Shown in pieces: positions 1 to 64,000 of a stretch of DNA of 64,000 nt. The DNA lies in the NCBI GenBank assembly GCA_003215355.1, contig QCKL01000001.1:51001-115000 (forward strand). Direction: 5' to 3'. Within the stretch, counting starts at the first letter, position 1. Each line of letters starts with the position of its first letter. The DNA is from Prochlorococcus sp. AG-409-O23 (GTDB lineage Bacteria > Cyanobacteriota > Cyanobacteriia > PCC-6307 > Cyanobiaceae). Under the pieces are notes generated by a model. It was not told where the DNA came from. It did not search any database and saw only the letters and a list, made by a program, of their open reading frames with translations. A program made the position numbers and the translations under genes.

Positions 1-390
1 CTTACGGTCCCATCCTCCTGACCTCATGCTCGCATGAGCTTGAGCTACATGACGCGAGAGAGCAAGAAGTAATGCAAGAGAGTGCTCAGCGGCAGCAATA
101 GTGTTACCCCCCGGAGAGTTCACAACCAAAACCCCTCTTTGAGTTGCGGCAGGAACATCGACATTGTCAACTCCAACACCAGCTCGACCAATAATCCTTA
201 GCTTCTCTGCTACCTGGATCACATCAGCAGTGACCTGAGTACCAGAGCGAATCATCAAAGCGTCATATTCGCCAATAATCCTTTTCAGATCATCTGCCGA
301 AAGCCCTGTCTTTTGATCAACCTGAGCTACCTGGCTAAGGATTTCAATCCCTGCCTTATCAATAGGATCGGAAACCAGAACTTTGGTCAT
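1..390 (-). CDS. serA: D-3-phosphoglycerate dehydrogenase, N-terminal part (gene runs off the window start)
   Basis: Reverse-strand ATG at 388-390. My translation MTKVLVSDPIDKAGIEILSQVAQVDQKTGLSADDLKRIIGEYDALMIRSGTQV...IIGRAGVGVDNVDVPAATQRGVLVVNSPGGN fits the SerA/2-hydroxyacid dehydrogenase N-terminus. Absent from the ORF track because the window edge truncates it. Confidence 0.85.
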   Translation of the reverse strand, partial: MTKVLVSDPIDKAGIEILSQVAQVDQKTGLSADDLKRIIGEYDALMIRSGTQVTADVIQVAEKLRIIGRAGVGVDNVDVPAATQRGVLVVNSPGGNTIAAAEHSLALLLALSRHVAQAHASMRSGGWDRK

Positions 391-422
391 AAAAGGCTTA
401 ACTTCTGCCTAGATGAACTGTA

Positions 423-1079
423 ATGAGCAAATTGCTTGTTATTGGTGATCCGACAAGCCAGGGTTCAGAATTCAAACAATTGAGGGATGAATTAGTGCCT
501 ACATGCGTGGTGGTTTTAAACGAAATTCCTTCGGCAGATCAATTGAGCACAATGATTAGAGAGGCTACTATGCCAATCTCTAAATGCCTGGTAGTGCAAC
601 CGCACTCAACAAATATCAAAGCCAGGCCAACGACTGAGGGGGCTGATAAAGCAAATAGCGAAAACTTTCTTTCAGATTTCAATCCTATCGGGATAGAAGC
701 TGTCAAATTGCTGAATCCAAAATTTTCACGGCAACAACGTCAAAAAAATATGGCTATTTGGTTAATACCTTTTGGATTTCTCTCAGGCCTTACTTTCGTT
801 CAAATGACTGGACTTACCACCTTCTCTAAATTGGGCATGGGCCCTTTAGGCGAAACACTTCTAGGCGGCTTGCTAGGGATGGGATCTGGGTGGATTGGTA
901 GTTATGTAGCAGCAGGCAGCGTGAGTCCAGATAGCAATGACTATGTAAATACCCTTAGGAAACTAAATGAACAGGGGAAATGGCTTCTTCTACTTGAGAC
1001 CCCAACTGATAGCGAATTGCCTTGGCAGTTTATTAAAGATGTAAATCCTGTTGAAGTTGTAAGAGTGAGTGATCTGTGA
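423..1079 (+). CDS. conserved hypothetical membrane protein
   Basis: 218-aa ORF with a hydrophobic, Gly-rich central segment (IWLIPFGFLSGLTF...LLGGLLGMGSGWIG). Its stop overlaps the next gene start by 4 nt (GTGA), which suggests an operon. Confidence 0.55.
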   Translation: MSKLLVIGDPTSQGSEFKQLRDELVPTCVVVLNEIPSADQLSTMIREATMPISKCLVVQPHSTNIKARPTTEGADKANSENFLSDFNPIGIEAVKLLNPKFSRQQRQKNMAIWLIPFGFLSGLTFVQMTGLTTFSKLGMGPLGETLLGGLLGMGSGWIGSYVAAGSVSPDSNDYVNTLRKLNEQGKWLLLLETPTDSELPWQFIKDVNPVEVVRVSDL

Positions 1080-1864
1080 GCCTGCCCAGACAAAAGCTAC
1101 TTAAAGACTGCAAAGACCGAGAAGGCATGGAAGAACTTATAGCTCTTGCAGAGAAAGTTCTTCGAACCTGGCAACCTGCCTGGAGTCCTTTTGTATCAGC
1201 TCTTCTCAGAGAAAACGTTCTGAAGGCAATGGAACCTCTAGGCGAGCTCCGATGGCGTACCGAGGGTGGGCACCCTTGTGCAGAGCGTCAAAGAATGCAA
1301 TGCATACGTACTGACGATTGGACCTCAATCTCAAAAGAAGAAGCTCCAATTCATGGAATACGTATTGAAGGGAATTTCCTTTTTGATAAGGCAAGTCCAA
1401 AAGACATCCGACAAGCTCTAGGCACTCTTGGAATTGCCTCTAAAGAAATTGGTGATATCTGGTTAAGAGGTGACAGAGGAGCTAATGCAATTTGCACTCC
1501 TGAATCAGCAATAGCAATAGATGGCTGTATGGGGTTAGTTAGAGAAGTGAAGATCAAGTGTGAGGCAATTGAACTAAGCAAACTTGAGCTCCCGATGCAA
1601 AGGATGGCCAAAAGGTTTAGCAGTATCGAAGCATCCAAAAGAGTTGATGCAATTGCTTCTGCAGGCTTCGGGCTATCCAGAGCAAAGATTGTCAATCAAA
1701 TAAAAGAAGGCCGACTGCGACTTAACTGGCAACCAATTCGACAAACCAGTCGAGAATTGAATATTGGTGATCGAATGCAGCTAGAAGGAAAAGGTTCGAT
1801 CGAATTAATTAACCTTCAGCTGACCAAGAGACAACGGTGGAAGGTTGAAATGCTACGTCAATAA
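1076..1864 (+). CDS. S4 RNA-binding domain protein (YlmH-like, cyanobacterial photosystem II S4 domain family)
   Basis: C-terminal S4 motif: [52 protein letters not shown]. 262 aa, GTG start overlapping the upstream stop. Confidence 0.7.
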
Positions 1865-1930
1865 ACTGCTTCGATACCCAAGCTGCTAGCTTCATTTCTG
1901 AACATGCTCAAACTTCTAGATGGGCTTTGA

Positions 1931-2002
1931 GGGCGATTAGCTCAGAGGTAGAGCACTACCTTGACACGGTAGGAGTCACTGGTTCGATTCCAGTATCGCC
2001 CA
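1931..2002 (+). tRNA. tRNA-Val (anticodon GAC)
   Basis: Hand-folded cloverleaf: acceptor GGGCGAT/ATCGCCC, D stem GCTC/GAGC, anticodon stem CTACC/GGTAG with loop TTGACAC, T arm ACTGG-TTCGATT-CCAGT, discriminator A. 72 nt, no encoded CCA. Confidence 0.93.
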
Positions 2003-2008
2003 TTTCAC

Positions 2009-3412
2009 TTGAAAAGGAAGGAGTTTTTGAGACCTAACGTTTTAGTTGTGGGGCTTGGTCGCTCTGGAATAGGTGCAGCCAAACTGCTGAATGCAGAGGG
2101 CTATCACGTCATCGTGATTGAGAGCCAAAAAGAAGATAAATTCAAATCAGCAATTCAAGAATTGAACAAACTTGGAATAGATGTAGAACTTTCCACGCCT
2201 TTTCAAACAAAGAGTTTGGCCCCCTGGTTAAGTCAACTGAACAAAGTGGTTGTCAGTCCAGGTGTCCCATGGGATCATCCAACTCTGAATGTCCTCAGGC
2301 ATCAAGGCATATCAATCCAAGGGGAGATGGCCGTCGCCTGGCAAAGGCTAAAAGATATCCCATGGATAGGAGTTACTGGAACAAACGGAAAATCAACAGT
2401 TACACATTTCCTAAATCATGTTCTAGAAAGCAATGGGATAAATGCTCCGATGGGAGGCAATGTGGGATTTTCAGCTACTGAACTAGCACTTAATGTGCAA
2501 GAAGAGAAAAGGCGTCGACCTGAATGGTTAATTATGGAGTTAAGTAGCTACCAAATTGAAGCTGCACCAGAGGTTTCTCCACTAATAGGAATCTGGACAA
2601 ACCTCACCCCAGATCATCTGGAACGCCACAAGACTCTCGATAAATATAGAGAAATCAAGCGAAGTCTCTTAGATCGATCTCAAATACGCATCTATAATGC
2701 AGATGACCCAGACCTAAAGCATCAACGTAATAATTTGAGGCCAGGTCTTTGGGTAAGTACTTTGGGCCCTGGCACAAAAAAGTATCCAGCTAGCTGTTGG
2801 ATTGATCAAGAGGATTTTCTTTTTGAAAATGGCAACAAGCTCTTTCACTCATCAGCTTTAAATATTCCAGGAAAACATAACCTTCAAAACCTTCTAATGG
2901 TTACAAAGGCTGCCAGAGAAATAGGCCTATCTCCAAAAGAAATCGAATCAGCCATTAAATCCTTTAAAGGAGTTCCTCATCGGCTCGAAAGGCTTGGCGA
3001 ATTCAAGGGAATAACTGTTTTCAATGACAGTAAGGCAACAAACTATGACTCAGCATGTATGGCTATAAAAGCAGTTCCATCGCCATCGATTGTCCTTGCA
3101 GGAGGAGAAATTAAAAAAGGGGATGCATCTGCATGGCTCATTCAACTTCATCAAAAAGCCTGCGGGATCGTGCTTTTTGGCAAGAATGCCAATGAACTAA
3201 TAGACCTAATAAAAGCTTCAGGGTATTCAGGAGATGTCCGCTGTTCTAAAAGTCTCGATCAAGCAGTCAACCAGGCTGTAGAAATTGGGCTCAACAACAA
3301 TGCTAAAAGCCTATTGCTCTCTCCTGCGTGCGCGAGTTTTGATCAATATAAAGACTTCGAAGAAAGAGGTGATCATTTCCGAAAATTAATCGCCCCAATT
3401 TTGGAAAGATAA
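2009..3412 (+). CDS. murD: UDP-N-acetylmuramoylalanine--D-glutamate ligase
   Basis: N-terminal [16 protein letters not shown]-loop [10 protein letters not shown], Mur ligase C-terminal region ending in [17 protein letters not shown]. The TTG start lies only 6 nt after the tRNA, so TTG at 2027 is an alternative. Confidence 0.9.
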
Positions 3413-3448
3413 ATGCTTTTAAAGCATTAGCCTAAAAAAGGTTTATTT

Positions 3449-3835
3449 TTGGCCGGTCATCCACCCTCTGACCGAACTAGCACCAAAAGTCCAAAAGTAG
3501 ATATTTTTGATTATCTCCAGGAGCAAGTCTTGAAAGAAGAAAGTTCCCTCCCCTCAGCTATCAGTCATAAAAAGCTCAATGAGCTCTTCACTTCAGCCCA
3601 AAAGGATCATTTAGCTTCAGAAGGTGATTTAGATCATTCCTTGGAAGGGAAAGAGCGTTTCAAGCAACTACTCATCGACTGGTCCTCATTAACCTCAGAA
3701 CTGTTGGAGGCTCTTAGCAAAAAGCATGGTTATATCGTTGAAGGTCGAAGTCCCAAGTCATTAATGGCTTTAGGAGCCTTAGAGGCTCATTTAAAGATGG
3801 CGAAAGGTGCCCAGGAGGCATCTGAATCTGATTAA
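3449..3835 (+). CDS. hypothetical protein
   Basis: 128-aa ORF with a TTG start, acidic and helical. No recognisable motif. Confidence 0.45.
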   Translation: MAGHPPSDRTSTKSPKVDIFDYLQEQVLKEESSLPSAISHKKLNELFTSAQKDHLASEGDLDHSLEGKERFKQLLIDWSSLTSELLEALSKKHGYIVEGRSPKSLMALGALEAHLKMAKGAQEASESD

Positions 3836-4079
3836 TAAGTAATCGCCTAACAGAAGAAGAGGAAAATCAAAACCTCAGAGTTTTCCAACCAGGCTTTGAC
3901 TCCTCACAATCATTAAAGGGGCTTAATCTCTAAGTGCTTTTTCCCATAGACATATTTAAGAGTCAGATCTAAAACTAAATTAGAGCCTTAATAAAGGGCT
4001 AGTCGGTACCAGCTCTTAATGGCTTAAGGGAGCTTATCCAACGCCACAAGCTCCCTTCTTCCAAATAAAGGAGGCCACT

Positions 4080-4223
4080 ATGCCTTATCAAGACGCACAA
4101 ACCATTATGGACTCACTAATTCCAGCAACTATAGGAGGAGCTCTAGGCCTTTTTGCCCTATTGGGTATAAGAGAACTCTTCAAAGAAACTACAGTTGCTT
4201 TAAAGAAAAAAGCCAATGCCTAA
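4080..4223 (+). CDS. small membrane protein (47 aa)
   Basis: ATG preceded by AAGGAGG with good spacing. MPYQDAQTIMDSLIPATIGGALGLFALLGIRELFKETTVALKKKANA has one predicted TM helix. Below the ORF track cutoff. Confidence 0.45.
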   Translation: MPYQDAQTIMDSLIPATIGGALGLFALLGIRELFKETTVALKKKANA

Positions 4224-4568
4224 ACAGCGCAATTAATTGTTTGTCACTCCTCGCAAAATAAGCGCGCAATGCCATGACCATTACAATCAAACAAAGGCCA
4301 CGCGAACTTACCTGCAAGCTCCCCATAAAGCAGCAAACAATAGAAGCCTTATTAGGGCTTGCCTGGCGTAAGGAAAAGAAACAGAGACCGGATTGGTTAG
4401 TAAAAGAGTTGAGTGCTTACTGCTAACAAATTATTGAGCTAATGATGATCTAATAAATACGTAGAAATTTAAAAAAATCAATCATCTTTTATTTAAAGTC
4501 TCATGAACAAAGTTCTGGCATTGAATAAAAAAATTAATACTGTCGAGCAAGGTCCTGATACTACAAAT

Positions 4569-4982
4569 TCATTTAGGGTTGTAATATAACAAGTCAGCTT
4601 CATACATATCATCATCTTGATAAGAGTTAGCTCTATACATAAGGTTAATTATCCTTTCCGGGTCAATTCCTAAATCAGCAACCTCTTGCCACAGTCGATT
4701 CGTCAAATCCTTGTCGGCAAGCTCAAACTGTGAATGGGATAAATTACGAGCAAGCAAAAATATTATTTGCTGACTAACATTATCTTTTAATTTGGAAGAA
4801 TTAAGTTTAGTTCTGTTCTGGTGATACTTAACCCCCCGATAGCTTAGGGAAAGCAAGCCTGAAGCATTTGCTTCCCTTCTTAGCTGATATTTATTCTGTT
4901 GATAAGTTAGCTTGACCTTCCTCTCAGTCTCCACAGCCTTGTATTTAATATAGTTCTGGCCTCGATAAAGAAGTTTTGTCAT
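4569..4982 (-). CDS. DUF4278-like protein
   Basis: Repeated L-x-YRG-x-x-Y motifs (MTKLLYRGQNYIKY, LSYRGVKYHQ) as in the cyanobacterial DUF4278 family. Family name is from memory. Confidence 0.55.
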   Translation of the reverse strand: MTKLLYRGQNYIKYKAVETERKVKLTYQQNKYQLRREANASGLLSLSYRGVKYHQNRTKLNSSKLKDNVSQQIIFLLARNLSHSQFELADKDLTNRLWQEVADLGIDPERIINLMYRANSYQDDDMYEADLLYYNPK

Positions 4983-5300
4983 GGCTGCCTATTAATAGTA
5001 ATGTGCAGGCCCCAATCAATTGAATGACTCGGACTTTATGCTTTCGTAAAGCGTTTCCAAAGCCTTTAAGGAGCCTCTCCTTTTGATTATTATCTTCACA
5101 TGCTTGCAAAGAGGTAGTTCATGGGAATACAAAACCGCAACTATAAACTATTTTTTTAGATTTAAATCTATTTAATCTGTCTGCAAGAAGTTGGCAGATG
5201 AATAGACGTTAACAACATAACTACTGAAATTCAACACTTTCTTAAATCATCTGATCAGTCCTCATATGCCATTTGATAACTGTGTATAAATATTATTTCC

Positions 5301-5543
5301 CTACCCTCCTATAGAAAGTTGTTCATAAGCTGCGTAACTCTGCATTTGACGATCTAATGAGAGCAAAGCAATCTTAATTGATTCCAACTCTCTTTCTAAA
5401 TGGCTACGCCTAGATTGAAGGACCGAAAATCTTCTTTTCATTTCAAGACGCCGTCTCTCACGATAATCATCTTTTGGAGAACCACTAGACATATAGCCTA
5501 TAGATTTCTCATTTTTTCTTGAGGCGGGCAATGGACTTTTCAT
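5301..5543 (-). CDS. hypothetical basic coiled-coil protein
   Basis: 80-aa ORF rich in Arg and Glu. The start is uncertain and may be the internal Met18. Confidence 0.35.
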   Translation of the reverse strand: MKSPLPASRKNEKSIGYMSSGSPKDDYRERRRLEMKRRFSVLQSRRSHLERELESIKIALLSLDRQMQSYAAYEQLSIGG

Positions 5544-5693
5544 TTAACTTCTCCATTGGTTTGTTTGCGGAGAGCCCCAATACCCGAGACTCTCCTAAAG
5601 CCTTGGGTTGATGCCCCGACATATATCTAACCCAGGGCTCTATACCAGGTGTAACCAATACTTTGATTAAATGTAAATCCGTCTTTACGCTCG

Positions 5694-5766
5694 AGTATTT
5701 CAACCTCAGTCTTTCTGCTCTAGTATTTCAACCTCAGTCTTTCTGCTCTAGTATTTATCCCTCAGC
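5694..5766. repeat. 28-bp tandem direct repeat, 2.6 copies
   Basis: AGTATTTCAACCTCAGTCTTTCTGCTCT occurs at 5694-5721 and identically at 5722-5749, followed by a degenerate partial copy AGTATTTATCCCTCAGC. Confidence 0.9.
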
Positions 5767-5889
5767 GTTTAAACCTAGAAAAAAAATGTCTGGCACTTGC
5801 AGCAATCTTAATATCAGATGAGTCCCAGAGATTAATACACATTCAACGCAAGTAATCATACTTATATGAATTGTCCTAATTCAAATCTC

Positions 5890-6051
5890 TCAAGCTGCAA
5901 GATCTTGAAATGCATTCCACCCATCTTGATCCATTTCAACCAAATCAGCTACTACTTGATCTAGTTCCTTGTTCTCATATTTGCATAGAGAATCATTTTC
6001 TAAAAAACATTCATCCACAAAGTCGTCAAAGGCAAAGATTATGTCAGTCAT
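5890..6051 (-). CDS. small acidic protein (53 aa)
   Basis: My translation: MTDIIFAFDDFVDECFLENDSLCKYENKELDQVVADLVEMDQDGWNAFQDLAA. Below the track cutoff and without any motif. Confidence 0.3.
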   Translation of the reverse strand: MTDIIFAFDDFVDECFLENDSLCKYENKELDQVVADLVEMDQDGWNAFQDLAA

Positions 6052-6382
6052 AAAATGATTACATTAGCTACAGCTATCTCAACAGAACTAGATTAGTTGT
6101 CAACTAAAAATATATTTTCATTTAAGTTACAAGTTCAGCATCAGAGACTAAAGGAAACTTGGCACGATATTTTTGGGAAATAAACGAAACCACTGCTCTT
6201 AAAGTATTGAGCACCACCTGCTATCTATTACCAAATCTCATATGTCATGGTACTTACAAACCTATCGCAACAGAGGGGAAGAGGTCCGTCAATTAATCCT
6301 TATTTAATTCACAACAAAAATACTCTTGGGTTAATCCCAGTGAATGATGAACTTTAATTTTCAAAAAGGACCATAGAGACGC

Positions 6383-6541
6383 CTAATCAACATCACTACT
6401 AAACAGCAGAGACTCTGGGATGCAATGCTCCTGCCCCTCACGAGATCTGTAGACACGCTCTATGCCCCATTCCCTCTCCACGATCTTCACCTCACAAATC
6501 CCTTTTGGAATTGATTCCACAAACCTTTGTGCGCGATTCAT
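6383..6541 (-). CDS. small protein (52 aa), paralog 1 of a duplicated gene
   Basis: MNRAQRFVESIPKGICEVKIVEREWGIERVYRSREGQEHCIPESLLFSSDVD. Lies inside a 201-bp repeat, with AAGGAGGTGA upstream. Confidence 0.5.
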   Translation of the reverse strand: MNRAQRFVESIPKGICEVKIVEREWGIERVYRSREGQEHCIPESLLFSSDVD

Positions 6542-6607
6542 TTGAACTCCCAACTAAACCATTTCACCTCCTTAGAAAAACCTAAGCAATAAGCAAAAGA
6601 ACTTGGT
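6407..6607. repeat. 201-bp dispersed direct repeat, copy 1
   Basis: Matches 7682-7882 at a constant offset of 1275 nt. By my hand alignment the only mismatch is 6599 G versus 7874 A. Confidence 0.9.
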
Positions 6608-7314
6608 GGTTACATCCAATAAGCAACCACTAATCCAGCGAATAATTGCCCCTCTTAAAGAATATCTCTCCTTCAATAAAACCTGGAAAACATAGCCTGA
6701 ATGGTTAATCCCACTTTTTCCCCAACCCAGTTTCTTGTGCATACGCTCACTAAGTTGGTGAATTAGTGGCGATAGAGCATGCCGCTAGGCAAGGATTTAA
6801 ATGATCCCTTGAATGGCTGAGCGAATGAGCCGCCACGGTTACACCATCAGCTATCGCGATAGCGAAAGAAACAGGTGCGAGTTCTGCGCCTACGCACATG
6901 ATTCTTATGAAGCTAGGCAAGTCGCCATGGAGACGGTTAAGTTCGTCCATGAGCACCCAAATGCAATTGATCACATTCTTCGCTCAAGTTAATGAGTCCC
7001 ACGAAACCTGAATAATTCCGCAATCAATGAAATAAAGGGCGAGAAAGCTTAAGCCTACAAAAAAGATTTCGAACCCTGAAAACAAAATAAAAGACTAAGG
7101 CGAATCAAACCAGCGCATATAAGGTTTCCTTTATGGAGATTCCAACTACAGAGGAGCGCGGTAATAGCGTTGTATGTTCGAACACTGGCTATTCATGGAC
7201 CAGCGACCAGCTGGAGGAATATGAAGAGTCATGGGCCAAGGAACACGATCATCAAGACTGACTGCTCATTTCCCTTAAGAAGAACCCCTAAAAAACAAGC
7301 TTAATTTTGAGATT

Positions 7315-7500
7315 TCATTCTTCAATCTTCTTAGGATAAAGGCTTGCGATTTTTCTTGCTTGAGTTTGAGCTTTTACAGACTTAAATTTCTTTTCTGCCA
7401 TGCGTCTAACAACTATGCCAGGAATAAACCAAATAGCACCGATAACAACCATCATAAAAAGTGGGTTGTACCAAGTCAGGCTTAACAGAGTATCCAGCAA
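7315..7500 (-). CDS. small membrane protein (61 aa)
   Basis: One TM helix (PLFMMVVIGAIWFIPGIVV) followed by a basic tail. TTG start. Confidence 0.45.
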   Translation of the reverse strand: MLDTLLSLTWYNPLFMMVVIGAIWFIPGIVVRRMAEKKFKSVKAQTQARKIASLYPKKIEE

Positions 7501-7657
7501 AGATTAATTCCTCATGAGAAGCAACTACTTACATGATGATATCTAAATCATCAAAGACTGAGGATCTATAAGACCTACAACGATCCCTATTACGACAGAA
7601 AAGATAGCAATCACTAACAAGGCCACTGGCCAAATGAATTTCAATCTTTCCATCTAA

Positions 7658-7816
7658 TCAAACACTCTCGCTTCCAGTGAACAGAGACTCTGGGATGCAA
7701 TGCTCCTGCCCCTCACGAGATCTGTAGACACGCTCTATGCCCCATTCCCTCTCCACGATCTTCACCTCACAAATCCCTTTTGGAATTGATTCCACAAACC
7801 TTTGTGCGCGATTCAT
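7658..7816 (-). CDS. small protein (52 aa), paralog 2 of a duplicated gene
   Basis: MNRAQRFVESIPKGICEVKIVEREWGIERVYRSREGQEHCIPESLFTGSESV. The first 45 residues are identical to the 6383-6541 product. Confidence 0.5.
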   Translation of the reverse strand: MNRAQRFVESIPKGICEVKIVEREWGIERVYRSREGQEHCIPESLFTGSESV

Positions 7817-7882
7817 TTGAACTCCCAACTAAACCATTTCACCTCCTTAGAAAAACCTAAGCAATAAGCAAAAAAACTTGGT
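7682..7882. repeat. 201-bp dispersed direct repeat, copy 2
   Basis: See copy 1 at 6407-6607. Confidence 0.9.
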
Positions 7883-7925
7883 AGCTTTGGGATATTTGAT
7901 TCCAACATCAAGTAGGTCGCATCAT

Positions 7926-8195
7926 TTAAAAATAAAATTGAATTTCCTTGGGCGTCAGTCCTTCCCAACCAGCAGAAAGAAGTCTCTGATTGAGTGTGAC
8001 TTGATCAAAATGTTTGGCACCAGAGCGAACAATTCGATTACGCATTGATTTCTTAACACCACTTCTTTTTCTTGCTCCTTCTTTATTCATAACTTCTTTA
8101 TAGAGATTTAGCATTTCTTGGGGAATCTGACTCCCATCAAGATCCAGCCCTGCCTCTATCGCTTCATCAATGGCAGATGGTCCAGAGAAATCCAT
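7926..8195 (-). CDS. hypothetical protein
   Basis: 89-aa ORF with an ATG start, an acidic N-terminus and a basic centre (KRSGVKKSMRNRIVRSGAKH). Confidence 0.5.
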   Translation of the reverse strand: MDFSGPSAIDEAIEAGLDLDGSQIPQEMLNLYKEVMNKEGARKRSGVKKSMRNRIVRSGAKHFDQVTLNQRLLSAGWEGLTPKEIQFYF

Positions 8196-8281
8196 ACCAA
8201 TACTCTCCTAAATTGTTTTAAGTTTGCTTCAATCTTGAGCCTACTCTCCTTTAAAAATATATCTCTTGATGCAATTTTGCT

Positions 8282-8497
8282 CTAGTTATATTCACCAGGA
8301 ACATCATTTTTTTTAACGGTAACCTTTCCAACTTTGTTGCCTGAAAATCTAAGAAGCTCGTCTCCTGAGAACTCATACCCAAGCTTCAAAGCAATTTGAG
8401 CAACATCGTCAGCAGTTGAAGAAGAAAGGACCTCTGCCTTCAAGGCTGCATCTTCCTGCATTTTTTTCAAAAATGCTTTGAGCTGTTCAATAGCCAT
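8282..8497 (-). CDS. Nif11-like domain protein
   Basis: N-terminus [48 protein letters not shown] matches the Nif11 leader/domain pattern (EQLKAFLEK...LQEKL...IAKE.G). The 20-aa tail has no Cys. Confidence 0.7.
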
Positions 8498-8563
8498 AGT
8501 TTCACCTTAAGAGGTGGGCTACTGACCACCCATGATCTCACCAAGCTAGGCGAAAATGGAAAT

Positions 8564-8725
8564 ATGAAAAAGTATCAATGCCCTGACTGCATCTATTCCT
8601 ACGATCCAAGAGAAGGTGATCCATCTCAGGGGGTTCCACCTGGAACAAGCTTCGACGACCTTCCTGCAAATTGGAAATGTCCTGCTTGCAGAGCAGGCAA
8701 GCGAAGGTTTAAGGCCATTGGCTGA
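8564..8725 (+). CDS. rubredoxin (53 aa)
   Basis: My translation [53 protein letters not shown] has both rubredoxin CxxC knuckles and the FxxLPxxWxCPxC signature. It is under 60 aa, so not in the track. The antisense 8546-8776 track ORF is probably spurious. Confidence 0.88.
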
Positions 8726-8824
8726 ATAATTGCTAGGCCCTCGGGAAATCCCCACTAAGTGTTTTTTGGGAACCACTTCTCAAAAAAATTTAACTCTCCT
8801 TTATTAATTACCCAGAGCGAAAGT

Positions 8825-9184
8825 CTAGTTTTTTGTAATCTTAGGTCCATCTTTATCGTTGATCAGAGTAGGGAAGCTATTGTCAATTTGATTAACCTTT
8901 AAACTCTCACTTTCGACTGATTGGTCCTCCTCACGAGCTCCCTCAATCAACTCACTAGGCAAGCTGGATTGCCCTAGTAACTCTTTAACAAATTCTTCAA
9001 TAGCATCATATAATTTTGAAACCTTAGAGAATAAATCTTTCAAACTAATCCAAATTTCTCTAATGAGAAGCTTTATTTCTGCAGCCTTTGGACCTTTATT
9101 AGTAAACAACACCCAGGTACACCCTACTAAAACAATTCCCACTAGAAGGTGAAGGAATAAAACAAAGATAACTAGTTCAGACAT
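8825..9184 (-). CDS. hypothetical membrane-anchored protein
   Basis: 119 aa with an N-terminal TM helix (LVIFVLFLHLLVGIVLVGCTWVLF) and an acidic C-terminus. Confidence 0.45.
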   Translation of the reverse strand: MSELVIFVLFLHLLVGIVLVGCTWVLFTNKGPKAAEIKLLIREIWISLKDLFSKVSKLYDAIEEFVKELLGQSSLPSELIEGAREEDQSVESESLKVNQIDNSFPTLINDKDGPKITKN

Positions 9185-9460
9185 TGATTTCTCTTTCGGG
9201 AAAGCTTAAAAAGCTCAAAGCCAGATCCATCTCTGACGGTAATGAATGATGGGAGCTCTCAACATTCAATAGAACAATCAAATATTAAGATAAGCATAGC
9301 GGAACATAAATTTTTTGCACAATAAACTTAGATGCGTACAATCTTTTTTAATGTAGTGCATATTTGTGATGAGTTCCCCAGAAAAAGCTAAATGCTTCGA
9401 GAAAAAATATTGCCCAAACACCTCTTAAAGATCAGAAGAAGATGGCAGCTTGTGCCTTTT

Positions 9461-9658
9461 TTAAAACCCCTTTGAGCGAAAAGATTTCTTTATAATATTT
9501 TCTTCGTAGGCTCTCTTTCGTCGATCGTATTGGTTCTTAAAAACCAAGCCAACTCCTACAATTAGAGCAACAAGGAAAATAATCATAACTAATACGACAA
9601 CATAAGTATTCAGAGACATCCCTTCCAGCTGAATTAATTGCGAGAAAGATTTTTCCAT
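9461..9658 (-). CDS. small membrane protein (65 aa)
   Basis: One TM helix (YVVVLVMIIFLVALIVGVGLVF) and a basic tail. Confidence 0.4.
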   Translation of the reverse strand: MEKSFSQLIQLEGMSLNTYVVVLVMIIFLVALIVGVGLVFKNQYDRRKRAYEENIIKKSFRSKGF

Positions 9659-9822
9659 AGGGCTCAGAGAACTTGAATCATATCAAGGCTAATAGGGAGA
9701 AAGTCTTTGCATATGCATTGGCGATAATGTCTTACAGATTCACTTCATAACTCTTGTAGTGAGTTAATGTACAAAATTTTATCTTCCCATTAGAGATAAA
9801 TTAGTCATGCCGTCTTTTATTT

Positions 9823-10710
9823 GTGATGGCACAAGAGAAAAATAGGCTACCTGAAAATTTGCAAGGCCCATTTTTTGTAGACTCAAGCTGCATTAATTGC
9901 GGTACATGCTGGCAATTAGATCCAAAACATTTCGCACCTGCCAAAAATAATTCTTTCGTTCATCAGCAACCTCAAGGAGGAAAAGAGAAACGGCTGGCAA
10001 TACTTGCTATGCAAGATTGCCCTGTTGGAGCTATTGGTGGGCCTAATCAACATTCCAATCTCACGCTTGAGACAGATTTCCCCCTTCCTGTAACAAAGCA
10101 TCCTGCAGGAAATATCTACTATTGCGGATGGAGCGCAAAAAGCAGTTTTGGGGCAAGCAGTTGGTTAATTCTCAGTCCAAGTCACAAAGCCAACGTGATG
10201 ATCGACTCACCTCGCTGGAGCGCCCCTCTTGCTAGACGGATCAAAGGTATGGGAGGCATTCAAACAATGCTGCTCACTCATCGAGATGATGTAGCAGATC
10301 ACGCACATTGGGCCAAAGCTCTTGGATGCAAGAGATGGATTCACAAAAATGATTCTGATGCCGCCCCAACAGTCGAAAACCTTGTCATAGGTAGTGCTGC
10401 TGGAATAAGAATTAGGGAGAGTCTTCAATTAATCCCAACGCCAGGTCATACAGAAGGGTCAATGGTGGTGTTACTAGGAGAACATAGACAAATACTTTTT
10501 AGTGGCGATCACCTTTGGTGGAATAATCAAAAACAAGAGATAGTGGCTTCAAAAAAATACTGCTGGTGGAACTGGCAAGAACAAATTAAGTCTATGCACA
10601 AACTAATGGGTCTTGACATCGCTTGGTTACTGCCTGGCCATGGAAATGCCCATCATTTCCAATCAGGAGAATGGTCAAAAGCACTAAAAAAAACCATTAG
10701 ACACTGTTAA
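9823..10710 (+). CDS. ferredoxin-like domain fused to an MBL-fold metallo-hydrolase
   Basis: N-terminal FFVDSSCINCGTCW cluster motif. MBL-like motifs follow: LLTHRDDVADH, PTPGHTEGS, SGDHLW, LPGHG. Confidence 0.75.
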   Translation: MMAQEKNRLPENLQGPFFVDSSCINCGTCWQLDPKHFAPAKNNSFVHQQPQGGKEKRLAILAMQDCPVGAIGGPNQHSNLTLETDFPLPVTKHPAGNIYYCGWSAKSSFGASSWLILSPSHKANVMIDSPRWSAPLARRIKGMGGIQTMLLTHRDDVADHAHWAKALGCKRWIHKNDSDAAPTVENLVIGSAAGIRIRESLQLIPTPGHTEGSMVVLLGEHRQILFSGDHLWWNNQKQEIVASKKYCWWNWQEQIKSMHKLMGLDIAWLLPGHGNAHHFQSGEWSKALKKTIRHC

Positions 10711-10781
10711 TAGACAAAAGCGTGCTTGATGATTGATAGCAGGTTTGAAATATAAAAGCTTCTCCTACTTGCTTTTTTCTA

Positions 10782-11177
10782 TTGGACTTATATGTTCGAC
10801 TAAATGCAAGGATGACTGTGTACCAAGAACAGATCAGCCTCACCAACTCCAGAATCAGGCTCGCACTAAGGAAAAGAGATTCAAAGACGATTTTCAAGGC
10901 GACTCTTCAGCTTTGCCAAGGTGACCAATTAAAAGCAGATCAACTCTCCGACTGGTTCTCGGCAATTGCCACAAGCTGCAAGTCCAAAGCCAAGATGAAT
11001 ATAGATATATCCATGATGAGAATGTGGCAACTTGGCAACATGGACATCAAGGAGGTCTCATCAGAAGGCAAGCCTAGCTTTGTCTTAACAGTTTCAGGAT
11101 CGGAGAAAATAAAAAATACTCCTAAAGAGAAGTGGTTTGAGGCCCTACTCTGGGACAATAACAAGCAAATTGCATAG
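10782..11177 (+). CDS. hypothetical protein
   Basis: 131-aa ORF with no motif. Start uncertain. Confidence 0.35.
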   Translation: MDLYVRLNARMTVYQEQISLTNSRIRLALRKRDSKTIFKATLQLCQGDQLKADQLSDWFSAIATSCKSKAKMNIDISMMRMWQLGNMDIKEVSSEGKPSFVLTVSGSEKIKNTPKEKWFEALLWDNNKQIA

Positions 11178-11192
11178 GTTAAGTAATCCAGA

Positions 11193-11789
11193 ATGAAGAT
11201 AAATTTCGAAATCAGGGTTAAAAAGAAATTTGTTTATCCAGTTTTATTTGCATTCATCTGCCTAGGTGGATACATATATTTCACTCCATATCTTTCAATA
11301 TATGGATTCAAATCAGCTATTGAAAGTAAAGACACAGAGGAAGCAAGGAAGTATATCGATTTCCCTTCAGTGAGAAGAAGTATGAAAGATCAACTTACTG
11401 AAACATTAACTAAAAGAGTATCTATGGAATTATCAAATGAGCCTTTTGGGGCTCTTAAAGTGGTGGTTATACATCAATTGGTAAGTAGGTTAGTAAATTC
11501 AACTGTAAATTCAACAGTCAATCCAAAAGGCTTGAGATTGCTTATTAACCAAGGACAGTTCTCCTCGCCCAACAGGCAGGTAAATGAAGAGGGTGTGCAA
11601 GACAATTCCTATTCTGATAAGGCCGCAAAAGTCAGCCTTTACTACAAGACCTTAAATCGTTTTGTATTAAGAAGTGACATCCCTAATGTGGCCGAGCCAA
11701 TGAAGGCATATTGGAAGAGAGAAGGGATTCGTGACTGGAGACTAACCTCGATCGAACTTCCTTTTGAACTAATGAGTGATTTAAGATAA
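11193..11789 (+). CDS. DUF2939-like membrane-anchored protein
   Basis: An N-terminal TM helix is followed by YLSIYGFKSAIESKDTEEARKYIDFPSVRRSMKDQL, the signature I associate with DUF2939 (from memory). Confidence 0.55.
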   Translation: MKINFEIRVKKKFVYPVLFAFICLGGYIYFTPYLSIYGFKSAIESKDTEEARKYIDFPSVRRSMKDQLTETLTKRVSMELSNEPFGALKVVVIHQLVSRLVNSTVNSTVNPKGLRLLINQGQFSSPNRQVNEEGVQDNSYSDKAAKVSLYYKTLNRFVLRSDIPNVAEPMKAYWKREGIRDWRLTSIELPFELMSDLR

Positions 11790-11899
11790 ATGTAAATTGA
11801 ATCAACAAGTTCACATATATACGTTTTCCTGATGACTTTAAACACCTAAATATCTTAATCAAATATTAACACTTAAAATAATCCTTAAAGCAGTTAGGA

Positions 11900-12730
11900 T
11901 TAAAATCTAACTGCTTTATTTCCTGTAAGTTTTTTATCAACATCTAGCAAGCCTAATAATCCTTCGGACTCCCTAGAAACAGCTAATTTTATAATTTTAG
12001 CTATTTGCTTATTATCTATTAGATCTGCATAAGAAGAATAACCCATATTATTGAATACATCTTGGACAAGCTCAAAAGTTCTATCACTCAGTGGAGCGAT
12101 ATGATTTCCATGTAATCCAGTATTTTCATCAAACGCAGAAAAAGATGCAGGCATCTGACTCTGGAGGTTTCTCGCAGTCTCGGACTCAAGGCCCCATCTG
12201 GAAGACAATTCATCCAAGAATTTTGTATCTTGCAGACCAAGATTGACCACCTTCTTATCAAGCCTCAAGCTAAATGCCCTATCCAAGGAGGCAATCGAAT
12301 TAGAAATCAACTCTCCAACCCCAAGTCTCCTAAGGGAAGAGTAACTGATAATTGAAAAGTTAGCTTTGTTTAGCAAGGAAAGGTTCAAAGTTTTAAATTC
12401 TGCTCGATAACCCCAAAGGACAAAATTAATCGCTTCAATCACAGTTTTTGAATTAATATTTCTAATATTATTTATTCGGACAAAAGAAGCAATTTGCTCC
12501 AGCAAAGGCCTTTGAACTGAAAGTATAAGACAATTATTATTCAGCACAGAAGCTTCTATAGGCTTTTCCTCAAACAAAGACGGATGAAACTTCTGGAAAT
12601 CAAAGCAGTTATCAACTATTTGCTTTTTACTTACAAGAAATTCGATAGAAGCTTTATAGATATTATATTGTTTTGTCGAGCCAGTACGCGGCCTAGAGAA
12701 ACTGATTATTGTATACATTGTATATATCAA
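11900..12730 (-). CDS. hypothetical protein (AT-rich accessory gene)
   Basis: 276-aa ORF, very AT-rich, with no motif I recognise. Confidence 0.5.
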   Translation of the reverse strand: MIYTMYTIISFSRPRTGSTKQYNIYKASIEFLVSKKQIVDNCFDFQKFHPSLFEEKPIEASVLNNNCLILSVQRPLLEQIASFVRINNIRNINSKTVIEAINFVLWGYRAEFKTLNLSLLNKANFSIISYSSLRRLGVGELISNSIASLDRAFSLRLDKKVVNLGLQDTKFLDELSSRWGLESETARNLQSQMPASFSAFDENTGLHGNHIAPLSDRTFELVQDVFNNMGYSSYADLIDNKQIAKIIKLAVSRESEGLLGLLDVDKKLTGNKAVRF

Positions 12731-13060
12731 TCTATTAAGAGCAAGTTCCGATTACCCATTGGGAAAAGAAGCAAAATTTTATTGAGAAAAGCTAAGCTAG
12801 CTTAATAATTATATCGTGATCTCCAGAAAAATATATCAAATCGCCTATTTATGTTTCATTTAATGATGCAGTTCAATGATTTATTGAGATGTTGGAGCCA
12901 GTCTTTAGCCAGTCTTCTGCTTCTTTAGCCTAAAGTCTTATTAGGAATTTATTGGAAATAAACTAATTAATAAGTATCATCCACCAACGCCATCCAATAT
13001 TAATAGATTCTGCTATTGCGTAAAGTTAGTGCTAGGAATAGAGATAGATCAGCTATTAAT

Positions 13061-13699
13061 TTGTGCGGCCGCTACCAGTTAACCACTTCTTTAGAGCTAC
13101 TTCCGCCAAAGCTAAAAGAAAATCTTCGATTAAATTATATAAATCACTATGAGCGACAACCTCTCATGAGACCAAATGATCCAGTCTTAGTTCTTAAACA
13201 AGAAAACTCAAGTCAAAGTGCTTCGTTAATGCTTTGGGGACTCCTACCTGAATGGAGCAAAGATCCATTGATCAGGCCTAGACCATTCAATGCAAGAGCA
13301 GAGACAATTGCTTTTAAATCAACTTTTCGCGGGGGATGAAGGCATCGAAGGTGTTTGCTGCCTGCAAGTGGTTTCTTTGAAAAAGATCATTTAGTTAAAA
13401 GACACGACTCAAAAGCCTTTTGACTAGGAGGGATATGGGAAAGATGGTTAGGAGATGACAGGAGTGAAGTTAAAAGTTGTTGTGTGCTTACAACTCAGCC
13501 GAATGAACTCATAAAGCCACTTCACAATCGCATGCCAGTAATAATTCCAGAAGGTCTAGAAGAGATCTGGATGTCTCCAACGGATAATGTTGCGCTTAGA
13601 GCACTAGCGCCATTGCTTAATAGTTGGGATTCAAACGGTTGGATAAGCGAGCCATGTAAGAAGCAAACATCATTTAATATGCAGATGGAATTGTTCTAA
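13061..13699 (+). pseudogene. SOS-response-associated peptidase (SRAP/YedK, DUF159) interrupted by two in-frame TGA codons
   Basis: TTG at 13061 is followed directly by CGRYQL (the Met-Cys2 nucleophile). A single frame reads ...LMLWGLLPEWSKDP...FNARAETIAFKSTFRGG*RHRRCLLPASGFFEK...KAF*LGGIWERW...CCVLTTQPNELIKPLHNRMPVIIP, with stops at 13337-13339 and 13421-13423. Confidence 0.8.
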
Positions 13700-13757
13700 C
13701 AATTCGAAATTATAAAAACTCATAATTAAGTAAAAAAAGCAACCCTGACAAATAAGA

Positions 13758-14021
13758 ATGAACTATTTAAGCACAATGGCTTATGGACATGAGGACGCAA
13801 TGACTTCCATGGTTTTTGATGGCTATCAAGAAGCTTTTGAAAATATCAAATATGCCAATAATCATCACAAGAATTCGAAGAAAGAACAGCCTAAACAAGG
13901 GCCCAAAATAGAAGAGATAGGTTGTATAAAAAAAGAAGAAATCCTTTGCAAATATTGTTTACGCACAACAAGCAATGGCATCAGATGCTTAGGGATGTGT
14001 GTCGCCGATAGTGAATATTAG
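13758..14021 (+). CDS. hypothetical protein with Cys-rich C-terminus
   Basis: 87 aa. The C-terminus is GCIKKEEILCKYCLRTTSNGIRCLGMCVADSEY, with five Cys and a possible zinc-ribbon-like fold. Confidence 0.45.
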   Translation: MNYLSTMAYGHEDAMTSMVFDGYQEAFENIKYANNHHKNSKKEQPKQGPKIEEIGCIKKEEILCKYCLRTTSNGIRCLGMCVADSEY

Positions 14022-14122
14022 ACCAATTGTAGTGCCTACAGATTCAGATGATAATTCTAGATAAGCGCTAAAGATTTTTCAGAAGTTAGTTAAAAGCAAA
14101 CTCTTGAAGTTAAAGTCGAAGA

Positions 14123-15226
14123 TCATTTTTCAAATTTTTCTGACAAAGCTTTCTTCCTAGATCTAGATGCTGCATATATTGCCATTTCTTCAATCTCTCT
14201 GTAAGGAGGTAAATAGCAGTCTAAAAAACTTTGAGAGGAATCTGTCTCAGCAACCAATCCTATTCTTATACAAAATGAATACAACAGACGAATTACATCT
14301 TTATCAACATTGCCTGTAAAACCTTTTGAAATGAACCATGCTAATTTGTAAAAGGCATAGAAGGCTGAATCTTGTTTTAGATGCCTTGCTGGATGAGCTG
14401 AAAAGTTTCTACTAAATCCCTTGGGATCCCATCCTCTTACAACTGATGGCTTAGCTTCTAATTGAAAATTATAGCGAGTGGCAAGTAAGTAAAGAAGCCC
14501 AAAATGCTCTTCTTCTCTATAAATATTTAATGAATTTGCTTCAGCCCATGAAATTGTATATAACCCAGAAAATCCTCCAACTAATCTAACATAACTTGTT
14601 CTATAAATAATAGAAGAGTATGAAGTAACGAAACTGCTGCTTGGAGTTGAATGGCGGAGATTAAAGGCAAGGCTTCTTCCACCTATTTTTAAATCATTTG
14701 TTATTCCTTTTATCTTTGAATCACCAATATTATATGCATAAGTTTTTTCTGGTTCGATAAACTTAGCTCTCTCACCTTCCAGTCGATACATTACCCAATA
14801 TCCATGAGCAGGGATTCCATTCTCGTCCCAAAACCAACTTGGCTCAGTAATAGCATTTCCATAGAAAGCAGCAAGGCTATTATCTTCTATCAGCGAAGTC
14901 AAAGCTCTTTCATAAAAATCATCGCGAATCAACCAATCATCATGCTCCATGAAGGCAAAAAAATCATCTTCAACCTGATTAAACAGCCATTGTTTATTAG
15001 ATAAAACACCCAAATTAGTCGCCTGCCTGACCAACCTTAAATCATTAAAAAATTTACTAAATTTAAAAATCTCTTCTCTATTTATCAATTCAGGGGAATT
15101 ATCATCAGAGATTATTATCAATAGATTTGCCGCAATTGTTTGTTCACTTAAAGTCTCTAGAGCCCTAATAAGAGAATCAGTATTGTTATAAGCAGGAATT
15201 AATATAGTTAGAGATTGAGCACTCAT
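14123..15226 (-). CDS. family 2 glycosyltransferase
   Basis: N-terminal LTILIPAYNNTDSLIRALETLSEQT...IIISDDNSPE, the GT-A fold signature with a DD motif. AT-rich. Confidence 0.8.
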   Translation of the reverse strand: MSAQSLTILIPAYNNTDSLIRALETLSEQTIAANLLIIISDDNSPELINREEIFKFSKFFNDLRLVRQATNLGVLSNKQWLFNQVEDDFFAFMEHDDWLIRDDFYERALTSLIEDNSLAAFYGNAITEPSWFWDENGIPAHGYWVMYRLEGERAKFIEPEKTYAYNIGDSKIKGITNDLKIGGRSLAFNLRHSTPSSSFVTSYSSIIYRTSYVRLVGGFSGLYTISWAEANSLNIYREEEHFGLLYLLATRYNFQLEAKPSVVRGWDPKGFSRNFSAHPARHLKQDSAFYAFYKLAWFISKGFTGNVDKDVIRLLYSFCIRIGLVAETDSSQSFLDCYLPPYREIEEMAIYAASRSRKKALSEKFEK

Positions 15227-15566
15227 AGATCAAGAGTTAATTTTCAATTAAACCCACACGTCCAAATCCTAATATATGAGCTGAATCTAATTGGGATCAT
15301 AGGGCAATCAAAGATTGAATCCTTAACTTTGAGAGAATAGAGCAAGCGCTCCCTAAATAGAGGGCGAAGCAATGAGCAAAAGCAGCTTGAAGCATCTTCC
15401 GCCAGAGAGCCGCAGCATGTAATGCACTTCAAAAAGTTGTTCGTAAGTCAATCTTAAACAAGATGAAGGCAAGCACTGAGCCTATTAGATGATGTTTCTG
15501 TATGTCCACTTAGATACTTACAAATATCATCCAAAGCCATCTCTTCTTTTTTCGAAATAATGCGCA

Positions 15567-15821
15567 TCAGCCAATGCCAAAAGGCTTAAAATGTTTAGGC
15601 TGGGATTGACTAAGGTCATTGTTAGCCAGCTTAATCAGATATCCATTAAATTCTTTTTTGGAAACACCTAAATCATTAACAAATTCCTCAAAAACAGTAG
15701 CCGCAACAAATTTAGCCAGATCTTCTTTTGAAACTGACATAACTTCTTTAAAAAGACCTGAAAAGATTAGGCCCCTCACCATCTCTTTAGCTGTAATCTC
15801 AGCAGCACTTTCTGGAGACAC
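15567..15821 (-). CDS. hypothetical protein
   Basis: 84-aa ORF. An antisense ORF of similar length makes the strand uncertain. Confidence 0.35.
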   Translation of the reverse strand: MSPESAAEITAKEMVRGLIFSGLFKEVMSVSKEDLAKFVAATVFEEFVNDLGVSKKEFNGYLIKLANNDLSQSQPKHFKPFGIG

Positions 15822-16453
15822 TCCTTCCTAAAGAGACAAGAAAAAGCTTCCTGAAAAATCATTTACAACATCTGAGATTGCCGATATAAAATTAGTATTT
15901 ATTGCGAATACTTCTAGTGGAGAAAATACAAAAATGATGCAAATTATTAATAAAAAGATTACCGACAAGCATTTTCTCTGCCAATCTTGAATAATCCTCA
16001 TTCTTGTAGCCACTAGGGCTTACTACAAAAAAACTACGCTGAATTTCATTAAGATGCTGGAATGTCTAATAAGAGCTAGAAAGTCATAGGAGATAAAGGC
16101 TCTATAGCCAAATGGGATTTCCACACTGTCCTATATGCATAGGTCTAGCAATGTTATCTATTCTTATTGTTGGTACTAGGAGCCTATCCATTTGGAAACT
16201 GTTAACAAAAGCTCCGGAAACAAAAATGATCTAGTTCTAGCCTGCCAATAAGGCTAATGGCCAATAGGGATCAAAGGGATTACAAGGAATCCAACTGCTG
16301 CTGCAAATACTGCAGAGATTGCAATAGCGACTAAGCCTGGAACCATTCCACTGCCTTCTTCACTCATAACTAAGGGTGAATAACAATGCAATAAATCTAG
16401 GGAGTCAAAGAACTCAATGGCGGATATCTATGGCCTTCTGATCAAATGGACAC

Positions 16454-17530
16454 TTAACAATTTATCTTTTCCACATTGATCAGGGTCTCACCCAGCAGTT
16501 CTCTTAAGAGTGCAAGCTCCTCTTTGCTGCCTAACGCAATTAAAAGCTGTCCAGGGCCTATCTCAACATCCCTCCCAGGATTTGCTATCAAATTTGCACC
16601 ATCCCTTATCGCTAAAACCATTGCTCCACTTTGACGGCCTAACTCCAATCCAGAAAGGCTTCGATTCTCTAAACTGTTGAACTTATTCAAATCACTAGTC
16701 AACAAGAATTCTTCGATTTCACATTGCGATCCAGCTAATAAATCCATGAAATCAACTGCAATTGGTCGCAATGCTGTAGCAGCCATAGTTCTACCTGCTG
16801 CCACGTAAGGGCTAACAACCACACTCGCTCCTGCCAACTTGAGCTTATTAGCCGCCTCTTCACTTTCTGCTCTAGCTATTAAACGACTTTTAGGGCTCAG
16901 CCCCCTTGCACTTAAAACAACATAGAGATTCGCAGCATCATTAGGCAATGCCACGACAAGACTCTTGCAATGCGTTATTCCTGCCATGAGCAATGTCTCA
17001 TCCTGAGTTGCATCAGCAAGTAATACCTTGAAACCCTTCTCTTCTGCTGCGTTCTTTCTTGAAGCATCCAATTCCACAATAAGCGTCTGAACTCCCTGGG
17101 AATAAAGCTGTTCAGCAATCTCTTTGCCTATACGACCAAAGCCACAAAGAATTACGTGATCTTGCATGCTACGAAGCATACGGCGAAAACGTAACTCACT
17201 CATTTTGCGAAAGTATCCCGATTCAAAAAGTCGAAGTAATCGTTGAAGTGTTAACTGAACTACTACAAGCCCACCACCAATTATCAAAACAGTTACTACT
17301 CTTCCCGCTGCACTCAGCGGTTCAACTTCGCCGAATCCAATAGTACTAATTGTAATAAGCACCATCCAAAGGCAGTCACCCCAATCCCAACCCTCAGTAA
17401 GTCGATAGCCAAAAGCCCCTAGCAAAAGCAGTGCTGTCAAAGAGAGAATGGGACCAAACCATGGCTTGGCAAGGTCCCTAATCATTAGGCATTTAGGAAT
17501 TGATCCCCTCATGAATAGCAGTGTTATCAA
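16454..17530 (-). CDS. potassium channel protein with RCK/TrkA domains
   Basis: Pore helix and filter (WMVLITISTIGFGEV), TrkA-N Rossmann motif (VILCGFGRIGKEIAEQL) and a C-terminal TrkA-C-like region. The start may be an internal Met. Confidence 0.8.
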   Translation of the reverse strand: MITLLFMRGSIPKCLMIRDLAKPWFGPILSLTALLLLGAFGYRLTEGWDWGDCLWMVLITISTIGFGEVEPLSAAGRVVTVLIIGGGLVVVQLTLQRLLRLFESGYFRKMSELRFRRMLRSMQDHVILCGFGRIGKEIAEQLYSQGVQTLIVELDASRKNAAEEKGFKVLLADATQDETLLMAGITHCKSLVVALPNDAANLYVVLSARGLSPKSRLIARAESEEAANKLKLAGASVVVSPYVAAGRTMAATALRPIAVDFMDLLAGSQCEIEEFLLTSDLNKFNSLENRSLSGLELGRQSGAMVLAIRDGANLIANPGRDVEIGPGQLLIALGSKEELALLRELLGETLINVEKINC

Positions 17531-17857
17531 ACAACAATCTCAAGCCACAACAAGCTGCCTAAAGCTTAAGGGGGCAAGGGCACAGAAAAGTTCAAAGCAA
17601 TGAGAAAGTTTAAACCAAATTAACGCTGTGCCAATAACACATTCTAAATGCAAGCGTGTATAGCAATTGTTCTTAGATGGTCATTTTTTTCTTCTATTAA
17701 AAGTTAAAAATAAATTTGTGTAGGCAGCTACAACTAAAAGGAATAAGCAAGCTGAATTAAAATTCATTTAGAGGTTATAGGGTGAAATGATAAGGAGAAG
17801 CTCCAAAGATATTGAGCTTAAGTTTTTGGACTATAGTTCAGCATTATTCAAAAGGCT

Positions 17858-19054
17858 TTAATTATTTCCCTTTAATGAAAAAGAGAGCTCTTCTTGAAGG
17901 ACTCTAACAAGTTTAAGTGCAGAAGTTTCCCAAGAGAATCTCTTCTGAATTAAACCTGCATTTTTAGCTGCCTCAGAAGAAACAGTATGCCAATTCTCTT
18001 TTATATTAATCATTTGTGCAGCCAAATGGTCAACACTAGGCTTAGCCCAAAAGGCATCCCTACCATCATTAAAGTGATGGAACTCCAAATATCTTGGATC
18101 AGATATCCTTTCTTTATTAAAACTAATCCTAGAAAATGATTGATTACAATGTTTTAAGTACTCAGTGTGGCCACTATAATAAGTTGAAATAAAAGGAGTT
18201 CCACAAGATATCGCTTCAATCAGTGGTAGACCCCATGCTTCGCCCTTACTTGGGAATACAAAGCAATGACTTTTCCTATACAAGTCAGCAATTACTTCTG
18301 GCCTAAGATAACTTCCAGGAGGATTAGAGCTAATTAGTTGTATCTGACTCCCTCGATCATCTGGTATTAAATCATAAACTTTTTGATATACCTTTTCCTG
18401 GGCAGTATTCATGTAACTAGGGTCATCTAATCGCAAAATCAATTTAACCGTAGAGTCTTTACTGAATGCAGAAATAAAAGCAAGAATTATTTCTTCATAG
18501 CTCTTTCTAATTTCAAACTTTCCAATCGCTAAAAAAGTAAATTTGTTTTCAGCCTCAAAACTATCAACTCGTCCATTGTTATGAAAAATCAATGGGTCAA
18601 CACCTTCAGGTACAACTCGAATGCTTTTGGTTTTTAGATCACTCTTTAAAATTTCCGCTCCCCATTGTGATGGAGTCATTACCAAATCAAATTTAAGAAG
18701 ATTTTCTCTCCAGCCTGAAGGAAGTATGTCTGATTCGAATACTGTGTATATTACCTTTTTCCCAGGCATATCAGGCAATAATTTACAGCTAATTCCATCA
18801 CCCAAAAAGATATTGACAAAGACAGCATCTCCTCCTTTATTGTTCATATTCGCTATATTTTTACTTAATGAGAAGCTATCTTTTAAGTCCGAAATCAACA
18901 GCTCAAAGCCTAGCTTTGACTGAAGCTTTACAAGTTGTTGAGATAGATTATGAGAATGAACGCCAATACCAGTTGGCTCTGAAGGCCTACACAATATATG
19001 AATGATTAACTTAACTGAAGCTCTCAACAAAAAATGAATAGATGGCCCAAACAA
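17858..19054 (-). CDS. family 4 (group 1) glycosyltransferase
   Basis: C-terminal GT-B signature: FVFPSKGEAWGLPLIEAISCGTPFIST. AT-rich. Confidence 0.8.
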   Translation of the reverse strand: MFGPSIHFLLRASVKLIIHILCRPSEPTGIGVHSHNLSQQLVKLQSKLGFELLISDLKDSFSLSKNIANMNNKGGDAVFVNIFLGDGISCKLLPDMPGKKVIYTVFESDILPSGWRENLLKFDLVMTPSQWGAEILKSDLKTKSIRVVPEGVDPLIFHNNGRVDSFEAENKFTFLAIGKFEIRKSYEEIILAFISAFSKDSTVKLILRLDDPSYMNTAQEKVYQKVYDLIPDDRGSQIQLISSNPPGSYLRPEVIADLYRKSHCFVFPSKGEAWGLPLIEAISCGTPFISTYYSGHTEYLKHCNQSFSRISFNKERISDPRYLEFHHFNDGRDAFWAKPSVDHLAAQMINIKENWHTVSSEAAKNAGLIQKRFSWETSALKLVRVLQEELSFSLKGNN

Positions 19055-19209
19055 GAGTATCTCACTCTCTTTAAACTTATTTTATTCATTACAAATTTGC
19101 AATATCTCCGCTCCCTTATTAAAGGCAAGAATTTTAATTTCTAACGTAATAATAGTTCTATCAGAGAACTCAGTGTATTTAAAAGCTTGCCGGTAAACTT
19201 TTCTTTGAA

Positions 19210-19704
19210 TTGGTCAACAGCCTAAACAACTTCTGGTCTTGCTTAAAGATGACAGGTAATTGGCTACGCCTTGATGACCTATCGGTCAAAGGTAAAAAAC
19301 CTTGGTTCAAAAAAACCGCTGCGATTGTCCTGACAATTCTCAGTGTACTAATTTCTGGATGCATCTACTTTCCACTACTTATTGGAATCTTTCAGGGGGT
19401 TAAAGCTTTCTGGATTCCATCTTTGGTTGCCTGTTTCTACTACTTCTTCTGGAGTTATCCAAGACAACTTGCCGCAATAATTACGGCCGTTCTTATATGG
19501 GTAGTAATTGGCCCAGGCATTGCAGGAGTTTGGATCTGGGGACTTTTAAAGATCTTTTCTTTGACTGGAGGAGATTGGTTGGCAAGCATCATTTTGGCTT
19601 TGATTTGGACAACTGGTCCGATTGCCCTAGGCAAGAAAATATTAGATAAATTTGGAATCATTGCTATAGCAAAGAGAATATTAAAAAAAAGATTTATTAA
19701 ATAG
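19210..19704 (+). CDS. hypothetical multi-pass membrane protein
   Basis: 164 aa with about four hydrophobic helices. Confidence 0.5.
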   Translation: MVNSLNNFWSCLKMTGNWLRLDDLSVKGKKPWFKKTAAIVLTILSVLISGCIYFPLLIGIFQGVKAFWIPSLVACFYYFFWSYPRQLAAIITAVLIWVVIGPGIAGVWIWGLLKIFSLTGGDWLASIILALIWTTGPIALGKKILDKFGIIAIAKRILKKRFIK

Positions 19705-19795
19705 AGCTTCCTTTTGGCAAAATATAAATACAGCAGGAAATGAAATCAAAAAGGACCGAGTCCAACTTGTCATTAAGCAACTATGAAATTCGAGT

Positions 19796-19828
19796 AAAAA
19801 CGCCCTCAAGATATATCAAGGGCGTTTT
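19796..19828. terminator. bidirectional rho-independent terminator
   Basis: AAAAA-CGCCCT-(12-nt loop)-AGGGCG-TTTT. The stem is flanked by an A-run and a T-run, so it can terminate on either strand. Confidence 0.55.
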
Positions 19829-20131
19829 GCTGGCGCTCAAAGACCGACTGATCCCCATCACCCGGCCACGAAGCTACATTAGGGAGTGTCAAGGGCTAAG
19901 CGCCTATTTCGTCACACTAGATATAGATTTGACTTTACTTTTCTTCAACTACCTACACCAGCTGTAGCAGGGGGGGGGTTAGCTATGCAATGGATTGAAA
20001 AATGTTTTCCCCATCTTTCTGATCCCATTTATCTCGCAAAACTTTTTATGCGTTTTCCCCAGATTTTTTGAACTGAAAGACTTTTCAGAGCTATCCAGAT
20101 TTTTGCCGACATTATTTATTTTAAATAACCC

Positions 20132-20161
20132 AAAAAAAAGCCCCGTCTTTTTAGACGAGGC
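20132..20161 (-). terminator. rho-independent terminator of pcb
   Basis: On the minus strand, GCCTCGTC-loop-GACGGGGC (7 of 8 pairs) is followed by T8, about 30 nt after the pcb stop. Confidence 0.7.
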
Positions 20162-20191
20162 TTCGAATAGTTTGCTAAGCAAACTTGCTGA

Positions 20192-21232
20192 TTAATCCGC
20201 AGCCACCCTCAATTTCGCTCCAATATCTTTGAAGTTATAGCCCATTGCACGTAGGGCATGCCATAGGTGGCCTTGGAGGGCAAAGAACCCAGCTATGTAA
20301 TGGAAGTTAGCTAAATAGCAACGTCCCGAATGACCCAATGGAGCAGTTCCAGTCAAGTCAACTGAATCCACCCAAGCAGGAGCGATAAGGAAAGTCCGAC
20401 TCAATGGCTCTCCATAAAACTCAATTGGATAGACAGTGGTATTTGTTGCACACCAGAAAGCTGCAACAATTGCCATAAAGCCAATTCCTGCAAGAGAGAA
20501 AGACAAAATTGCTTCGGCTGAAAGCAACCCATCGCCCTTGAATTTGGTGTATTCACCAATTTGTCTAGTCGCAATATGGAATGCGCCACCGGTTATCTCG
20601 GCAAAGGCCAAGAAAGCATGACCACCCATCACATCTTCAAGGCTGTCAATAGCAATGAAATCAAATTGATGATTCCAAATAGCGCTTAGATCAAGGTTGT
20701 AATTGACTTGACGGATCGCACCGATTGCAGGGTCATAAATCCCATGAACCCTTGCCCATTCCACGAACCAAATACACGCAACCCCCATAAAGATCAAATG
20801 GTGGCCAAGGATAAAGGTCTGATTATCTGGGTTGCCCCATTCCAATTTGAATTTTCTGGCCTGAATGATGTCACTTTTTTGAATATCATCCGGGAAAAGC
20901 AGTGCATGCATTAAGCCACCTGCCCCATAAACCATTGAAAAGACAAGGTGCAGGAGGGCAATTGTTACCACACCTGCCCCTGTCCAAACTCCGGCTTCAT
21001 CGAAGCCAATGCCAATTGCAGCCAAATGGGGAAGGCTTACAAAACCCTGATTGCCCATAGGCAAAGAAGGGTCAAAACGAGAAAATTCAAAAAGAGTGTT
21101 GGCGCCCGCAGCGAATGCAATCATTCCTGTATGCGCCGTATGTGAGGCTATGAACCGACCAGAGCGGTCGGTAACCATAGAATTGCCAGCCCACCAGTTA
21201 TAGGTGACGTCTGGATTCCCATAGGTTTGCAT
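20192..21232 (-). CDS. pcb: chlorophyll a/b-binding light-harvesting antenna protein Pcb (IsiA/CP43 family)
   Basis: MQTYGNPDVTYNWWAGNSMVTDRSGRFIASHTAHTGMIAFAAGANTLFE... Six-helix CP43-like protein of 346 aa, typical of Prochlorococcus Pcb. Confidence 0.92.
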   Translation of the reverse strand: MQTYGNPDVTYNWWAGNSMVTDRSGRFIASHTAHTGMIAFAAGANTLFEFSRFDPSLPMGNQGFVSLPHLAAIGIGFDEAGVWTGAGVVTIALLHLVFSMVYGAGGLMHALLFPDDIQKSDIIQARKFKLEWGNPDNQTFILGHHLIFMGVACIWFVEWARVHGIYDPAIGAIRQVNYNLDLSAIWNHQFDFIAIDSLEDVMGGHAFLAFAEITGGAFHIATRQIGEYTKFKGDGLLSAEAILSFSLAGIGFMAIVAAFWCATNTTVYPIEFYGEPLSRTFLIAPAWVDSVDLTGTAPLGHSGRCYLANFHYIAGFFALQGHLWHALRAMGYNFKDIGAKLRVAAD

Positions 21233-21503
21233 AATTTTAAGAGTGTTATCTGGAATACATAACAGACCCTACAGTGAATTTGAGCCCGCGCGGCAAAGCG
21301 GTTCAGCATCCGAAAAGGTCTGCGATATATGAGTTTTACTCGTCGCGGCCTGGATGCTTTATGGAATCCTCCAAATAAGTAAGATTTTCGCTACAATAGT
21401 TGTCTTTTAAACAGGCACATGGTTTATAGTCAAGGATGAAATTTTCCCTGCTAAATGTTATTGATATTCACAGATAATAAATAAGTTTTTGAGCAAATTA
21501 ACT

Positions 21504-21557
21504 AACAAACTCCTCGTATTAGCTCGCGAATAGCCCTGCTAATACGAGGAGTTTGTT
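21504..21557. other. perfect 20-bp inverted repeat (hairpin) with a 14-nt loop
   Basis: AACAAACTCCTCGTATTAGC at 21504-21523 and GCTAATACGAGGAGTTTGTT at 21538-21557. No U-tract on either side. Confidence 0.9.
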
Positions 21558-21689
21558 ATTGGCTTAATGCGGCTAATTATTTCATTAAAGAACAGCGGGC
21601 AAGGAGCAAAGCAAAGTTATTAATTTATTTTATTCGCAATAGATTAATGCTCTAATGACGTAATGGCTTAAATCAAAATAGCAACTTGA

Positions 21690-22241
21690 TTAAACCTCTA
21701 TAGCTTCCACCAAAACCTTACTTAGAGCCGGCAACGGATCGCCACTCCATTCCTGGAGAGTCTTCATCATTGGACAATTACCGGTCTGTTTAATAGCCAT
21801 GACCATCTCATTCCCTGTTAAGACATGCTTGCCAACCAAAATGTGACGGATTAGTTCCAGGTCACCTTGATACTTCATTGCTATATCCGGTAGCTCTTCC
21901 AAAGCGTGTTCAATATCAAGTCCTTTAATAGCTGCATGTTTCTGAAACTCATACCTAGCAGCATTGGTATATGCCCTTGCACCTTGATCTGTAAATCTTT
22001 TCCCCCCTAGCCCCGTCATAGCTTCATTGCCCCCAAAAGAAATCTGATCCTCACGAGGCACTCCTTCATCTATTTCAACCAAGGCATTCATTAAAATTTG
22101 CTTGGCAGACTCCTCAACAGTTTGGCCCGAGCGGGAAGCATTAACCTGTAACAAGGCCAAAAGCTCACTAGATATATTTAGCTTTAACTGAGTCTTGCTC
22201 AAATGGAACAGCGTGATATTTGATACAAAATAGCTGTTCAA
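21690..22241 (-). CDS. hypothetical protein, possible ribbon-helix-helix N-terminus
   Basis: 183 aa. The segment LKLNISSELLALLQVNASRSGQTVEESAKQILMNAL resembles a CopG/Arc-type RHH. The C-terminal 130 aa are unassigned. Confidence 0.45.
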   Translation of the reverse strand: MNSYFVSNITLFHLSKTQLKLNISSELLALLQVNASRSGQTVEESAKQILMNALVEIDEGVPREDQISFGGNEAMTGLGGKRFTDQGARAYTNAARYEFQKHAAIKGLDIEHALEELPDIAMKYQGDLELIRHILVGKHVLTGNEMVMAIKQTGNCPMMKTLQEWSGDPLPALSKVLVEAIEV

Positions 22242-22676
22242 ATCGAATTAAGAAGCCTTTGGCAAGGCTTAATGGTCATACCCCAACAGAATCTATAGTT
22301 GGCAACAAATCAACCAGCCAAAGACTAAAGGCAGCCAAATGGAGAATAGAGCGCATGAAAATCTATAGCGCTCAGGGATCTCCCACTCATGGGGTCAGCT
22401 GAACCAACTAGATATCAACTAACTAAAGTTATAATTATTGAGTGGTAATTAAGAGCTTTGCACCCCAATTCGCTTTCTAGAAAATAGCAGACTCATATGA
22501 AATTCAATGGAAGCAAAGCCAAAAAAATCACGAGATTCACTAATTCTTGCTCGATCATTTATCACAGCCGTTAAAAGCAAAAGGTAATTTAATCATGCTC
22601 TATTCCAATTCACTAATTCCAAGAAAAAGTATATTTAATCTATAGCAATTGCTAGGCTTCTTATATCAAGATATTT

Positions 22677-23489
22677 TTATTCTAAAATATCAGAAGGCAG
22701 ATATTTATATCTTCGAATATTATGATCACAATAATTCTTAAGATCTAAAACCTGCTTATCAGACACTCTAATATCAGCCCCAGGAACAATAACTGTATCT
22801 TTGTACTTCCATTTAGGCTCAGATATAACCTCGATCTGTAAATGCTTACAAGCCTTCTTCAAAGCTGAGTTGTAGTCATAGCAAAGCTGATTATAATTCA
22901 ATAACGCGATATTGCTGTCTTCTTTAGCCAACTTGCATGCGGCAGTAACATGCTGTGCCCATCTATCAAAATATGTAGCACTATTTTCAACCTGATACCT
23001 TTGCGATTGGCCACATGGAATTCCTGCTGCAAGCTTAAGGGGGCTATTAGTCTTCAGTCCTTCGAAATAGTCTAAAGAGTTTAAATACCTCCAGTAAGAT
23101 ATAAGTGTGTCAACGGGATTCCTATAAATATAGGCTACTTTAAGTTTTCTTGGCAAAGGTACACCGAGAAGGCTCACTGGAAAATGTGATTTGATAATGC
23201 TGCTCATGCATAACTTACCAGTGGAATTCTTACAATTAGACAAAGCCTCTAAGAAGCTTCGAGAATTCTTTAATGAGAAAAAATTAACTGCAGATCCAAT
23301 TTCAGCATAATCATAATTAAGATATTTTTCTCCATTGTACCTAGTACATTCGCCTAGCGAATTCATAAGAAAGTGAGTTCCGCTCCGTTCATGCGAACAC
23401 ACCATGAGACAGGATTCAATATCATCTGACAACTCAACTTGAGCCGTGTGATCAAAACTAAAATATTTTGTATATTTAGCCATAAACAA
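22677..23489 (-). CDS. sulfotransferase family protein
   Basis: 5'-PSB-like motif CSHERSGTHFLMNSL and 3'-PB-like motif YIYRNPVDTLISYW. AT-rich. Confidence 0.75.
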   Translation of the reverse strand: MFMAKYTKYFSFDHTAQVELSDDIESCLMVCSHERSGTHFLMNSLGECTRYNGEKYLNYDYAEIGSAVNFFSLKNSRSFLEALSNCKNSTGKLCMSSIIKSHFPVSLLGVPLPRKLKVAYIYRNPVDTLISYWRYLNSLDYFEGLKTNSPLKLAAGIPCGQSQRYQVENSATYFDRWAQHVTAACKLAKEDSNIALLNYNQLCYDYNSALKKACKHLQIEVISEPKWKYKDTVIVPGADIRVSDKQVLDLKNYCDHNIRRYKYLPSDILE

Positions 23490-23777
23490 TAAATATCAAG
23501 AAATAAAAAAATCACCTTCATTCATAATGCTTTCTTATAAGCCATAGCTGTTTCAGAAGCTCTTAATTAACTACAGTTTAACAAGGCCGTTGATTCCTGC
23601 AGAAATTTGATTTTAACAGCTTTCGCCAAAAAACTGGATACGAGCAATAGCTCCTATCTATTTAAGTCAAAAGTCCTCTAGTTACTCCTCCCTCTAATAA
23701 GTCCTAAATGAAAGAATAAACCTAGTAAATAACCATATATAAAAAATTAATCTCTTAGCAATTCTCTCTGAATTTAT

Positions 23778-24686
23778 CTAGACAAAATCCCGTATAAGTT
23801 TCTCGCTGACATCCCAAAGTTTTTTTCTGTCAGAGTTGATTAAAGCTAGTGACGCAATTCGACAAGGCTTTGGGTACCCCCTGACATTAAAACGCGGGCC
23901 ATATTGTTCTCCACCTTTAGCAGTTGGATTAGTAGCTGCCAACAACTGTGGCAATGCACCCATTCTTGCGCTTTGGAATAATGGATTCATCAACTTATAA
24001 GCAAAAGCCTCTTGCCATGAACCATTGGCATCAACAGAAGTCGACTGCAAATTAGTTCGAGCCAAGCCTGGATGGGCAAGAAGGGAGTCAACCTCGCTCT
24101 TAGATGTCTTCATTAGATTATTTAGCTCTAAAGCAAACATCACATTCGCAAGTTTGCTTTGGGAGTAAGAAGCCCAGCGATCATATTGAATCTCACCTTG
24201 AAGATCACCCCAATTGATCTTGCCCATATATTGCGCACCCGAAGAAACTGTCACTACCCTTGCACCTGTTTGCTTATCAAGTAATGGCAACAGCTTGAGA
24301 GTAAGAGCCATATGACCAAGATGGTTCACAGCAAATTGGATCTCGAAACCTTGTTTGCTAAGGGTGCGGGGTGGAGCCATTACACCCGCATTATTGATTA
24401 AAAGATCTAATCTTGGATATTTAGATGCCACCTGATCTGCAGCCTTACTGACTTTGGTCAAATCCCCAAGATCAAGTTCTATCCAGTCAATCAATCCAGA
24501 ATCAATTTTTTCATGGAACTGATAAATGACATTTTGGGCTTTTTCAATAGAACGACAACCCATAATCACTTTTGCACCTTTTTCAAGTAAGACTTTTGTA
24601 GTCTCAAGGCCAAGGCCGCTATTGGCACCCGTAACAAAAGCAATTCGTCCTGATTGATCTGGTATTTGATCAACTGTCCAATTCAT
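23778..24686 (-). CDS. short-chain dehydrogenase/reductase (SDR) family oxidoreductase
   Basis: Cofactor motif FVTGANSGLGLET, an NNAG motif and the catalytic motif YSQSKLAN. Confidence 0.85.
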   Translation of the reverse strand: MNWTVDQIPDQSGRIAFVTGANSGLGLETTKVLLEKGAKVIMGCRSIEKAQNVIYQFHEKIDSGLIDWIELDLGDLTKVSKAADQVASKYPRLDLLINNAGVMAPPRTLSKQGFEIQFAVNHLGHMALTLKLLPLLDKQTGARVVTVSSGAQYMGKINWGDLQGEIQYDRWASYSQSKLANVMFALELNNLMKTSKSEVDSLLAHPGLARTNLQSTSVDANGSWQEAFAYKLMNPLFQSARMGALPQLLAATNPTAKGGEQYGPRFNVRGYPKPCRIASLALINSDRKKLWDVSEKLIRDFV

Positions 24687-24723
24687 AAATCACCTAAAAA
24701 ATTTAATTTTAAAGAAAAAATAT

Positions 24724-24966
24724 TCAAGAGAGGCTCATAAGTTTCAGGCCAATCCCAACAAGTCCCATACCAACCAGACACACATTCACCAATCCCATAC
24801 CTACTGCACCAATAGTAATTACCCCCATAGAGACTCCTCCAATAGCTATAAATCCCATTGGAACTAGCCCTATTGCAATTATTCCCCTAGGAGCAACACC
24901 AAAAGCAACCAATTTCCTTGCTTCTTTGAAGAGTTCACTATTGTCTTGTGGTGAATCAGAAACCAA
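24724..24966 (-). CDS. small membrane protein made of six decapeptide repeats
   Basis: AFGVAPRGII AIGLVPMGFI AIGGVSMGVI TIGAVGMGLV NVCLVGMGLV GIGLKLMSLS. Colinear paralog of the repeat region of the upstream gene. TTG start. Confidence 0.6.
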   Translation of the reverse strand: MVSDSPQDNSELFKEARKLVAFGVAPRGIIAIGLVPMGFIAIGGVSMGVITIGAVGMGLVNVCLVGMGLVGIGLKLMSLS

Positions 24967-24999
24967 AGCGAGTTCAAGTAACCATTAAAGATTTATAAA

Positions 25000-25461
25000 T
25001 CAATCTTCGATTTCTTGCATGTCACAAGGCATCCATAATTGCCCCATACGGTGAACACCACTACATCCCATTTTTTTTGCTTGAGCTTCAGCTTCAGAGC
25101 GGCTGGGATAGGCAAAATGATTTTTCAAGCTCCCATGAGTTGAATGAATATCGGCGTTGTGAATACGGCCATGATGCTCATGACTCTTACCACTTGGACT
25201 CCATTCCCAAACTCCCATAGTGGTTAAACCTGCGGAAATAACCCCCATTCCTACAACTGAAGCATTTACAACGCCCATCGCAACTACTCCTAAGGAAATT
25301 ACTCCCATTGGCACAACACCAATAGTTATGACTCCCATGGGAACAATACCAATCGAAATGAGCCCTAATGGGGCGATCCCAAATGCAATTTTTTTAGGAT
25401 TGCTACCGCAATGATTAGAAGCTTCTTGCACCTCTTGCTGGGATTTTTTTATCTCTGTCAA
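25000..25461 (-). CDS. membrane protein: six decapeptide repeats, a His-rich linker and a C-terminal Cys/His/Trp motif domain (DUF3721-like)
   Basis: I prefer the TTG start at 25459-25461, which overlaps the upstream TGA stop as TTGA. Repeats: AFGIAPLGLI SIGIVPMGVI TIGVVPMGVI SLGVVAMGVV NASVVGMGVI SAGLTTMGVW. These are followed by SGKSHEHHGRIHNADIHSTHGS and then SEAEAQAKKMGCSGVHRMGQLWMPC. Confidence 0.6.
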   Translation of the reverse strand: MTEIKKSQQEVQEASNHCGSNPKKIAFGIAPLGLISIGIVPMGVITIGVVPMGVISLGVVAMGVVNASVVGMGVISAGLTTMGVWEWSPSGKSHEHHGRIHNADIHSTHGSLKNHFAYPSRSEAEAQAKKMGCSGVHRMGQLWMPCDMQEIED

Positions 25462-25691
25462 TGATTCATACCCCCATGATGATGTTGGGCTCCATCTTCT
25501 ACATGATTGGAGCAGGGCATCCATTTATCGCCCATCTTATGCGCCCCAGTGCAGCCAAATTGACTTGCTGCCGCTTCTGCCTCTGCTTTACTAGTAAAAA
25601 GCGCTGGAGTTCCAGAATTTTTAGAAGTGCTTGAGCATCCAATTAGAGGCAAGAGCAATGCTGCTGTAATTCCGAGAAGGAAAGCTCTCAA
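25458..25691 (-). CDS. lipoprotein with a Cys/His/Trp motif domain (DUF3721-like) and a His-rich C-terminus
   Basis: Signal peptide plus lipobox (LLLPLIGCSS), then KAEAEAAASQFGCTGAHKMGDKWMPC, ending in HVEDGAQHHHGGMNH. TTG start. Confidence 0.6.
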   Translation of the reverse strand: MRAFLLGITAALLLPLIGCSSTSKNSGTPALFTSKAEAEAAASQFGCTGAHKMGDKWMPCSNHVEDGAQHHHGGMNH

Positions 25692-25844
25692 TTGTAGTTA
25701 GGGTTAATTTATTCATATATGCTAAGCATAGCCATGCTCCAAAATTGAATTGATTATCCCGTTGCTGCAATTTTGATTTAAAAATTAATCCTAGGTACAG
25801 ATTGCTCGATCCAAACGAAAGAGATCAATTATATCCGATAAATC

Positions 25845-26369
25845 CTACATGATAGATAATGATAATTTTTTCAAATTTAATGTTTTAGAAATTGAGATCC
25901 AACTCAAATTGTGATGTTCCGACGAACTTTTACGGCCTCGAATAATTAGAGGAAACATAGGATTGGAAGTTGTAAATGACTGCTTATATTTATACATAAT
26001 TTCCATATAAGTTTGGAATGTCCAACCATGATTACCTAGATCTTGGCAATGCCAATAGTTTCTCATCGCCCTGTGAAAATCTTGTATCCCAAATTCTGCC
26101 CAACATTGCTGCATAGCTAGTAAATGATCAGTGCCATATTCTAAAAGTTGCTGATACCTAACTAATTCAGGAGCTTCCCCAGACTTATCAGGAGGCAACC
26201 TTTTCGCCAATTCATCAAACCTAATTTTCTCAAGCCTCAACCAACATCGATCTAAAAGAAAAACGGGATTTCTAAGCGACCAAGGCTTACCCAACAAGTC
26301 CTGACCGGTCAATTGCAGATCCTTAATATGGCGACCTGTAAGAGTTAAGTATTGAGTCTGATATTCCAT
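25845..26369 (-). CDS. conserved hypothetical protein
   Basis: 174-aa ORF rich in Trp, His and Cys. No motif recognised. Confidence 0.5.
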   Translation of the reverse strand: MEYQTQYLTLTGRHIKDLQLTGQDLLGKPWSLRNPVFLLDRCWLRLEKIRFDELAKRLPPDKSGEAPELVRYQQLLEYGTDHLLAMQQCWAEFGIQDFHRAMRNYWHCQDLGNHGWTFQTYMEIMYKYKQSFTTSNPMFPLIIRGRKSSSEHHNLSWISISKTLNLKKLSLSIM

Positions 26370-26376
26370 TTGGAGA

Positions 26377-27294
26377 TCAATACTGCAGGGCCGCTGACCA
26401 AATTGGAACAGTAATTATCGCCAATAATGTACTACAAAAAACCAAAGCAGATGCAAGTTCCTGATCCTTACCTATGCCTTCAGCTAAAAGTAATACAGAT
26501 ATCGCTGTTGGCGTTGCAGCCTGCAAAACCAATGCATTCCGCATCAGCATTGGCAGGCCTAAAGCACTGCAAAGGACCAACATTAAACTTGGCAAAATAA
26601 TTAATTTCAAAAATAAGTAGGGCTTAACTTTAACCATAAAATCCTTAAAGGCCGAATTAGCATATTTAACAATCCCACTAAGACGCATACCAACAATTAA
26701 TAGCGCCAACAAAATTAAAATTCTCGATGGGATCCAAATTGCAGAAGTGATTTGATCTTTCCATGGAATTAACTGAATCAACAATGCACCTGCCAATCCC
26801 TTACTTGCAGGACTATTCATAAAAGCGTCTTGGAATCGAAGCCATACATCTTTAGCTTCAAATGCAGCTGAATTTTGATGAAGAAGAATTGGACCTAAGC
26901 TCCAAATGAGCAAGGTTGCTCCAAAGTCATAGCCAATACTAAAGATGAGCGCCTCACTTGGTAAAAACAATAAAGCTACAGGGATTCCAAAGTAACCAGA
27001 GTTACCAAATGCACTTCCCAACATCAGAGTTCTATTAAGAGTCAAGTCCTCAAGTCTTGGGATCATCCTAATGAAAACTATTAGCAAACCTATTGCTAAT
27101 AAAGCCATCACTGCCGCTTCAAGAAGGTACCCATTCAGGCCACTTCTTAAAAGAAGACCCATCAAACTTATCGGAACTCCGAAATTAATAAGGACGCTAG
27201 CTATTGTGCCTGAGATGGCTGGTTTATAACGCCCCAAGTAATAACCCATTAAAAGGCAAGGCAATAATTCAATAACAAGTTTCAGGATGATCAT
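26377..27294 (-). CDS. AEC (auxin efflux carrier) family transporter
   Basis: 305 aa with about 10 TM helices. Both the N-terminus (MIILKLVIELLPCLLMGYYLGR) and the overall layout are typical of the Mem_trans family. Confidence 0.7.
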   Translation of the reverse strand: MIILKLVIELLPCLLMGYYLGRYKPAISGTIASVLINFGVPISLMGLLLRSGLNGYLLEAAVMALLAIGLLIVFIRMIPRLEDLTLNRTLMLGSAFGNSGYFGIPVALLFLPSEALIFSIGYDFGATLLIWSLGPILLHQNSAAFEAKDVWLRFQDAFMNSPASKGLAGALLIQLIPWKDQITSAIWIPSRILILLALLIVGMRLSGIVKYANSAFKDFMVKVKPYLFLKLIILPSLMLVLCSALGLPMLMRNALVLQAATPTAISVLLLAEGIGKDQELASALVFCSTLLAIITVPIWSAALQY

Positions 27295-27357
27295 TAATGT
27301 CCAAAAAATTGAGGCCTAGTGAATCAAAAATTGAAATTCATGATTGGTAAAACTCCA

Positions 27358-27990
27358 TTACGTTGCCAATCGAGATATATATGACTCAAGGCTGCCTGCA
27401 TTGATCCACCCTGAAGCAATAGTCTTTGAGTGAGTATTACTTACTCTCCCTCGATGAATATGTGAAAGACCCGCAGGGAAAATGACTAATTTTCCTCGTT
27501 CTGCAGCCACATGATGTTCCTGCCAGTGGAACTCTGTACCAGCGGAGTCAACGTTATTGCAATAAAGGATCCAAGCTAGAACCCTATGAGAAGGTTCTGT
27601 CGCCTCATCACTAATAGTCCAGTCGCAATGCCAACGCTTAAAGCCTTCACCTGGAGCATAACGTTGGAGATTAAAAATAGGATTTACGAATAAAGATTGC
27701 TCCGGACAGCACTCTCTAAATAATGGTCGCTCCTGAAGATAGTGATCTAAAGCTGCACTTACTCCACGAATTATGACATCAGATATTGCAAAGGCCTCGG
27801 GATCTGAGTGATCAATCGCGACCAAACTGATATCAGTAGAAACTTTGGCTGGCTCAAGATCTCCCTCTTTTGAATTTTCTCCAAAAGCAATTCCACTAGT
27901 CTGGAGGTCCTGACGTCGATCAAAAAATTCCATAACTCCATCAGCAACTGCCTCAAAACCTTTGCTGTGATAGCTAGCAATTAACTTCAT
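27358..27990 (-). CDS. putative 2OG-Fe(II) oxygenase family protein
   Basis: FNLQRYAPGEGFKRWHCDW...TEFHW...GKLVIFPAGLSHIHRG gives an HxD...H facial triad arrangement, as in the 2OG-FeII_Oxy_5-type proteins of picocyanobacteria and cyanophage (from memory). Confidence 0.6.
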   Translation of the reverse strand: MKLIASYHSKGFEAVADGVMEFFDRRQDLQTSGIAFGENSKEGDLEPAKVSTDISLVAIDHSDPEAFAISDVIIRGVSAALDHYLQERPLFRECCPEQSLFVNPIFNLQRYAPGEGFKRWHCDWTISDEATEPSHRVLAWILYCNNVDSAGTEFHWQEHHVAAERGKLVIFPAGLSHIHRGRVSNTHSKTIASGWINAGSLESYISRLAT

Positions 27991-28212
27991 CGGGGCTCTC
28001 CTCCTAACCGAGGGTTAGCCTGAAATTCCATTAATAGCAAGCTGATTTTTCTCGTCTTTTGAATAGCCATAAAAAGAGAAGCTAATTAGAAGTCGCTAGC
28101 CAGGATTTTTTTACAAAAAAATAGCCAGAGAGCCCTTAAGCTCACTGGCTAATAATTGATTGAGGCCAACCTACATCTAACCTGGTGTGAAAATATCAGG
28201 AATAGAGAGGCT

Positions 28213-28569
28213 TTAATCTTCGCCTTCTGGGACTAAACGGAATCCTTTCCTACCCATCTTGATTTCAAAGTTGTCGCCAGGCTTGAGATCCAAAAGCGCT
28301 GTGTAGGCCTTGCCAATCAAAAGGTTGCCATTGCCCTGAACTGTAGCGACATAGCTCAGCTTCCTTCCTCCTTTGCCAACACCGCCAGCGCTTTCAGAAG
28401 CAAGATTTACGCCTTTAGCTTCAAGCAGAGCTTCGTAAAAGGCGGTGAAGTTAAGACGTTCTCCGCCTCCCTTCTTTGTGGATACATATCCACATGCCTT
28501 CACAAGGTCAGATTTTGAGACATCACCTAAGTCCTTGACTTTGGCTAATAAATCCTTGCCAGTGAGCAT
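28213..28569 (-). CDS. cyanobacterial AbrB-like transcriptional regulator (cyAbrB)
   Basis: C-terminal AbrB/SpoVT domain (VQGNGNLLIGKAYTALLDLKPGDNFEIKMGRKGFRLVP) and the conserved N-terminal region MLTGKDLLAKVKDLGDVSKSDLVKACGY. Confidence 0.8.
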   Translation of the reverse strand: MLTGKDLLAKVKDLGDVSKSDLVKACGYVSTKKGGGERLNFTAFYEALLEAKGVNLASESAGGVGKGGRKLSYVATVQGNGNLLIGKAYTALLDLKPGDNFEIKMGRKGFRLVPEGED

Positions 28570-28973
28570 GATAAATAATCAATAGACTTTTCAGCCTAAC
28601 TTACATATGAGAAGGAGACAATATTTATAGCTTAATTACGTAAGTTCTGTTGCGAAAGGTGGAGATGGATTCTTGGTCGAGTAAGCCGCCTATCAAACAC
28701 GTTGGCTACTAGTCATGAACATATAGTGGGTTGGCTTATACCCACAATTCAGGAAAATCGAAATAAAAGCTTCATGAGCCAGATGTCTTGTTTCTCTGAG
28801 AATTCAAATCAAGCCCTAAGAACCTTCTTATTTGAACCTCTTCAGGCTTAGCCTTTTCTCCCAGATCTGTTGATATGACTGAGCTTAATTGCTGGCCAAT
28901 GAGAAGTGTGTCCAATACCTAGAAATCACTGAGATCAAAGGTTATAACTCAGTTTATACATAGGAAATTAACA

Positions 28974-29312
28974 ATGGCCGCTGAATTCAAAACCCTGTGG
29001 GAGCTTCATCAAGAAGGTGCGTTCGGGCAGCTTGCTGAATCAGCCAGAAATCATATAAATATTCCTGTTTTAGAAATCAATAGCGGTACAGTCAGCGAGC
29101 AAGCAATCATTGGGATTATTGCACTAATAATTATTGGAATGATATTTCTTCCTTTTGGAGCAACTGAAGGTTCTATAAAGGCTTGCCAAGACAGCACAAA
29201 CCAAAAACTTGTCAAACTGGGGGGGGCTGTAATTGTTGCAATGACTTCTATTAGTGTAATCCTCTTCCTAGAAATCCTTGAGTTATCTGAGTCACTAGTC
29301 AGCCTGTACTAA
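28974..29312 (+). CDS. hypothetical membrane protein
   Basis: 112 aa with two hydrophobic helices. Confidence 0.4.
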   Translation: MAAEFKTLWELHQEGAFGQLAESARNHINIPVLEINSGTVSEQAIIGIIALIIIGMIFLPFGATEGSIKACQDSTNQKLVKLGGAVIVAMTSISVILFLEILELSESLVSLY

Positions 29313-30377
29313 ATAGGATGTCCTCGAAGAGTTGATATCTCCAAAGAATAGTGCCTACCCAAATAGCAGCGTCATTAAATACCTTGAGCATATTCTTTAA
29401 AGAATCACATTCTTCAGCTTTTGAGCTCATAGCTAATCATGGGTTAAAGCCTTAGATTGAATAATCAAGCAGCAGCAACGATCTAAGTAGGTCTTCCAAG
29501 CGACTAGCTTGATGGAGAGCCACAGCCTGCATTCTAAATTAAAGCTTGATTGCTTAAAAGCCAATCCATATTGACTGCTCGTATTTGTTCTACGACAAAA
29601 AGAAGTTACCTTGAATTAGTCCTCAAAGCCCACCAAAGGCATGCCTGACTCACTAACGTCAAAAGTCAAAACATGGATTAAAAACGTAATGAGTGGAATG
29701 GGAGGAGCTGTGGTCTCAGAAGAAAGCAAAACAGTCCCTCCAGACATTGGTGACCAGCCATATAAAGACAAACCCAAGAAAGGTGTGTTGTAAGCAAAAA
29801 AAGTCTTTACCTCAACATAAAAAGTATTTTCACCAATTACAGCTTGAGGGGAATCAACTATGTAAGGAGAAGAGGAATTACTTCTCCAACTATGGATCCT
29901 GACTCTGAGTTGAAAGATACTTTGGTTAAAACCGTGAATAATGCTGTCTCCAGAATGGAACTGCTAAGGGAAGCAGCCGATCGTCGCTGTCTATTTCACG
30001 AATATAAGGAATGGTTAAAAAACGATGGCAATGATGATGTGTGGGCTATTCCGTCAGATTGGAACCAAAAATGAATGCGGACATAACATTAAATAAAGAT
30101 CTCAAGCATTGGATAATCTAATGATCTTGTTTGACCAAGCAAAAGGTGTCTCAATAGTTCAGGGTCCTAAGTACTTACTTGCCATGACTAATGAACAGAA
30201 AATTGAGGCCGCCTACAAAAGGATCCTAGAGTTAGAACTTCTTATCAGGCATTGGAAAGCAAGCCAAGCATCTTCCGAGCACGTTGCTTTGGAGCTAATT
30301 GAAGGGGTTGTTAATGAAGACTATGAGCTAGAGGCTGCTTAATCAAGAGAGTTCGCTAAAACAATCGACTCCTAGCC

Positions 30378-31490
30378 TTAGCTAATTTTAACAGCAGCAA
30401 TTGTTGTTAGCTTTTGCGATTCAGAATCCCAAAGTATGTAGTCAAAGCAATCATATATATCTCCGATTCTTAGATTCTTCGAGTCCTGCAAGAGATGCTT
30501 GTTGGTCAAATGACAAGCCCGCAAGTTGTAGTTCGGGATACGGTCACACAAATGATGAATACTGTGGAAAGAAATATCAGCGAAGAACCAATTCAGCCAT
30601 TCAGGGATATCAAGATTGCTACTTCCTTCAACTGCTCCAAGCAATGGACTCCAATCATCAGTCCCATGAGCATATGAACCATTGAAATTATGCTGAACAA
30701 AGAATATACAGATAAAAATAGCTGCTGAGACTGTCATCACAATCGAATAGCAACTCCAAAACAGGCCAGGGCCAAGCCATTTACTCATAAGGACCCAACC
30801 GGTCAAAACAAACAAGTTATTTGCAATTAAATCTATTATTTCACCCAAGGTACTGCCATATCCAGAGTGATGCAGTCGCACACGAGTGGATATGGACTGA
30901 AGACTTGCGAAGTTTTTTTTACGGACGCCATCTAACAATTCCATAAATATTGACCATATAAAATCAACGAGTGCATGAACCAAAGTCAATCTAGGCTTAA
31001 TAATTAAATAATAGAATCCGCCTGGGAATAGCATCAGCCAATGACGACTGATTGCATAAAATAATTGACTTTGTTTAGGGAGTGCTTGAAATTCTCGAAC
31101 GGTGAGAACATCTATCGGACCGCGATATATCTGCCAATTTCCGTTATGTCGATGATGAAAAGCATGATCACGCGACCAAGGATATTGTGGGATTGCATTC
31201 AGTACTCCCAACGAAAATCCCATCGAGCGATTGAGCCAACGAGAGCTGAACAATGAGTTATGTCCACAGTCATGCATCAACGAAAAGGCACGCGATGAAA
31301 ACAACGCCAAGAGCCCAAGCACAGGAATTAAGGCGAAGATTTTCAACGAAGTAATCCAAGAAGCTTGATCAATCCTTGCAACACTCCACCAAAGCAATGC
31401 CACTGGAACAAATGTCACTAAAAGCTGCCACGTTGCTCTTGCATTGCTTCTCTGCAAGAAAGGCGTAATGGAAAAATCAGCTCTTTTCAA
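30378..31490 (-). CDS. membrane fatty acid desaturase
   Basis: Three His boxes: HDCGH, HAFHHRH and HSIHH. Four or more TM helices, 370 aa. Confidence 0.85.
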   Translation of the reverse strand: MKRADFSITPFLQRSNARATWQLLVTFVPVALLWWSVARIDQASWITSLKIFALIPVLGLLALFSSRAFSLMHDCGHNSLFSSRWLNRSMGFSLGVLNAIPQYPWSRDHAFHHRHNGNWQIYRGPIDVLTVREFQALPKQSQLFYAISRHWLMLFPGGFYYLIIKPRLTLVHALVDFIWSIFMELLDGVRKKNFASLQSISTRVRLHHSGYGSTLGEIIDLIANNLFVLTGWVLMSKWLGPGLFWSCYSIVMTVSAAIFICIFFVQHNFNGSYAHGTDDWSPLLGAVEGSSNLDIPEWLNWFFADISFHSIHHLCDRIPNYNLRACHLTNKHLLQDSKNLRIGDIYDCFDYILWDSESQKLTTIAAVKIS

Positions 31491-31738
31491 TTGAGAACTC
31501 TGCGAAGGTAATTCATGGCATCAGCCAAGAACAAAGAAGTTTTGGATAGTCTGCAACTTTGAGCGAATAGAAACGGCAAATGCCAGAGAGACCTCTTCAT
31601 TTGTCAAATATTGGCATCGAATGCACCTCCTTGCTTGCCAACGGCCTAATTCCCCAAATCTGATTGATCAATGCTCATGAGTCTTCTTTCCTTAGATGTA
31701 AGAAAAGAATCTCAAAGGAGGTAAATAAAGGCTAAACA

Positions 31739-32260
31739 TTATTTTGTGATATCTACACTCCCTACTGGAACCAGGAAATTCACTATTGCAGGTATCAAAA
31801 ACAGAACTGTGATTAATCTCACAGCATGCAAAGCCGCAACAGCTGCACCAACCCCGAACTCCGCGCCCACAAGACTCATCCCTATAGTTCCTCCTGGGGC
31901 TGCCCCCAATAGAGCTACGATTTTATCTACTCCAAGAAATTTACTAATCAATAGTCCAACAAGGATCCCAGCTATCAAAAGAGTAAAGGTTATAACCAAT
32001 GCAGGCTTCCAGAGCAATTGCAATTCCCCCAATGTTTCTCGATTAATCCCCGTCCCAATAACCGTTCCTATCCCTATCCCAAGTACTGTCTTTGTACCTA
32101 AAGGCCATGCCGCAACTTCAAGCTGGCCACTAATGCTTAATAAGCCGGCCCCTAATATTGCCCCTAAAAGTGGGCCCGCAGGCACACCAGTTAGAAGCAT
32201 TAGAGCCCCCAACGATGCACCCCCAAGGAGGTATAGCAGCAAAGTCACTAAAGAAGGCAT
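31739..32260 (-). CDS. AbrB-duplication type membrane protein (putative ammonia monooxygenase-like family, half-size)
   Basis: 173 aa, Gly/Ala/Leu-rich and polytopic (LLGAILGAGLLSISG...IGMSLVGAEFGVGAAVAALHAVRLI). Family assignment is tentative. Confidence 0.5.
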   Translation of the reverse strand: MPSLVTLLLYLLGGASLGALMLLTGVPAGPLLGAILGAGLLSISGQLEVAAWPLGTKTVLGIGIGTVIGTGINRETLGELQLLWKPALVITFTLLIAGILVGLLISKFLGVDKIVALLGAAPGGTIGMSLVGAEFGVGAAVAALHAVRLITVLFLIPAIVNFLVPVGSVDITK

Positions 32261-32843
32261 TTAAATTGGTTCAGGTATGTATCCAAGTTTCTCGCTTTTA
32301 GGATTGGTTTATCAAGTCCACCAAAAAGGGAGAAGCCTATGATCAATCTATTTGATGAAAAAGGTGTCCCACAGATGTCTGAACCATTTTTAAAAGTGAA
32401 ATCAAAAAAGTTGCAAAAGTAGGTTATTGAAAATAGCTTGAGTCTTAACCAGTCTTATACCGTTCAATTGATGACTAACACTCCAACTAACAAGCATGTT
32501 GATTTAATAAGAGTTCTCAATGGAGTTGCTTTACTTTTATGCGCTTTGTGCCTTGCCTTTATTGCTGTGAGCTTGCGCCCAGTTGCTCAATGGGCAACAA
32601 ATCAAAACATCTGCGTTGAACAAGAGACAGTGAAATCTAAGGCTCCTATTTCATGGGGCGTTAGAAAATGCAATGGGCGATCAAAAGTATATAAAGTGAT
32701 GGAAAAATAGTTTCCTAGTCAAAAGAGAAACAGCTTTTCAAAACGGCATTTTTACCAAATACTCCTAAATGGCTTTGAATATAGCGATGAGGTGAATCTT
32801 CAAAGTGAAGCCAGCTAAAAGCCGAATTCAATAGGGATATCTT

Positions 32844-33119
32844 TCATACCCTCATTGAATTTAAAGTCTCTAAAGCTTTTTCTATAGATAGTCCAGCCAT
32901 AGCATTAGCAGCTATCCAAGCTTGATCGTCAGAAACGCCTTCTAGAAGTTCAATTAGTTCTTTCGCAGTTTCCTTGTCTCCACCAACTTTCTCAGGACTT
33001 TCCTTGAGCAGCTTTATATTCTTTTGGAGTGTCATCCTGCCATTGCGTCTAACAAGTTGGTTTTGAAGCTTGCAACGCCAATTGGTATGGAAAGACGTGC
33101 CATCTATAGATTCATACAT
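32844..33119 (-). CDS. hypothetical protein
   Basis: 91-aa ORF with no motif. Confidence 0.35.
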   Translation of the reverse strand: MYESIDGTSFHTNWRCKLQNQLVRRNGRMTLQKNIKLLKESPEKVGGDKETAKELIELLEGVSDDQAWIAANAMAGLSIEKALETLNSMRV

Positions 33120-33519
33120 TGAATGAAGCTGGCCATGTAATTTACAGGAGTTATTTAACGTGATCGTGGCTATTTTTGTTAGGTGTAATGCCTTCTTAGC
33201 AAAGTGGCATCCTTACTGATAAAAATTTGCTAGAGCCTTTTGATAGGAATATAGATGTTTGTGGATTGAGAATTGCAGGTTTGCCTGCAATGGGAGGACA
33301 GTCGCGGTACCTCACAAGTCTTAAGGTAGGCCGCTCACACGGCTAAGCAGCTTTTACAAAGAGATTCAGAAAGTATCAGCGAGACAAACCAAGATCGAGC
33401 TGTACAAGCTATGGAGAACAGAGTATGGAGTTACTGAGGAGACAACACAATCCCGTCTTTGCTGACTTATCAACTATTTTGAGACATTGATAATAAGATG
33501 TCGAGAAGCAAGTAAAGAT

Positions 33520-33550
33520 AAAAAGCCCATAGCTTGATCAGCTATGAGCT
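33520..33550 (-). terminator. rho-independent terminator after the znuA/outer-membrane-protein operon
   Basis: On the minus strand, GCTCATAGC-TGATCAA-GCTATGGGC (one G-U pair) is followed by TTTTT, about 40 nt after the 33586 stop. Confidence 0.65.
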
Positions 33551-33585
33551 CAAAGGAATGCCTAAGAAAAAGTTAGACTTATCTT

Positions 33586-34554
33586 TCAAAAGCGGAACGT
33601 AACTCCTGTCCCAACATGGTGTTGCCAACCTTGACCCCATTTAGAGCCATCCTTATCACTATAAGTAGGTTGCCAATGAACAAATAACGCTGCGTTATCA
33701 CCTACAGGACGACTGATCTCGATTTCACCAGCGAAATCAGTACGTTCGCTTGTACTTGCCTCAGATGATGGGACAAAGAAACGAGGCCCACCTTCTATTT
33801 TGAGAGCAATTAAATCGTAATTAAATTCGACTCCTACTCTAGGATCTGTGTAATTACCTTGCCATTCTCCAACTGAATTCCAACCTTGACGGTGTTCCAA
33901 ACTTACATAAGCTCCATCAGTGAGATCCTTAAAGTTATCGCCGAGTGCGAAATTAACATCCCCTTCACCGAAAGCATATAGTACTTTTGCGCCAATTGAA
34001 TTTTTGGTTCCTTTCTTTTCTTCTCCCTGATTTTCTGTAACTATATAAGGCTGGGTATCTACTGCCACACTAAGGCGATCATTGGGAGCATATGTGGCTT
34101 TCAAGTAACCACGGAAATCTTCTCGTTTGTAGTCAGTGTCGTGCTCAGCATGCTCTTCTTCATGATCGTCATGATCGTCATGATCGTCATGATCGGAATG
34201 TACGGCACCATAAAAATGTTCTGCTTCACCCCATACTCCGACAGGTCCAAAAGCACCTTCAATAGAGAATTTCCCACCGTTCTCTAATCCCCATTCCATC
34301 AAACCTCCAAAGAGTCCATCAAGGCCATAATGTTCTGGTTTTCCTTCAATATTATTTTCAAAACCACCATGAGCTTCCACGGTTATTTGAGGCGTCAACC
34401 TAAATTCACCTGCTTCTAAAGGCTCAGTTCCTCCTCCCCCATGGGCATGCCCCATACGAGGTAATAGTGAAGCATCAACGCTCGTCAATGCAACGCCTAA
34501 GAGTAATGAGGCTTTCAAAGGATTTAGTCTTTTAATAAAATTGTTAGACATCAA
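33586..34554 (-). CDS. putative outer-membrane beta-barrel protein with a His/Asp-rich metal-binding loop
   Basis: Signal peptide (KASLLLGVALTSVDA), alternating beta-strand-like segments, a C-terminal GVTFRF with terminal Phe, and the insert HSDHDDHDDHDDHEEEHAEHD. Lies immediately downstream of znuA. Confidence 0.6.
   Translation of the reverse strand: MMSNNFIKRLNPLKASLLLGVALTSVDASLLPRMGHAHGGGGTEPLEAGEFRLTPQITVEAHGGFENNIEGKPEHYGLDGLFGGLMEWGLENGGKFSIEGAFGPVGVWGEAEHFYGAVHSDHDDHDDHDDHEEEHAEHDTDYKREDFRGYLKATYAPNDRLSVAVDTQPYIVTENQGEEKKGTKNSIGAKVLYAFGEGDVNFALGDNFKDLTDGAYVSLEHRQGWNSVGEWQGNYTDPRVGVEFNYDLIALKIEGGPRFFVPSSEASTSERTDFAGEIEISRPVGDNAALFVHWQPTYSDKDGSKWGQGWQHHVGTGVTFRF
34161..34196. repeat. 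9-bp tandem repeat x4 inside the CDS (encodes the DHD repeats)
   Basis: CATGATCGT x3 followed by CATGATCGG. Confidence 0.9.
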
Positions 34555-34596
34555 ATTGATTAGGTAGTTGAGTTAGGAAATGAAGTAATAGGGCAA

Positions 34597-35520
34597 TTAA
34601 CGAATGTCCGCCCATTTTTGAGCAATCTGATCTGCTGTTTTTTGATCACAAGTGCTTCCCTGACCTTTTGTAATTACACAAATATTTGAGGTCGCAGTCT
34701 CAATTGTTGAAAGGCCACCAGGTGCAAGTCCATCAGGATATAGAGGAGTATTCATTACGGGAATGCCGCTAGCCCGACTGATGCGCCTAAGTGTCTTGTT
34801 TACTGGAAGAGATTCGGTGAACAAGACCCGGCTACCAGACTTTTGCACCTCAGACACAATCTTTCCAAGGCTGGAAGGACGGAGGGTTCCACCCGTGGCG
34901 AAGGAGTCAATCATAGGAAGTTCACGTAGTTTGAATCTTTTAATCAAATGACTAAAAGCACGATGTTGAGTTACGAGTACTCGATTTTCAGTAGGTATCG
35001 ATCTCAATTGAGCAGAAGTCCAGTTACTTAGGTCCTTTAGAACAGCCTTGGCGTTTTCAGTACGTGAGTTTAGTGCTGACACCTCAGATTGAGGCAACAC
35101 CTTTTGGAGGCTTTGTTCAATAACCGTCGACATTGCAGAGACATTATTTGGATCATGCCAAACATGTGGGTCTTTGCCCTTATATCTAGGCATTGCTTTC
35201 TCTGCGACTGCTAGTACAGAAGCTTTTGTAGATAGTTTTAGGGCTGAAGGGGTTAAATAAAAACCGTTATGAAAAACAACATCTGCCTTTGCTATAGCTT
35301 GTAAGTCTTTGGGCTTCAGACGATAAAAGTGTGGATCTCCAGTTGGTGGAATCACACAGTAAACATCCGCAGATTTGGAAGCAATAGTCCGCACAACATC
35401 ACAAAGAACACCATCAAAAGCAACTACACCGGGTTTAACCTCAGAAGCTTTTGCAAGGCTTGAGCCAAAGAAAAGACTACAAACAACCGAGCAGCCAGTA
35501 AGAACGAATCTAACTCTCAC
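34597..35520 (-). CDS. znuA: periplasmic metal (probably zinc) binding protein of an ABC transporter, ZnuA/TroA family
   Basis: Signal peptide plus cluster-9 solute-binding motifs (GDPHFYRLKPKD, DPHVWHDP). Adjacent to znuC, zur and znuB. Confidence 0.82.
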   Translation of the reverse strand: MRVRFVLTGCSVVCSLFFGSSLAKASEVKPGVVAFDGVLCDVVRTIASKSADVYCVIPPTGDPHFYRLKPKDLQAIAKADVVFHNGFYLTPSALKLSTKASVLAVAEKAMPRYKGKDPHVWHDPNNVSAMSTVIEQSLQKVLPQSEVSALNSRTENAKAVLKDLSNWTSAQLRSIPTENRVLVTQHRAFSHLIKRFKLRELPMIDSFATGGTLRPSSLGKIVSEVQKSGSRVLFTESLPVNKTLRRISRASGIPVMNTPLYPDGLAPGGLSTIETATSNICVITKGQGSTCDQKTADQIAQKWADIR

Positions 35521-35586
35521 GCAATCAAGAAAACAATTTCACGAAATGGTAAGCATCTAGGCCCAATCTGAAAGAAAAATGTCTTG

Positions 35587-35607
35587 AAATGAAAACGATT
35601 TTCATTT
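35587..35607. promoter_or_regulatory. Zur/Fur-type operator palindrome in the znuA-znuC divergent intergenic region
   Basis: AAATGAAAA-CGA-TTTTCATTT, a perfect 9-3-9 inverted repeat, AT-rich like Fur-family boxes, lying between the divergent znuA and znuC starts. Confidence 0.6.
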
Positions 35608-35639
35608 TTAAGCGTGCGCTAGTCTCTGAAGGTGAGATT

Positions 35640-35666
35640 TTCACGCTATTCACGCTATTCACGCAT
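35640..35666. repeat. three tandem 9-bp direct repeats just upstream of the znuC start
   Basis: TTCACGCTA, TTCACGCTA, TTCACGCAT, ending 6 nt before the TTG at 35673. Confidence 0.85.
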
Positions 35667-35672
35667 TCTTGA

Positions 35673-36368
35673 TTGACTAATCTCATTGCAAAAAGCCTGT
35701 CATTTTCCTATGGCAAAGAATCTGTTCTAAAGGACATTTCTCTAGAGCTGAAAACAGGAACTCTTACAGCTCTTGTTGGTCCAAATGGAGCAGGAAAATC
35801 AACCTTGCTGCGCCTATTACAAGGTCAGCTCATCTCGCATCAAGGAGAAATTTTTTTAGATGAGCATCCTTTAGGAGCAAATCGAAGTCAAGTTGCATTA
35901 ATGCCTCAAAGAAGCTCTATCAATTGGAATTTCCCTATCACTACTGAAGGATTGGTAGCACTGGGTCAAATGAATGCTGCCAATCAATCATGTTGCAAGA
36001 CAGAAGCCTCACTTCAACGGGTTGGTCTTGCCGCTTTAGCTAAGAAACGACTTGATTCACTGTCTGGAGGACAGCAACAAAGAGCCTTACTTGCAAAAAC
36101 GCTGGCACAAAATGCATCTGTTTTCCTTTTGGATGAACCCTGTGCGGCACTTGACCCTCCATCCAGGGAGCAGTTTCTAAGCATTATTCGTCAGCTTGCT
36201 AAAGCGGGGTTAACGATATTTGTCAGTAGCCATGACTGGGGTCAAGCTTTAAATGCTTACGACAAAGTCATAACACTTGATCGAACTGTTTTGGCCTTTG
36301 GAACTCCAGAAGAGGTGAGAAGCAAGCTTCAATCAATTAGTAGTATGGGTAACCACTGTTGTGACTAA
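35673..36368 (+). CDS. znuC: metal ABC transporter ATP-binding protein
   Basis: Walker A GPNGAGKST, signature LSGGQQQR, Walker B FLLDEP. TTG start. Confidence 0.85.
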   Translation: MTNLIAKSLSFSYGKESVLKDISLELKTGTLTALVGPNGAGKSTLLRLLQGQLISHQGEIFLDEHPLGANRSQVALMPQRSSINWNFPITTEGLVALGQMNAANQSCCKTEASLQRVGLAALAKKRLDSLSGGQQQRALLAKTLAQNASVFLLDEPCAALDPPSREQFLSIIRQLAKAGLTIFVSSHDWGQALNAYDKVITLDRTVLAFGTPEEVRSKLQSISSMGNHCCD

Positions 36369-36375
36369 TCAATAT

Positions 36376-36807
36376 TCAGGTTTCAGCCACTTTCTGACGC
36401 TGGTGACAACTCTTACAAAGGCCAAAGAATTCAAGTGTATGAAACAAAAGCTCAAAGTTTTTTGTTTGCGTCTTAGGCAATTCAATGTTTTTGATTGGAC
36501 AGGACTTCAAAACAACTGTTTGACCACAGTCAACACAAGTCAGATGATGATGGTCCCTACTCACAGGGCTATAGAGAGTCTCGCCTGTTGGGAGGTTGCG
36601 ACATCGAACCAATCCTTTCTGCTGAAGAGTGCGAAGGTGTCGATAAACAGTAGTCAACCCCATATTGGAAGACCCTTCGATCAATTTGCGATGAAGTTGT
36701 TGGCCGCTGATCTCATCAGCACAATTGTTCAACTGCTCCAATATATTTTGTTGACGAGTCGTCAAACCAGTGCTTTGCTCGACCATTCTCTGAGGTGTGA
36801 ATCTCAT
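36376..36807 (-). CDS. zur: Fur-family transcriptional regulator, probably zinc uptake regulator
   Basis: Winged-helix region (GLTTVYRHLRTLQQKGLV), HHHLTCVDCG and CKSC metal sites. Embedded in the znu locus. Confidence 0.8.
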   Translation of the reverse strand: MRFTPQRMVEQSTGLTTRQQNILEQLNNCADEISGQQLHRKLIEGSSNMGLTTVYRHLRTLQQKGLVRCRNLPTGETLYSPVSRDHHHLTCVDCGQTVVLKSCPIKNIELPKTQTKNFELLFHTLEFFGLCKSCHQRQKVAET

Positions 36808-36836
36808 GCCTTTACCAAGATTAATCTTTTAGTTCA

Positions 36837-37625
36837 TTGTTAGAAGCATTTTTCACCAATTGGTGGGCTTTACCATTCCTAATGGCACTTTTAATCGGAA
36901 TGCTTTGTCCTGCAACTGGTGCTGTCTTGATCACGCATCGTCGCCTTCTCCAAGCCAATTTAATTTCGCATGCAGTAGTTCCAGGGATAGTCTTAGCTCT
37001 GGCTATAGGAGTTGATCCTTCATTTGGTGGGGTGCTTAGTGGATTAGTCGGGGCTCTTGTTGCAGAAAGACTTGCCTCAAAAAGCAAAGGAAACAATGAG
37101 GGGATCATTAATACTGTTCTCGCAGGCACACTTGGCTTAGGGGTTTTATTGATTCCTCTTTTAGAGATAAGAGTTGATCTGGAATCTATTTTATTTGGAG
37201 ATCTTCTTGCCGTTGGGACAGATGATCTAATGAGAACCTTAGTCGCTGCAATTGCATTACTCCTACTCTTAAGAACTTCATATCAGAAATTGGTATATCT
37301 TGGCCTAGACGCTGAAGGTGCAGCTGCTAGTGGTTTAAATGTTTCTTCATTGCGTTTAACACTTGGCCTTGTAACTGCCCTCGTTGTTGTGAGTTCTATG
37401 GCAGCTGTAGGTGTCATTTTGGTTATAGGTTTGCTCTCAGCACCAGCTATTTTTGGCTTAAGTCATGCCCCTAGCTTGCATTCTGCAATGGTACGTTCTG
37501 CTGGGTATGGAACTCTATTGACATTTATAGGTTTTTTGCTTTCGATTGGCTTTAACCTTTCACCTGGCCCTCTTATAGGAGTTCTTTGCTTACTTTCTGT
37601 ACTGTTTCTCAAAGAGAAAACGTGA
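36837..37625 (+). CDS. znuB: metal ABC transporter permease (ABC-3 family)
   Basis: 262 aa with about 8 TM helices. N-terminus WWALPFLMALLIGMLCPATGAVLITHRRLLQANLISHAVVPG is typical of ZnuB/TroCD-type permeases. Confidence 0.85.
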   Translation: MLEAFFTNWWALPFLMALLIGMLCPATGAVLITHRRLLQANLISHAVVPGIVLALAIGVDPSFGGVLSGLVGALVAERLASKSKGNNEGIINTVLAGTLGLGVLLIPLLEIRVDLESILFGDLLAVGTDDLMRTLVAAIALLLLLRTSYQKLVYLGLDAEGAAASGLNVSSLRLTLGLVTALVVVSSMAAVGVILVIGLLSAPAIFGLSHAPSLHSAMVRSAGYGTLLTFIGFLLSIGFNLSPGPLIGVLCLLSVLFLKEKT

Positions 37626-37977
37626 ATAAATTAGAGGCAGGTAAGTCCATTGCGAACTAGCAATCGTTATCATTTTTTTAATAAAATTCTTTTGCGATTG
37701 TCATTATCCAAAGAATTGGCCAATCATGGCTGATCTCAGGGCCTCCAGGCTGCGGCACGGCTACCTAGGGGCTAATCGCAATGTAGAAACAAAAAGGTGC
37801 ATGGGTCTATTTGCACCTCGCTTGATACCCATTCTTCTACCTGAACAACAAGCACAGCGTTTAGAAAAATAGATCCCAGGAATCATCAATAAGCAAATTG
37901 AAGTGGCATTCTTGAGAAAATTACATTTACCAAATTTATTGTTATATCTAAAAAAATAGCCTCTAAAAAAGCAAGTT

Positions 37978-38724
37978 TTAATAGTTCTTTCCGACAGTAG
38001 ACTGCTGTCTAACTAACTCAAAGAACTCTTGTTTAAGATTAGGGTCATGTCGGAAATCTCCTCTGACCACCGAGTTGATCATGCTGGTATCTGGCTCTTT
38101 AACTCCTCGCCACTTCATGCAATAATGTTGTGCTTTTATAATTATTCCTAGCCCTTTAGGATTACATAGGTTCTCAATTTCATCAGCAAGTATCATTACG
38201 GCCTCTTCCTGAATATGAGGCCTAGAAAATACCCAATCTGCAACTCTTGCAAATTTTGAAAGGCCAATGACTTTATCTCCAGGCTTAATGCCTATCCAAC
38301 AATCCCCAAGGATTGGGACCAAATGATGTGAGCATGCAGATCTAACAGTTATTGGTCCCACTGTATAAATTTCATCTAAATTTTTATCATTTGGAAAGCT
38401 AGTGACTTTTGGCTGCTTATGATATCTACCTTTGAATACTTCATTGATATACATCCTAGATACTCTTTCTGCTGTTTCCTGAGTGTTATGGTCATTGTCA
38501 ACATCAATCAAAAGAGTTTTAAGCAATTCTCTAACCCTAGTTGCTACCTCTCTTTCTAGAGTTTCTAGTTCACCAGGCAATATATAATCGGAAATATTAT
38601 CATTAGCATGAAATCTAGCGTTATCAGATTTAATCCTTGAGCGAATTATTTCAGAAACCAACTTGCAAGAAAACCTTTCTTCACTCCCCTCATTAATATT
38701 TTTGGTTGGGTTTGTACTAGTCAT
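37978..38724 (-). CDS. folE: GTP cyclohydrolase I (type IA)
   Basis: VRSACSHHLVPILG...VIGLSKFARVADWVFSRPHIQEE, the FolE zinc and catalytic motifs. Confidence 0.88.
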   Translation of the reverse strand: MTSTNPTKNINEGSEERFSCKLVSEIIRSRIKSDNARFHANDNISDYILPGELETLEREVATRVRELLKTLLIDVDNDHNTQETAERVSRMYINEVFKGRYHKQPKVTSFPNDKNLDEIYTVGPITVRSACSHHLVPILGDCWIGIKPGDKVIGLSKFARVADWVFSRPHIQEEAVMILADEIENLCNPKGLGIIIKAQHYCMKWRGVKEPDTSMINSVVRGDFRHDPNLKQEFFELVRQQSTVGKNY

Positions 38725-39315
38725 AGTTAACTGTAGATCAACAAGGTAGCGAGAGCTATTAAGTAATTACGTTAGAAAAGCAGTGAGACTATAGCACATC
38801 GATTGAAAGTCCATCTCAAGAAAAGCAATCATAGACAAGGATGTCCTATTTAATACATTCGCTCAAAGCATGGGAGACTAAAGCAGGAATTAAAACTCAT
38901 TTAAATTGCGGGTAAAGTGAGTATAAGGAATTTTCTCTTTGATTGAGGGCAAAGACGCAGACCAAATAGAGCTAACTCAAAACTTATTGTTTATCGTCAT
39001 AGCCTATTCAAAATACTTGCGAGGCACGATGAAGACAGCCTTTGCAAGCCAAGCAGGCTTATCCCAACTCAGTCAAAATCGTGAAAAAGCCTACGCAAAA
39101 AGCGATATGATTGATTTTCACTGTTAGCCAATGAAAAAGTTGGCAGGCATTAGAAGTAGAACCATATCCACAAGCTCAAGAAAAGTCGTCAACCCTTATT
39201 TTTAACTTTTTTAGCCGCTAAAAAATCATATAACGAGCTAGTTAAAGGGCAATGCATAAACCAATGTCTAATTTCTATATTCAAGCCTTATTACGCAATG
39301 GATCGCAAATCATGT

Positions 39316-40047
39316 TTAGCCTCGCCTAAGAATCAATTGGAAATGACTAGTTTTTAATGGTTCAGCTTGCAATCTCTCCCCTGGTGCAGAATAGATAACT
39401 TGCCATTGCTCACCACAAATTGTCTCTAAAGATAAATCTTCAAAGGCAGCCGTTGATGATTTACATAATTGATACTTTGACAAAGTTTCCACTTGTTTGA
39501 CTCTTGAAATCTCCAAAGTGTGAAAGATCTGTAAGACCAATTCATCTACAAAGAATTCATCTTCATTCTCAAAATATTGGTTCCTGCCAATTACCTTGGT
39601 TTCAAGAAATGCATGCTCATCAAATTTTGCCAACTGGTGATTAGGGGAGCTTGGGTCATCTTTTACAGACAAAAGTTGATCTCCTAAGATAGCCTTGCCA
39701 ACTGATAGAGCATTAAAAGAACGATCACCAACTAGCTCATCGGAACTATTTAGAATAAACCTAGCTTGATATTCAATAGGTTTTTCCCCAGGTCTTTTCA
39801 AATCTGTACTTTCTACTATCCAAAGGCCAGTAAACCAAGATGGATAAATAATATCTCTTTTCAAACCTGAGCGATTAAAAGGTCCAGGGAGTTTCCATTC
39901 AGGCCAATCAAATTGTCGGTTTACGAGAGATAAGTGTTTATGATTTTTGACTAAAGGGCTTGCAAACAAAAGCGAAGAGCATGCAAACAATATAATGAGT
40001 AAAATTATTCCTTGAAAGAGAAAATTTATTAGCGGCCAGCGAAGCAT
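39316..40047 (-). CDS. conserved hypothetical secreted/membrane-anchored protein
   Basis: 243 aa with an N-terminal hydrophobic signal or anchor (LFQGIILLIILFACSSLLFA). Confidence 0.5.
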   Translation of the reverse strand: MLRWPLINFLFQGIILLIILFACSSLLFASPLVKNHKHLSLVNRQFDWPEWKLPGPFNRSGLKRDIIYPSWFTGLWIVESTDLKRPGEKPIEYQARFILNSSDELVGDRSFNALSVGKAILGDQLLSVKDDPSSPNHQLAKFDEHAFLETKVIGRNQYFENEDEFFVDELVLQIFHTLEISRVKQVETLSKYQLCKSSTAAFEDLSLETICGEQWQVIYSAPGERLQAEPLKTSHFQLILRRG

Positions 40048-40134
40048 TCCCTAGGTCCTATTGCAATTGGGCAGTCAGTACAAGTCTTCATAAAACCCTC
40101 AGGTTTATCTAGTCAGAGGTTTGATTACTGCATA

Positions 40135-40470
40135 TTAACTCCCTAATTTAAAGCCTGAGCCGCACATACTTGGTTCTGCTCCTTCGGGGGAGCTAATCAA
40201 GAAGCCTCCACCACTCAAATCACTATAATAATCAAGACTTAAACCTTTTAATAAACTAAGTTGCTCTGCAGGAGCAAATAAAGTGACTCCATCCTTTCTT
40301 GAAATAGGAGTGCCATCTTGCTTCCCACATCTAACTCGAATATATAACCAGCCTTCACCAAAGCCATCAGGCAACAAATCAATGTGCATTTCACCTGGAG
40401 TACCACCGAATGCAGATTGTCTTATCAATTCAGCAGCAGCAGATTTGGAAATAGTTAAGTTACAACTCAT
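40135..40470 (-). CDS. HesB/IscA-like domain protein (tentative)
   Basis: 111 aa. N-terminal LTISKSAAAELI and C-terminal CGSGF resemble an Fe-S assembly A-type carrier, but the Cys set is incomplete. Confidence 0.4.
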   Translation of the reverse strand: MSCNLTISKSAAAELIRQSAFGGTPGEMHIDLLPDGFGEGWLYIRVRCGKQDGTPISRKDGVTLFAPAEQLSLLKGLSLDYYSDLSGGGFLISSPEGAEPSMCGSGFKLGS

Positions 40471-40620
40471 CTAGCAGTTTTACTTATTGATATTGAGTCT
40501 AAATCAACAGGACATGGCCGCCAAAACTACTAGTGAGATGCCCACGGAAAGCAGAAGTCTTCCTCAGCAAGCTCTGTCCACACTCAGCCCGGAAGTTCAA
40601 ATTCCGAACGATCGACTGCT

Positions 40621-40654
40621 CTGACTGACTCCTCATGCCGCTAATGAAAAGCGA
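40621..40654 (+). repeat. copy A of the EVE-gene 5'-end derived repeat (core GCTAATGAAAAGCG at 40640-40653)
   Basis: CTGACTGACTCCTCATGCCGCTAATGAAAAGCGA aligns with ATGACTGACATATCCTATTGGCTAATGAAAAGCGA at 53117-53151. Confidence 0.65.
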
Positions 40655-40855
40655 ACCTGTTTTCCAGCTTGTTTCTTATAGCTAGAGTTTCAGGGGATTC
40701 TCGTGAACACTAGTCTTACTTTTTCAGCTGTGATCTATCAAATCTATAGGTTTCTTGCTCCCAATAGCTCTTGATCACTAGTAATAGCTAGCTTAGTTTC
40801 AAGGAGGGGATAACCCCCAATCAATAAAATTGAAGTAGTTAAGGAGCCATTTCTT

Positions 40856-41284
40856 ATGTTGACGGAAACTATTAGCATTCAAACCAGTTCCTCATTCTCG
40901 TGCCATTCCATCACTGAACGAATTCAGAGCTTTATAGATACATCTCAACAATTAGAAGGTGTTATTTGTGCTTCTGGTAAACACACAACGACAGCATTAA
41001 TCATCAATGAGATGGAAGAGAGATTGATCTTGGACTTAGAGAAGTGGTTGAAAGAATTAGCTCCTCCTCTTCAGGGCTATAAACATGATGACTTGCATCT
41101 TAGAGAAAACATTCCAGAGGATGAACCGAAGAATGCTCACTCCCATATGCAAGCACTTCTTCTGGGTAATTCCGTAAGTATTCCCTTTAAAAATAGCAAG
41201 CTTCAGCTAGGTCAATATCAAGATGTAATTCTTGTTGAACTAGATGGACCAAAAGAAAGAAGCGTTGTAATTAGTATTCAGTGA
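40856..41284 (+). CDS. yjbQ: YjbQ/UPF0047 family protein (secondary thiamine-phosphate synthase-like)
   Basis: HTTTALIINE...NAHSHMQALLLGNSVSIPFKNSKLQLGQYQDVILVELDGPKER, the family signature. Confidence 0.8.
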   Translation: MLTETISIQTSSSFSCHSITERIQSFIDTSQQLEGVICASGKHTTTALIINEMEERLILDLEKWLKELAPPLQGYKHDDLHLRENIPEDEPKNAHSHMQALLLGNSVSIPFKNSKLQLGQYQDVILVELDGPKERSVVISIQ

Positions 41285-41344
41285 TATTCATCATATTTAA
41301 AAAACTAGATTGTATGGATTGAGGTCAAGAAAGGTTTTGTCCTG

Positions 41345-43063
41345 TCACGACGAACAGCTGTAGTGGGATACTCCCCCGACGTTGAAAAAATTCTTGGGCT
41401 TTAAGCGGTCGTACTTCATCTCTACATCCGATGATTGTTCATCGTAGGGATTGCTGAGCACAGCCTGTAGCTCCCTGACAAGGCTGTAATCACCTTGTTC
41501 AGCGTTCTTATAAGCAGGTGCGATCAGCCACTCACGCCAGGTGTACTTGGGGTTGATAAGTTTCATCGCTGCAGATGTCACTCTGATGTCACCGCAGCTA
41601 TTGATGCGATCTCTCCACCGTTGCAGCCAGCCACCCCACCGAGCTTCTAACTGTTCGGAACTAGGCAGGTAGAAGCTCTCTTTCAAGGCCGTGAGTTGGT
41701 CTGGAATGTGAGAAAGCTTTCGAAAAAAAATTGTGTAGTCCACTTTGGAGAGAACCAAAAGCTGCAGCATTTCATTCACCAAAGTTTCGTCATAATTGAT
41801 CAGGCCGAGCTTCTTTGCCCACATAGCCTCGATCTCCTGATTCATAGCTTCGGCAAAGCCATCTCGGGTCTTATCTAACCTTGCCAGTGCCTCCGTATCG
41901 TCAGCAAGCAGAGGTCGAATCGCTGCCCAGAACATCTGATAATTGGCTTCAGCAGCAACCTGTTGATTAAAGAAAGAAAAATGGTCACCGCCTCCGGTCC
42001 AGGGCTGAAATCTGGGATCGAAAAGTTCGCAGAATCCAAAGGGGCCGTAGTCGAGGGTGAAGCCACCCGCTGCGCAATTGTCACTGTTGAAATTGCCCTG
42101 GCAGTAACCAACGCGCATCCAGTTGGCTACCAATGACGTGAGCCGTCCACGAAACAAATAGGCCAGTTCGACCACTTGATCGGTGAAGGGAAGACTCAGA
42201 TCAATCACTGGCTGGTAGTTCCGCTCGATCAGATGCTTCACGATCATCTGCAGCTCATTGAGCGCACCCTGATTTCCAGTACTGCGTGCGCGACGGGCAA
42301 ATAGCTCAAGCTGGCCGACACGCAGAAAGGACGGAGCGACACGTGTTGTGATTGCCGCAGGGTTGTCCACAAAAATGTCTGGATCGATGGACCTGGAATC
42401 CTTGGAGTACCAAGGTCTGCGCACTGATTCAGATCTGGAAACATACAGCGTCAAAGAGCGTGAGGTCGGAACTCCTAAAGCGTGCATATAGTCCTGCGCA
42501 AGAAACTCACGCACGCTGGAACGAAGCACGGCACGTCCATCAGCGCCACGGCAGTAAGGCGTAGGACCTCCGCCTTTCAGTTGCATCTCCCAGCGTCTGC
42601 CGTTGAAGAGCCCTTCGAAGACAGAAATTGCCCGGCCATCGCCATAACCGTTGCCGGTTCCAAACGGGCACTGCTGTATATATTCAGTTCCATAGATAGA
42701 CAGGGCATAACCGGTAGCCCAACCAACCTGACGCATTGGCTCCCGCGCAACGGAGATGTCGCCTGAAAACAGACGACGAAATTGTTCGTCGAAGGCAAGC
42801 TCATGGCTTAGGCCCAGTTCGTTAAATAACGTTTTGCTATGCGCGATGTATTCCGGCGCTGGAATGGCAGTGGGGGTAACCGGTACGTAATGGCCCGAGA
42901 ACACTTGGCGAGGGTGGTGATCACGGCCATCAACAGTCGCCTGAGGATCAGCTTGAAGTGAATCCATTAGCGAATAATCAGCCCGTTGTGAAAACTCAGC
43001 GAAAGTTTTTGTTGTCGGCGATTCGAACGCGCTTGAGATGGCTGGCATTGGGCCGATAGTCAC
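41345..43063 (-). CDS. selO: protein adenylyltransferase SelO (YdiU/UPF0061 family)
   Basis: 572 aa with a pseudokinase-fold signature: [45 protein letters not shown]. Ends in SCSS with Cys at the antepenultimate position. Markedly higher GC than its flanks. Confidence 0.9.
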
Positions 43064-43453
43064 TTTTCTCTAAGGTTTTGAACTGCCTGGGCACAACCTT
43101 GTTGGTGAGGTCATCATCGGCGTCTTAACTATTATCGACTAATAGAGAAATAGCCCTCAATGGAAGTAGTAAAAATGATTTAATCATGAAGGCAATGGCC
43201 CTTTTACTGGAAGCTCTCTATAGCAGTTAGGACATGTAACGCTGTCCTGATCAAACTCCAAACTCAATGGCATCATAGATATGGTTAGATTTTCCGAGAG
43301 CTAATGAGCTCCGCTAAGTGCAAACAATTAATTACAGAAAGACATTGCCATGAAGTGAGACATAAACTGCTCAACAATAAGAAGCAAGTTGGACCCTAAT
43401 ATGTGAAAAGCCCTAGCTTTTAATGGATTTATCTCTTCTTCAATGATTTCTCT

Positions 43454-43891
43454 TTGCTTTCAAGACTAATTATGCGCCGCTTACTACTTGCCTTTCTTAT
43501 CGCAACAACATTTTTTCTTGCTCCTGTAGCAACATTTGCATCCGCTACAGATTTATCACCTGCAGTGTCAGATTTAAGCAAGAAGTTTTCAGAGAAATTC
43601 TGCACTTCACTTAAAAAGGGAATGACTCCTGAGAAGGCTGGGCAAAGCGCTGCAGTTCAACTTTCTCAAGGCTTACTCTTCTCACCTGTTATGAATGAAA
43701 TAATGTCTGCTCCAAAAGAAGATTTAGCCACTTCACTATCTAATAATATTTTTGATAGCTGCGGAAACGACCTAGGAGGGACAAAAGAAGAACTTGATGA
43801 TCGTCTTGCTAGCTTAGCAAATAAAGTTCCAAGTGAATCTAAGGGTTTGAATTTACCTCCAGTTCGACAAAAAGAACCTTTAAGGTATTAA
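43454..43891 (+). CDS. hypothetical secreted protein
   Basis: Signal peptide (LLLAFLIATTFFLAPVATFASA). 145 aa. Confidence 0.5.
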   Translation: MLSRLIMRRLLLAFLIATTFFLAPVATFASATDLSPAVSDLSKKFSEKFCTSLKKGMTPEKAGQSAAVQLSQGLLFSPVMNEIMSAPKEDLATSLSNNIFDSCGNDLGGTKEELDDRLASLANKVPSESKGLNLPPVRQKEPLRY

Positions 43892-44343
43892 TTATGATTT
43901 ACTTACCTGTTACATCGGTAAAGACAAAATAATTGAAATAGCCAAACCCCATACAGTAAGCATTAAACTAAGTTCCTACATACTTCGATTAATAGGTATA
44001 TTCCATAATTTTGCAAAAGATCATTGAATAAATAATTCTGACAAATATCAGCAGCCAACAAATTGCAATCTTCTGGATTTAATTACACTAAGTGAAATCA
44101 GCATTCCAAGGCAACACCTAATTGATTTGAGGACGAGAAAAAGCACACAATAGATCCATATCTTAGTAAAAATAAAGGGAGCTTTAATCTGCTACTTACC
44201 TAATGAGCAAACAATTACTAGTTATCAATCAGCAACTATAAGGTATGCATGAATTACAAAAAAGCGTTGTCAAAATAAATATCTTCATTATTAAGTCAAA
44301 CTAGCAAAGCCTTATGAGGCAGAGCTCATTTCTTTTGTGTTCA

Positions 44344-44772
44344 ATGGATTTAACTGTCAATTCTCATTTGGTTATTCCATCCAATGAGCTGAAATGGCGC
44401 TTTTCTAAATCTTCAGGCCCTGGTGGACAAGGTGTAAATAAAACTGATAGCAAAGTTGAACTTATCTTCGATATAGGCCATTCCTCTGTAATTGGACATT
44501 TTCACAAGAAAAGATTGCTTGAACGACTAGAGAATCGATGTCTTAATGGTTGCATTAATATCGTTGTATCGGAGGAGCGCTCCCAATATCAGAACCGACA
44601 ATTAGCATTGGCTCGTTTGGCAGACATTTTGCGAGAGGGCTTAAAAGCACCTCCAAAGACCAGGAAAGCAACTAAGCCAACTCGTGCATCCCAAAAACGT
44701 CGATTTGACGCCAAGAAGCGCCGAAGTGCGCTAAAGCAAAAACGTCAAAGCAAACCTTCAACAGATGACTGA
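44344..44772 (+). CDS. arfB: alternative ribosome-rescue factor ArfB (peptidyl-tRNA hydrolase, RF-1 domain)
   Basis: GGQ motif (SSGPGGQGVNKTDSKVEL) and a basic C-terminal tail. I chose the ATG at 44344 (MDLTVNSHLVIPSNEL) because its distance to the GGQ motif matches ArfB. The track ORF starts at 44314. Confidence 0.8.
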   Translation: MDLTVNSHLVIPSNELKWRFSKSSGPGGQGVNKTDSKVELIFDIGHSSVIGHFHKKRLLERLENRCLNGCINIVVSEERSQYQNRQLALARLADILREGLKAPPKTRKATKPTRASQKRRFDAKKRRSALKQKRQSKPSTDD

Positions 44773-45084
44773 ATTTAGATCTGCTCCTTCAACATTTTGG
44801 CGGCAATAGGAACAAGACCAATGCAACCAAAAGCTCCTAACAAAAAGAAACCGTCAATTGCTTGGATACTTATTGCGATAGCTTTTGTCGGTGGAATGGT
44901 CTTACATTACCAGCACTATCCATCACCAGAGACAAGAAGAGAGATGTCCGTAGAAGGAATGTTTGCTGATTAAATAATAGAAAGTAAATAAAATATAAAT
45001 CCTTGCCTTGGTTGACAAGCAAAACAAGTCAAGGCATTACTTTTGATATCAATTAAAAAAGAATTATGAGCACAGATATCATTG

Positions 45085-45279
45085 CTATCCAATCCCTGGT
45101 ACGTGAAAAGGAAGCTTGTCGCCTACTGACACCAAGAAGCTTTGAACAGCAGGTACACGTAATAGGGCTAAAGGAAGAACAATGTTCAATACAATCCATG
45201 CTCCTCCAACGATTGGTGCCCATTTGCCAAACTTTTTGAGAAAGCCTTTTTGGTCTTTTCCCTCTGCCATTGTTTTCAA
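45085..45279 (-). CDS. small membrane protein (64 aa)
   Basis: One TM helix (WAPIVGGAWIVLNIVLPLALL). Confidence 0.4.
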   Translation of the reverse strand: MKTMAEGKDQKGFLKKFGKWAPIVGGAWIVLNIVLPLALLRVPAVQSFLVSVGDKLPFHVPGIG

Positions 45280-45553
45280 AAGAGTTAAAGCCTTGATTCT
45301 TTCTAGCTATCTATGGTGCTTATAACACTAAAGTAGGATTATTTTCACAAGGCTTGGCATAACACTTGTTGAGATAGCTAGCAAGAACAAGATTCCTCAG
45401 CAGCCAAGCCTATTGAGAACAAGCATATCTTTTATCTAATGCGATCTGTTTTGAATTAGAAGTACCTAGCGATTAGGTTAGAAGGTAATTTGGGTGCCAA
45501 GTTCTTTCGCCATCCACCCATTGGAATACTGCTGAAATCCAATGGGGCAAAAG

Positions 45554-45680
45554 GAAATTAACTATTGGCTAATAAAAGCGGCATTTAAGTGACTGAAAGG
45601 TATTACAAGGAGTTTGAAAAAATCCATACGCTCCAAATACACACCTCCCTTCTTTAATAAGTACTGGCTAATGAACAGTT
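45554..45680 (+). repeat. copy B of the EVE-gene 5'-end derived repeat plus shared tail (core GCTAATAAAAGCG at 45568-45580)
   Basis: GAAATTAACTATTGGCTAATAAAAGCGGC...TATTACAAGGAGTTTGAAAAA...CTTCTTTAATAAGTACTG aligns with copies C and D. Confidence 0.7.
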
Positions 45681-45785
45681 AAAAACTCTTGAATGAGTGA
45701 ATTCTGAGTGATAGGGCTAAATCCATTCAAACTTGATAATTTTACCAAGAATCTTCATCAATGATGATTACTAATTTCTGATAAA

Positions 45786-46697
45786 TTAAATCCTGATCTT
45801 TTTCTTGCTACTAGAAGTACAACTTAATTTCAATCTTTTGATTCTTCCATCATCCCAAAGCCAGTAAACAGGGTCAGCTGCTTTTGCTTTACGCAAATCA
45901 ACCCTATCTCGCAAACTGACAGGAATAAATTCTTTATCTGGCTCGAAATCCTTATCTCTTACTGCTTGATTCAGTACCATACTGCCCTCTTTACCTGAAA
46001 CAGATTGGTGATAGGTACCAGTTGGAATCTGTAAAGCACCCATTCTTTGATTGAGGTAAATCACGTGATGGGGCTCATCCCAATCAGGGTTGAGCAAGGT
46101 AAAAGTACGTCTTCCATCTAAGACTAAGTTGTGATCAATCTGATGGTAGTGAACATAATATTGCTCAAAATCATCGTCATTAGGAGGAGAGGTTGCAGCT
46201 CCATGGTGAATTACCACATCAGATCCATTAGAGCCGTTGACTCCTGCATCAAAGAACGTGACTTGAGGAGTTTCCCTAAAGACATGAGTTGGGACAAAAT
46301 TGAGCGTTGTGTTTTTTTTCTTTTGTGCTTGATTCCACTTGACTTTGATGTGTATTGAGTCATTTAAACTTCTCAAAACTGGACAGTCCCTGGTGGCTTT
46401 CTGTAAGACCTTTAATTGATCTTCTTTTAAATCAACTGGCATCTCAATTTGAAGTGATAAAGATTCAATTTTTCGAGCCCCCTGAGTTGTCATCTTCTTA
46501 TCAATTGCAATTGTTATTTCCTCTAACTTCCACCCTTCTTCTTTTGCGGTGATTCCCATCACTGTAAGAAAACAAGTCCCTACAGCTGTAGCCAATAAAT
46601 CAGTAGGAGCAAAACTCTCTCCTTTGCCTGCATGGTCAATAGGAGCATCTGTTCTAAGCTTTTGTCCAGAACGCTCATGCAGAGCTTCTGTATGCAA
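45786..46697 (-). CDS. OsmC/Ohr family domain fused to a cupin-like C-terminal domain
   Basis: N-terminal 120 aa: GKGESFAPTDLLATAVGTCFLTVMG...ATRDCPVLRSL (OsmC). C-terminal 170 aa: YYVHYHQIDHNLVLDGRRTFTLLNP...LQIPTGTYHQS, a cupin/RmlC-like pattern. TTG start. Confidence 0.65.
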   Translation of the reverse strand: MHTEALHERSGQKLRTDAPIDHAGKGESFAPTDLLATAVGTCFLTVMGITAKEEGWKLEEITIAIDKKMTTQGARKIESLSLQIEMPVDLKEDQLKVLQKATRDCPVLRSLNDSIHIKVKWNQAQKKKNTTLNFVPTHVFRETPQVTFFDAGVNGSNGSDVVIHHGAATSPPNDDDFEQYYVHYHQIDHNLVLDGRRTFTLLNPDWDEPHHVIYLNQRMGALQIPTGTYHQSVSGKEGSMVLNQAVRDKDFEPDKEFIPVSLRDRVDLRKAKAADPVYWLWDDGRIKRLKLSCTSSSKKKIRI

Positions 46698-47098
46698 ATC
46701 TCCTAGATATCGACAAACAATCCTGTCTACACTTCGTAGAGCTTACAAGAGGATTTTGTGGGATGAACTTTGCATATCTCTTCCCAAAAGTCACCACGTT
46801 TTTCATTCGGCAACTTGTAAGAGAAATCATGAATATGACCAATATCTCTAAGTGGGTTAGCAACAACAGTAAAAGGAGTTCTTAGTTTCATAACTCTCCT
46901 ATTCGGTTACTTCCTTTCTAACACATCTGTAAGAATTACATATAGGGCTTTTACTCAAGTATTTGTGCTTTACGGTTCTTTCTAACTAAAGTGTTGTTAG
47001 CCGAATTGGGTGATACTTACCGAATCAATTTATTCGGTTCCCAGTATTAGTAATTATAAAGATCTAGAGCAAAGTAAGGGGGTCTCGCAAGGGTAATC

Positions 47099-47356
47099 AT
47101 GTACACCTCTCTATTCGATACTTTCTTTACCGACTCTTTCTTCTCACCTGCTAGGACTGTTTATGTTGTCTCTGATAGCCAACTAGAGGAGATCAAGCGT
47201 AAGCAACGTCAACAGGAACTCGACAATCTTGAGGCGTCCCGTAAGAGGCTCGAAGAGACCTACCAATCTCGCATCAAAATTATTGATGAGCGCGAGCATG
47301 AGCTTCAAGAAGAGCTAAAAGCTCTAGCGCCAGAAAAAAACACACGCCCAGACTGA
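47099..47356 (+). CDS. hypothetical coiled-coil protein
   Basis: 85 aa, rich in Glu, Lys, Arg and Gln. Confidence 0.4.
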   Translation: MYTSLFDTFFTDSFFSPARTVYVVSDSQLEEIKRKQRQQELDNLEASRKRLEETYQSRIKIIDEREHELQEELKALAPEKNTRPD

Positions 47357-47919
47357 TATGTAATCACGTACTCCTTTTGAAAGGACAAGCCAACTCAATG
47401 GGAGAAACAGAAGTGTGTTTGAGAGCAAATGACTAAATCCGCTGTGACTGAAAGGAGCTGTAAGAAGTCCCCACCATGGATACCCCCCCTCCCATTAGGA
47501 GGTTCCAATTTCCACCAAAGAAGACCTGGTCAATTAGCTCCTGAGACCAAGCGATCGCAATTAAAACTAAAGGAACTAACAGTCGAACTGATCCATTCAC
47601 ACCAAAGACAAACCACTCTTCTTTAATGACTCTGACATGCTGCTAAAGCCGCAGATATCAAGCCAATCCAACCGCAACACAGACCTATGCCACCTTTCCA
47701 AATCAAGGCTTGATTCCACAGAAGGGATTACCTATCCAATCTATATCATCTAGGCATTAAGGCGTATTCACAAAAAATACAAGTCGCTTTAAGGTTTTCT
47801 TTATCTTTGTTTCTTACTTTTATTTGGTCTCACCTAGAACCTCCACCCTGTTGAAGTGGGCACTAGTGGATGCCTGTGCATGAGTGCTATCAATTACGTC
47901 GATACAAGCTTCCTAAAGC

Positions 47920-48118
47920 CAGGACATACACTTCAGCAAGAGGCGTAACGGGCATTGGCATCTATGCCAAAGGAACATTGGAAGCTGTGTATACAGGTGG
48001 AGATCTTTCCATCAGTCAAATTCAATCGATGACTACCGGTGATGCATCAGCTACCGCGATGGCCAACAAACTATGGAGTTATCGAGGATCTAATACTGTT
48101 CCGGCTTTATTGGATTAA
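47920..48118 (+). pseudogene. orphan 3'-terminal fragment homologous to the C-terminus of the downstream RTX/Calx-beta gene
   Basis: ARGVTGIGIYAKGTLEAVYTGGDLSISQIQSMTTGDASATAMANKLWSYRGSNTVPALLD versus AHGVSGIGIYAKGTLEALYTGNERSITEIQGMTTGDASASAMNNTKWSYWGNDTVPSLLA: 42 of 60 identical by hand. The upstream part of the 47870 ORF is unrelated. Confidence 0.7.
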
Positions 48119-48259
48119 AGGCTAATCCCTAATTAACAAGGCAGGTTGCTGCCTTTCAACAACATTTCAAGGGTTCAATGACAGTTAAGAAGCTTAAAGC
48201 CAAAACTTGTCATAGGCGAACTAGAAGATCTAGCTTGAAGAAATGGAAGTGATCTGAAA

Positions 48260-50572
48260 GTGTCCATTTCATTTACTAATGACAGGGACCTACTGCGGTT
48301 CGAATGGTCAGGGAGTCTTTCTGACCAAGCGATCATATATAACACCGCTAATAATCAAATTGCAGATACGATTACTCCACACAATGTTTGGATAGATAGA
48401 CCACCAGTAGCAATTGGAAATGCTTGGAGAGAAATCTATCCAGGAACCTCATACGGTCCATCTAATGGTTTTGAGATACTTTACGACAACACCCCTGGAG
48501 ATGATTTTGGTTATTGGGGACGAACTATTTACAATAGGAATGAACCTGAATGGCCAGCACACTCTGAAGTATCTGGTATTTCTAAAAATAATAATTATAA
48601 AGGAGACGAAGAGTATTTTCGTTATGACATGAATGGAGATGGGAAAATTGAGGATCTTTCATATCTCTCAGTATCTGACATCAGCATAACCGAAGGAGAG
48701 TCTGCTTACTTAACAATTACACGAGATGGTGTTAGCTCTCCAGGGGGTGACTACCTCTCATTCTATATACATACGGAAGTAGCTGTAGGCAATGGAACAG
48801 CAACTGAAGGGGATGACTTTAATTTAAGCTATTCCTGGATGTCTGGTCACGTTACATTTGCCTTAGGAGAGTCTAGTACAACTATCCTAATAACTGCAAT
48901 TGATGATTCGATTAGCGAATCCGATGAGACAGTCACAATAACATTTAGGCCGTGGGCAAATACTGGATTAGGCTATGATCGCCTTTCAAAGTATGCCGTC
49001 AGTTCAACTCTCACAATAATAGATAATGATAGTCCTACTTATTCACTAGGAACAAATTCTAGCGTGAATGAAGGAGAGTCTTTTAATACAAGAGTTACTA
49101 CTACCAATGTCTCTCAAGGAACTACTCTTTACTTACAATGGAGTGGTTCAACTCTTACACAATCAGACCTTTCATCGGGCAATCTACAAACATCTGGAGT
49201 GGTTGGCTCAGACGGTAAAATTACTTTTGAACACACAATAGCCAATGATTTAAATACAGAAGGAAATGAAAAAGTTGAGATAAAGCTTTTTAGTGATTCG
49301 GCTTATACGCAGCAGGTTGGCAATACAGCTACGGTTTGGATTGTTGATACCTCTTTAGGGGTACCAGGCTATTACTCAATAGCAGATGTTCAGGCTTATG
49401 AAGGAGATAATTTGTCTGCAATAGTTACACGAACAGGCAGTACATCTGTAAAAGATCTAACTGTTTCTACTGCGAATGGAACAGCCTTTGCTGGATACGA
49501 TTACACCACTCCAGCATCCACACTTTCATTTGCAGAAGGGAGCACTTCTGCGGTTCTTTCCATTGCCACATTAGAAGACGGAATTGTCGAATCTGATGAA
49601 ACATTCACAATCAATCTCTCTTCTAGTGATAGTTCAATCAACTTTACAGATTCCTCTGCAACAGCAACAATTTTGAATGACGATAGCGCCATTACAACAA
49701 CGAATGTTGTCTATAACACCACCACAATTAGTAATACCACCAATGTCACCAATTCAACGACAATTAATAACGTGACCTGGAATGTTTATAAATTTGGTGA
49801 GTCCGCCAAAGCCGAATATGTTGTCAACGAATGGTTTGGTAGCTCTACATCGTCTATTAAGCAACAAACAGATGTCCTTGAATCCAAGCTTCTTGAAATT
49901 GAGACCAGCACGTGGGGAGAGGACATCTCAATTAATCGTGTAGCTCAAGCCTCTGATTCAGGAGACTACTTGCAAGCTAAACAGTCAGAAGCGGCTACCA
50001 ATCGTGCTGCCGATGCCAAAGTCGGCTCAGTCATTGATGGAGGGAAAGGCGTCGACACCCTCCGGGGATTAGGAGGTTGGGATGTTCTAGATGGTGGTGA
50101 TGGAGATGATTTGATTCATGGCGGTAATGGTCGCGATGTAATCAGCGGTGGTGCTGGTGCCGATGAGCTCCATGGTGATTTTGGTTGGAACACCTACAAA
50201 TCAGTCAAAGACAGCTCTACAGACTTAATTGCTATTAAGTCCGACCAATGGCTCTCCAATTGGTGGTATGGCAAAGCCTATAACAGTCCTAATGGCGAAA
50301 AATGCGACATCATCGAAGGTCTAGACAAGCGAGATCAAATCAAAATCATTGGTGTTTCTACCAATGAACTCACCTTTACCAACGCTTCTGCCCATGGCGT
50401 TAGCGGCATTGGCATTTATGCCAAAGGAACCTTAGAAGCTCTCTATACCGGCAACGAGCGCTCCATTACTGAAATACAAGGCATGACCACCGGTGATGCC
50501 TCAGCTTCTGCGATGAATAACACCAAATGGAGCTACTGGGGAAATGACACCGTTCCTTCTCTGTTGGCTTAG
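48260..50572 (+). CDS. large secreted Calx-beta repeat / RTX calcium-binding repeat protein
   Basis: Calx-beta-like modules (ISITEGESAYLTITRDG...GTATEGDDF...ITAIDDSISESDETVTITF; VQAYEGDNLSAIVTRTG...GTAFAGYDY...LEDGIVESDETFTINL), an Asn/Thr-rich linker, and GGxGxD nonapeptides (GGKGVDTLRGLGGWDVLDGGDGDDLIHGGNGRDVISGGAGADELHG). GTG start and no N-terminal signal, consistent with type I secretion. Confidence 0.85.
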   Translation: MSISFTNDRDLLRFEWSGSLSDQAIIYNTANNQIADTITPHNVWIDRPPVAIGNAWREIYPGTSYGPSNGFEILYDNTPGDDFGYWGRTIYNRNEPEWPAHSEVSGISKNNNYKGDEEYFRYDMNGDGKIEDLSYLSVSDISITEGESAYLTITRDGVSSPGGDYLSFYIHTEVAVGNGTATEGDDFNLSYSWMSGHVTFALGESSTTILITAIDDSISESDETVTITFRPWANTGLGYDRLSKYAVSSTLTIIDNDSPTYSLGTNSSVNEGESFNTRVTTTNVSQGTTLYLQWSGSTLTQSDLSSGNLQTSGVVGSDGKITFEHTIANDLNTEGNEKVEIKLFSDSAYTQQVGNTATVWIVDTSLGVPGYYSIADVQAYEGDNLSAIVTRTGSTSVKDLTVSTANGTAFAGYDYTTPASTLSFAEGSTSAVLSIATLEDGIVESDETFTINLSSSDSSINFTDSSATATILNDDSAITTTNVVYNTTTISNTTNVTNSTTINNVTWNVYKFGESAKAEYVVNEWFGSSTSSIKQQTDVLESKLLEIETSTWGEDISINRVAQASDSGDYLQAKQSEAATNRAADAKVGSVIDGGKGVDTLRGLGGWDVLDGGDGDDLIHGGNGRDVISGGAGADELHGDFGWNTYKSVKDSSTDLIAIKSDQWLSNWWYGKAYNSPNGEKCDIIEGLDKRDQIKIIGVSTNELTFTNASAHGVSGIGIYAKGTLEALYTGNERSITEIQGMTTGDASASAMNNTKWSYWGNDTVPSLLA

Positions 50573-50764
50573 AAGTTTGAACGAAAGCGAACCCCTATCA
50601 ACTAAAAAGGAAGTATGAGCACAGAGATCATTTGCTTTTTCTTGCTTGGAATCGCAGCATTGCTTCTAAATGCTGGACTCTCTTCTCAAGTTCTTCCACT
50701 CTTTTGGTTAGTTCTTCCATTGCTCATCAAAATCAGCTTCGAAGCTATTCAAAGACACGCTACT

Positions 50765-51262
50765 GAAAACAGCTAGAAAGAGATTGAGCTCTAGATAAAT
50801 GGTTGAAAATCTCAGTCACATCTCCTTGCCCTGAAAGCACTATCAACGAGCTAGGGATAAAACAATGGCCAATCTGGACTTGCGAATCGAGTTCATTCCC
50901 TTGGACTTACAGCGAAAAGGAGACCTGCCTATTACTTGAAGGAGACGTAACCGTTACTCCCGATGGAGGCGATCCTGTCAGGTTTGGGGTTGGTGATCTG
51001 GTCATTTTTCCTTCAGGGATGTCTTGCACATGGGAGGTGCATAAGGCAGTCCGCAAGCACTATCGTTTTGGTAACTAGCAAATCAATAAAAAACTGAGAT
51101 CCAGGGTTTACCCAAACCGCCCATTGTCGCCAAAACCGCTTGCTATGACTGACATCTCGTATTAGCTAATGAAAAGCGGCGCTGGAGTGGTAGACAGGGA
51201 TTACAAGGAATTTGAAAAATCGATACAAACCTCTCTTCTTTAAAAAGTACTGATTGATCAAT
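50765..51262 (+). repeat. roughly 0.5-kb duplicated block, copy 1 (cupin gene plus copy C of the EVE 5'-end repeat; core at 51165-51178)
   Basis: Colinear with 51995-52485 at an offset of 1230 nt through the cupin CDS. Contains ATGACTGACATCTCGTATTAGCTAATGAAAAGCGGCGC, a truncated EVE 5' end with a stop at codon 7. Confidence 0.8.
50803..51078 (+). CDS. small cupin (DUF861/cupin_3-like), paralog 1
   Basis: 91 aa: WPIWTCESSSFPWTYSEKETCLLLEGDVTVTPDGG...GDLVIFPSGMSCTWEV. 81 of 91 residues identical to the 52033-52308 product. TTG start. Confidence 0.72.
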   Translation: MKISVTSPCPESTINELGIKQWPIWTCESSSFPWTYSEKETCLLLEGDVTVTPDGGDPVRFGVGDLVIFPSGMSCTWEVHKAVRKHYRFGN

Positions 51263-51396
51263 AAGTGAAAATGAAAGAAGAAAAGCCACGCACCAATAAA
51301 GAAGACAGCAAAGGAAATATTGAGGATTCTCTACTGAATTATGAATACGACGAAGATGACGATGGTATCGATTGGGAGACCCAATAGAACTAAGGG

Positions 51397-51570
51397 ATGA
51401 GATATCGCATTACCAGACACGATGGGGAAGAAGATGACATCTCATCTCAGGATTTCGACAACTACGAGGATGTCTACGACTTACTAGAAGCAATCTACGG
51501 AGACATGTGCTGCTCAGATGCTGACTACGAAGACCGTCCTTACTATGAAATTGTTGAAGAGAAGGCTTGA
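51397..51570 (+). CDS. small acidic protein (57 aa)
   Basis: TAAGGGA precedes the ATG. MRYRITRHDGEEDDISSQDFDNYEDVYDLLEAIYGDMCCSDADYEDRPYYEIVEEKA. Below the track cutoff. Confidence 0.4.
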   Translation: MRYRITRHDGEEDDISSQDFDNYEDVYDLLEAIYGDMCCSDADYEDRPYYEIVEEKA

Positions 51571-51593
51571 TCGAACATTATGGAGTTTTTCTT

Positions 51594-52028
51594 ATGACAA
51601 GAATCAACTTGATAAAGCCAAGTGAATTATCTGATCAACATCTAATTGCGGAATATAGAGAAATTTTCATGATTGGCTCAGCACTCCAACGCTCAATAAA
51701 GTCAAAGGGTTGGGAGAGAACAAAAGAAAACTTGCCCAAAGAATTCACCTTGAATATTGGGCACGTCAAATTCTTCTATAACAAAGGGAAATACCTACAC
51801 AAAAGATATTTAGACCTAATAGCTGAAATGCAAAGTCGAGGAATGAATCCAAATCTAGAGCGCCAATTTAAAAAAGAGCAGTGGCCAAATGAGTTATATC
51901 AAGACTGGAATCCTAAAGAGAAAGACTTGCAACTTATAAGGAAAAGAATCACAGAAAAAATCAATCAAAAGCCAGATTGGTATCGCTGGACAAAGAAAAC
52001 AGCTAGAAAGAGATTGAGCCCTAGATAA
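51594..52028 (+). CDS. denV: pyrimidine dimer DNA glycosylase (T4 endonuclease V family)
   Basis: MTRINLIKPSELSDQHLIAEYREI... matches the T4 DenV N-terminus [24 protein letters not shown], and later GHVKFFYNK and KPDWYRW also match. The catalytic N-terminal Thr2 requires the ATG at 51594, not the track start at 51567. Confidence 0.85.
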   Translation: MTRINLIKPSELSDQHLIAEYREIFMIGSALQRSIKSKGWERTKENLPKEFTLNIGHVKFFYNKGKYLHKRYLDLIAEMQSRGMNPNLERQFKKEQWPNELYQDWNPKEKDLQLIRKRITEKINQKPDWYRWTKKTARKRLSPR

Positions 52029-52485
52029 TTAGTTGGCAATCTCAGTAACATCTCCCTGCCCTGAAAGCACAATCAACGAGCTAGGAATAAAACAGTGGCC
52101 GATATGGACTTGCGATCCCAGTAAGTTCCCTTGGACATATAGCGACAAAGAAACTTGTTTAATTCTCGAAGGGGATGTGACCGTTACTCCTGATGGAGGT
52201 AAGCCTGTCAGGTTTGGAGTCGGCGATCTAGTTGTCTTCCCTAAAGGGATGTCTTGTACATGGGAAGTGCATAAGGCAGTTCGGAAGCATTATCGTTTTG
52301 GCGACTAAAAAATCTATGAACCCCTGAGATCGAAGGTTTACCCAAACTTTACCCAAACCGCCCATTTTCGCCCAAATCCCTTGATATGACTGAAATTAAC
52401 TACTGGCTAATGAAAAGCGGCGCTTTAGTGGTGGAAAGGGATTCGGAGGAATCGCTAAAATAAATACAAACTAAATACACACTTT
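51995..52485 (+). repeat. roughly 0.5-kb duplicated block, copy 2 (cupin gene plus copy D of the EVE 5'-end repeat; core at 52406-52419)
   Basis: Contains ATGACTGAAATTAACTACTGGCTAATGAAAAGCGGCGC and an internal 11-bp tandem duplication, TTTACCCAAAC x2. Confidence 0.8.
52033..52308 (+). CDS. small cupin (DUF861/cupin_3-like), paralog 2
   Basis: See paralog 1. TTG start 4 nt after the denV stop. Confidence 0.72.
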   Translation: MAISVTSPCPESTINELGIKQWPIWTCDPSKFPWTYSDKETCLILEGDVTVTPDGGKPVRFGVGDLVVFPKGMSCTWEVHKAVRKHYRFGD

Positions 52486-52486
52486 T

Positions 52487-52969
52487 TCAAAGGAAAGAAG
52501 GGTCTAGAAGTGATGGTCGGTAAGAAAGCAAGAATGGTCTTTGTTCACTCTTAACTGCAGTAATCACATCTTCTCCTGTGTGCCAAATCCATTGTTGTTG
52601 AGGAGATCTGCCATCAACATCCACACTTGTACCAACTGGAGGACCAAAACGATGTCTTAACCCTGCCAATACTTCAGTCATATTTTCATAGTCCATTTCA
52701 TAAACAAGCTGTTTCAATCCATACGCCTCTTCAACACGAACACGCAGACTGTTCACAGGTAAACCACTCATCTGAAAATCTGTAACTTCAAAAAGATCCC
52801 TATTCAATCCTTCCTGAACAGGTTTTAAAGAAGTCCCAAGATGCTTCTCTACATTTGAGAGATCCATCCCCCACGACAAACCTTCCACACACGCAATTGC
52901 AGGTTTAGGCGATAATTGAATAAGCAAAAGAAATAAAGCTATCGCAACGTATCTAAAAGCCTTCGTCAT
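52487..52969 (-). CDS. hypothetical secreted protein
   Basis: Signal peptide (IALFLLLIQLSPKPAIA). 160 aa. Flanked by AACTAAATACACAC direct repeats at 52469-52482 and 53077-53090. Confidence 0.5.
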   Translation of the reverse strand: MTKAFRYVAIALFLLLIQLSPKPAIACVEGLSWGMDLSNVEKHLGTSLKPVQEGLNRDLFEVTDFQMSGLPVNSLRVRVEEAYGLKQLVYEMDYENMTEVLAGLRHRFGPPVGTSVDVDGRSPQQQWIWHTGEDVITAVKSEQRPFLLSYRPSLLDPSFL

Positions 52970-53116
52970 TTAAATGCCTTTATTCCTTTCTAAAGAAGAA
53001 CCTAGCTTGCTCTGTAGACCAATCATGCCTTTTATGAGCCATCAAACTTAAACTGGTTCCATACACACCAAATACCAACTAAATACACACTCTACAATTC
53101 TCGCAAATCCCTTGCT

Positions 53117-53584
53117 ATGACTGACATATCCTATTGGCTAATGAAAAGCGAGCCAGATGCATACAGCATCACTGACTTGAGAAGAGAACAAACAACCCTA
53201 TGGGATGGGATACGCAATTATCAAGCCAGAAACTTTATGAGATCAATGTCAATTGGCGATCAAGCATTCTTTTACCACTCTAATTGCAAGCCACCTTGCA
53301 TTGTTGGGATGATGGAAGTAATCAATATTTCGATCATTGACCCAACTCAGTTTGATCCAAAATCGAAATATTATGATCCAAAGTCTAAACAGGAAAGTCC
53401 AAAATGGGACTGTTCAGAACTGAAATATTTGAGTGAATTTAGTAGTCCTATAACACTTGAAGAGTTAAAGAAAACTTACACCAGTGAAGATCTTCAAGTC
53501 GTACGGAAAGGAAATCGTCTCTCCATAATGCCTATCAAGAAAGAAATCGCAGAAGATCTAATTAGACAATCCGGTTTGCTCTAA
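53117..53584 (+). CDS. EVE (PUA-like) domain protein
   Basis: YWLMKSEPDAYSITDL...WDGIRNYQARNFMRSMSIGDQAFFYHS, the EVE domain signature. Its 5' end is the source of the repeats (copy E, core at 53137-53150). Confidence 0.8.
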   Translation: MTDISYWLMKSEPDAYSITDLRREQTTLWDGIRNYQARNFMRSMSIGDQAFFYHSNCKPPCIVGMMEVINISIIDPTQFDPKSKYYDPKSKQESPKWDCSELKYLSEFSSPITLEELKKTYTSEDLQVVRKGNRLSIMPIKKEIAEDLIRQSGLL

Positions 53585-53637
53585 TAAAGACGGCTTACAA
53601 AAGTTTGCCGGACTAGATGCAAAGTCTTTCTTTGAGC

Positions 53638-53946
53638 TTAAGCCTCTTTCATTAAAGATTCACATCCAAACATATTGCCAATATAAAGGCGAGTAATTGG
53701 TCTTGAATCAACTCCATTTTGCACGAGAAACCCAGCCAAAGCAGCCTGAATCAACCTGTACTGATCCCAGTTTGGATAACGCTCAATAAAATTAGCCATA
53801 GCCCCTTGCAGAGCTATAGGCAGCTCAGATTGGAAACTCACTACCCCTTGTGATTCATTCAACTCTTCACTCAGAAGCTGCTCAGAGGCCAACACCCCGC
53901 CCAAAGACGCTTCACCTGAACAAGACCTGGAATCTTCCAGTTGCAT
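53638..53946 (-). CDS. DUF2811-like cyanobacterial protein
   Basis: C-terminal half: LQGAMANFIERYPNWDQYRLIQAALAGFLVQNG. Family name is from memory. Confidence 0.5.
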   Translation of the reverse strand: MQLEDSRSCSGEASLGGVLASEQLLSEELNESQGVVSFQSELPIALQGAMANFIERYPNWDQYRLIQAALAGFLVQNGVDSRPITRLYIGNMFGCESLMKEA

Positions 53947-54253
53947 CTGAAATTTCTCGAATGACCACTAGTTCTCCACAGATAAAGGAACTAGTCAAGA
54001 GTCCCGCAACATGCCTTGTCTCAAGCGGTCTCACTCTTAGAATCTAGACTCGGCAAGAGAGCTTGCTGCAGGCTGCTCTGTTCATATAGCTACGGAACAG
54101 AACTCGTCAAGCAAATACCGCCCAGAAAGACAGTTTTTCCACAAGCCCTAACCGTGCCAAAGATTTAAGCGTTATCCCTGTGGAATAATTGTGGAATACC
54201 TTGCTAAATCGAGGGGAAATATAAAAGCAATCCGAAATGATCAGGCACGCTAA

Positions 54254-54631
54254 TCATTGGTAGGAATCCCACATTGTTCTCATGGCAGTTGCAATTGCCT
54301 TGGAAGCAGGAGTAGGCCACTGGACCTCAACACCACGCAAAGGATTCTCCTCATACTCAAGAATCAACTTCAGGCTCCAAGAGTCCTTATCCCCATCAAG
54401 GCACGCCCACCAAGGCTTTCTTTCTAGTTCTAATGCAATTGACTCTTGTGGCATTAATTGCTTTTCGAGCTGCTTATGTTGTTCAACTAAATCTCCAATG
54501 AGTGGGACTAGAGAGTCCCACTCATTGGCTGTCAGCTCTATTGCCCAATTATCTCCTCCTATAAGTACAGGAAAATTTCGACGCAAAGTATCCCTGGCCA
54601 ATCTCCAGCCTGGTCCCTCTTCGTTAATCAT
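54254..54631 (-). CDS. DUF1818-like cyanobacterial protein
   Basis: MINEEGPGWRLARD...GGDNWAIELTANEW. I prefer the ATG at 54631, just downstream of the rpoZ stop, over the track start at 54685. Confidence 0.5.
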   Translation of the reverse strand: MINEEGPGWRLARDTLRRNFPVLIGGDNWAIELTANEWDSLVPLIGDLVEQHKQLEKQLMPQESIALELERKPWWACLDGDKDSWSLKLILEYEENPLRGVEVQWPTPASKAIATAMRTMWDSYQ

Positions 54632-54635
54632 GGCC

Positions 54636-54863
54636 TCAGCCTGGCAAAAGATCAGGTTGATCCTGCTCATCACTAAGTTCAACAATTGCTCGCTGGACTG
54701 GTTTCACACTTGATTCTTCTAACAGTCCATCAAAATCATCAAAGCGTCTTTGCTTTGCACGAAATGCTATGCGCACTGTAGTGAGATAACGATTGCTCGA
54801 TTGACGTATAAGGCTCTCACCCCGCTTAGCAAGATCCTTTGCATCCAAGCCTGAAGTAATCAC
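54636..54863 (-). CDS. rpoZ: DNA-directed RNA polymerase subunit omega
   Basis: [45 protein letters not shown] matches the cyanobacterial RpoZ pattern. Confidence 0.82.
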
Positions 54864-54910
54864 TTAGCTCATTCAAATATGAACTCACTTTAAAGGAGAG
54901 TGGAAAGCTC

Positions 54911-55225
54911 TCAGGCAAATAGATCTGTATGTAAAAGGGAAGGCAAAGTTCTTGAGTAATACTGATCCATTGCTCCAGGAACATACAAAACAATCTCTCG
55001 GCCAATCCCAATTGCAGCAAAAGGGACACTGATATAACTAAGCAGAGCCTTCAACTGATTGAAATGTGTGCCATCTAAACACTCAATACAAATACTCCCC
55101 TTCATTAGTTGCATCTTGCACACTTGAAGGGGCTGCAAGGCAAACTTGATAGAGAGATCTTCCCTATAAAACGAAAAGACCAAGCATTTCAACCTATCCA
55201 TAAAATTTACCCCTCTTAATCTCAT
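54911..55225 (-). CDS. conserved hypothetical protein
   Basis: 104-aa ORF divergent from the Hsp70-like gene. Start uncertain. Confidence 0.4.
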   Translation of the reverse strand: MRLRGVNFMDRLKCLVFSFYREDLSIKFALQPLQVCKMQLMKGSICIECLDGTHFNQLKALLSYISVPFAAIGIGREIVLYVPGAMDQYYSRTLPSLLHTDLFA

Positions 55226-55243
55226 ATAGCACCCAACCTTCCT

Positions 55244-56866
55244 ATGGCAGAGGAAATACCCTCAAAGATCAAACGCCCAGAGCATGCAATGGCTCCTCAG
55301 TGTTGCACCCTTGCAATAGATCTCGGGAACTCAACAACAGTTGTTGCCTTACAAGGAGAACTAGAAGCAAAGCCAATTCTTTTAGAGCTTCCACCCATTA
55401 GTCGCTTCCCTGGAGAAGTACCCAGTCTTGTGTGGCAAAACCAAAGAGAGAGTGCAAACCTTTTAATAGGTCAACAAGTCCTCGAATTAGGGTTGACCGC
55501 ACAGGATCATCCAAGCTTATGCCGAGACTTCAAGCGATGGATAGGTGCTCCTACTCAACCGAATCTAAGAAGTTCTTTTTTGTCAGCGGAAAGGGCAGGT
55601 GAGCTTTTGTTAAGGCAAATCTGGCACAGGGTTCCATCCAATCTGGAAATTAACAGGCTTGTTTTAACTGCACCTATCAATACTTACCGTGCATATAGAA
55701 ATTGGCTCTTGAAAGTTTGCAGCGAGCTTGAGGTGAAAGAGATAGCCCTTGTTGACGAGCCAACAGCAGCCGCGATGGGAGCAGGCCTCCCCCCAGGTTC
55801 AAAATTATTAGTTGTTGATGTAGGCGGAAGCACAATAGATATCTCTCTAGTCGCTCTAGAAGGCGGAGAGGGGCGAGCAGATCCTGTTGCTCAGTTGCTA
55901 CGTTTCAATGGCGAAGACCTGGAAGGTAAAAGCAGTCAGGTACTTCGCTGCGCAAAGGTACTTGGTAAAGCGGGACTCCGCCTAGGAGGCAGAGACTTCG
56001 ATAAATGGATAGCTGGATATCTATATCCAAATCTTAAACAGACAGAATTAATCCTCAATGCTGCGGAAAGGCTTAAATGTCGACTGAGCAAAGATGGCCT
56101 CAAAGAAACCGAAGTCATTTATGAATCATTAGGCGATTCCTCTACGCATAACTATCAGCGTTTTGAGCTAAATAAAAAAGAATTTGAGAAGCTCTTAATA
56201 GAAAGAGGTTTTCTTAAAAGTCTTGCAGCACTTCTAGAACAAACTCTTGCTAATGGCAGAGCCAATGGTTGCAATCTAGAAGACCTCAATGGAGTCGTTG
56301 TGGTGGGAGGAGGTGCACGAATACCTTTAATTCGCCAATGGTTAGAAGAGCACACAAAACCGGCTCCACTATTGACGCCTCCACCAGTAGAAGCCGTTGC
56401 TTTAGGTGCACTAAATCTGACCCCAGGTGTAAGGGTGCGAGACGTCCTTCATAAGGGCGTATGGCTGCGTTGCTGGGATCAACGGAGTCAAAAGCATATG
56501 TGGCATCCTCTTTTCCTTGCAGGGCAACCCTGGCCCACATCAAACCCTCTTGAGATAGTCCTAGCAGGGAACAAAGAAAATCAGTCTGAACTTGAATTAG
56601 TAATTGGAGAGCCTGAGAATCTAGGGAAGCATGAGGTCGTTTACGTCAATGGCATCCCAACAGTAAAAACCAATCCAGTAGAGCCTGAGCTAATTCCATG
56701 GTCAGATGATCCAGTCTTGATAGGTCTAAACCCGCCTGGTAATCCAGGAGAAGATCTTCTCAACTTAAGGTTCAGTATTAACGAACACTCGTATCTGGAA
56801 ATGGAAGGAAAAGATCTGCGTACTGGCAAAGAGCTAATTAAACAAAACCTAGGTTCAGTAAGGTAA
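55244..56866 (+). CDS. Hsp70 (DnaK) family protein, non-canonical short form
   Basis: Actin-fold ATPase motifs (AIDLGNSTTVVA, ALVDEPTAAAMGAG, LVVDVGGSTIDISLV, VVVVGGGARIPLI). 540 aa with a divergent C-terminus. Confidence 0.85.
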   Translation: MAEEIPSKIKRPEHAMAPQCCTLAIDLGNSTTVVALQGELEAKPILLELPPISRFPGEVPSLVWQNQRESANLLIGQQVLELGLTAQDHPSLCRDFKRWIGAPTQPNLRSSFLSAERAGELLLRQIWHRVPSNLEINRLVLTAPINTYRAYRNWLLKVCSELEVKEIALVDEPTAAAMGAGLPPGSKLLVVDVGGSTIDISLVALEGGEGRADPVAQLLRFNGEDLEGKSSQVLRCAKVLGKAGLRLGGRDFDKWIAGYLYPNLKQTELILNAAERLKCRLSKDGLKETEVIYESLGDSSTHNYQRFELNKKEFEKLLIERGFLKSLAALLEQTLANGRANGCNLEDLNGVVVVGGGARIPLIRQWLEEHTKPAPLLTPPPVEAVALGALNLTPGVRVRDVLHKGVWLRCWDQRSQKHMWHPLFLAGQPWPTSNPLEIVLAGNKENQSELELVIGEPENLGKHEVVYVNGIPTVKTNPVEPELIPWSDDPVLIGLNPPGNPGEDLLNLRFSINEHSYLEMEGKDLRTGKELIKQNLGSVR

Positions 56867-56909
56867 AAACAAGATTTTTAAATCTAAGCAAAAAGAATAT
56901 CTGAGCCAA

Positions 56910-57464
56910 TCATTCAATTACTTGACGAAGGAAGACTCCTTCTTCTCCATCAACATCACGAAGACGCAATTCAATTGATTCTGTCCTGCGAGTTGGGACT
57001 TCACGGCCACAAAAATCTGGTTGAATAGGAACTTCTCTGTGCCCACGATCAACCATCGCCAATAACATCACTCTTTGAGGTCTACCCCAAGCCTGAAGAG
57101 CTTCAAGTGCAGCTCTCACAGTCCTACCAGTAAAAATCACATCATCGACCAAAACCACCTGACGTCCCTCCACACTTGTCGGGAGATCAGTTGGTTGGAC
57201 CATTCGTGTACCAACTCTCGTCAAATCATCTCGATGGTAAGTAGGGTCAAGACTTCCTTGTGCAATTGCATGACCAGTTATTGCCTCAAGATCTTTTGCA
57301 AGAACTCGCGCAAGGTGAACACCCCTAGTAGGGATACCAAGAAGCAAAAGAGCCTTGCTATCGGAGACTTTTTCTAGAACTTGAGAAGCAAGGCGTGCGA
57401 GCGTCCTACACAACTCTTGTTCAGAAAGTATCTCTACCCTTTCATCGCTATGGGTGTCAGTCAT
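56910..57464 (-). CDS. pyrR: bifunctional pyrimidine operon regulator / uracil phosphoribosyltransferase
   Basis: PRPP motif VVLVDDVIFTGRTVRAALEAL and PyrR N-terminal region LLLGIPTRGVHLA. 184 aa. Confidence 0.9.
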   Translation of the reverse strand: MTDTHSDERVEILSEQELCRTLARLASQVLEKVSDSKALLLLGIPTRGVHLARVLAKDLEAITGHAIAQGSLDPTYHRDDLTRVGTRMVQPTDLPTSVEGRQVVLVDDVIFTGRTVRAALEALQAWGRPQRVMLLAMVDRGHREVPIQPDFCGREVPTRRTESIELRLRDVDGEEGVFLRQVIE

Positions 57465-57626
57465 TGAAGGTTCTATTGGATATAGATTTTATGCCGAACC
57501 CACGACGAAGGCGTAATCCATTGCATTCGCAAAAGCTGACGGAAGTCGGTATAAAAGCGGCCCTGGACCTATGAGGAAGTAATTTGATATTTAGGCACCC
57601 AATAGGCAGGAATCCTCCCGGTCAAT

Positions 57627-59249
57627 ATGCCTAAAAGTAGTTCCGCTGACTCCATGCGTTCTGGCCAAATAGCGCCTGTAGTCCTGGCGATACTTGATGG
57701 CTGGGGCCATCGTGAAGAGAAGGTAAATAATGCAATTAAAAACGCCCATACGCCCGTAATGGATGCTCTCTGGCATGCTTATCCGCATACGTTGATCGAA
57801 GCGAGTGGCGCCGATGTTGGACTACCTGACGAGCAGATGGGGAATTCTGAGGTTGGACATTTAACAATTGGTGCAGGCCGTGTTATTCAGCAAGAACTAG
57901 TTCGTATTAGTAATACTGTTCGAAAAGATGGCCTAAAGGACACACCTGCACTTCAAAACCTGGCAAAAGGCTTGAAAAAAAACCGTGGCACTCTTCATCT
58001 AATTGGGCTCTGCTCGGATGGGGGAGTTCATAGTCATCTAAATCATCTTGGAGGCCTTTTGGAATGGGCTGAAGCTACAGGGCTAAGCAAAGTGGCTGTC
58101 CATGCAATCACTGATGGGCGAGATACTCCTACAAGAAGCGCTGTTGGCTTCCTTGACTTCATTGAAAAAAAGCTCAAAAGCACTGGGATAGGAGAACTAG
58201 CCAGCCTTTGTGGCAGATATTGGGCAATGGATCGAGACAGTCGGTGGGAGAGGACCTCCAAGGCCTATGAGCTTTACACGAATCCAGAATTCTCACTTCT
58301 TGAATCATCAGCTCAAGAAGTACTTGCGACAAGCTATTCCAACGACACCACGGATGAATTTCTTGAGCCAGTTCGCCTCACATCTTCTTATCTGAAAGAC
58401 GGCGATGGTTTAATCATGTTCAATTTTCGGCCAGATCGTGCTCGACAATTAATCCAGGCGTTAACCCTCAAGGAATTTGATAGCTTCCCAACAAGATATC
58501 AACCAAAGCTAGATGTAGTCACCTTCACTCAATATGAGGCTGACTTACCAGTTTCAGTAGCGTTTCCCCCTGAATCATTAGATCATCTTCTTGGTCAAGT
58601 AGTTGCTGAACATGGGCTTAGGCAATACCGCACAGCGGAAACTGAAAAGTATCCTCATGTAACGTATTTTTTAAATGGCGGCATAGAAAAACCTCTAGCT
58701 GGAGAAGATCGCCATCTTGTTCCTTCCCCCCGAGTAGCTACCTATGACCTTTCTCCAGAAATGGCAGCAGATGCACTAACCGAAAGCTGCATATCTGCTA
58801 TCGAAAGTGGTATTTATTCTTTAATAGTAATTAACTATGCCAACCCAGATATGGTTGGACATACAGGAATTATGGGTGCAGCTACCAAAGCTATTGAGAC
58901 TGTCGATTGTTGTATAGGTCGACTTCTTGAATCAACAGGAAAAATGAGCGGAACACTACTTATAACTGCAGATCATGGGAATGCTGAGTTAATGGAAGGA
59001 CCCGATGGTCAGGCCTGGACCGCTCACACCACCAACCCAGTTCCTGTCATCCTCGTGGAAGGCGAAAAAAGAAAGTTAGCTGGACATGGAAATGCAATTC
59101 ACTTACGAGAGGGAGGGGGGCTTGCAGATATAGCTCCGACTATCCTTCAATTACTTGAACTACCAAAACCTATTGCAATGACCGGATTTTCACTCATTGC
59201 AACTGTTGAAGCTGCATCAGTTCCACCCGTAATATCTCAAGTTCTCTAA
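57627..59249 (+). CDS. gpmI: 2,3-bisphosphoglycerate-independent phosphoglycerate mutase
   Basis: [56 protein letters not shown]. Confidence 0.93.
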
Positions 59250-59306
59250 GCAATATGCAGTACAAGCTCCAACTCCAATAGAGCTACTAACTACTAAAAT
59301 CTAAAA

Positions 59307-59537
59307 ATGATCATATCTATTCTTTCCTGGGCATGGGTTGCATCTGGATTAATCCTGATCCTGCTTATTCTTCTGCATAGTCCAAAAGGAGATGGCATGG
59401 GAGGCCTTGCGGCTAGCGGAAGCTCAATGTTCACAAGCGCAAGTAGTGCTGAAGCCTCACTTAATAGAGCAACCTGGACAATCTTGGCAATCTTTCTCAG
59501 TCTTGCAGTAATCCTTAGTGCTGGCTGGCTTAATTAA
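59307..59537 (+). CDS. secG: preprotein translocase subunit SecG
   Basis: 76 aa with two TM helices. LLILLHSPKGDGMGGL motif. Confidence 0.8.
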   Translation: MIISILSWAWVASGLILILLILLHSPKGDGMGGLAASGSSMFTSASSAEASLNRATWTILAIFLSLAVILSAGWLN

Positions 59538-59596
59538 GCCCAAAGGAATTTTAAAATCTAGACTTTTATATAACAGAGAAAAAAGATTCCAAGCCT

Positions 59597-61732
59597 GTGA
59601 GACTAAGTGAAAAAGAGATTCAGGAGATATTCACCAGCCTAAAGGAAGGGCGAAGTTTAGACATTGTTTACAGAGAAAAGCTTTTCGAAACAAACCATAA
59701 ATGTGAGCTCATTTGGGATGGCAAAGAGGCCAAAGAAGAAAAGTTAATATCAGACTTCAAAATACTTGAAGATTTTATCTACACTCAAAATATCTGCGAC
59801 TCAAATAAAGTTGTAAAGACAGAGTTAGTTAATAGTGATTACTTATTAGAAGACTGGAGCAATAAGTTAATTCATGGTGACAATAAACTCATACTTGCAT
59901 CTCTTAAAAAAGGGAAGCTAAGAGATCAAGTGAATAAAATCGGTGGCATAAAGCTAATTTACATTGATCCTCCATTTGACGTAGGCACAGATTTCAAAAT
60001 GGATCTAACAATTGATAGTGAAGCCTCAAGCGAGAGCCTAGAAACGATAAGTCAAATCGCCTATCATGATTCATGGGGTTCGCAGGAAGAATCTTATCTA
60101 TCAATGATCTACGAAAGAATAAAGATCGCATATTCTTTGCTGCATGATGATGGCTTTATGTTTGTACATTGCGACTACCGAATAGATGCTTATTTACGTT
60201 TAATTATGGATGAATTATTTGGCAAAAGTTGTTTTGTTAACCAAATAATCTGGAGGAGGAAAGGAGGATCTGCCTTAAAGGGAATGGCATGCCTATCAAA
60301 TGCTCACGACATAATCCTCTGTTATTCTAAAAAACAAGGTACAAGAATCAACTCTATTTACTCTGATGCTTCCAGTGAGTATATAAACAAGCAATTTAAG
60401 TATAAGGACCCAGATGGAAGAGCCTACATGGTGAATGTCATGAGGAGTCCATCACCCAGACCCAATTTAAAATACAACTACAAGGGTTACAAGACACCTC
60501 CAAATGGATGGTCCGTACCACGCAAGACTATGGACAAGTTAGACGCAGAAGGACGGCTTCATTACCCAGAATCAAAGAATAAGCAAATCTACAAAAAGAT
60601 CTACCTAGATGAATACCCTGGACAACTTATTAACACACTTTGGACAAATATTCCCGCCTTAAAAGGCAACAACAAAGAGATACTTGGCTACCCAACACAA
60701 AAGCCAGAAGCACTGCTTGAGAGGATAATAAAAATAGGCTCACGGCCTGGAGATTTAGTATTCGACTTCTTCTGTGGTTCAGGCACAACTTGCGCAGTTG
60801 CAGAAAAATTAGGAAGAAAATGGATAGGTGCAGACAATGGTCAACTTGCAATCCATATAACCAAAAAAAGACTATTAGACTTAAGAAGTTATTCCAGCCA
60901 GTTAAACTCACAAAAGACTTACTTCCAACTTCTTACACTTGGAAATGATGAAAAACAATACTTTATAGACAAACTTGAATGCTCTTCAGAGGATGAACAG
61001 CCTAAATCCAAAAAGGGTGAGAATTTTCAAAGACTTGTGCTACGCACTTATAAAGCCAAGCCCATTAATGGCTTCACTTTGATCTCTGGAAAGAAATCAG
61101 ACAAGTATGTTGCCATATGGAAGACTAGTAAAAGGTGTCCATGGTCCTTTATCAAAGATGTTATACATGAAGCAATTAGCGAGAGCATAACCAAGGTAGA
61201 AATACTTTCTTTCGATTATGATTTTGGGCTATTAAACATAGCCGAAGAGTTAGCCAAAGAAGAAGGGATTGATTTGAGCTTGAAATACATACCCAGAGAT
61301 ATATTCAATGCCAATGCAATCAAAAAGGAAAACCTAACATTTTATAACTCTAGTTTTCTAAAGATCAAAACATCTATAAGAGACGGTCAGGCAGTTATAA
61401 CAATGCAAAATTACTCGATATCTAAATCTAATCCAACAGAGGAAGCTAAACCAGATTTTAGGCAATGGGTAGATATAATTGACTACTGGTCAGTAGGGTT
61501 TATGTGCAAAAGGTTGCAGCAGTTTGCTGTAGATAAAAATAATGTTGGGGACCAATTTAATTCATGTCGGGATCTGTTGTTTGAAAACCATTGGCAGTCA
61601 TACAGAACCTCGTCAAGAAAAATAATTTGCTTAACTACTCCTCCATTGCAAATACCTGAAAATGCAAAATATATGGTAGCGAAAGCTCGTGATCTTTTCG
61701 GGAATGAAAGCATAAAAGTGCATAAGTTCTAG
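59597..61732 (+). CDS. site-specific DNA methyltransferase (N6-adenine/N4-cytosine beta class, Type III Mod-like) with a long C-terminal extension
   Basis: ELIWDGK near the N-terminus, motif IV IYIDPPFDVGTDF (residues ~121-133), TQKPEALLERII, and motif I FDFFCGSGTTCAVAEKLGRKWIGAD (~389-413). About 280 further residues have no motif I recognise. GTG start, AT-rich. Confidence 0.85.
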   Translation: MRLSEKEIQEIFTSLKEGRSLDIVYREKLFETNHKCELIWDGKEAKEEKLISDFKILEDFIYTQNICDSNKVVKTELVNSDYLLEDWSNKLIHGDNKLILASLKKGKLRDQVNKIGGIKLIYIDPPFDVGTDFKMDLTIDSEASSESLETISQIAYHDSWGSQEESYLSMIYERIKIAYSLLHDDGFMFVHCDYRIDAYLRLIMDELFGKSCFVNQIIWRRKGGSALKGMACLSNAHDIILCYSKKQGTRINSIYSDASSEYINKQFKYKDPDGRAYMVNVMRSPSPRPNLKYNYKGYKTPPNGWSVPRKTMDKLDAEGRLHYPESKNKQIYKKIYLDEYPGQLINTLWTNIPALKGNNKEILGYPTQKPEALLERIIKIGSRPGDLVFDFFCGSGTTCAVAEKLGRKWIGADNGQLAIHITKKRLLDLRSYSSQLNSQKTYFQLLTLGNDEKQYFIDKLECSSEDEQPKSKKGENFQRLVLRTYKAKPINGFTLISGKKSDKYVAIWKTSKRCPWSFIKDVIHEAISESITKVEILSFDYDFGLLNIAEELAKEEGIDLSLKYIPRDIFNANAIKKENLTFYNSSFLKIKTSIRDGQAVITMQNYSISKSNPTEEAKPDFRQWVDIIDYWSVGFMCKRLQQFAVDKNNVGDQFNSCRDLLFENHWQSYRTSSRKIICLTTPPLQIPENAKYMVAKARDLFGNESIKVHKF

Positions 61733-62022
61733 CGCTTAATCATGAACTATTTTATCTACCAAATGATTCATCTATTGCAATCCTTACCATTACTATCAGT
61801 AAGAATGGGGGTAAGAAATTTAACTAAGCTTTTCCTGTAGATCTATATACCCAATAAAAACATATAACAACAATCAACCAAGGAAATAATGCTCTAAATA
61901 TCCACAGAGAAAGGACCAACAAAAAGGCTGAAATGAAAATCTTCTTAGTCGGCTCCTTAGCAGAATCAGCCATTACTTCCCAGCTTGGGACAAGAGGCAT
62001 AAGTCCTTAAAGCCTTCCCTAA

Positions 62023-62172
62023 TCACTCACCCTTGGGATGCCAATGCTGACACTTGATCCCTTTTGCAACATCGGGTGAGACTGCAACACACCAAACTCT
62101 GCAAAAGCCACCCTCAGAGAGACAGCCTTCAAAATTTTTGCAGTTAGCGCAGCGAGGAGGGGTAAAAGACAT
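62023..62172 (-). CDS. small Cys-rich protein (49 aa), HiPIP-like Cys pattern, paralog 1
   Basis: My translation: MSFTPPRCANCKNFEGCLSEGGFCRVWCVAVSPDVAKGIKCQHWHPKGE. Below the track cutoff. The opposite-strand track ORF 62054-62281 is probably spurious. Confidence 0.55.
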   Translation of the reverse strand: MSFTPPRCANCKNFEGCLSEGGFCRVWCVAVSPDVAKGIKCQHWHPKGE

Positions 62173-62540
62173 TTTTAGGGATACGAACGCCCATAACTTA
62201 TGTCTACCACAGCGTCGGGAAAGCTATGGACAATTTGCCTGGATCATTGCCTCAGCTTCTAAACGCAAAAACTTTTTTTAGAATAGTCAATACTCAGAAG
62301 ATTGTTCTGGCTTCAAAGAAATCAAATATGCCTAAATGGTCTTAAGAGGTTCTAAGAAATATTTCCTGGAAATGACTTTTCTGAAGGTTATAAGATTTAG
62401 TGAAAAATCATAAAGAAGGGCAGGAGATACCTGCCCTCACCCCTTAGGAACTGATTTGTTTTCTACGTTCGTTCCCGTTGGGTCTTATTTCTTTTCTAAT
62501 AAGAAAATAACGAAGTGTCAGTAGGCAAAATCACTCCTTT

Positions 62541-62693
62541 TTATTTGCTCGACTTGCTTTCCCAATGTTCACATTTAATCCCCTTAAAGGCCTCTGCGGG
62601 AGCAGCAATGCACCACACCCTACAGAAGCCTTCGTCAAGGGGCGCACCAGTGAAATTCTTGCAACTGCTGCAACGAGGCCTATCAACAATCAT
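62541..62693 (-). CDS. small Cys-rich protein (50 aa), HiPIP-like Cys pattern, paralog 2
   Basis: MIVDRPRCSSCKNFTGAPLDEGFCRVWCIAAPAEAFKGIKCEHWESKSSK. C8, C11, C24, C28, C41, H43 and W44 occupy the same positions as in paralog 1. Confidence 0.55.
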   Translation of the reverse strand: MIVDRPRCSSCKNFTGAPLDEGFCRVWCIAAPAEAFKGIKCEHWESKSSK

Positions 62694-62851
62694 CGCGGAT
62701 GAGGATTATTTGTTAGGGCGCCTCTGGGGACATTGGGCGCCCATAAGTTCAGGACAATTTTTTGGTGGTTTTACGTCCTGACTCATTTTTATTTTTAAAC
62801 AGAGCCAAACATTAAAAGCGTGAGTAGAAATTCCTAATTATCAAGAAAAGA

Positions 62852-62925
62852 GAAAAAAGGCGCCCTCATCGAGTAGCGCCTAAAACGACATCTGGTGTGA
62901 GGAGTGTCGTATACCTGGTCTACAC
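62852..62925 (-). ncRNA. yfr1: Yfr1-like cyanobacterial sRNA
   Basis: The minus strand reads ...GGTATACGAC-ACTCCTCACAC-CAGATGTCGTTTTAGGCGCTACTCGATGAGGGCGCCTTTTTT. The exact 11-nt Yfr1 signature ACUCCUCACAC (62895-62905) is followed by a GC stem-loop and a U6 terminator. The 5' end is uncertain. Confidence 0.55.
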
Positions 62926-62978
62926 CTATCAGGAAGTTTTTGTCACTATTAAAAAGTCACTTTAAATATTTCTCCTGA

Positions 62979-63028
62979 CTTCAATTCATTAAAAAAGGGC
63001 CGAGTGGCCCTTTTTTAATGAATTGAAG
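62979..63028. terminator. bidirectional terminator after groEL: perfect 23-bp inverted repeat
   Basis: CTTCAATTCATTAAAAAAGGGCC-GAGT-GGCCCTTTTTTAATGAATTGAAG. A GGGCC/GGCCC stem core has A6 and T6 runs, 31 nt after the groEL stop. Confidence 0.8.
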
Positions 63029-63059
63029 AGCCAACTCAAAAGAGTCAGTCGCCATCCCA

Positions 63060-64000
63060 TCAATAATCAAAATCCCCACCCATTCCACCGCCTGCACCTG
63101 CAGGTGCAGCCTCCTTCTTCTCAGGCAAGTCAGCAACAATGCACTCTGTAGTTAAAACCATTCCCGCAATTGAGGCAGCATTCTGCAATCCAGAGCGAGT
63201 GACTTTTGCTGGGTCAACAATTCCTGCCGAAAGCATGTCTACATACTCACCAGTTGCTGCGTTATAGCCATCGCTTATTGGCTTACTTTTCACATTCTCA
63301 GCAACCACAGCGCCATTTGCGCCAGCATTCTCCGCAATTCGCATCAAAGGAGATGTAAGTGCAGCCTCAACAATATTTGCACCTATCAACTCCTCACCAC
63401 TGAGATTGCTGCTTGACCACTGCTGAAGAGCAGGTGCCAAGTGAGCCAAGGTTGTCCCGCCACCAGGAACGATGCCTTCTTCTACAGCTGCCTTAGTGGC
63501 ATTGATGGCATCCTCAAGACGAAGCTTCTTATCTTTCATCTCAGTTTCAGTTGCCGCTCCAACCTTCACAACTGCTACACCCCCAGCCAACTTTGCAAGG
63601 CGTTCTTGAAGCTTCTCCTTGTCATAGGTGGAGTCAGTTTCATCCATCTGCTTCTTAATCTGTTCACATCGAGCCTTTACAGCAACCTCATTGCCTTCTG
63701 CAACGATCGTGCTGGTGTCTTTGTTAATAGTGACACGACGTGCTGTACCCAGCATTTCTAACTTGGCATTTTCAAGCTTGAGACCAGCATCTTCTGTAAT
63801 CAACTGACCATTAGTTAAAACCGCCATATCCTCTAGCATTGCCTTACGGCGATCACCAAAGCCAGGCGCTTTAACAGCAGCAACATTAAGAACACCACGC
63901 AAACGATTAACAACCAATGTTGCTAGTGCTTCCTTCTCAATGTCCTCGGCAATGATTAAAAGTGGCTTCCCTGTGCGTGCAATTTGTTCAAGGACAGGCA
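63060..64000 (-). CDS. groEL: chaperonin GroEL, C-terminal part (gene continues beyond window end)
   Basis: ...[27 protein letters not shown]...[10 protein letters not shown]...[11 protein letters not shown]. The frame stays open upstream of the track Met to position 64000 ([35 protein letters not shown]). Confidence 0.95.

What the first reader, a model, noticed from the sequence alone, without database searches (positions are those of the whole stretch)
24724..25730. Three-gene cluster: His-rich Cys/His/Trp-motif proteins plus membrane proteins built from six decapeptide repeats
Gene 1 (25691-25458) encodes a lipoprotein. It carries the motif AEAEAAASQFGCTGAHKMGDKWMPC and ends in HHHGGMNH. 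Gene 2 starts at a TTG overlapping gene 1's stop (TTGA), which suggests translational coupling. It encodes six tandem 10-residue repeats of consensus (S/T)IG(V/I)VPMGVI, then a His-rich linker (HEHHGRIHNADIHSTH), then a second copy of the motif (SEAEAQAKKMGCSGVHRMGQLWMPC). Gene 3 (24966-24724) is a free-standing copy of the six-repeat module and is colinear with gene 2, with Asn opening repeat 5 in both. A 13-bp palindrome, TATGCTAAGCATA (25718-25730), lies about 30 nt upstream of gene 1. The mix of His tracts, conserved Cys/His/Met/Trp residues and a Gly/Met-rich periodic membrane module suggests a metal-handling or redox envelope system. I do not know of any functional description of it. I recall the short motif as DUF3721.
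Basis: partly seen in the sequence, partly recalled or inferred. Interest (0 to 1): 0.7.

Follow-up and report, generated by a model that had tools for sequence, protein, structure and literature searches.

The report
Cyanobacterial Met-ladder membrane metal-handling gene cluster
Three small Prochlorococcus envelope genes (a His-tailed lipoprotein and two membrane proteins carrying a strictly conserved ladder of methionines) look like an undescribed system for catching a trace metal in the cell envelope and passing it on, but no function has been shown by experiment.

Summary
Three co-oriented minus-strand genes encode a DUF3721 lipoprotein with a His-rich tail (gene 1), a decapeptide-repeat membrane module fused to a second DUF3721 (gene 2), and a free-standing copy of the repeat module (gene 3). 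The 10-residue periodicity is far beyond chance. The 13-bp palindrome is not.

Gene 1 followed by gene 2 is a conserved operon across picocyanobacteria (67 of 87 genome loci, plus freshwater Cyanobium and Aphanothece). Gene 3 is an accessory gene (8 of 87 loci) under purifying selection.

The main new result concerns the repeat module. In 191 distinct modules, the five "x-Met-Gly" positions are replaced only by His or Cys, while neighbouring hydrophobic positions swap I/V/L/F freely. DUF3721 keeps an invariant Cys-x3-His-x-Met…Trp-Met-Pro-Cys-x2-His motif.

The neighbours recur: ZnuABC/Zur, HupE/UreJ, a His-rich SomB-like porin and, for a His-variant of the module, a PetR/PetP–cytochrome c6 copper switch.

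My best reading is an envelope metal capture-and-relay system. Ligand chemistry favours Cu(I) and gene context favours Zn. The fold of the repeat module is unresolved, I found no expression data, and no paper in the library mentions the family. I rate it a new variant of a known kind, of moderate to high interest.

The parts
25458..25691 (-). Gene 1: a 77-aa lipoprotein made of a signal peptide with lipobox, a DUF3721 mini-domain and a His-rich C-terminal tail.
   Evidence: ORF. Pfam DUF3721 scores 66.7 bits against a cut-off of 27. 68 distinct homologues sit directly upstream of gene 2.
25635..25691 (-). Gene 1 signal peptide and lipobox (residues 1-19, L16-I17-G18-C19).
   Evidence: Read directly from the sequence. 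A lipobox-like motif is present in 54 of 68 homologues. Freshwater homologues have an A-x-A signal peptide instead.
25503..25598 (-). DUF3721 domain of gene 1 (residues 32-63), with C47, H51, M53, W57, M58, C60 and H63.
   Evidence: The H/M/M triad is present in 317 of 327 distinct domains. C, H, M, W, M, C and H are invariant in alignment A4.
25461..25502 (-). His-rich tail of gene 1 (VEDGAQHHHGGMNH).
   Evidence: Across the family, the tail has a median of 7 His in 19 residues, and 59 of 68 homologues have at least 3 His in the last 6 residues.
25000..25461 (-). Gene 2: a 153-aa protein whose TTG start overlaps the stop of gene 1. It has a hydrophilic N-terminus with an H-C-G motif, the decapeptide-repeat membrane module, a linker and a DUF3721 domain.
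25405..25413 (-). H17-C18-G19 motif of gene 2, just before the K-K pair, predicted to face the cytoplasm.
   Evidence: HCG is present in 85 of 85 distinct fusion homologues. The sidedness is inferred from the positive-inside rule.
25207..25389 (-). Repeat module of gene 2 (residues 25-85): six 10-residue repeats with the Met ladder M42, M52, M62, M72, M82.
   Evidence: Periodicity. Column composition: the Met positions are replaced only by His or Cys. Kyte-Doolittle hydropathy stays above 1.6 over about 57 residues.
25135..25182 (-). His-rich linker of gene 2 (HEHHGRIHNADIHSTH).
   Evidence: Read from the sequence. It is not conserved: 19 of 85 homologues have at least 3 His.
25021..25110 (-). 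DUF3721 domain of gene 2 (residues 118-147).
   Evidence: Pfam score 60.7 bits. AlphaFold2 gives pLDDT 85-89, with helix 121-131 and a beta-hairpin at 136-139 and 142-145. The window copy lacks the PC-x-x-H histidine that 81 of 85 homologues keep.
24724..24966 (-). Gene 3: an 80-aa free-standing repeat module with no DUF3721 and no HCG motif.
   Evidence: dN/dS is 0.12-0.37 against six homologues. Where present, it always lies directly after gene 2.
25718..25730 (.). 13-bp palindrome TATGCTAAGCATA. It is probably not a functional element.
   Evidence: It is one of 28 perfect 6-1-6 palindromes in the window and is absent from related loci. The only relative with at most one mismatch lies upstream of znuA, where about one chance match is expected by my own estimate.
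25753..25782 (-). Promoter-like site (TTTAAA, 18-nt spacer, GATAAT) upstream of gene 1. This is weak evidence.
   Evidence: Consensus scan: 2 sites found against 4.7 expected in shuffles.

Best explanation
This is an envelope trace-metal capture-and-relay system. Its parts are unrelated to any characterised metal transporter, and its most likely substrate is a soft metal, Cu(I).

Shown by sequence:
- Gene 1 is exported and probably lipid-anchored. It displays a 30-residue DUF3721 mini-domain (a helix plus a beta-hairpin flanked by two Cys) with invariant His, Met, Trp, Met and His, followed by a flexible poly-His tail.
- Gene 2 carries a conserved His-Cys-Gly motif and a Lys-Lys pair, then a hydrophobic module of about 60 residues. 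In that module a Met recurs every 10 residues and is replaced in relatives only by His or Cys. A second DUF3721 domain follows.

Inferred:
- Gene 2 inserts with its N-terminus inside and crosses the membrane an odd number of times (about three). This puts its DUF3721 in the periplasm beside gene 1.
- The His tail and DUF3721 of gene 1 pick up metal that has entered through porins.
- The metal passes to the homologous domain of gene 2 by ligand exchange, as in MerP to MerT or Atx1 to a P-type ATPase.
- The Met/His/Cys ladder then either conducts the ion to the cytoplasmic His-Cys site or holds it at the membrane for a neighbouring importer.
- Gene 3 is a paralogous membrane subunit that pairs with gene 2.
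For: 1. Ligand-type conservation in the membrane module. Over 191 distinct modules, positions 42/52/62/72/82 read M175/H16, M180/H10, M190/R1, M169/C21/L1 and M184/I1/V1. Adjacent hydrophobic columns interchange I/V/L/F freely. In the gene 3 family the same column is Cys in 15 sequences and Met in 3.
2. A His-variant subfamily in other cyanobacteria has three A-H-G units, then three S-M-G units, then a His/Met-rich tail.
3. DUF3721 keeps H-x-M…W-M in 317 of 327 distinct domains, and where these residues are lost, two or more usually go together. C, H, M, W, M, C and H are invariant across Synechococcus and Cyanobium. His, two Met and Trp is also the ligand set of the Cu(I) site of CusF (my own knowledge).
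4. Poly-His tails occur in 59 of 68 gene 1 homologues, and HCG in 85 of 85 gene 2 homologues.
5. The gene 1 then gene 2 operon is conserved from Prochlorococcus to freshwater Aphanothece and Cyanobium.
6. The neighbours are metal-related in several different arrangements:
   - ZnuABC/Zur
   - HupE/UreJ
   - a SomB-like porin with a His-rich N-terminus that shares a CTAG-repeat element with gene 1
7. In L147 the His-variant lies 250 nt downstream of a cytochrome c6 gene. Its upstream region carries TTGAC-N5-GTCTTTTGAC, next to a BlaI/CopY-type regulator and an M48/M56 protease. This matches the copper-responsive PetR/PetP system and the slr0601 promoter sequence given in bioRxiv 10.1101/2020.07.31.226407.
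Against: - There are no expression, binding or mutant data for any member.
- The fold of the repeat module is unresolved. AlphaFold2 gives coil (pLDDT about 42) for gene 2 and one implausibly long helix (pLDDT 64) for gene 3.
- The His and Cys substitutions each define a clade, so they represent few independent events.
- The Met and Trp of DUF3721 could simply form the hydrophobic core of a tiny domain, and its C-x3-H…C-x2-H tetrad looks like a Zn site.
- Gene context in picocyanobacteria points to Zn/Mn-type ABC importers, not to copper genes.
- The copper-switch context rests on one locus. The second His-variant locus, L091, lacks it.
- No Zur box, PetR motif or other known operator lies upstream of gene 1 in the window.
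Confidence: 0.4

Rival explanations
1. This is a zinc-acquisition accessory of ZnuABC. Gene 1 is a His-tailed periplasmic Zn(II) scavenger whose DUF3721 binds Zn through Cys2His2, in the manner of ZinT, PhtD or PA4063. Gene 2 is the same domain tethered to the inner membrane beside the importer. The Met residues are structural.
For: - The pair lies within 1 kb of znuB-zur-znuC-znuA in 20 or more Prochlorococcus loci. In the window it lies 9 kb from that cluster.
- Other picocyanobacteria show different arrangements with Znu-type genes: L092/93, L096, L097, L101, L111, L112 and L115.
- C-x3-H…C-x2-H is invariant, and tails are poly-His.
- His-rich outer-membrane proteins sit beside znuA.
- In WH8102, three uncharacterised genes flanking znuABC are derepressed in a zur mutant (PMC9337993).
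Against: - No Zur box lies upstream of gene 1 in any locus tested.
- In L092 the perfect Zur box precedes the other Znu system, not the one next to DUF3721.
- The Fur-family gene next to gene 2 in five contigs is not Zur-type. It is 29-31% identical to the window Zur and lacks the residue equivalent to SynZur C95.
- Met thioethers are poor Zn(II) ligands (my own knowledge), yet five ladder Met and two domain Met are essentially invariant.
- Much of the Prochlorococcus synteny is inherited rather than independent.
Confidence: 0.27
2. This is a nickel or cobalt handling system. The poly-His tail works like those of UreE, CooJ or HypB, and feeds a HupE/UreJ-type permease.
For: - HupE/UreJ lies directly adjacent in six Prochlorococcus loci and in L096 and L097.
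- C-terminal poly-His tails are a hallmark of Ni chaperones (my own knowledge).
- CbiQ lies next to the His-variant in L091.
Against: - HupE adjacency is the minority context.
- Met is not a usual Ni or Co ligand (my own knowledge).
- No urease, Ni-SOD or B12 genes or riboswitch are nearby.
Confidence: 0.07
3. This is an envelope function that does not transport metal. One option is a disulfide or methionine-based redox buffer. Another is a structural membrane protein whose Gly/Met repeats serve packing or oligomerisation.
For: - A Cys pair flanks the hairpin.
- An MsrPQ-like pair, rhodanese and TauE lie near the pair in Aphanothece and Cyanobium.
- AhpC and rubredoxin lie nearby in L001.
- Gly-rich repeats are common oligomerisation motifs (my own knowledge).
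Against: - It does not explain why Met is replaced only by His or Cys.
- It does not explain the poly-His tails.
- It does not explain the recurring metal-importer neighbours.
Confidence: 0.15
4. The ORFs, gene 3 in particular, are chance reading frames in low-complexity sequence.
For: - The exact gene 1 and gene 3 proteins are absent from the protein collection.
- The proteins are small and start at TTG.
Against: - There are more than 1200 homologues.
- dN/dS is 0.12-0.37.
- Order and spacing are conserved.
- The Pfam domain hits are strong.
Confidence: 0.02

Closest known systems
MerP / MerT mercury uptake pair
   Same: A small exported metal-binding protein works with a small inner-membrane protein of about three passes. 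That membrane protein carries ligand residues inside the membrane and an acceptor site on the cytoplasmic side. Fused versions of the two parts exist. This is the architecture I propose here (analogy from my own knowledge).
   Different: There is no sequence relationship: Pfam MerT and HMA give no hit at E<=1. The ligands here are Met, His and one Cys rather than Cys pairs. The membrane part is a decapeptide repeat. No reductase partner is present.
CusF / CopC periplasmic Cu(I) chaperones, and the Met motifs of CTR1 and CcoA copper importers
   Same: The ligand chemistry matches. His, two Met and Trp appear in DUF3721, and there are regularly spaced Met (His in relatives) in the membrane module.
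   Different: The folds are unrelated. DUF3721 is a helix plus hairpin of about 30 residues, not an OB or cupredoxin-like barrel. There are no Pfam hits. No experiment supports the comparison.
ZinT, polyhistidine-triad (Pht) proteins and PA4063: His-rich Zn scavengers that serve ZnuA/AdcA
   Same: These are exported or lipid-anchored, His-rich, and encoded next to znuABC/zur.
   Different: There is no homology. This family adds invariant Met and a fused membrane module. No Zur box was found.
Pfam GLTT repeat (PF01744) and Pfam DUF3721 (PF12518)
   Same: Both models score above their gathering cut-offs. NCBI names homologues 'GLTT repeat protein'.
   Different: GLTT is a compositional repeat family and carries no functional meaning here. 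DUF3721 has no assigned function, and no paper in the library mentions it.
Slr0601 of Synechocystis (PetR/PetP copper regulon)
   Same: It is a small membrane protein found only in cyanobacteria, co-regulated with cytochrome c6 and repressed by copper (bioRxiv 10.1101/2020.07.31.226407). A His-variant of the repeat module sits right after a petJ gene with a PetR-type upstream motif in L147.
   Different: I could not obtain the Slr0601 sequence, so homology is untested. The paper describes two predicted transmembrane domains.

Membership tests
Pfam DUF3721 (PF12518) | The profile HMM score is above the gathering cut-off of 27 bits. | tested here: met
   Gene 1 scores 66.7 bits and gene 2 scores 60.7 bits.
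Pfam GLTT repeat (PF01744) | The profile HMM score is above the gathering cut-off of 21 bits. | tested here: met
   Gene 2 scores 60.3 bits and gene 3 scores 37.5 bits. The match is to a Gly-centred 5-residue periodicity and implies no function.
Bacterial lipoprotein | An N-terminal signal peptide is followed by a lipobox [LVI][ASTVI][GAS]C. | tested here: met
   Gene 1 has L16-I17-G18-C19 after a basic and hydrophobic leader. A lipobox-like motif occurs in 54 of 68 homologues.
Bacterial lipoprotein | The Cys is actually lipidated and the signal peptide is cleaved by signal peptidase II. | not testable with these tools
   This needs biochemistry.
Zur regulon | A Zur box lies in the promoter region. 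| tested here: not met
   The only Zur box in the window is at 35588-35606, between znuA and znuC. None was found upstream of gene 1 in related loci.
Zur regulon | Transcription is derepressed at low Zn or in a zur mutant. | not testable with these tools
   No expression data were found. In WH8102, uncharacterised genes next to znuABC are derepressed (PMC9337993), but I could not check what they are.
PetR/PetP copper regulon | A GAC-N5-GTC PetR site lies upstream. | tested here: not met
   The window has none near the cluster: its three sites are at 19608, 36753 and 61481. The feature is met only for the petJ gene upstream of the His-variant in L147.
MerT / MerP (HMA), CusF, CopC, Ctr families | Sequence matches the Pfam family profile. 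| tested here: not met
   The Pfam scan at E<=1 returns only DUF3721, GLTT and a sub-threshold DUF726 hit. NCBIfam gives nothing relevant. A PDB sequence search gives nothing.
Pentapeptide-repeat (Rfr) beta-helix proteins | Sequence matches the Pfam pentapeptide models, or a right-handed quadrilateral beta-helix is predicted. | tested here: not met
   No Pfam pentapeptide hit at E<=1. AlphaFold2 gives coil or a single helix, not a beta-helix. Both models are of low confidence, so the fold itself stays open.
Anti-phage defence or phage protein families | Sequence matches PADLOC or PHROGs models, or phage genomes. | tested here: not met
   Searches give no hits.

The most novel reading that the evidence does not exclude
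The 60-residue Gly/Met decapeptide-repeat module would be a new minimal class of metal-ion conduit: a thioether (Met/His/Cys) ladder that carries Cu(I) across the cyanobacterial plasma membrane. It would be fed by the DUF3721 periplasmic domain. Its His-variant (possibly including Synechocystis Slr0601) would be switched on by the PetR/PetP system when copper runs out. That would make it the missing high-affinity copper importer of cyanobacteria.
Probability: 0.15. Interest if true: 0.85.

Novelty: new variant of a known kind. Interest (0 to 1): 0.6.

Why it matters
Prochlorococcus and marine Synechococcus carry out a large share of ocean photosynthesis at extremely low trace-metal concentrations. 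How copper and zinc cross their envelope is only partly known, and to my knowledge no plasma-membrane copper importer has been established for cyanobacteria.

This gene pair is nearly universal in Prochlorococcus and spreads across picocyanobacteria. Its conserved residues read like a chain of metal ligands running from the periplasm, through the membrane, to the cytoplasm. If that reading is right, it defines a new, very small type of metal transporter or chaperone. It also gives direct experimental handles: Met-ladder and His/Cys mutants, metal quotas and metal-binding assays.

A by-product is a candidate regulator-operator pair, an RHH-like protein and CTAG repeats, that links the operon to a His-rich porin.

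Tried and rejected
- Palindrome as operator: rejected. The window has 28 equal palindromes and this one is not conserved. Its one near-copy, upstream of znuA, is within chance expectation.
- Zur box upstream of gene 1: not found in the window or in related loci.
- PetR motif in the window: absent near the cluster.
- Fur-family gene next to gene 2 in five contigs, read as Zur: rejected. It is 29-31% identical to the window Zur and lacks the Cys at the position of SynZur C95.
- Shared SBF/Mem_trans neighbour between the window and Aphanothece: the two proteins are not detectably homologous.
- Structure: AlphaFold2 on gene 2 and gene 3 did not resolve the repeat module. Foldseek against the PDB gave nothing below E=6. 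PDB sequence searches gave nothing.
- Phage origin or defence role: no hits.
- Plasmid copies of the His-variant: none.
- RNA elements: no Rfam hit.
- DNA-level tandem repeat: none.
- Literature: nothing on DUF3721, PF12518 or GLTT in Prochlorococcus. One search on sync_1217 was uninformative.
- Slr0601 and SYNW0968/0972/0973: I could not obtain these sequences to test family membership.
Full report
**What is there.** The window has 40.8% G+C and its closest relatives are Prochlorococcus. On the minus strand, 24724-25691 holds three tightly spaced genes.
- Gene 1 (25691-25458, 77 aa) can only start at TTG. It has a signal peptide with the lipobox L-I-G-C, a Pfam DUF3721 domain (E=1.5e-18) and the tail VEDGAQHHHGGMNH.
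- Gene 2 starts at the TTG that overlaps the TGA of gene 1 (25461) and ends at 25000. Homologues are about 147 aa and begin 4-14 nt after the gene 1 stop, so the 153-aa reading is right and the 174-aa ATG reading is not. It matches Pfam GLTT (1.3e-16) and DUF3721 (1.1e-16).
- Gene 3 (24966-24724, 80 aa) matches GLTT only (1.9e-09). It aligns without gaps to the gene 2 module (52% identity, E=2e-21).

**Is it more than chance?** The decapeptide periodicity is. Identity at lag 10 is 0.56 in gene 2 and 0.49 in gene 3, and 0 of 20000 shuffles reach these values. There is also a 5-residue sub-period. No repeat shows at the DNA level, so the pattern is old and maintained at the protein level. Gene 3 evolves under purifying selection (dN/dS 0.12-0.37). 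The palindrome is not above chance: the window holds 28 perfect 6-1-6 palindromes, and this one is absent from every related locus.

**Conservation of the cluster.** A genome scan returned 80 Prochlorococcus loci, out of at least 534 confirmed. Together with loci fetched by exact protein look-up, 67 of 87 have gene 1 directly upstream of gene 2, 20 have gene 2 alone (a high-light-type context next to hisS), and only 8 have gene 3. The pair also exists in freshwater Aphanothece and Cyanobium and in most picocyanobacterial metagenome contigs. Proteins with DUF3721 alone are small, secreted and restricted to picocyanobacteria in the searches run here. The conserved unit is therefore gene 1 plus gene 2, and gene 3 is accessory.

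**Residue-level evidence.**
- In 327 distinct DUF3721 domains, the His, Met and Met of C-x-G-x-H-x-M…W-M-P-C are present in 317. Where these residues are lost, two or more usually go together.
- Across Synechococcus and Cyanobium, C, H, M, W, M and C, a His three residues after the second Cys, and a C-terminal His are all invariant.
- Gene 1 homologues have a median of 7 His in a 19-residue tail.
- Gene 2 homologues always carry H-C-G before the Lys-Lys pair (85 of 85). Only 19 of 85 have a His-rich linker.
- The most telling result comes from the membrane module. Over 191 distinct modules, the "x-Met-Gly" columns read M175/H16, M180/H10, M190/R1, M169/C21/L1 and M184/I1/V1. Neighbouring hydrophobic columns interchange I, V, L and F freely.
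- The Cys cases are the gene 3 family, with Cys in 15 of 18 sequences and Met in 3, including the window.
- The His cases form a subfamily in other cyanobacteria (Geitlerinema, Limnothrix). It has three A-H-G units, then three S-M-G units, then a His/Met-rich tail, and no DUF3721.
- A position that tolerates only Met, His or Cys is what one expects of a metal ligand, and the preference for Met points to a soft ion.

**Structure.** AlphaFold2 models the gene 2 DUF3721 with confidence (pLDDT 85-89) as a helix followed by a beta-hairpin, with the two Cys flanking the hairpin. By strand register, H137, M139 and M144 would lie on one face of the hairpin. The repeat module is not resolved. It comes out as coil at pLDDT about 42 in gene 2 and as a single 55-residue helix at mean pLDDT 64 in gene 3. 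Foldseek and the PDB sequence searches give nothing. Hydropathy stays above the membrane threshold for about 57 residues. Gene 1 shows that DUF3721 works outside the cytoplasm. The gene 2 N-terminus is basic and has no signal peptide. An N-in topology with an odd number of passes (about three) is therefore the simplest fit. This is also an inference.

**Neighbourhood.**
- The window has its own zinc island 9 kb away. It comprises a His/Asp-rich outer-membrane-like protein, ZnuA, a Zur box (AATGAAAACGATTTTCATT, 35588-35606), ZnuC, Zur and ZnuB.
- In 20 or more other Prochlorococcus loci the pair lies within 1 kb of znuB.
- In six loci the pair lies next to HupE/UreJ.
- In 23 loci it is divergent from a SomB-like porin with a His-rich N-terminus.
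- Other picocyanobacteria show further arrangements with Znu-type ABC genes, an ArsP_1/DUF1980 permease pair and HupE.
- Against a simple Zur-regulon reading, no Zur box precedes gene 1 anywhere tested. In L092 the perfect Zur box belongs to the other Znu system. The Fur-family gene beside gene 2 in five contigs is not Zur-type by the SynZur site residues given in PMC9337993.
- For the His-variant, one locus (L147) places it 250 nt after a cytochrome c6 gene. The upstream region of that gene contains TTGAC-N5-GTCTTTTGAC, the only GAC-N5-GTC in 12.4 kb. It lies beside a BlaI/CopY-type regulator and an M48/M56 protease. No terminator-like site lies in between. This matches the copper-sensing PetR/PetP system and the slr0601 promoter sequence published for Synechocystis. 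The other His-variant locus lacks this context.

**Interpretation.** The parts read as a chain of ligands across the envelope: the His tail and DUF3721 of gene 1 in the periplasm, then the DUF3721 of gene 2, then the Met/His/Cys ladder in the membrane, then the cytoplasmic His-Cys. I therefore favour a capture-and-relay system analogous in logic to MerP/MerT (confidence about 0.65 for metal handling in general). On the identity of the metal the evidence splits.
- Ligand chemistry (invariant Met, replaced only by His or Cys, with a His/Met/Met/Trp set as in CusF) and the L147 context favour Cu(I).
- Gene context in picocyanobacteria, the C-x3-H…C-x2-H tetrad and the poly-His tails favour Zn.
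- HupE adjacency keeps Ni and Co open.
- I put Cu(I) first at 0.4, including the general relay model, and Zn second at 0.27.

**Comparison with known families.** Membership of Pfam DUF3721 and GLTT is met by score, but neither carries a function. Pfam profiles for MerT, HMA, CusF, CopC, Ctr and the pentapeptide repeats gave no hit. PADLOC, PHROGs and phage genomes are also negative. No paper in the library mentions the family. The system therefore works like known chaperone-plus-permease pairs but belongs to none of them. I call it a new variant of a known kind.

**Regulatory by-product, from related loci and not the window.** An element made of CTAG-N5-6-CTAG, with a third CTAG in many sites, sits immediately 5' of the start codons of gene 1 and of the divergent porin gene. 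About 45 of the 60 such sites in 945 kb are at these two places. Its presence tracks a 205-aa protein encoded just downstream. That protein has an N-terminus I read as ribbon-helix-helix-like (no family above threshold) and a Cys-rich C-terminus. Element and protein co-occur in 25 of 26 loci that have the protein, against 1 of 45 that lack it (Fisher p=7e-17, not corrected for phylogeny). The window has neither.

Noticed in passing
window 33586-38724: This is a zinc-uptake island. It holds an outer-membrane-like 322-aa protein with an HSDHDDHDDHDDHEEEH run (33586-34554, minus strand), ZnuA (34597-35520, minus), a Zur box AATGAAAACGATTTTCATT (35588-35606), ZnuC (35673-36368, plus), a Zur with the SynZur-type ligand pattern (about 36400-36786, minus), ZnuB (36855-37622, plus) and GTP cyclohydrolase I (37981-38724, minus).
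   Followed up: partly
related loci, e.g. L012 5600-5620 and 5872-5905, and L027 5716 and 5872: A CTAG-N5-6-CTAG element, often with a third CTAG, lies directly 5' of the start codons of gene 1 and of the divergent His-rich SomB-like porin gene. About 45 of the 60 such sites in 945 kb are at these two places. The window lacks the element.
   Followed up: yes
related loci, e.g. L082 6743-7357 (minus strand): A 205-aa protein is encoded convergently just after gene 2 in 28 loci. Its N-terminus looks ribbon-helix-helix-like and its C-terminus carries a Cys-Cys-Cys motif. It co-occurs with the CTAG element in 25 of 26 loci that have the protein, against 1 of 45 that lack it, which makes it a candidate cognate regulator.
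   Followed up: partly
window 21690-22241 (minus strand): A 183-aa ORF has a weak ribbon-helix-helix-like N-terminus (Pfam FitA-like_RHH E=0.009; 24% identity to the N-terminus of the 205-aa protein, E=0.009). It lies 2.5 kb downstream of gene 3 on the same strand.
   Followed up: partly
L147 3685-6402: A His-variant of the repeat module (three A-H-G, then three S-M-G, then a His/Met-rich tail) lies 250 nt after a cytochrome c6 gene. That gene has TTGAC-N5-GTCTTTTGAC upstream and a BlaI/CopY-type regulator plus an M48/M56 protease alongside. The layout is that of the PetR/PetP copper switch.
   Followed up: partly
L038 12110-12424, L042 11970-12248, L050 8708-8980: These loci carry a third, divergent secreted DUF3721 paralogue with H-N-L in place of H-M-M and no His tail.
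   Followed up: no
window 35546-35556: ATGGTAAGCAT lies about 25 nt upstream of the znuA start. It is the only match in the window within one mismatch of the core of the gene 1 palindrome. About one such match is expected by chance, so this is probably coincidence.
   Followed up: yes
window 25845-26369 (minus strand): A 174-aa ORF directly upstream of gene 1 has no match in Pfam or NCBIfam. The next gene upstream (26377-27294) is a Mem_trans/SBF-type transporter.
   Followed up: partly
L092 9003-12050; also L094, L095, L104, L111 and L115: An ArsP_1 permease plus a DUF1980 protein pair repeatedly follows the DUF3721 gene or gene pair in Synechococcus-type contigs. Its substrate is unknown to me.
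   Followed up: no
window 20192-21232 (minus strand): This is a Pcb/IsiA-type chlorophyll-binding antenna gene (Pfam PSII, 1.8e-40). The same family lies near the gene 2-only loci of high-light-type genomes.
   Followed up: no

Follow-up and report, generated by a model that had tools for sequence, protein, structure and literature searches.

The stretch of DNA analysed here, hereafter the window, comprises 64,000 nucleotides from Prochlorococcus sp. AG-409-O23. It contains an intact EVE-domain gene that is preceded, over more than 24 kb, by gene modules separated by partial copies of the 5′ end of that gene. To the right, EVE is followed by DUF2811, DUF1818 and rpoZ and further on by groEL, an order that is kept in all picocyanobacterial loci compared. 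The only tRNA gene in the window (tRNA-Val, 1931–2002) is 27 kb from the array. The features are, from left to right (head identities are counted over 53 positions against copy E; modules carry no strand):

27358–28569, minus strand: left flank, 2OG-Fe(II) oxygenase (27358–27990) and AbrB-like regulator (28213–28569) (Pfam)
28866–28908, plus strand: copy Z, outermost, degenerate EVE head and core TCTGTTGATATGACTGAGCTTAATTGCTGGCCAATGAGAAGTG (nhmmer head profile, E 2.3e-6; 39/53)
28909–39103: module or modules Z-Y, fatty-acid desaturase, AbrB, cyanophage-OMP-like protein, znuA, znuC, zur, znuB, GTP cyclohydrolase I (Pfam)
39104–39137, plus strand: copy Y, weak and head-like, tentative, GATATGATTGATTTTCACTGTTAGCCAATGAAAA (nhmmer E 0.009; 35/53)
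40611–40659, plus strand: copy A, degenerate head, exact 14-nt core (40640–40653), EVE-like continuation AACCTG (41/53)
40654–45537: module A-B, UPF0047/YjbQ, SelO (54% GC), 145-aa secreted protein, ArfB-like RF-1 domain protein (Pfam)
45538–45650, plus strand: copy B, head remnant, core with a 1-nt deletion (45568–45580), T1 tail, repeat CCAAATACACAC (E 6e-6 head, 5e-8 tail; 38/53)
45657–45679, plus strand: copy B′, second core TACTGGCTAATGAACAGT, 77 nt after B, module without cargo (E 0.002)
45581–51125: module B-C, OsmC-cupin fusion (minus strand), 85-aa ORF, RTX/Calx-beta protein, Cupin_3 (50803–51078) (Pfam)
51126–51236, plus strand: copy C, head (ATG 51145, stop at codon 7), core 51165–51178, T1 tail with box AGGGATTACAAGGAAT (E 5e-10 head, 5e-13 tail; 46/53)
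51179–52366: module C-D, small acidic ORFs, denV-like pyrimidine-dimer glycosylase, Cupin_3 (52033–52308) (Pfam)
52337–52482, plus strand: copy D, two tandem TTTACCCAAAC (52337–52358), head (ATG 52386), core 52406–52419, T1 tail, tandem AAATACAAAC/TAAATACACAC (52462–52482) (repeat search, head profile; 45/53)
52420–53097: module D-E, one gene for a 160-aa secreted protein (52487–52969, minus strand), the same repeat motif at both ends
53068–53150, plus strand: copy E, the live site, arm repeat CCAAATACCAAC/TAAATACACAC (53068–53090), promoter region, ATG 53117, core 53137–53150
53117–53584, plus strand: intact EVE-domain gene, the proposed integration target (Pfam EVE, 4.4e-55)

The oxygenase of the left flank shares 74% amino acid identity with one in a related locus (L118, 671–1300), which likewise lies directly left of the outermost EVE-head copy there. 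The Z-Y stretch (28909–39103) is probably composite, and its interval 33574–37618 is about 90% identical at the amino acid level to 14540–18576 of another SAG (L114). GC content reaches 0.539 at 42–43 kb.

Repeat copies and their shared arms

Exact matches to the core GCTAATGAAAAGCG were located by window search at 40640, 51165, 52406 and 53137, all on the plus strand, and copy B carries it as GCTAAT-AAAAGCG (45568–45580) with one base deleted. The chance expectation was 0, as was the count in 100 dinucleotide-preserving shuffles of the window. Copies C, D and E have 53 nt in common, which run from upstream sequence through the ATG and the first codons into the core, and with D as the reference the gapless identity over this head was 77% for C and 85% for E. 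The reading frame of copy C is ATG ACT GAC ATC TCG TAT TAG (ATG at 51145) and that of copy D is MTEINYWLMKSG (ATG at 52386). Beyond the core, a tail of 48–60 nt is common to B, C and D (E 5e-8 to 5e-13) and has no significant similarity to the continuation of EVE. Copies C and D are moreover parts of a larger duplicated unit of a cupin gene plus head (83% and 80% identity), and copy B′ is homologous to 51223–51271, after copy C. In addition, AACTAAATACACAC occurs in the window at 52469 and 53077 only, on either side of the last module.

A sequence-only reading of this locus had already described the repeated core, the reproduced EVE start with both reading frames, the common tail, the short repeat around the last module and the cargo genes, and all of these were confirmed, the last by Pfam. 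Its objection to itself, that the copies might be no more alike than chance, was refuted by the shuffles and the profile search, as the likeness is far beyond chance. Its array of five copies is present as described but proved too short: the repeat-profile search added a plus-strand copy at 28866–28908 (Z, E 2e-6) and weak plus-strand copies at 39104–39137 and 45657–45679, extending the array left to 28.87 kb. The minus strand of the window gave no copy. Identity to the live head drops with distance from EVE, which constitutes an age gradient.

The head contains promoter-like sequence, an ATG at RBS distance and a short ORF, and the tail might stop read-through, so that the repeat could be conceived as a mobile regulatory unit, composed of a promoter, a leader peptide and a terminator, whose duplication would serve to drive or insulate neighbouring genes, and not as a recombination scar. 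Yet the downstream cargo is often on the opposite strand (the 160-aa secreted protein, OsmC-cupin), five of the six tails fold no better than shuffles (z −0.6 to +0.8), Rfam returned no match for the repeat, and the permutation of modules and the exchange of the EVE 5′ end described below would be left unexplained. We consider this explanation extremely improbable.

Variation among picocyanobacterial EVE loci

Equivalent same-strand arrays were present in most of the sampled Prochlorococcus EVE loci, in HL as well as LL clades. They were absent in L005, L020 and L021, which have the deviant cores TGGTTAATGAA or TGGCTTATGAA, and in L120, a short contig; no such array was found at the EVE loci of the Synechococcus, Cyanobium or other bacteria sampled. 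Around 45 further head copies were collected from other loci, all on the EVE strand and all upstream of EVE, with none on the minus strand and none downstream. In the window and in more than 20 other loci, modules are bounded by direct, same-orientation copies of part of the target. The occurrence of the phenomenon across most sampled Prochlorococcus loci, and the matched tandem arm repeats of many modules, go beyond the sequence-only reading.

Modules have been gained, lost and permuted between relatives, and several boundaries of shared modules fall in the core TGGCTAATGAA; the possibility that all relatives carry one fixed arrangement is thereby refuted. Specifically, 7823–10039 of L101 corresponds to 880–3086 of L103 at 95% identity and ends in the core. 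This module adjoins EVE in MIT 1307 and lies 7 kb from EVE in a SAG, and past the core the sequence is EVE in one genome and tail in the other. A comparison of L006, L007, L022 and L078 places an HL module, M, beside EVE in L007 and L078 and outermost of three in L022, the order being X, Y, M, EVE in L007 vs. M, X, Y, EVE in L022. L101 and L103 also contain the cupin-plus-head unit of the window, which again ends in the core (52000–52414 is 85.6% identical to L101 1614–2029), and the left 225 nt of module D-E recur at an internal array position of a metagenome contig (L111). An empty module comparable to B′, of 123 nt, is found in L109 (594 to 717). Some module boundaries lie off the core, e.g., at 1536 in L022 and 1009 in L007; together with the half of modules that have no matched arms, they indicate that other rearrangements also act.

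The EVE gene itself is intact, with a conserved body and a 5′ end that varies by arm type. Among HL genomes the EVE bodies are 90–96% identical, whereas identity in the 86 nt preceding the core is 50–68% except where two genomes have the same arm; L011 and L012 match fully over the 120 nt that follow the core but have unrelated sequence ahead of it. The N-termini vary accordingly (MTEINYW, MTEPNYW, MTEEKFW, MPQQEPSYW and MADKNISYW). The 5′ end of EVE is indeed renewed, and the serial integration renewing the target that had been proposed from the sequence is supported by the breakpoints in the core and by this difference in identity.

Some of these observations could also be accommodated by a replacement island exchanged through homologous recombination, with EVE as the homology anchor and the partial copies created through unequal crossing-over or when DNA that chanced to include the EVE 5′ region entered by Campbell-type insertion. 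Heads of 45–55 nt that are 75–95% alike could support RecA-dependent events, some boundaries are away from the core, and recombination between repeats could yield the empty modules. However, the homology breaks within the coding region, some 20 nt from its start, where the invariant 11–14 nt core lies, and not at the gene edge, after which every stub has a conserved non-EVE tail and a repeat pair; the single orientation of all copies and the matching of arms within modules argue against it as well. We regard homologous recombination as a very unlikely origin of the array.

Arm repeats and the search for a recombinase

Tandem repeats of 9–11 nt are matched at both ends of about half of the modules. 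With a longest common substring of at least 9 as the criterion, the tail repeat of one copy matched the head repeat of the following copy in 17 of 36 modules, compared with 19% of mismatched pairs. Exact arm matches of 18–20 nt were found in L022, L011, L105 and L103, and in the window the D-E module has one of 15 nt, AACTAAATACACACT, common to the D tail and the upstream arm of E. At least 12 different arm-repeat motifs accompany the one core, which means that many cognate integrases would be needed; none was seen.

Pfam scans covered 46 window ORFs, comprising every ORF of 130 aa or longer that lies outside the conserved right flank and several shorter ones, and revealed no integrase, in agreement with the sequence-only reading. 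Nor was one present among about 49 ORFs of related and metagenome loci (Pfam or PHROGs), representing part of the upstream ORFs, in the precomputed Pfam annotation of the sequence upstream of EVE in six additional loci, or, in 21 related Prochlorococcus genome loci, among the ORFs annotated ahead of EVE. A motif screen for integrases was too strict and is given little weight. In addition, the Pfam results for the window modules contained no replication module (primase, helicase or polymerase), and no free attP or element was matched in IMG/VR or GenBank phages.

An arrangement of the same arm design was found in a 15.6 kb element of Synechococcus UW140 (L116), which has a Phage_integrase gene and 54-nt att repeats at the 3′ end of the 6S RNA gene, with three tandem TGTGGGTAC 9-mers in each arm. 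In a lambda-type attP, the core is flanked by arm-type sites. The EVE-site copies resemble both in that a core is flanked, at a distance of about 35–60 nt on each side, by tandem short direct repeats. In the Synechococcus element a tyrosine integrase adjoins the arm repeats, whereas none was seen in the EVE arrays; integrase binding to the repeats is putative in both.

The missing integrase could alternatively mean that the cassettes never had one, and that the EVE start is an integron-like platform at which att-flanked cassettes are inserted, removed and rearranged by a recombinase that the host encodes or that is otherwise unlinked, with the tandem repeats or an imperfect palindrome around the core as recognition signals. 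The failure to find an integrase among the annotated ORFs of the 21 loci and among the metagenome-contig ORFs tested would be in line with this, as would cassettes that are small (0.7–5 kb), permuted between genomes and sometimes empty, and a site that is partly palindromic about the core. On the other hand, no recombinase gene is linked to the platform, whose right flank consists of ordinary conserved genes; the cargo lies on both strands with its own spacers, unlike promoterless integron cassettes; the many arm motifs favour many specificities over one host enzyme; and Synechococcus has the integrase-bearing element described above. Such a platform is therefore judged unlikely.

Proposed serial integration and known systems

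Between about 28.9 and 53.15 kb the window probably holds an additive genomic island produced by repeated site-specific integration into the first codons of EVE. In the model that we favour, circular DNA would integrate repeatedly at this point, with the crossover within TGGCTAATGAA(AAGCG), EVE codons 7–12. The incoming attP-like site would consist of a P arm, the core and a P′ arm. On the P arm, a tandem pair of 9–11 nt repeats would be separated by a promoter-like spacer from an ATG and some 6–9 EVE-like codons; the P′ arm would be the 45–60 nt tail with another pair of the same repeats behind it. Recombination at the core would join the P arm of the element to the EVE body, providing a new promoter and N-terminus, while the old 5′ end would stay upstream, fused to the tail of the element, as a dead stub (Z, Y, A, B, C and D). 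A further element would then re-enter the live site and shift older modules outward. The present modules would be recombinase-less cassettes that move, or moved, in trans. We infer a recombinase, its class and a circular intermediate, with the tandem repeats as its arm-type binding sites; the agent would most likely be a tyrosine integrase of the lambda type, with an N-terminal domain that recognizes the tandem arm repeats. Points against the model are that the searches described above yielded neither a recombinase nor a free attP, that so many arm motifs go with one core, that half of the modules have no matched arms, that some boundaries lie off the core and that the inverted-repeat symmetry of the site is significant in few copies.

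Under this model, foreign gene modules would be stacked upstream of EVE, each bounded by a leftover copy of its first codons, and the start of EVE would be a place, not listed before, where mobile DNA docks repeatedly in the most abundant phototroph of the ocean.

Several known systems share parts of this design. First, integron arrays and IMEX at dif also have small cassettes in the same orientation at one site, insertion regenerates the site, and the cassettes have no recombinase of their own and can be shuffled. In contrast, the EVE site has no linked intI, the neighbours of the live site being EVE, DUF2811 and DUF1818, and its cargo is on both strands. Compared with attC, one of six EVE sites folds better than shuffles (z −2.8), and the inverted-repeat symmetry of head and tail about the core is significant in 3 of 15 copies; the core presumably bears no resemblance to dif. 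Second, SXT/R391 elements at the 5′ end of prfC and islands with a dusA-specific integrase at the 5′ end of dusA supply a replacement promoter and 5′ coding sequence. As proposed for EVE, they enter a conserved protein gene site-specifically at its 5′ end, but they are large, integrase-carrying and usually single or double, whereas the EVE arrays have up to five or more integrase-less cassettes, and targets and hosts are unrelated. Third, ICEs and cis-mobilizable elements (CIMEs) accrete at the fda site of Streptococcus thermophilus, and there are mobilizable islands that borrow an integrase. Their tandem att-flanked modules, some without an integrase and thought to be moved in trans, are similar; there, however, an integrase-bearing ICE is normally resident in the array and the target is a 3′ end, whereas no resident integrase was seen at EVE.

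The closest setting is provided by the islands of Prochlorococcus itself, in which serial integration leaving partial tRNA copies has been documented (bioRxiv 10.1101/2020.12.28.424599); these tycheposon-seeded islands are anchored at seven target tRNA/tmRNA genes (Hackl et al., bioRxiv 10.1101/2020.12.28.424599). Both belong to the same organism group and are additive islands at a fixed site, in which successive integrations push older material outward and leave partial target copies; most of the island content is not an intact element, and the cargo is ecologically relevant (znuABC at the EVE site, and nirA/focA, phoX and pstS-like genes in relatives). Unlike tycheposon islands, the EVE-site target is a protein-coding 5′ end and not one of the seven tRNA/tmRNA genes, no tyrosine or large serine recombinase and no replication module were seen in the annotated EVE-site ORFs, the modules are short cassettes with paired arm repeats, and a protein receives a new promoter and N-terminus with each event. 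It is possible, though we put it forward only tentatively, that the EVE loci hold a genus-wide Prochlorococcus cassette system that is neither tycheposon nor integron, in which a recombinase acting in trans would insert, remove and reorder short integrase-less cassettes with matched arm repeats at the first codons of EVE, rewriting promoter and N-terminus each time, and in which the tandem repeats or the core palindrome would be the signals of this recombinase, which the cassettes do not carry. Against this background, the mechanism is a known one, and the target and the form of the cassettes are new.

Repeat copies and extent of the array

Four exact matches to the 14-mer GCTAATGAAAAGCG were identified on the + strand of the window, at 40640, 51165, 52406 and 53137 (copies A, C, D and E), and copy B (45568-45580) contained the same 14-mer minus one base. 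In 100 dinucleotide-preserving shuffles the count was 0, which bears out the sequence-only reading of five core copies in one orientation, one of them with a single-base deletion. Copy E is located inside a gene with a full EVE domain and represents the live site. Copies C and D had been described as repeating the upstream sequence, ATG and first codons of this gene, and indeed 53 nt comprising these parts and the core are common to C, D and E (gapless identity to D of 77% for C and 85% for E). The frame of copy C reaches a stop at codon 7 and that of copy D reads MTEINYWLMKSG. The tail 3' of the core was common to B, C and D, and the second repeat said to flank the last module, AACTAAATACACAC, was found solely at 52469 and 53077. 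The gene content of the intervals also agreed with the earlier description. In addition, an nhmmer profile built from tail-bearing copies, three from the window and four from related loci, detected further copies on the + strand and none on the - strand of the window.

Further copies of the EVE-head repeat detected by the nhmmer profile
28866-28908, + strand, copy Z (E 2e-6)
39104-39137, + strand, copy Y (weak)
45657-45679, + strand, copy B' (weak)

The five listed copies were retained, while the limitation of the array to five was not. Genes for an AbrB-like protein and a 2OG-Fe(II) oxygenase directly precede copy Z on its left, and this oxygenase is 74% identical to the one adjoining the outermost copy of locus L118. 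Since a further copy stands at 28866 beside a left-flank gene matching that of L118, the island assignable to the EVE site spans ∼28.9-53.15 kb. Identity to the live head drops with distance (D 45/53, C 46, A 41, B 38, Z 39, and Y 35). The sole known RNA gene of the window is a tRNA-Val gene at 1931-2002.

Several smaller repeats were also observed. At 16253-16292, 12 kb past the apparent left end of the array, GGCTAATGGCCAATAGGGATCAAAGGGATTACAAGGAATCC holds an exact 16-nt copy of the copy C tail box, AGGGATTACAAGGAAT, following a core-like GGCTAATG, perhaps a scar of far greater age. A 37-nt repeat with 89% identity (45047-45083 and 50596-50632) spans the starts of two small ORFs (MSTDIIA... 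and MSTEIIC...) and is positioned ∼500 nt before copies B and C; therefore, modules A-B and B-C formerly had homologous right ends. A tandem 9-mer pair TGTGGAATAATTGTGGAATA with a period of 11 (54179-54198), intergenic between DUF2811 and DUF1818, resembles the arm repeats described below in style.

Site anatomy and distribution among picocyanobacteria

The right flank of the site (EVE, DUF2811, DUF1818, rpoZ ... groEL) is kept in Prochlorococcus, Synechococcus and Cyanobium, and the left side varies. In most Prochlorococcus loci examined, EVE is preceded by one to four additional head copies, in every case on the EVE strand; these loci represent high-light (HL) and low-light (LL) clades and include numerous single-cell assemblies as well as the isolates MIT 9314 and MIT 1307. 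The same architecture was displayed by 10/10 metagenome contigs from a single scan. The array was absent from all Synechococcus, Cyanobium and non-cyanobacterial loci examined and from four Prochlorococcus loci, of which L005, L020 and L021 have deviating cores (TGGTTAATGAA or TGGCTTATGAA) and L120 is a contig with just 2.4 kb upstream of EVE. TGGCTAATGAA is the stretch that stays constant in every copy, and divergence starts directly 3' of it.

Two 9-11 nt direct repeats in tandem (period ∼11) stand 30-45 nt upstream of the ATG of each head, and each tail closes with another repeat pair 50-60 nt 3' of the core. Among the motifs of these arm repeats are ATTCTAGCA, ATACCAGCA, GTTCACAC, GTCCACAC, GTTCACGAT, TTTACCCAAAC, TTTACTCAAAC and, for the window, AAATACACAC. 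Lambda-type attP provides the model of arm-type integrase sites, and by this analogy the tandem repeats at the EVE site are read as putative sites of the same type. In 17/36 modules, the repeat that follows the left core and the one that precedes the right core matched (common substring of at least 9), compared with 19% of mismatched pairs; several loci showed exact matches of 18-20 nt, and 15 nt were common in window module D-E. In two empty modules, L109 (123 nt) and window B-B', the tail and its repeat pair run straight into the next head.

Tentatively, the head segment surrounding the ATG also recurs in inverted form in the tail, symmetric about the core, with significance in 3/15 cases and a weak signal in the others. 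The tail was rejected as a structured or known RNA, as the Rfam search of tails matched no family and most folds were no better than shuffles; its similarity to the EVE coding continuation, of which it might have been a diverged copy, was not significant.

Module mobility and renewal of the EVE 5' end

Comparison of related loci revealed that the positions of modules vary between genomes. The module adjoining EVE in MIT 1307 (L101 7823-10039) was 95% identical to L103 880-3086 from a single-cell assembly; its end falls in the core, beyond which one genome continues with EVE and the other with a tail. A three-gene HL module, M, adjoins EVE in L007 and L078 and is outermost in L022, and the order of M and two other shared HL modules is X,Y,M or M,X,Y. 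The cupin-plus-head unit of the window was also present in L101 and L103 at ∼86% identity, ending in the core, and the left 225 nt of window module D-E recurred at a position inside the array of contig L111. Several boundaries thus fall in the core. Deletions or other events also act besides integration, because some shared-module boundaries (L022 1536 and L007 1009) lie away from it.

Furthermore, the proposed regeneration of the EVE 5' end was supported by nine HL loci, in which the 400 nt after the core were 86-96% identical (90-96% without the divergent L006), whereas the 86 nt before it were 50-68% identical (one pair 75%) where the arms differ and 93-99% identical between loci with the same arm. 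In L011 and L012, the 120 nt after the core were identical and the sequence before it was unrelated. EVE N-termini vary in keeping with a swap of the 5' end. Module mobility and this swap support the model of serial site-specific integration, in which each integration at the EVE 5' end would renew that end, and successive events would stack older stubs and their cargo upstream. A purely regulatory role of the repeat would leave both module permutation and the 5' swap unexplained. Homologous recombination is an unlikely source of the array, because the breakpoint is fixed within a coding region, the non-EVE tails are conserved and all copies point the same way.

As the sequence-only reading had stated, the window holds no integrase: no recombinase was found among 46 ORFs scanned with Pfam, including all those of 130 aa or longer outside the conserved right flank. 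Nor was one detected in about 49 ORFs from related and metagenome loci (Pfam or PHROGs; part of the upstream ORFs), in precomputed annotation for the region upstream of EVE in six additional loci, or, for integrases, among the ORFs tested of the ten metagenome contigs. Searching three integrase-like proteins with phmmer against all six-frame ORFs of the loci gave no match. A regular-expression screen for tyrosine and serine recombinases was also negative, but it missed three control integrase-like proteins (one with a firm Pfam Phage_integrase match, two with faint matches) and was too strict, so its null result is no evidence. The phage-borne or circular element with an attP-like site that had been anticipated was not encountered: IMG/VR returned nothing relevant for core plus tail, head plus core, the HL tail box, the commonest arm repeat or the T2/T4/T5 head, and GenBank phages showed no DNA match to two att regions or contig L108. 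One IMG/VR scan gave 19 matches, which were fortuitous and lay within phage polymerase genes and others.

The most fitting view of the modules is that of cassettes which lack an integrase, have complete arms and are moved in trans; imprecise excision would not have left both arms in place. The absence of integrases from the ORFs searched favors a less probable alternative, an integron-like platform with an unlinked host recombinase; the many arm motifs speak against it, as does the analogy with an element of Synechococcus sp. UW140 (L116, UCOB01000003.1). This 15.6 kb element was reached via the T7-like RNA polymerase of L108.

Features of the L116 element
Positions, 1898-3319 and 17404-17662
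Genes, firm Phage_integrase (tyrosine) gene and T7-like single-subunit RNA polymerase

Direct repeats of 54 nt bound the element and overlap the 3' end of a 6S RNA gene (Rfam 98 bits), and its arms contain three tandem TGTGGGTAC 9-mers each, one set directly before the integrase gene. L116 is an integrative element targeting 6S RNA; its arm design is like that of the EVE-site modules, and it differs in that the enzyme is present. By analogy, it lends indirect support to integration of the EVE modules.

Contig L108 itself (metagenome contig FUFK010054611.1) carries, at 456-5786, an EVE-type att copy with, in the next 3 kb, a MarR-like gene and the T7-like RNA polymerase, an 821-aa protein only about 27% identical to cyanopodovirus polymerases and belonging to a family of 38 in picocyanobacterial assemblies. 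Its homologues adjoin integrase-like genes in L114-L116; these loci hold no EVE-type site and were rejected as a lead to the EVE-site source. In the Prochlorococcus single-cell assemblies L114 (7845-9431) and L115 (4704-6224), unusually long proteins (506-528 aa) with a faint Phage_integrase signal are encoded just upstream of the polymerase, and in L114 the pair is situated between ychF and the znu cluster.

Cargo and comparison with known systems

Across the genomes sampled, the cargo at the EVE site included zinc uptake, nitrite assimilation, phosphatase or phosphate-binding, DNA-repair and surface-protein genes. For example, a nitrite reductase with a nitrite/formate transporter was found in L118 (2989-5736), a PhoX alkaline phosphatase in L009 (7463-9268), and a PstS-like/MFS/GAPDH/ArsR cluster in L119 (6023-9909). 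In Prochlorococcus sp. MIT 9314 (L015 8499-9800), the cargo gene adjoining EVE encodes a 433-aa protein with a ubiquitin-family domain (2.9e-24) and an autotransporter beta-domain. The OMP-like/znuA/znuC/zur/znuB cluster of the window (33574-37618) was ∼90% identical in amino acids to L114 14540-18576, far above the 67-70% of the neighboring core EVE gene, which suggests that the zinc-uptake module was transferred recently. The SelO gene (41345-43063) lies in a stretch of 54% GC in a window of 41% GC, a composition that fits a foreign origin of module A-B. An 82-aa ORF upstream of the RTX/Calx-beta gene (47928-48117) echoes the C-terminal 190 nt of that gene (50382-50571) with 72% identity and looks like the remnant of a second RTX gene. 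A second variable spot, between secG and groEL (59597-61732), contains an N6/N4 DNA methylase in the window and L119 and a small serine recombinase (Resolvase) in L118, and is empty elsewhere.

To our knowledge, plasmids, conjugation and known competence are lacking in Prochlorococcus, which raises the question of how its islands gain niche-defining genes. tRNA-targeting tycheposons are the published answer for gene gain by Prochlorococcus islands (bioRxiv 10.1101/2020.12.28.424599), and the EVE site adds a protein-coding docking point used in both HL and LL clades. Its cassettes are small, have recognizable bounding signals and were found to carry no recombinase genes, and they therefore offer a clean system for three questions: first, which enzyme moves island cargo in trans; second, how the arm repeats set specificity; and third, whether a cost or a function attaches to repeated rewriting of the EVE promoter and N-terminus. 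The head, core TGGCTAATGAA, tail and tandem 9-mers provide a practical search key to delimit cassettes in metagenomes.

SXT/prfC and dusA islands are known examples of integration into the 5' end of a protein gene in which this end is replaced, and CIMEs are known for the accretion of integrase-less modules. The process at the EVE site matches the tRNA-anchored islands of the tycheposon preprint, with tandem integrations separated by partial tRNAs; only seven tRNA/tmRNA targets are listed there, and the protein-coding target of the EVE site differs from them (bioRxiv 10.1101/2020.12.28.424599). The mechanism thus belongs to a known kind. A full-text search found no paper that combines Prochlorococcus, a genomic island and the EVE domain. 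The novelty resides in the target and in how generally it is used across Prochlorococcus, in modules that resemble cassettes, lack an integrase and have matched arms, and in a protein N-terminus that is rewritten repeatedly.
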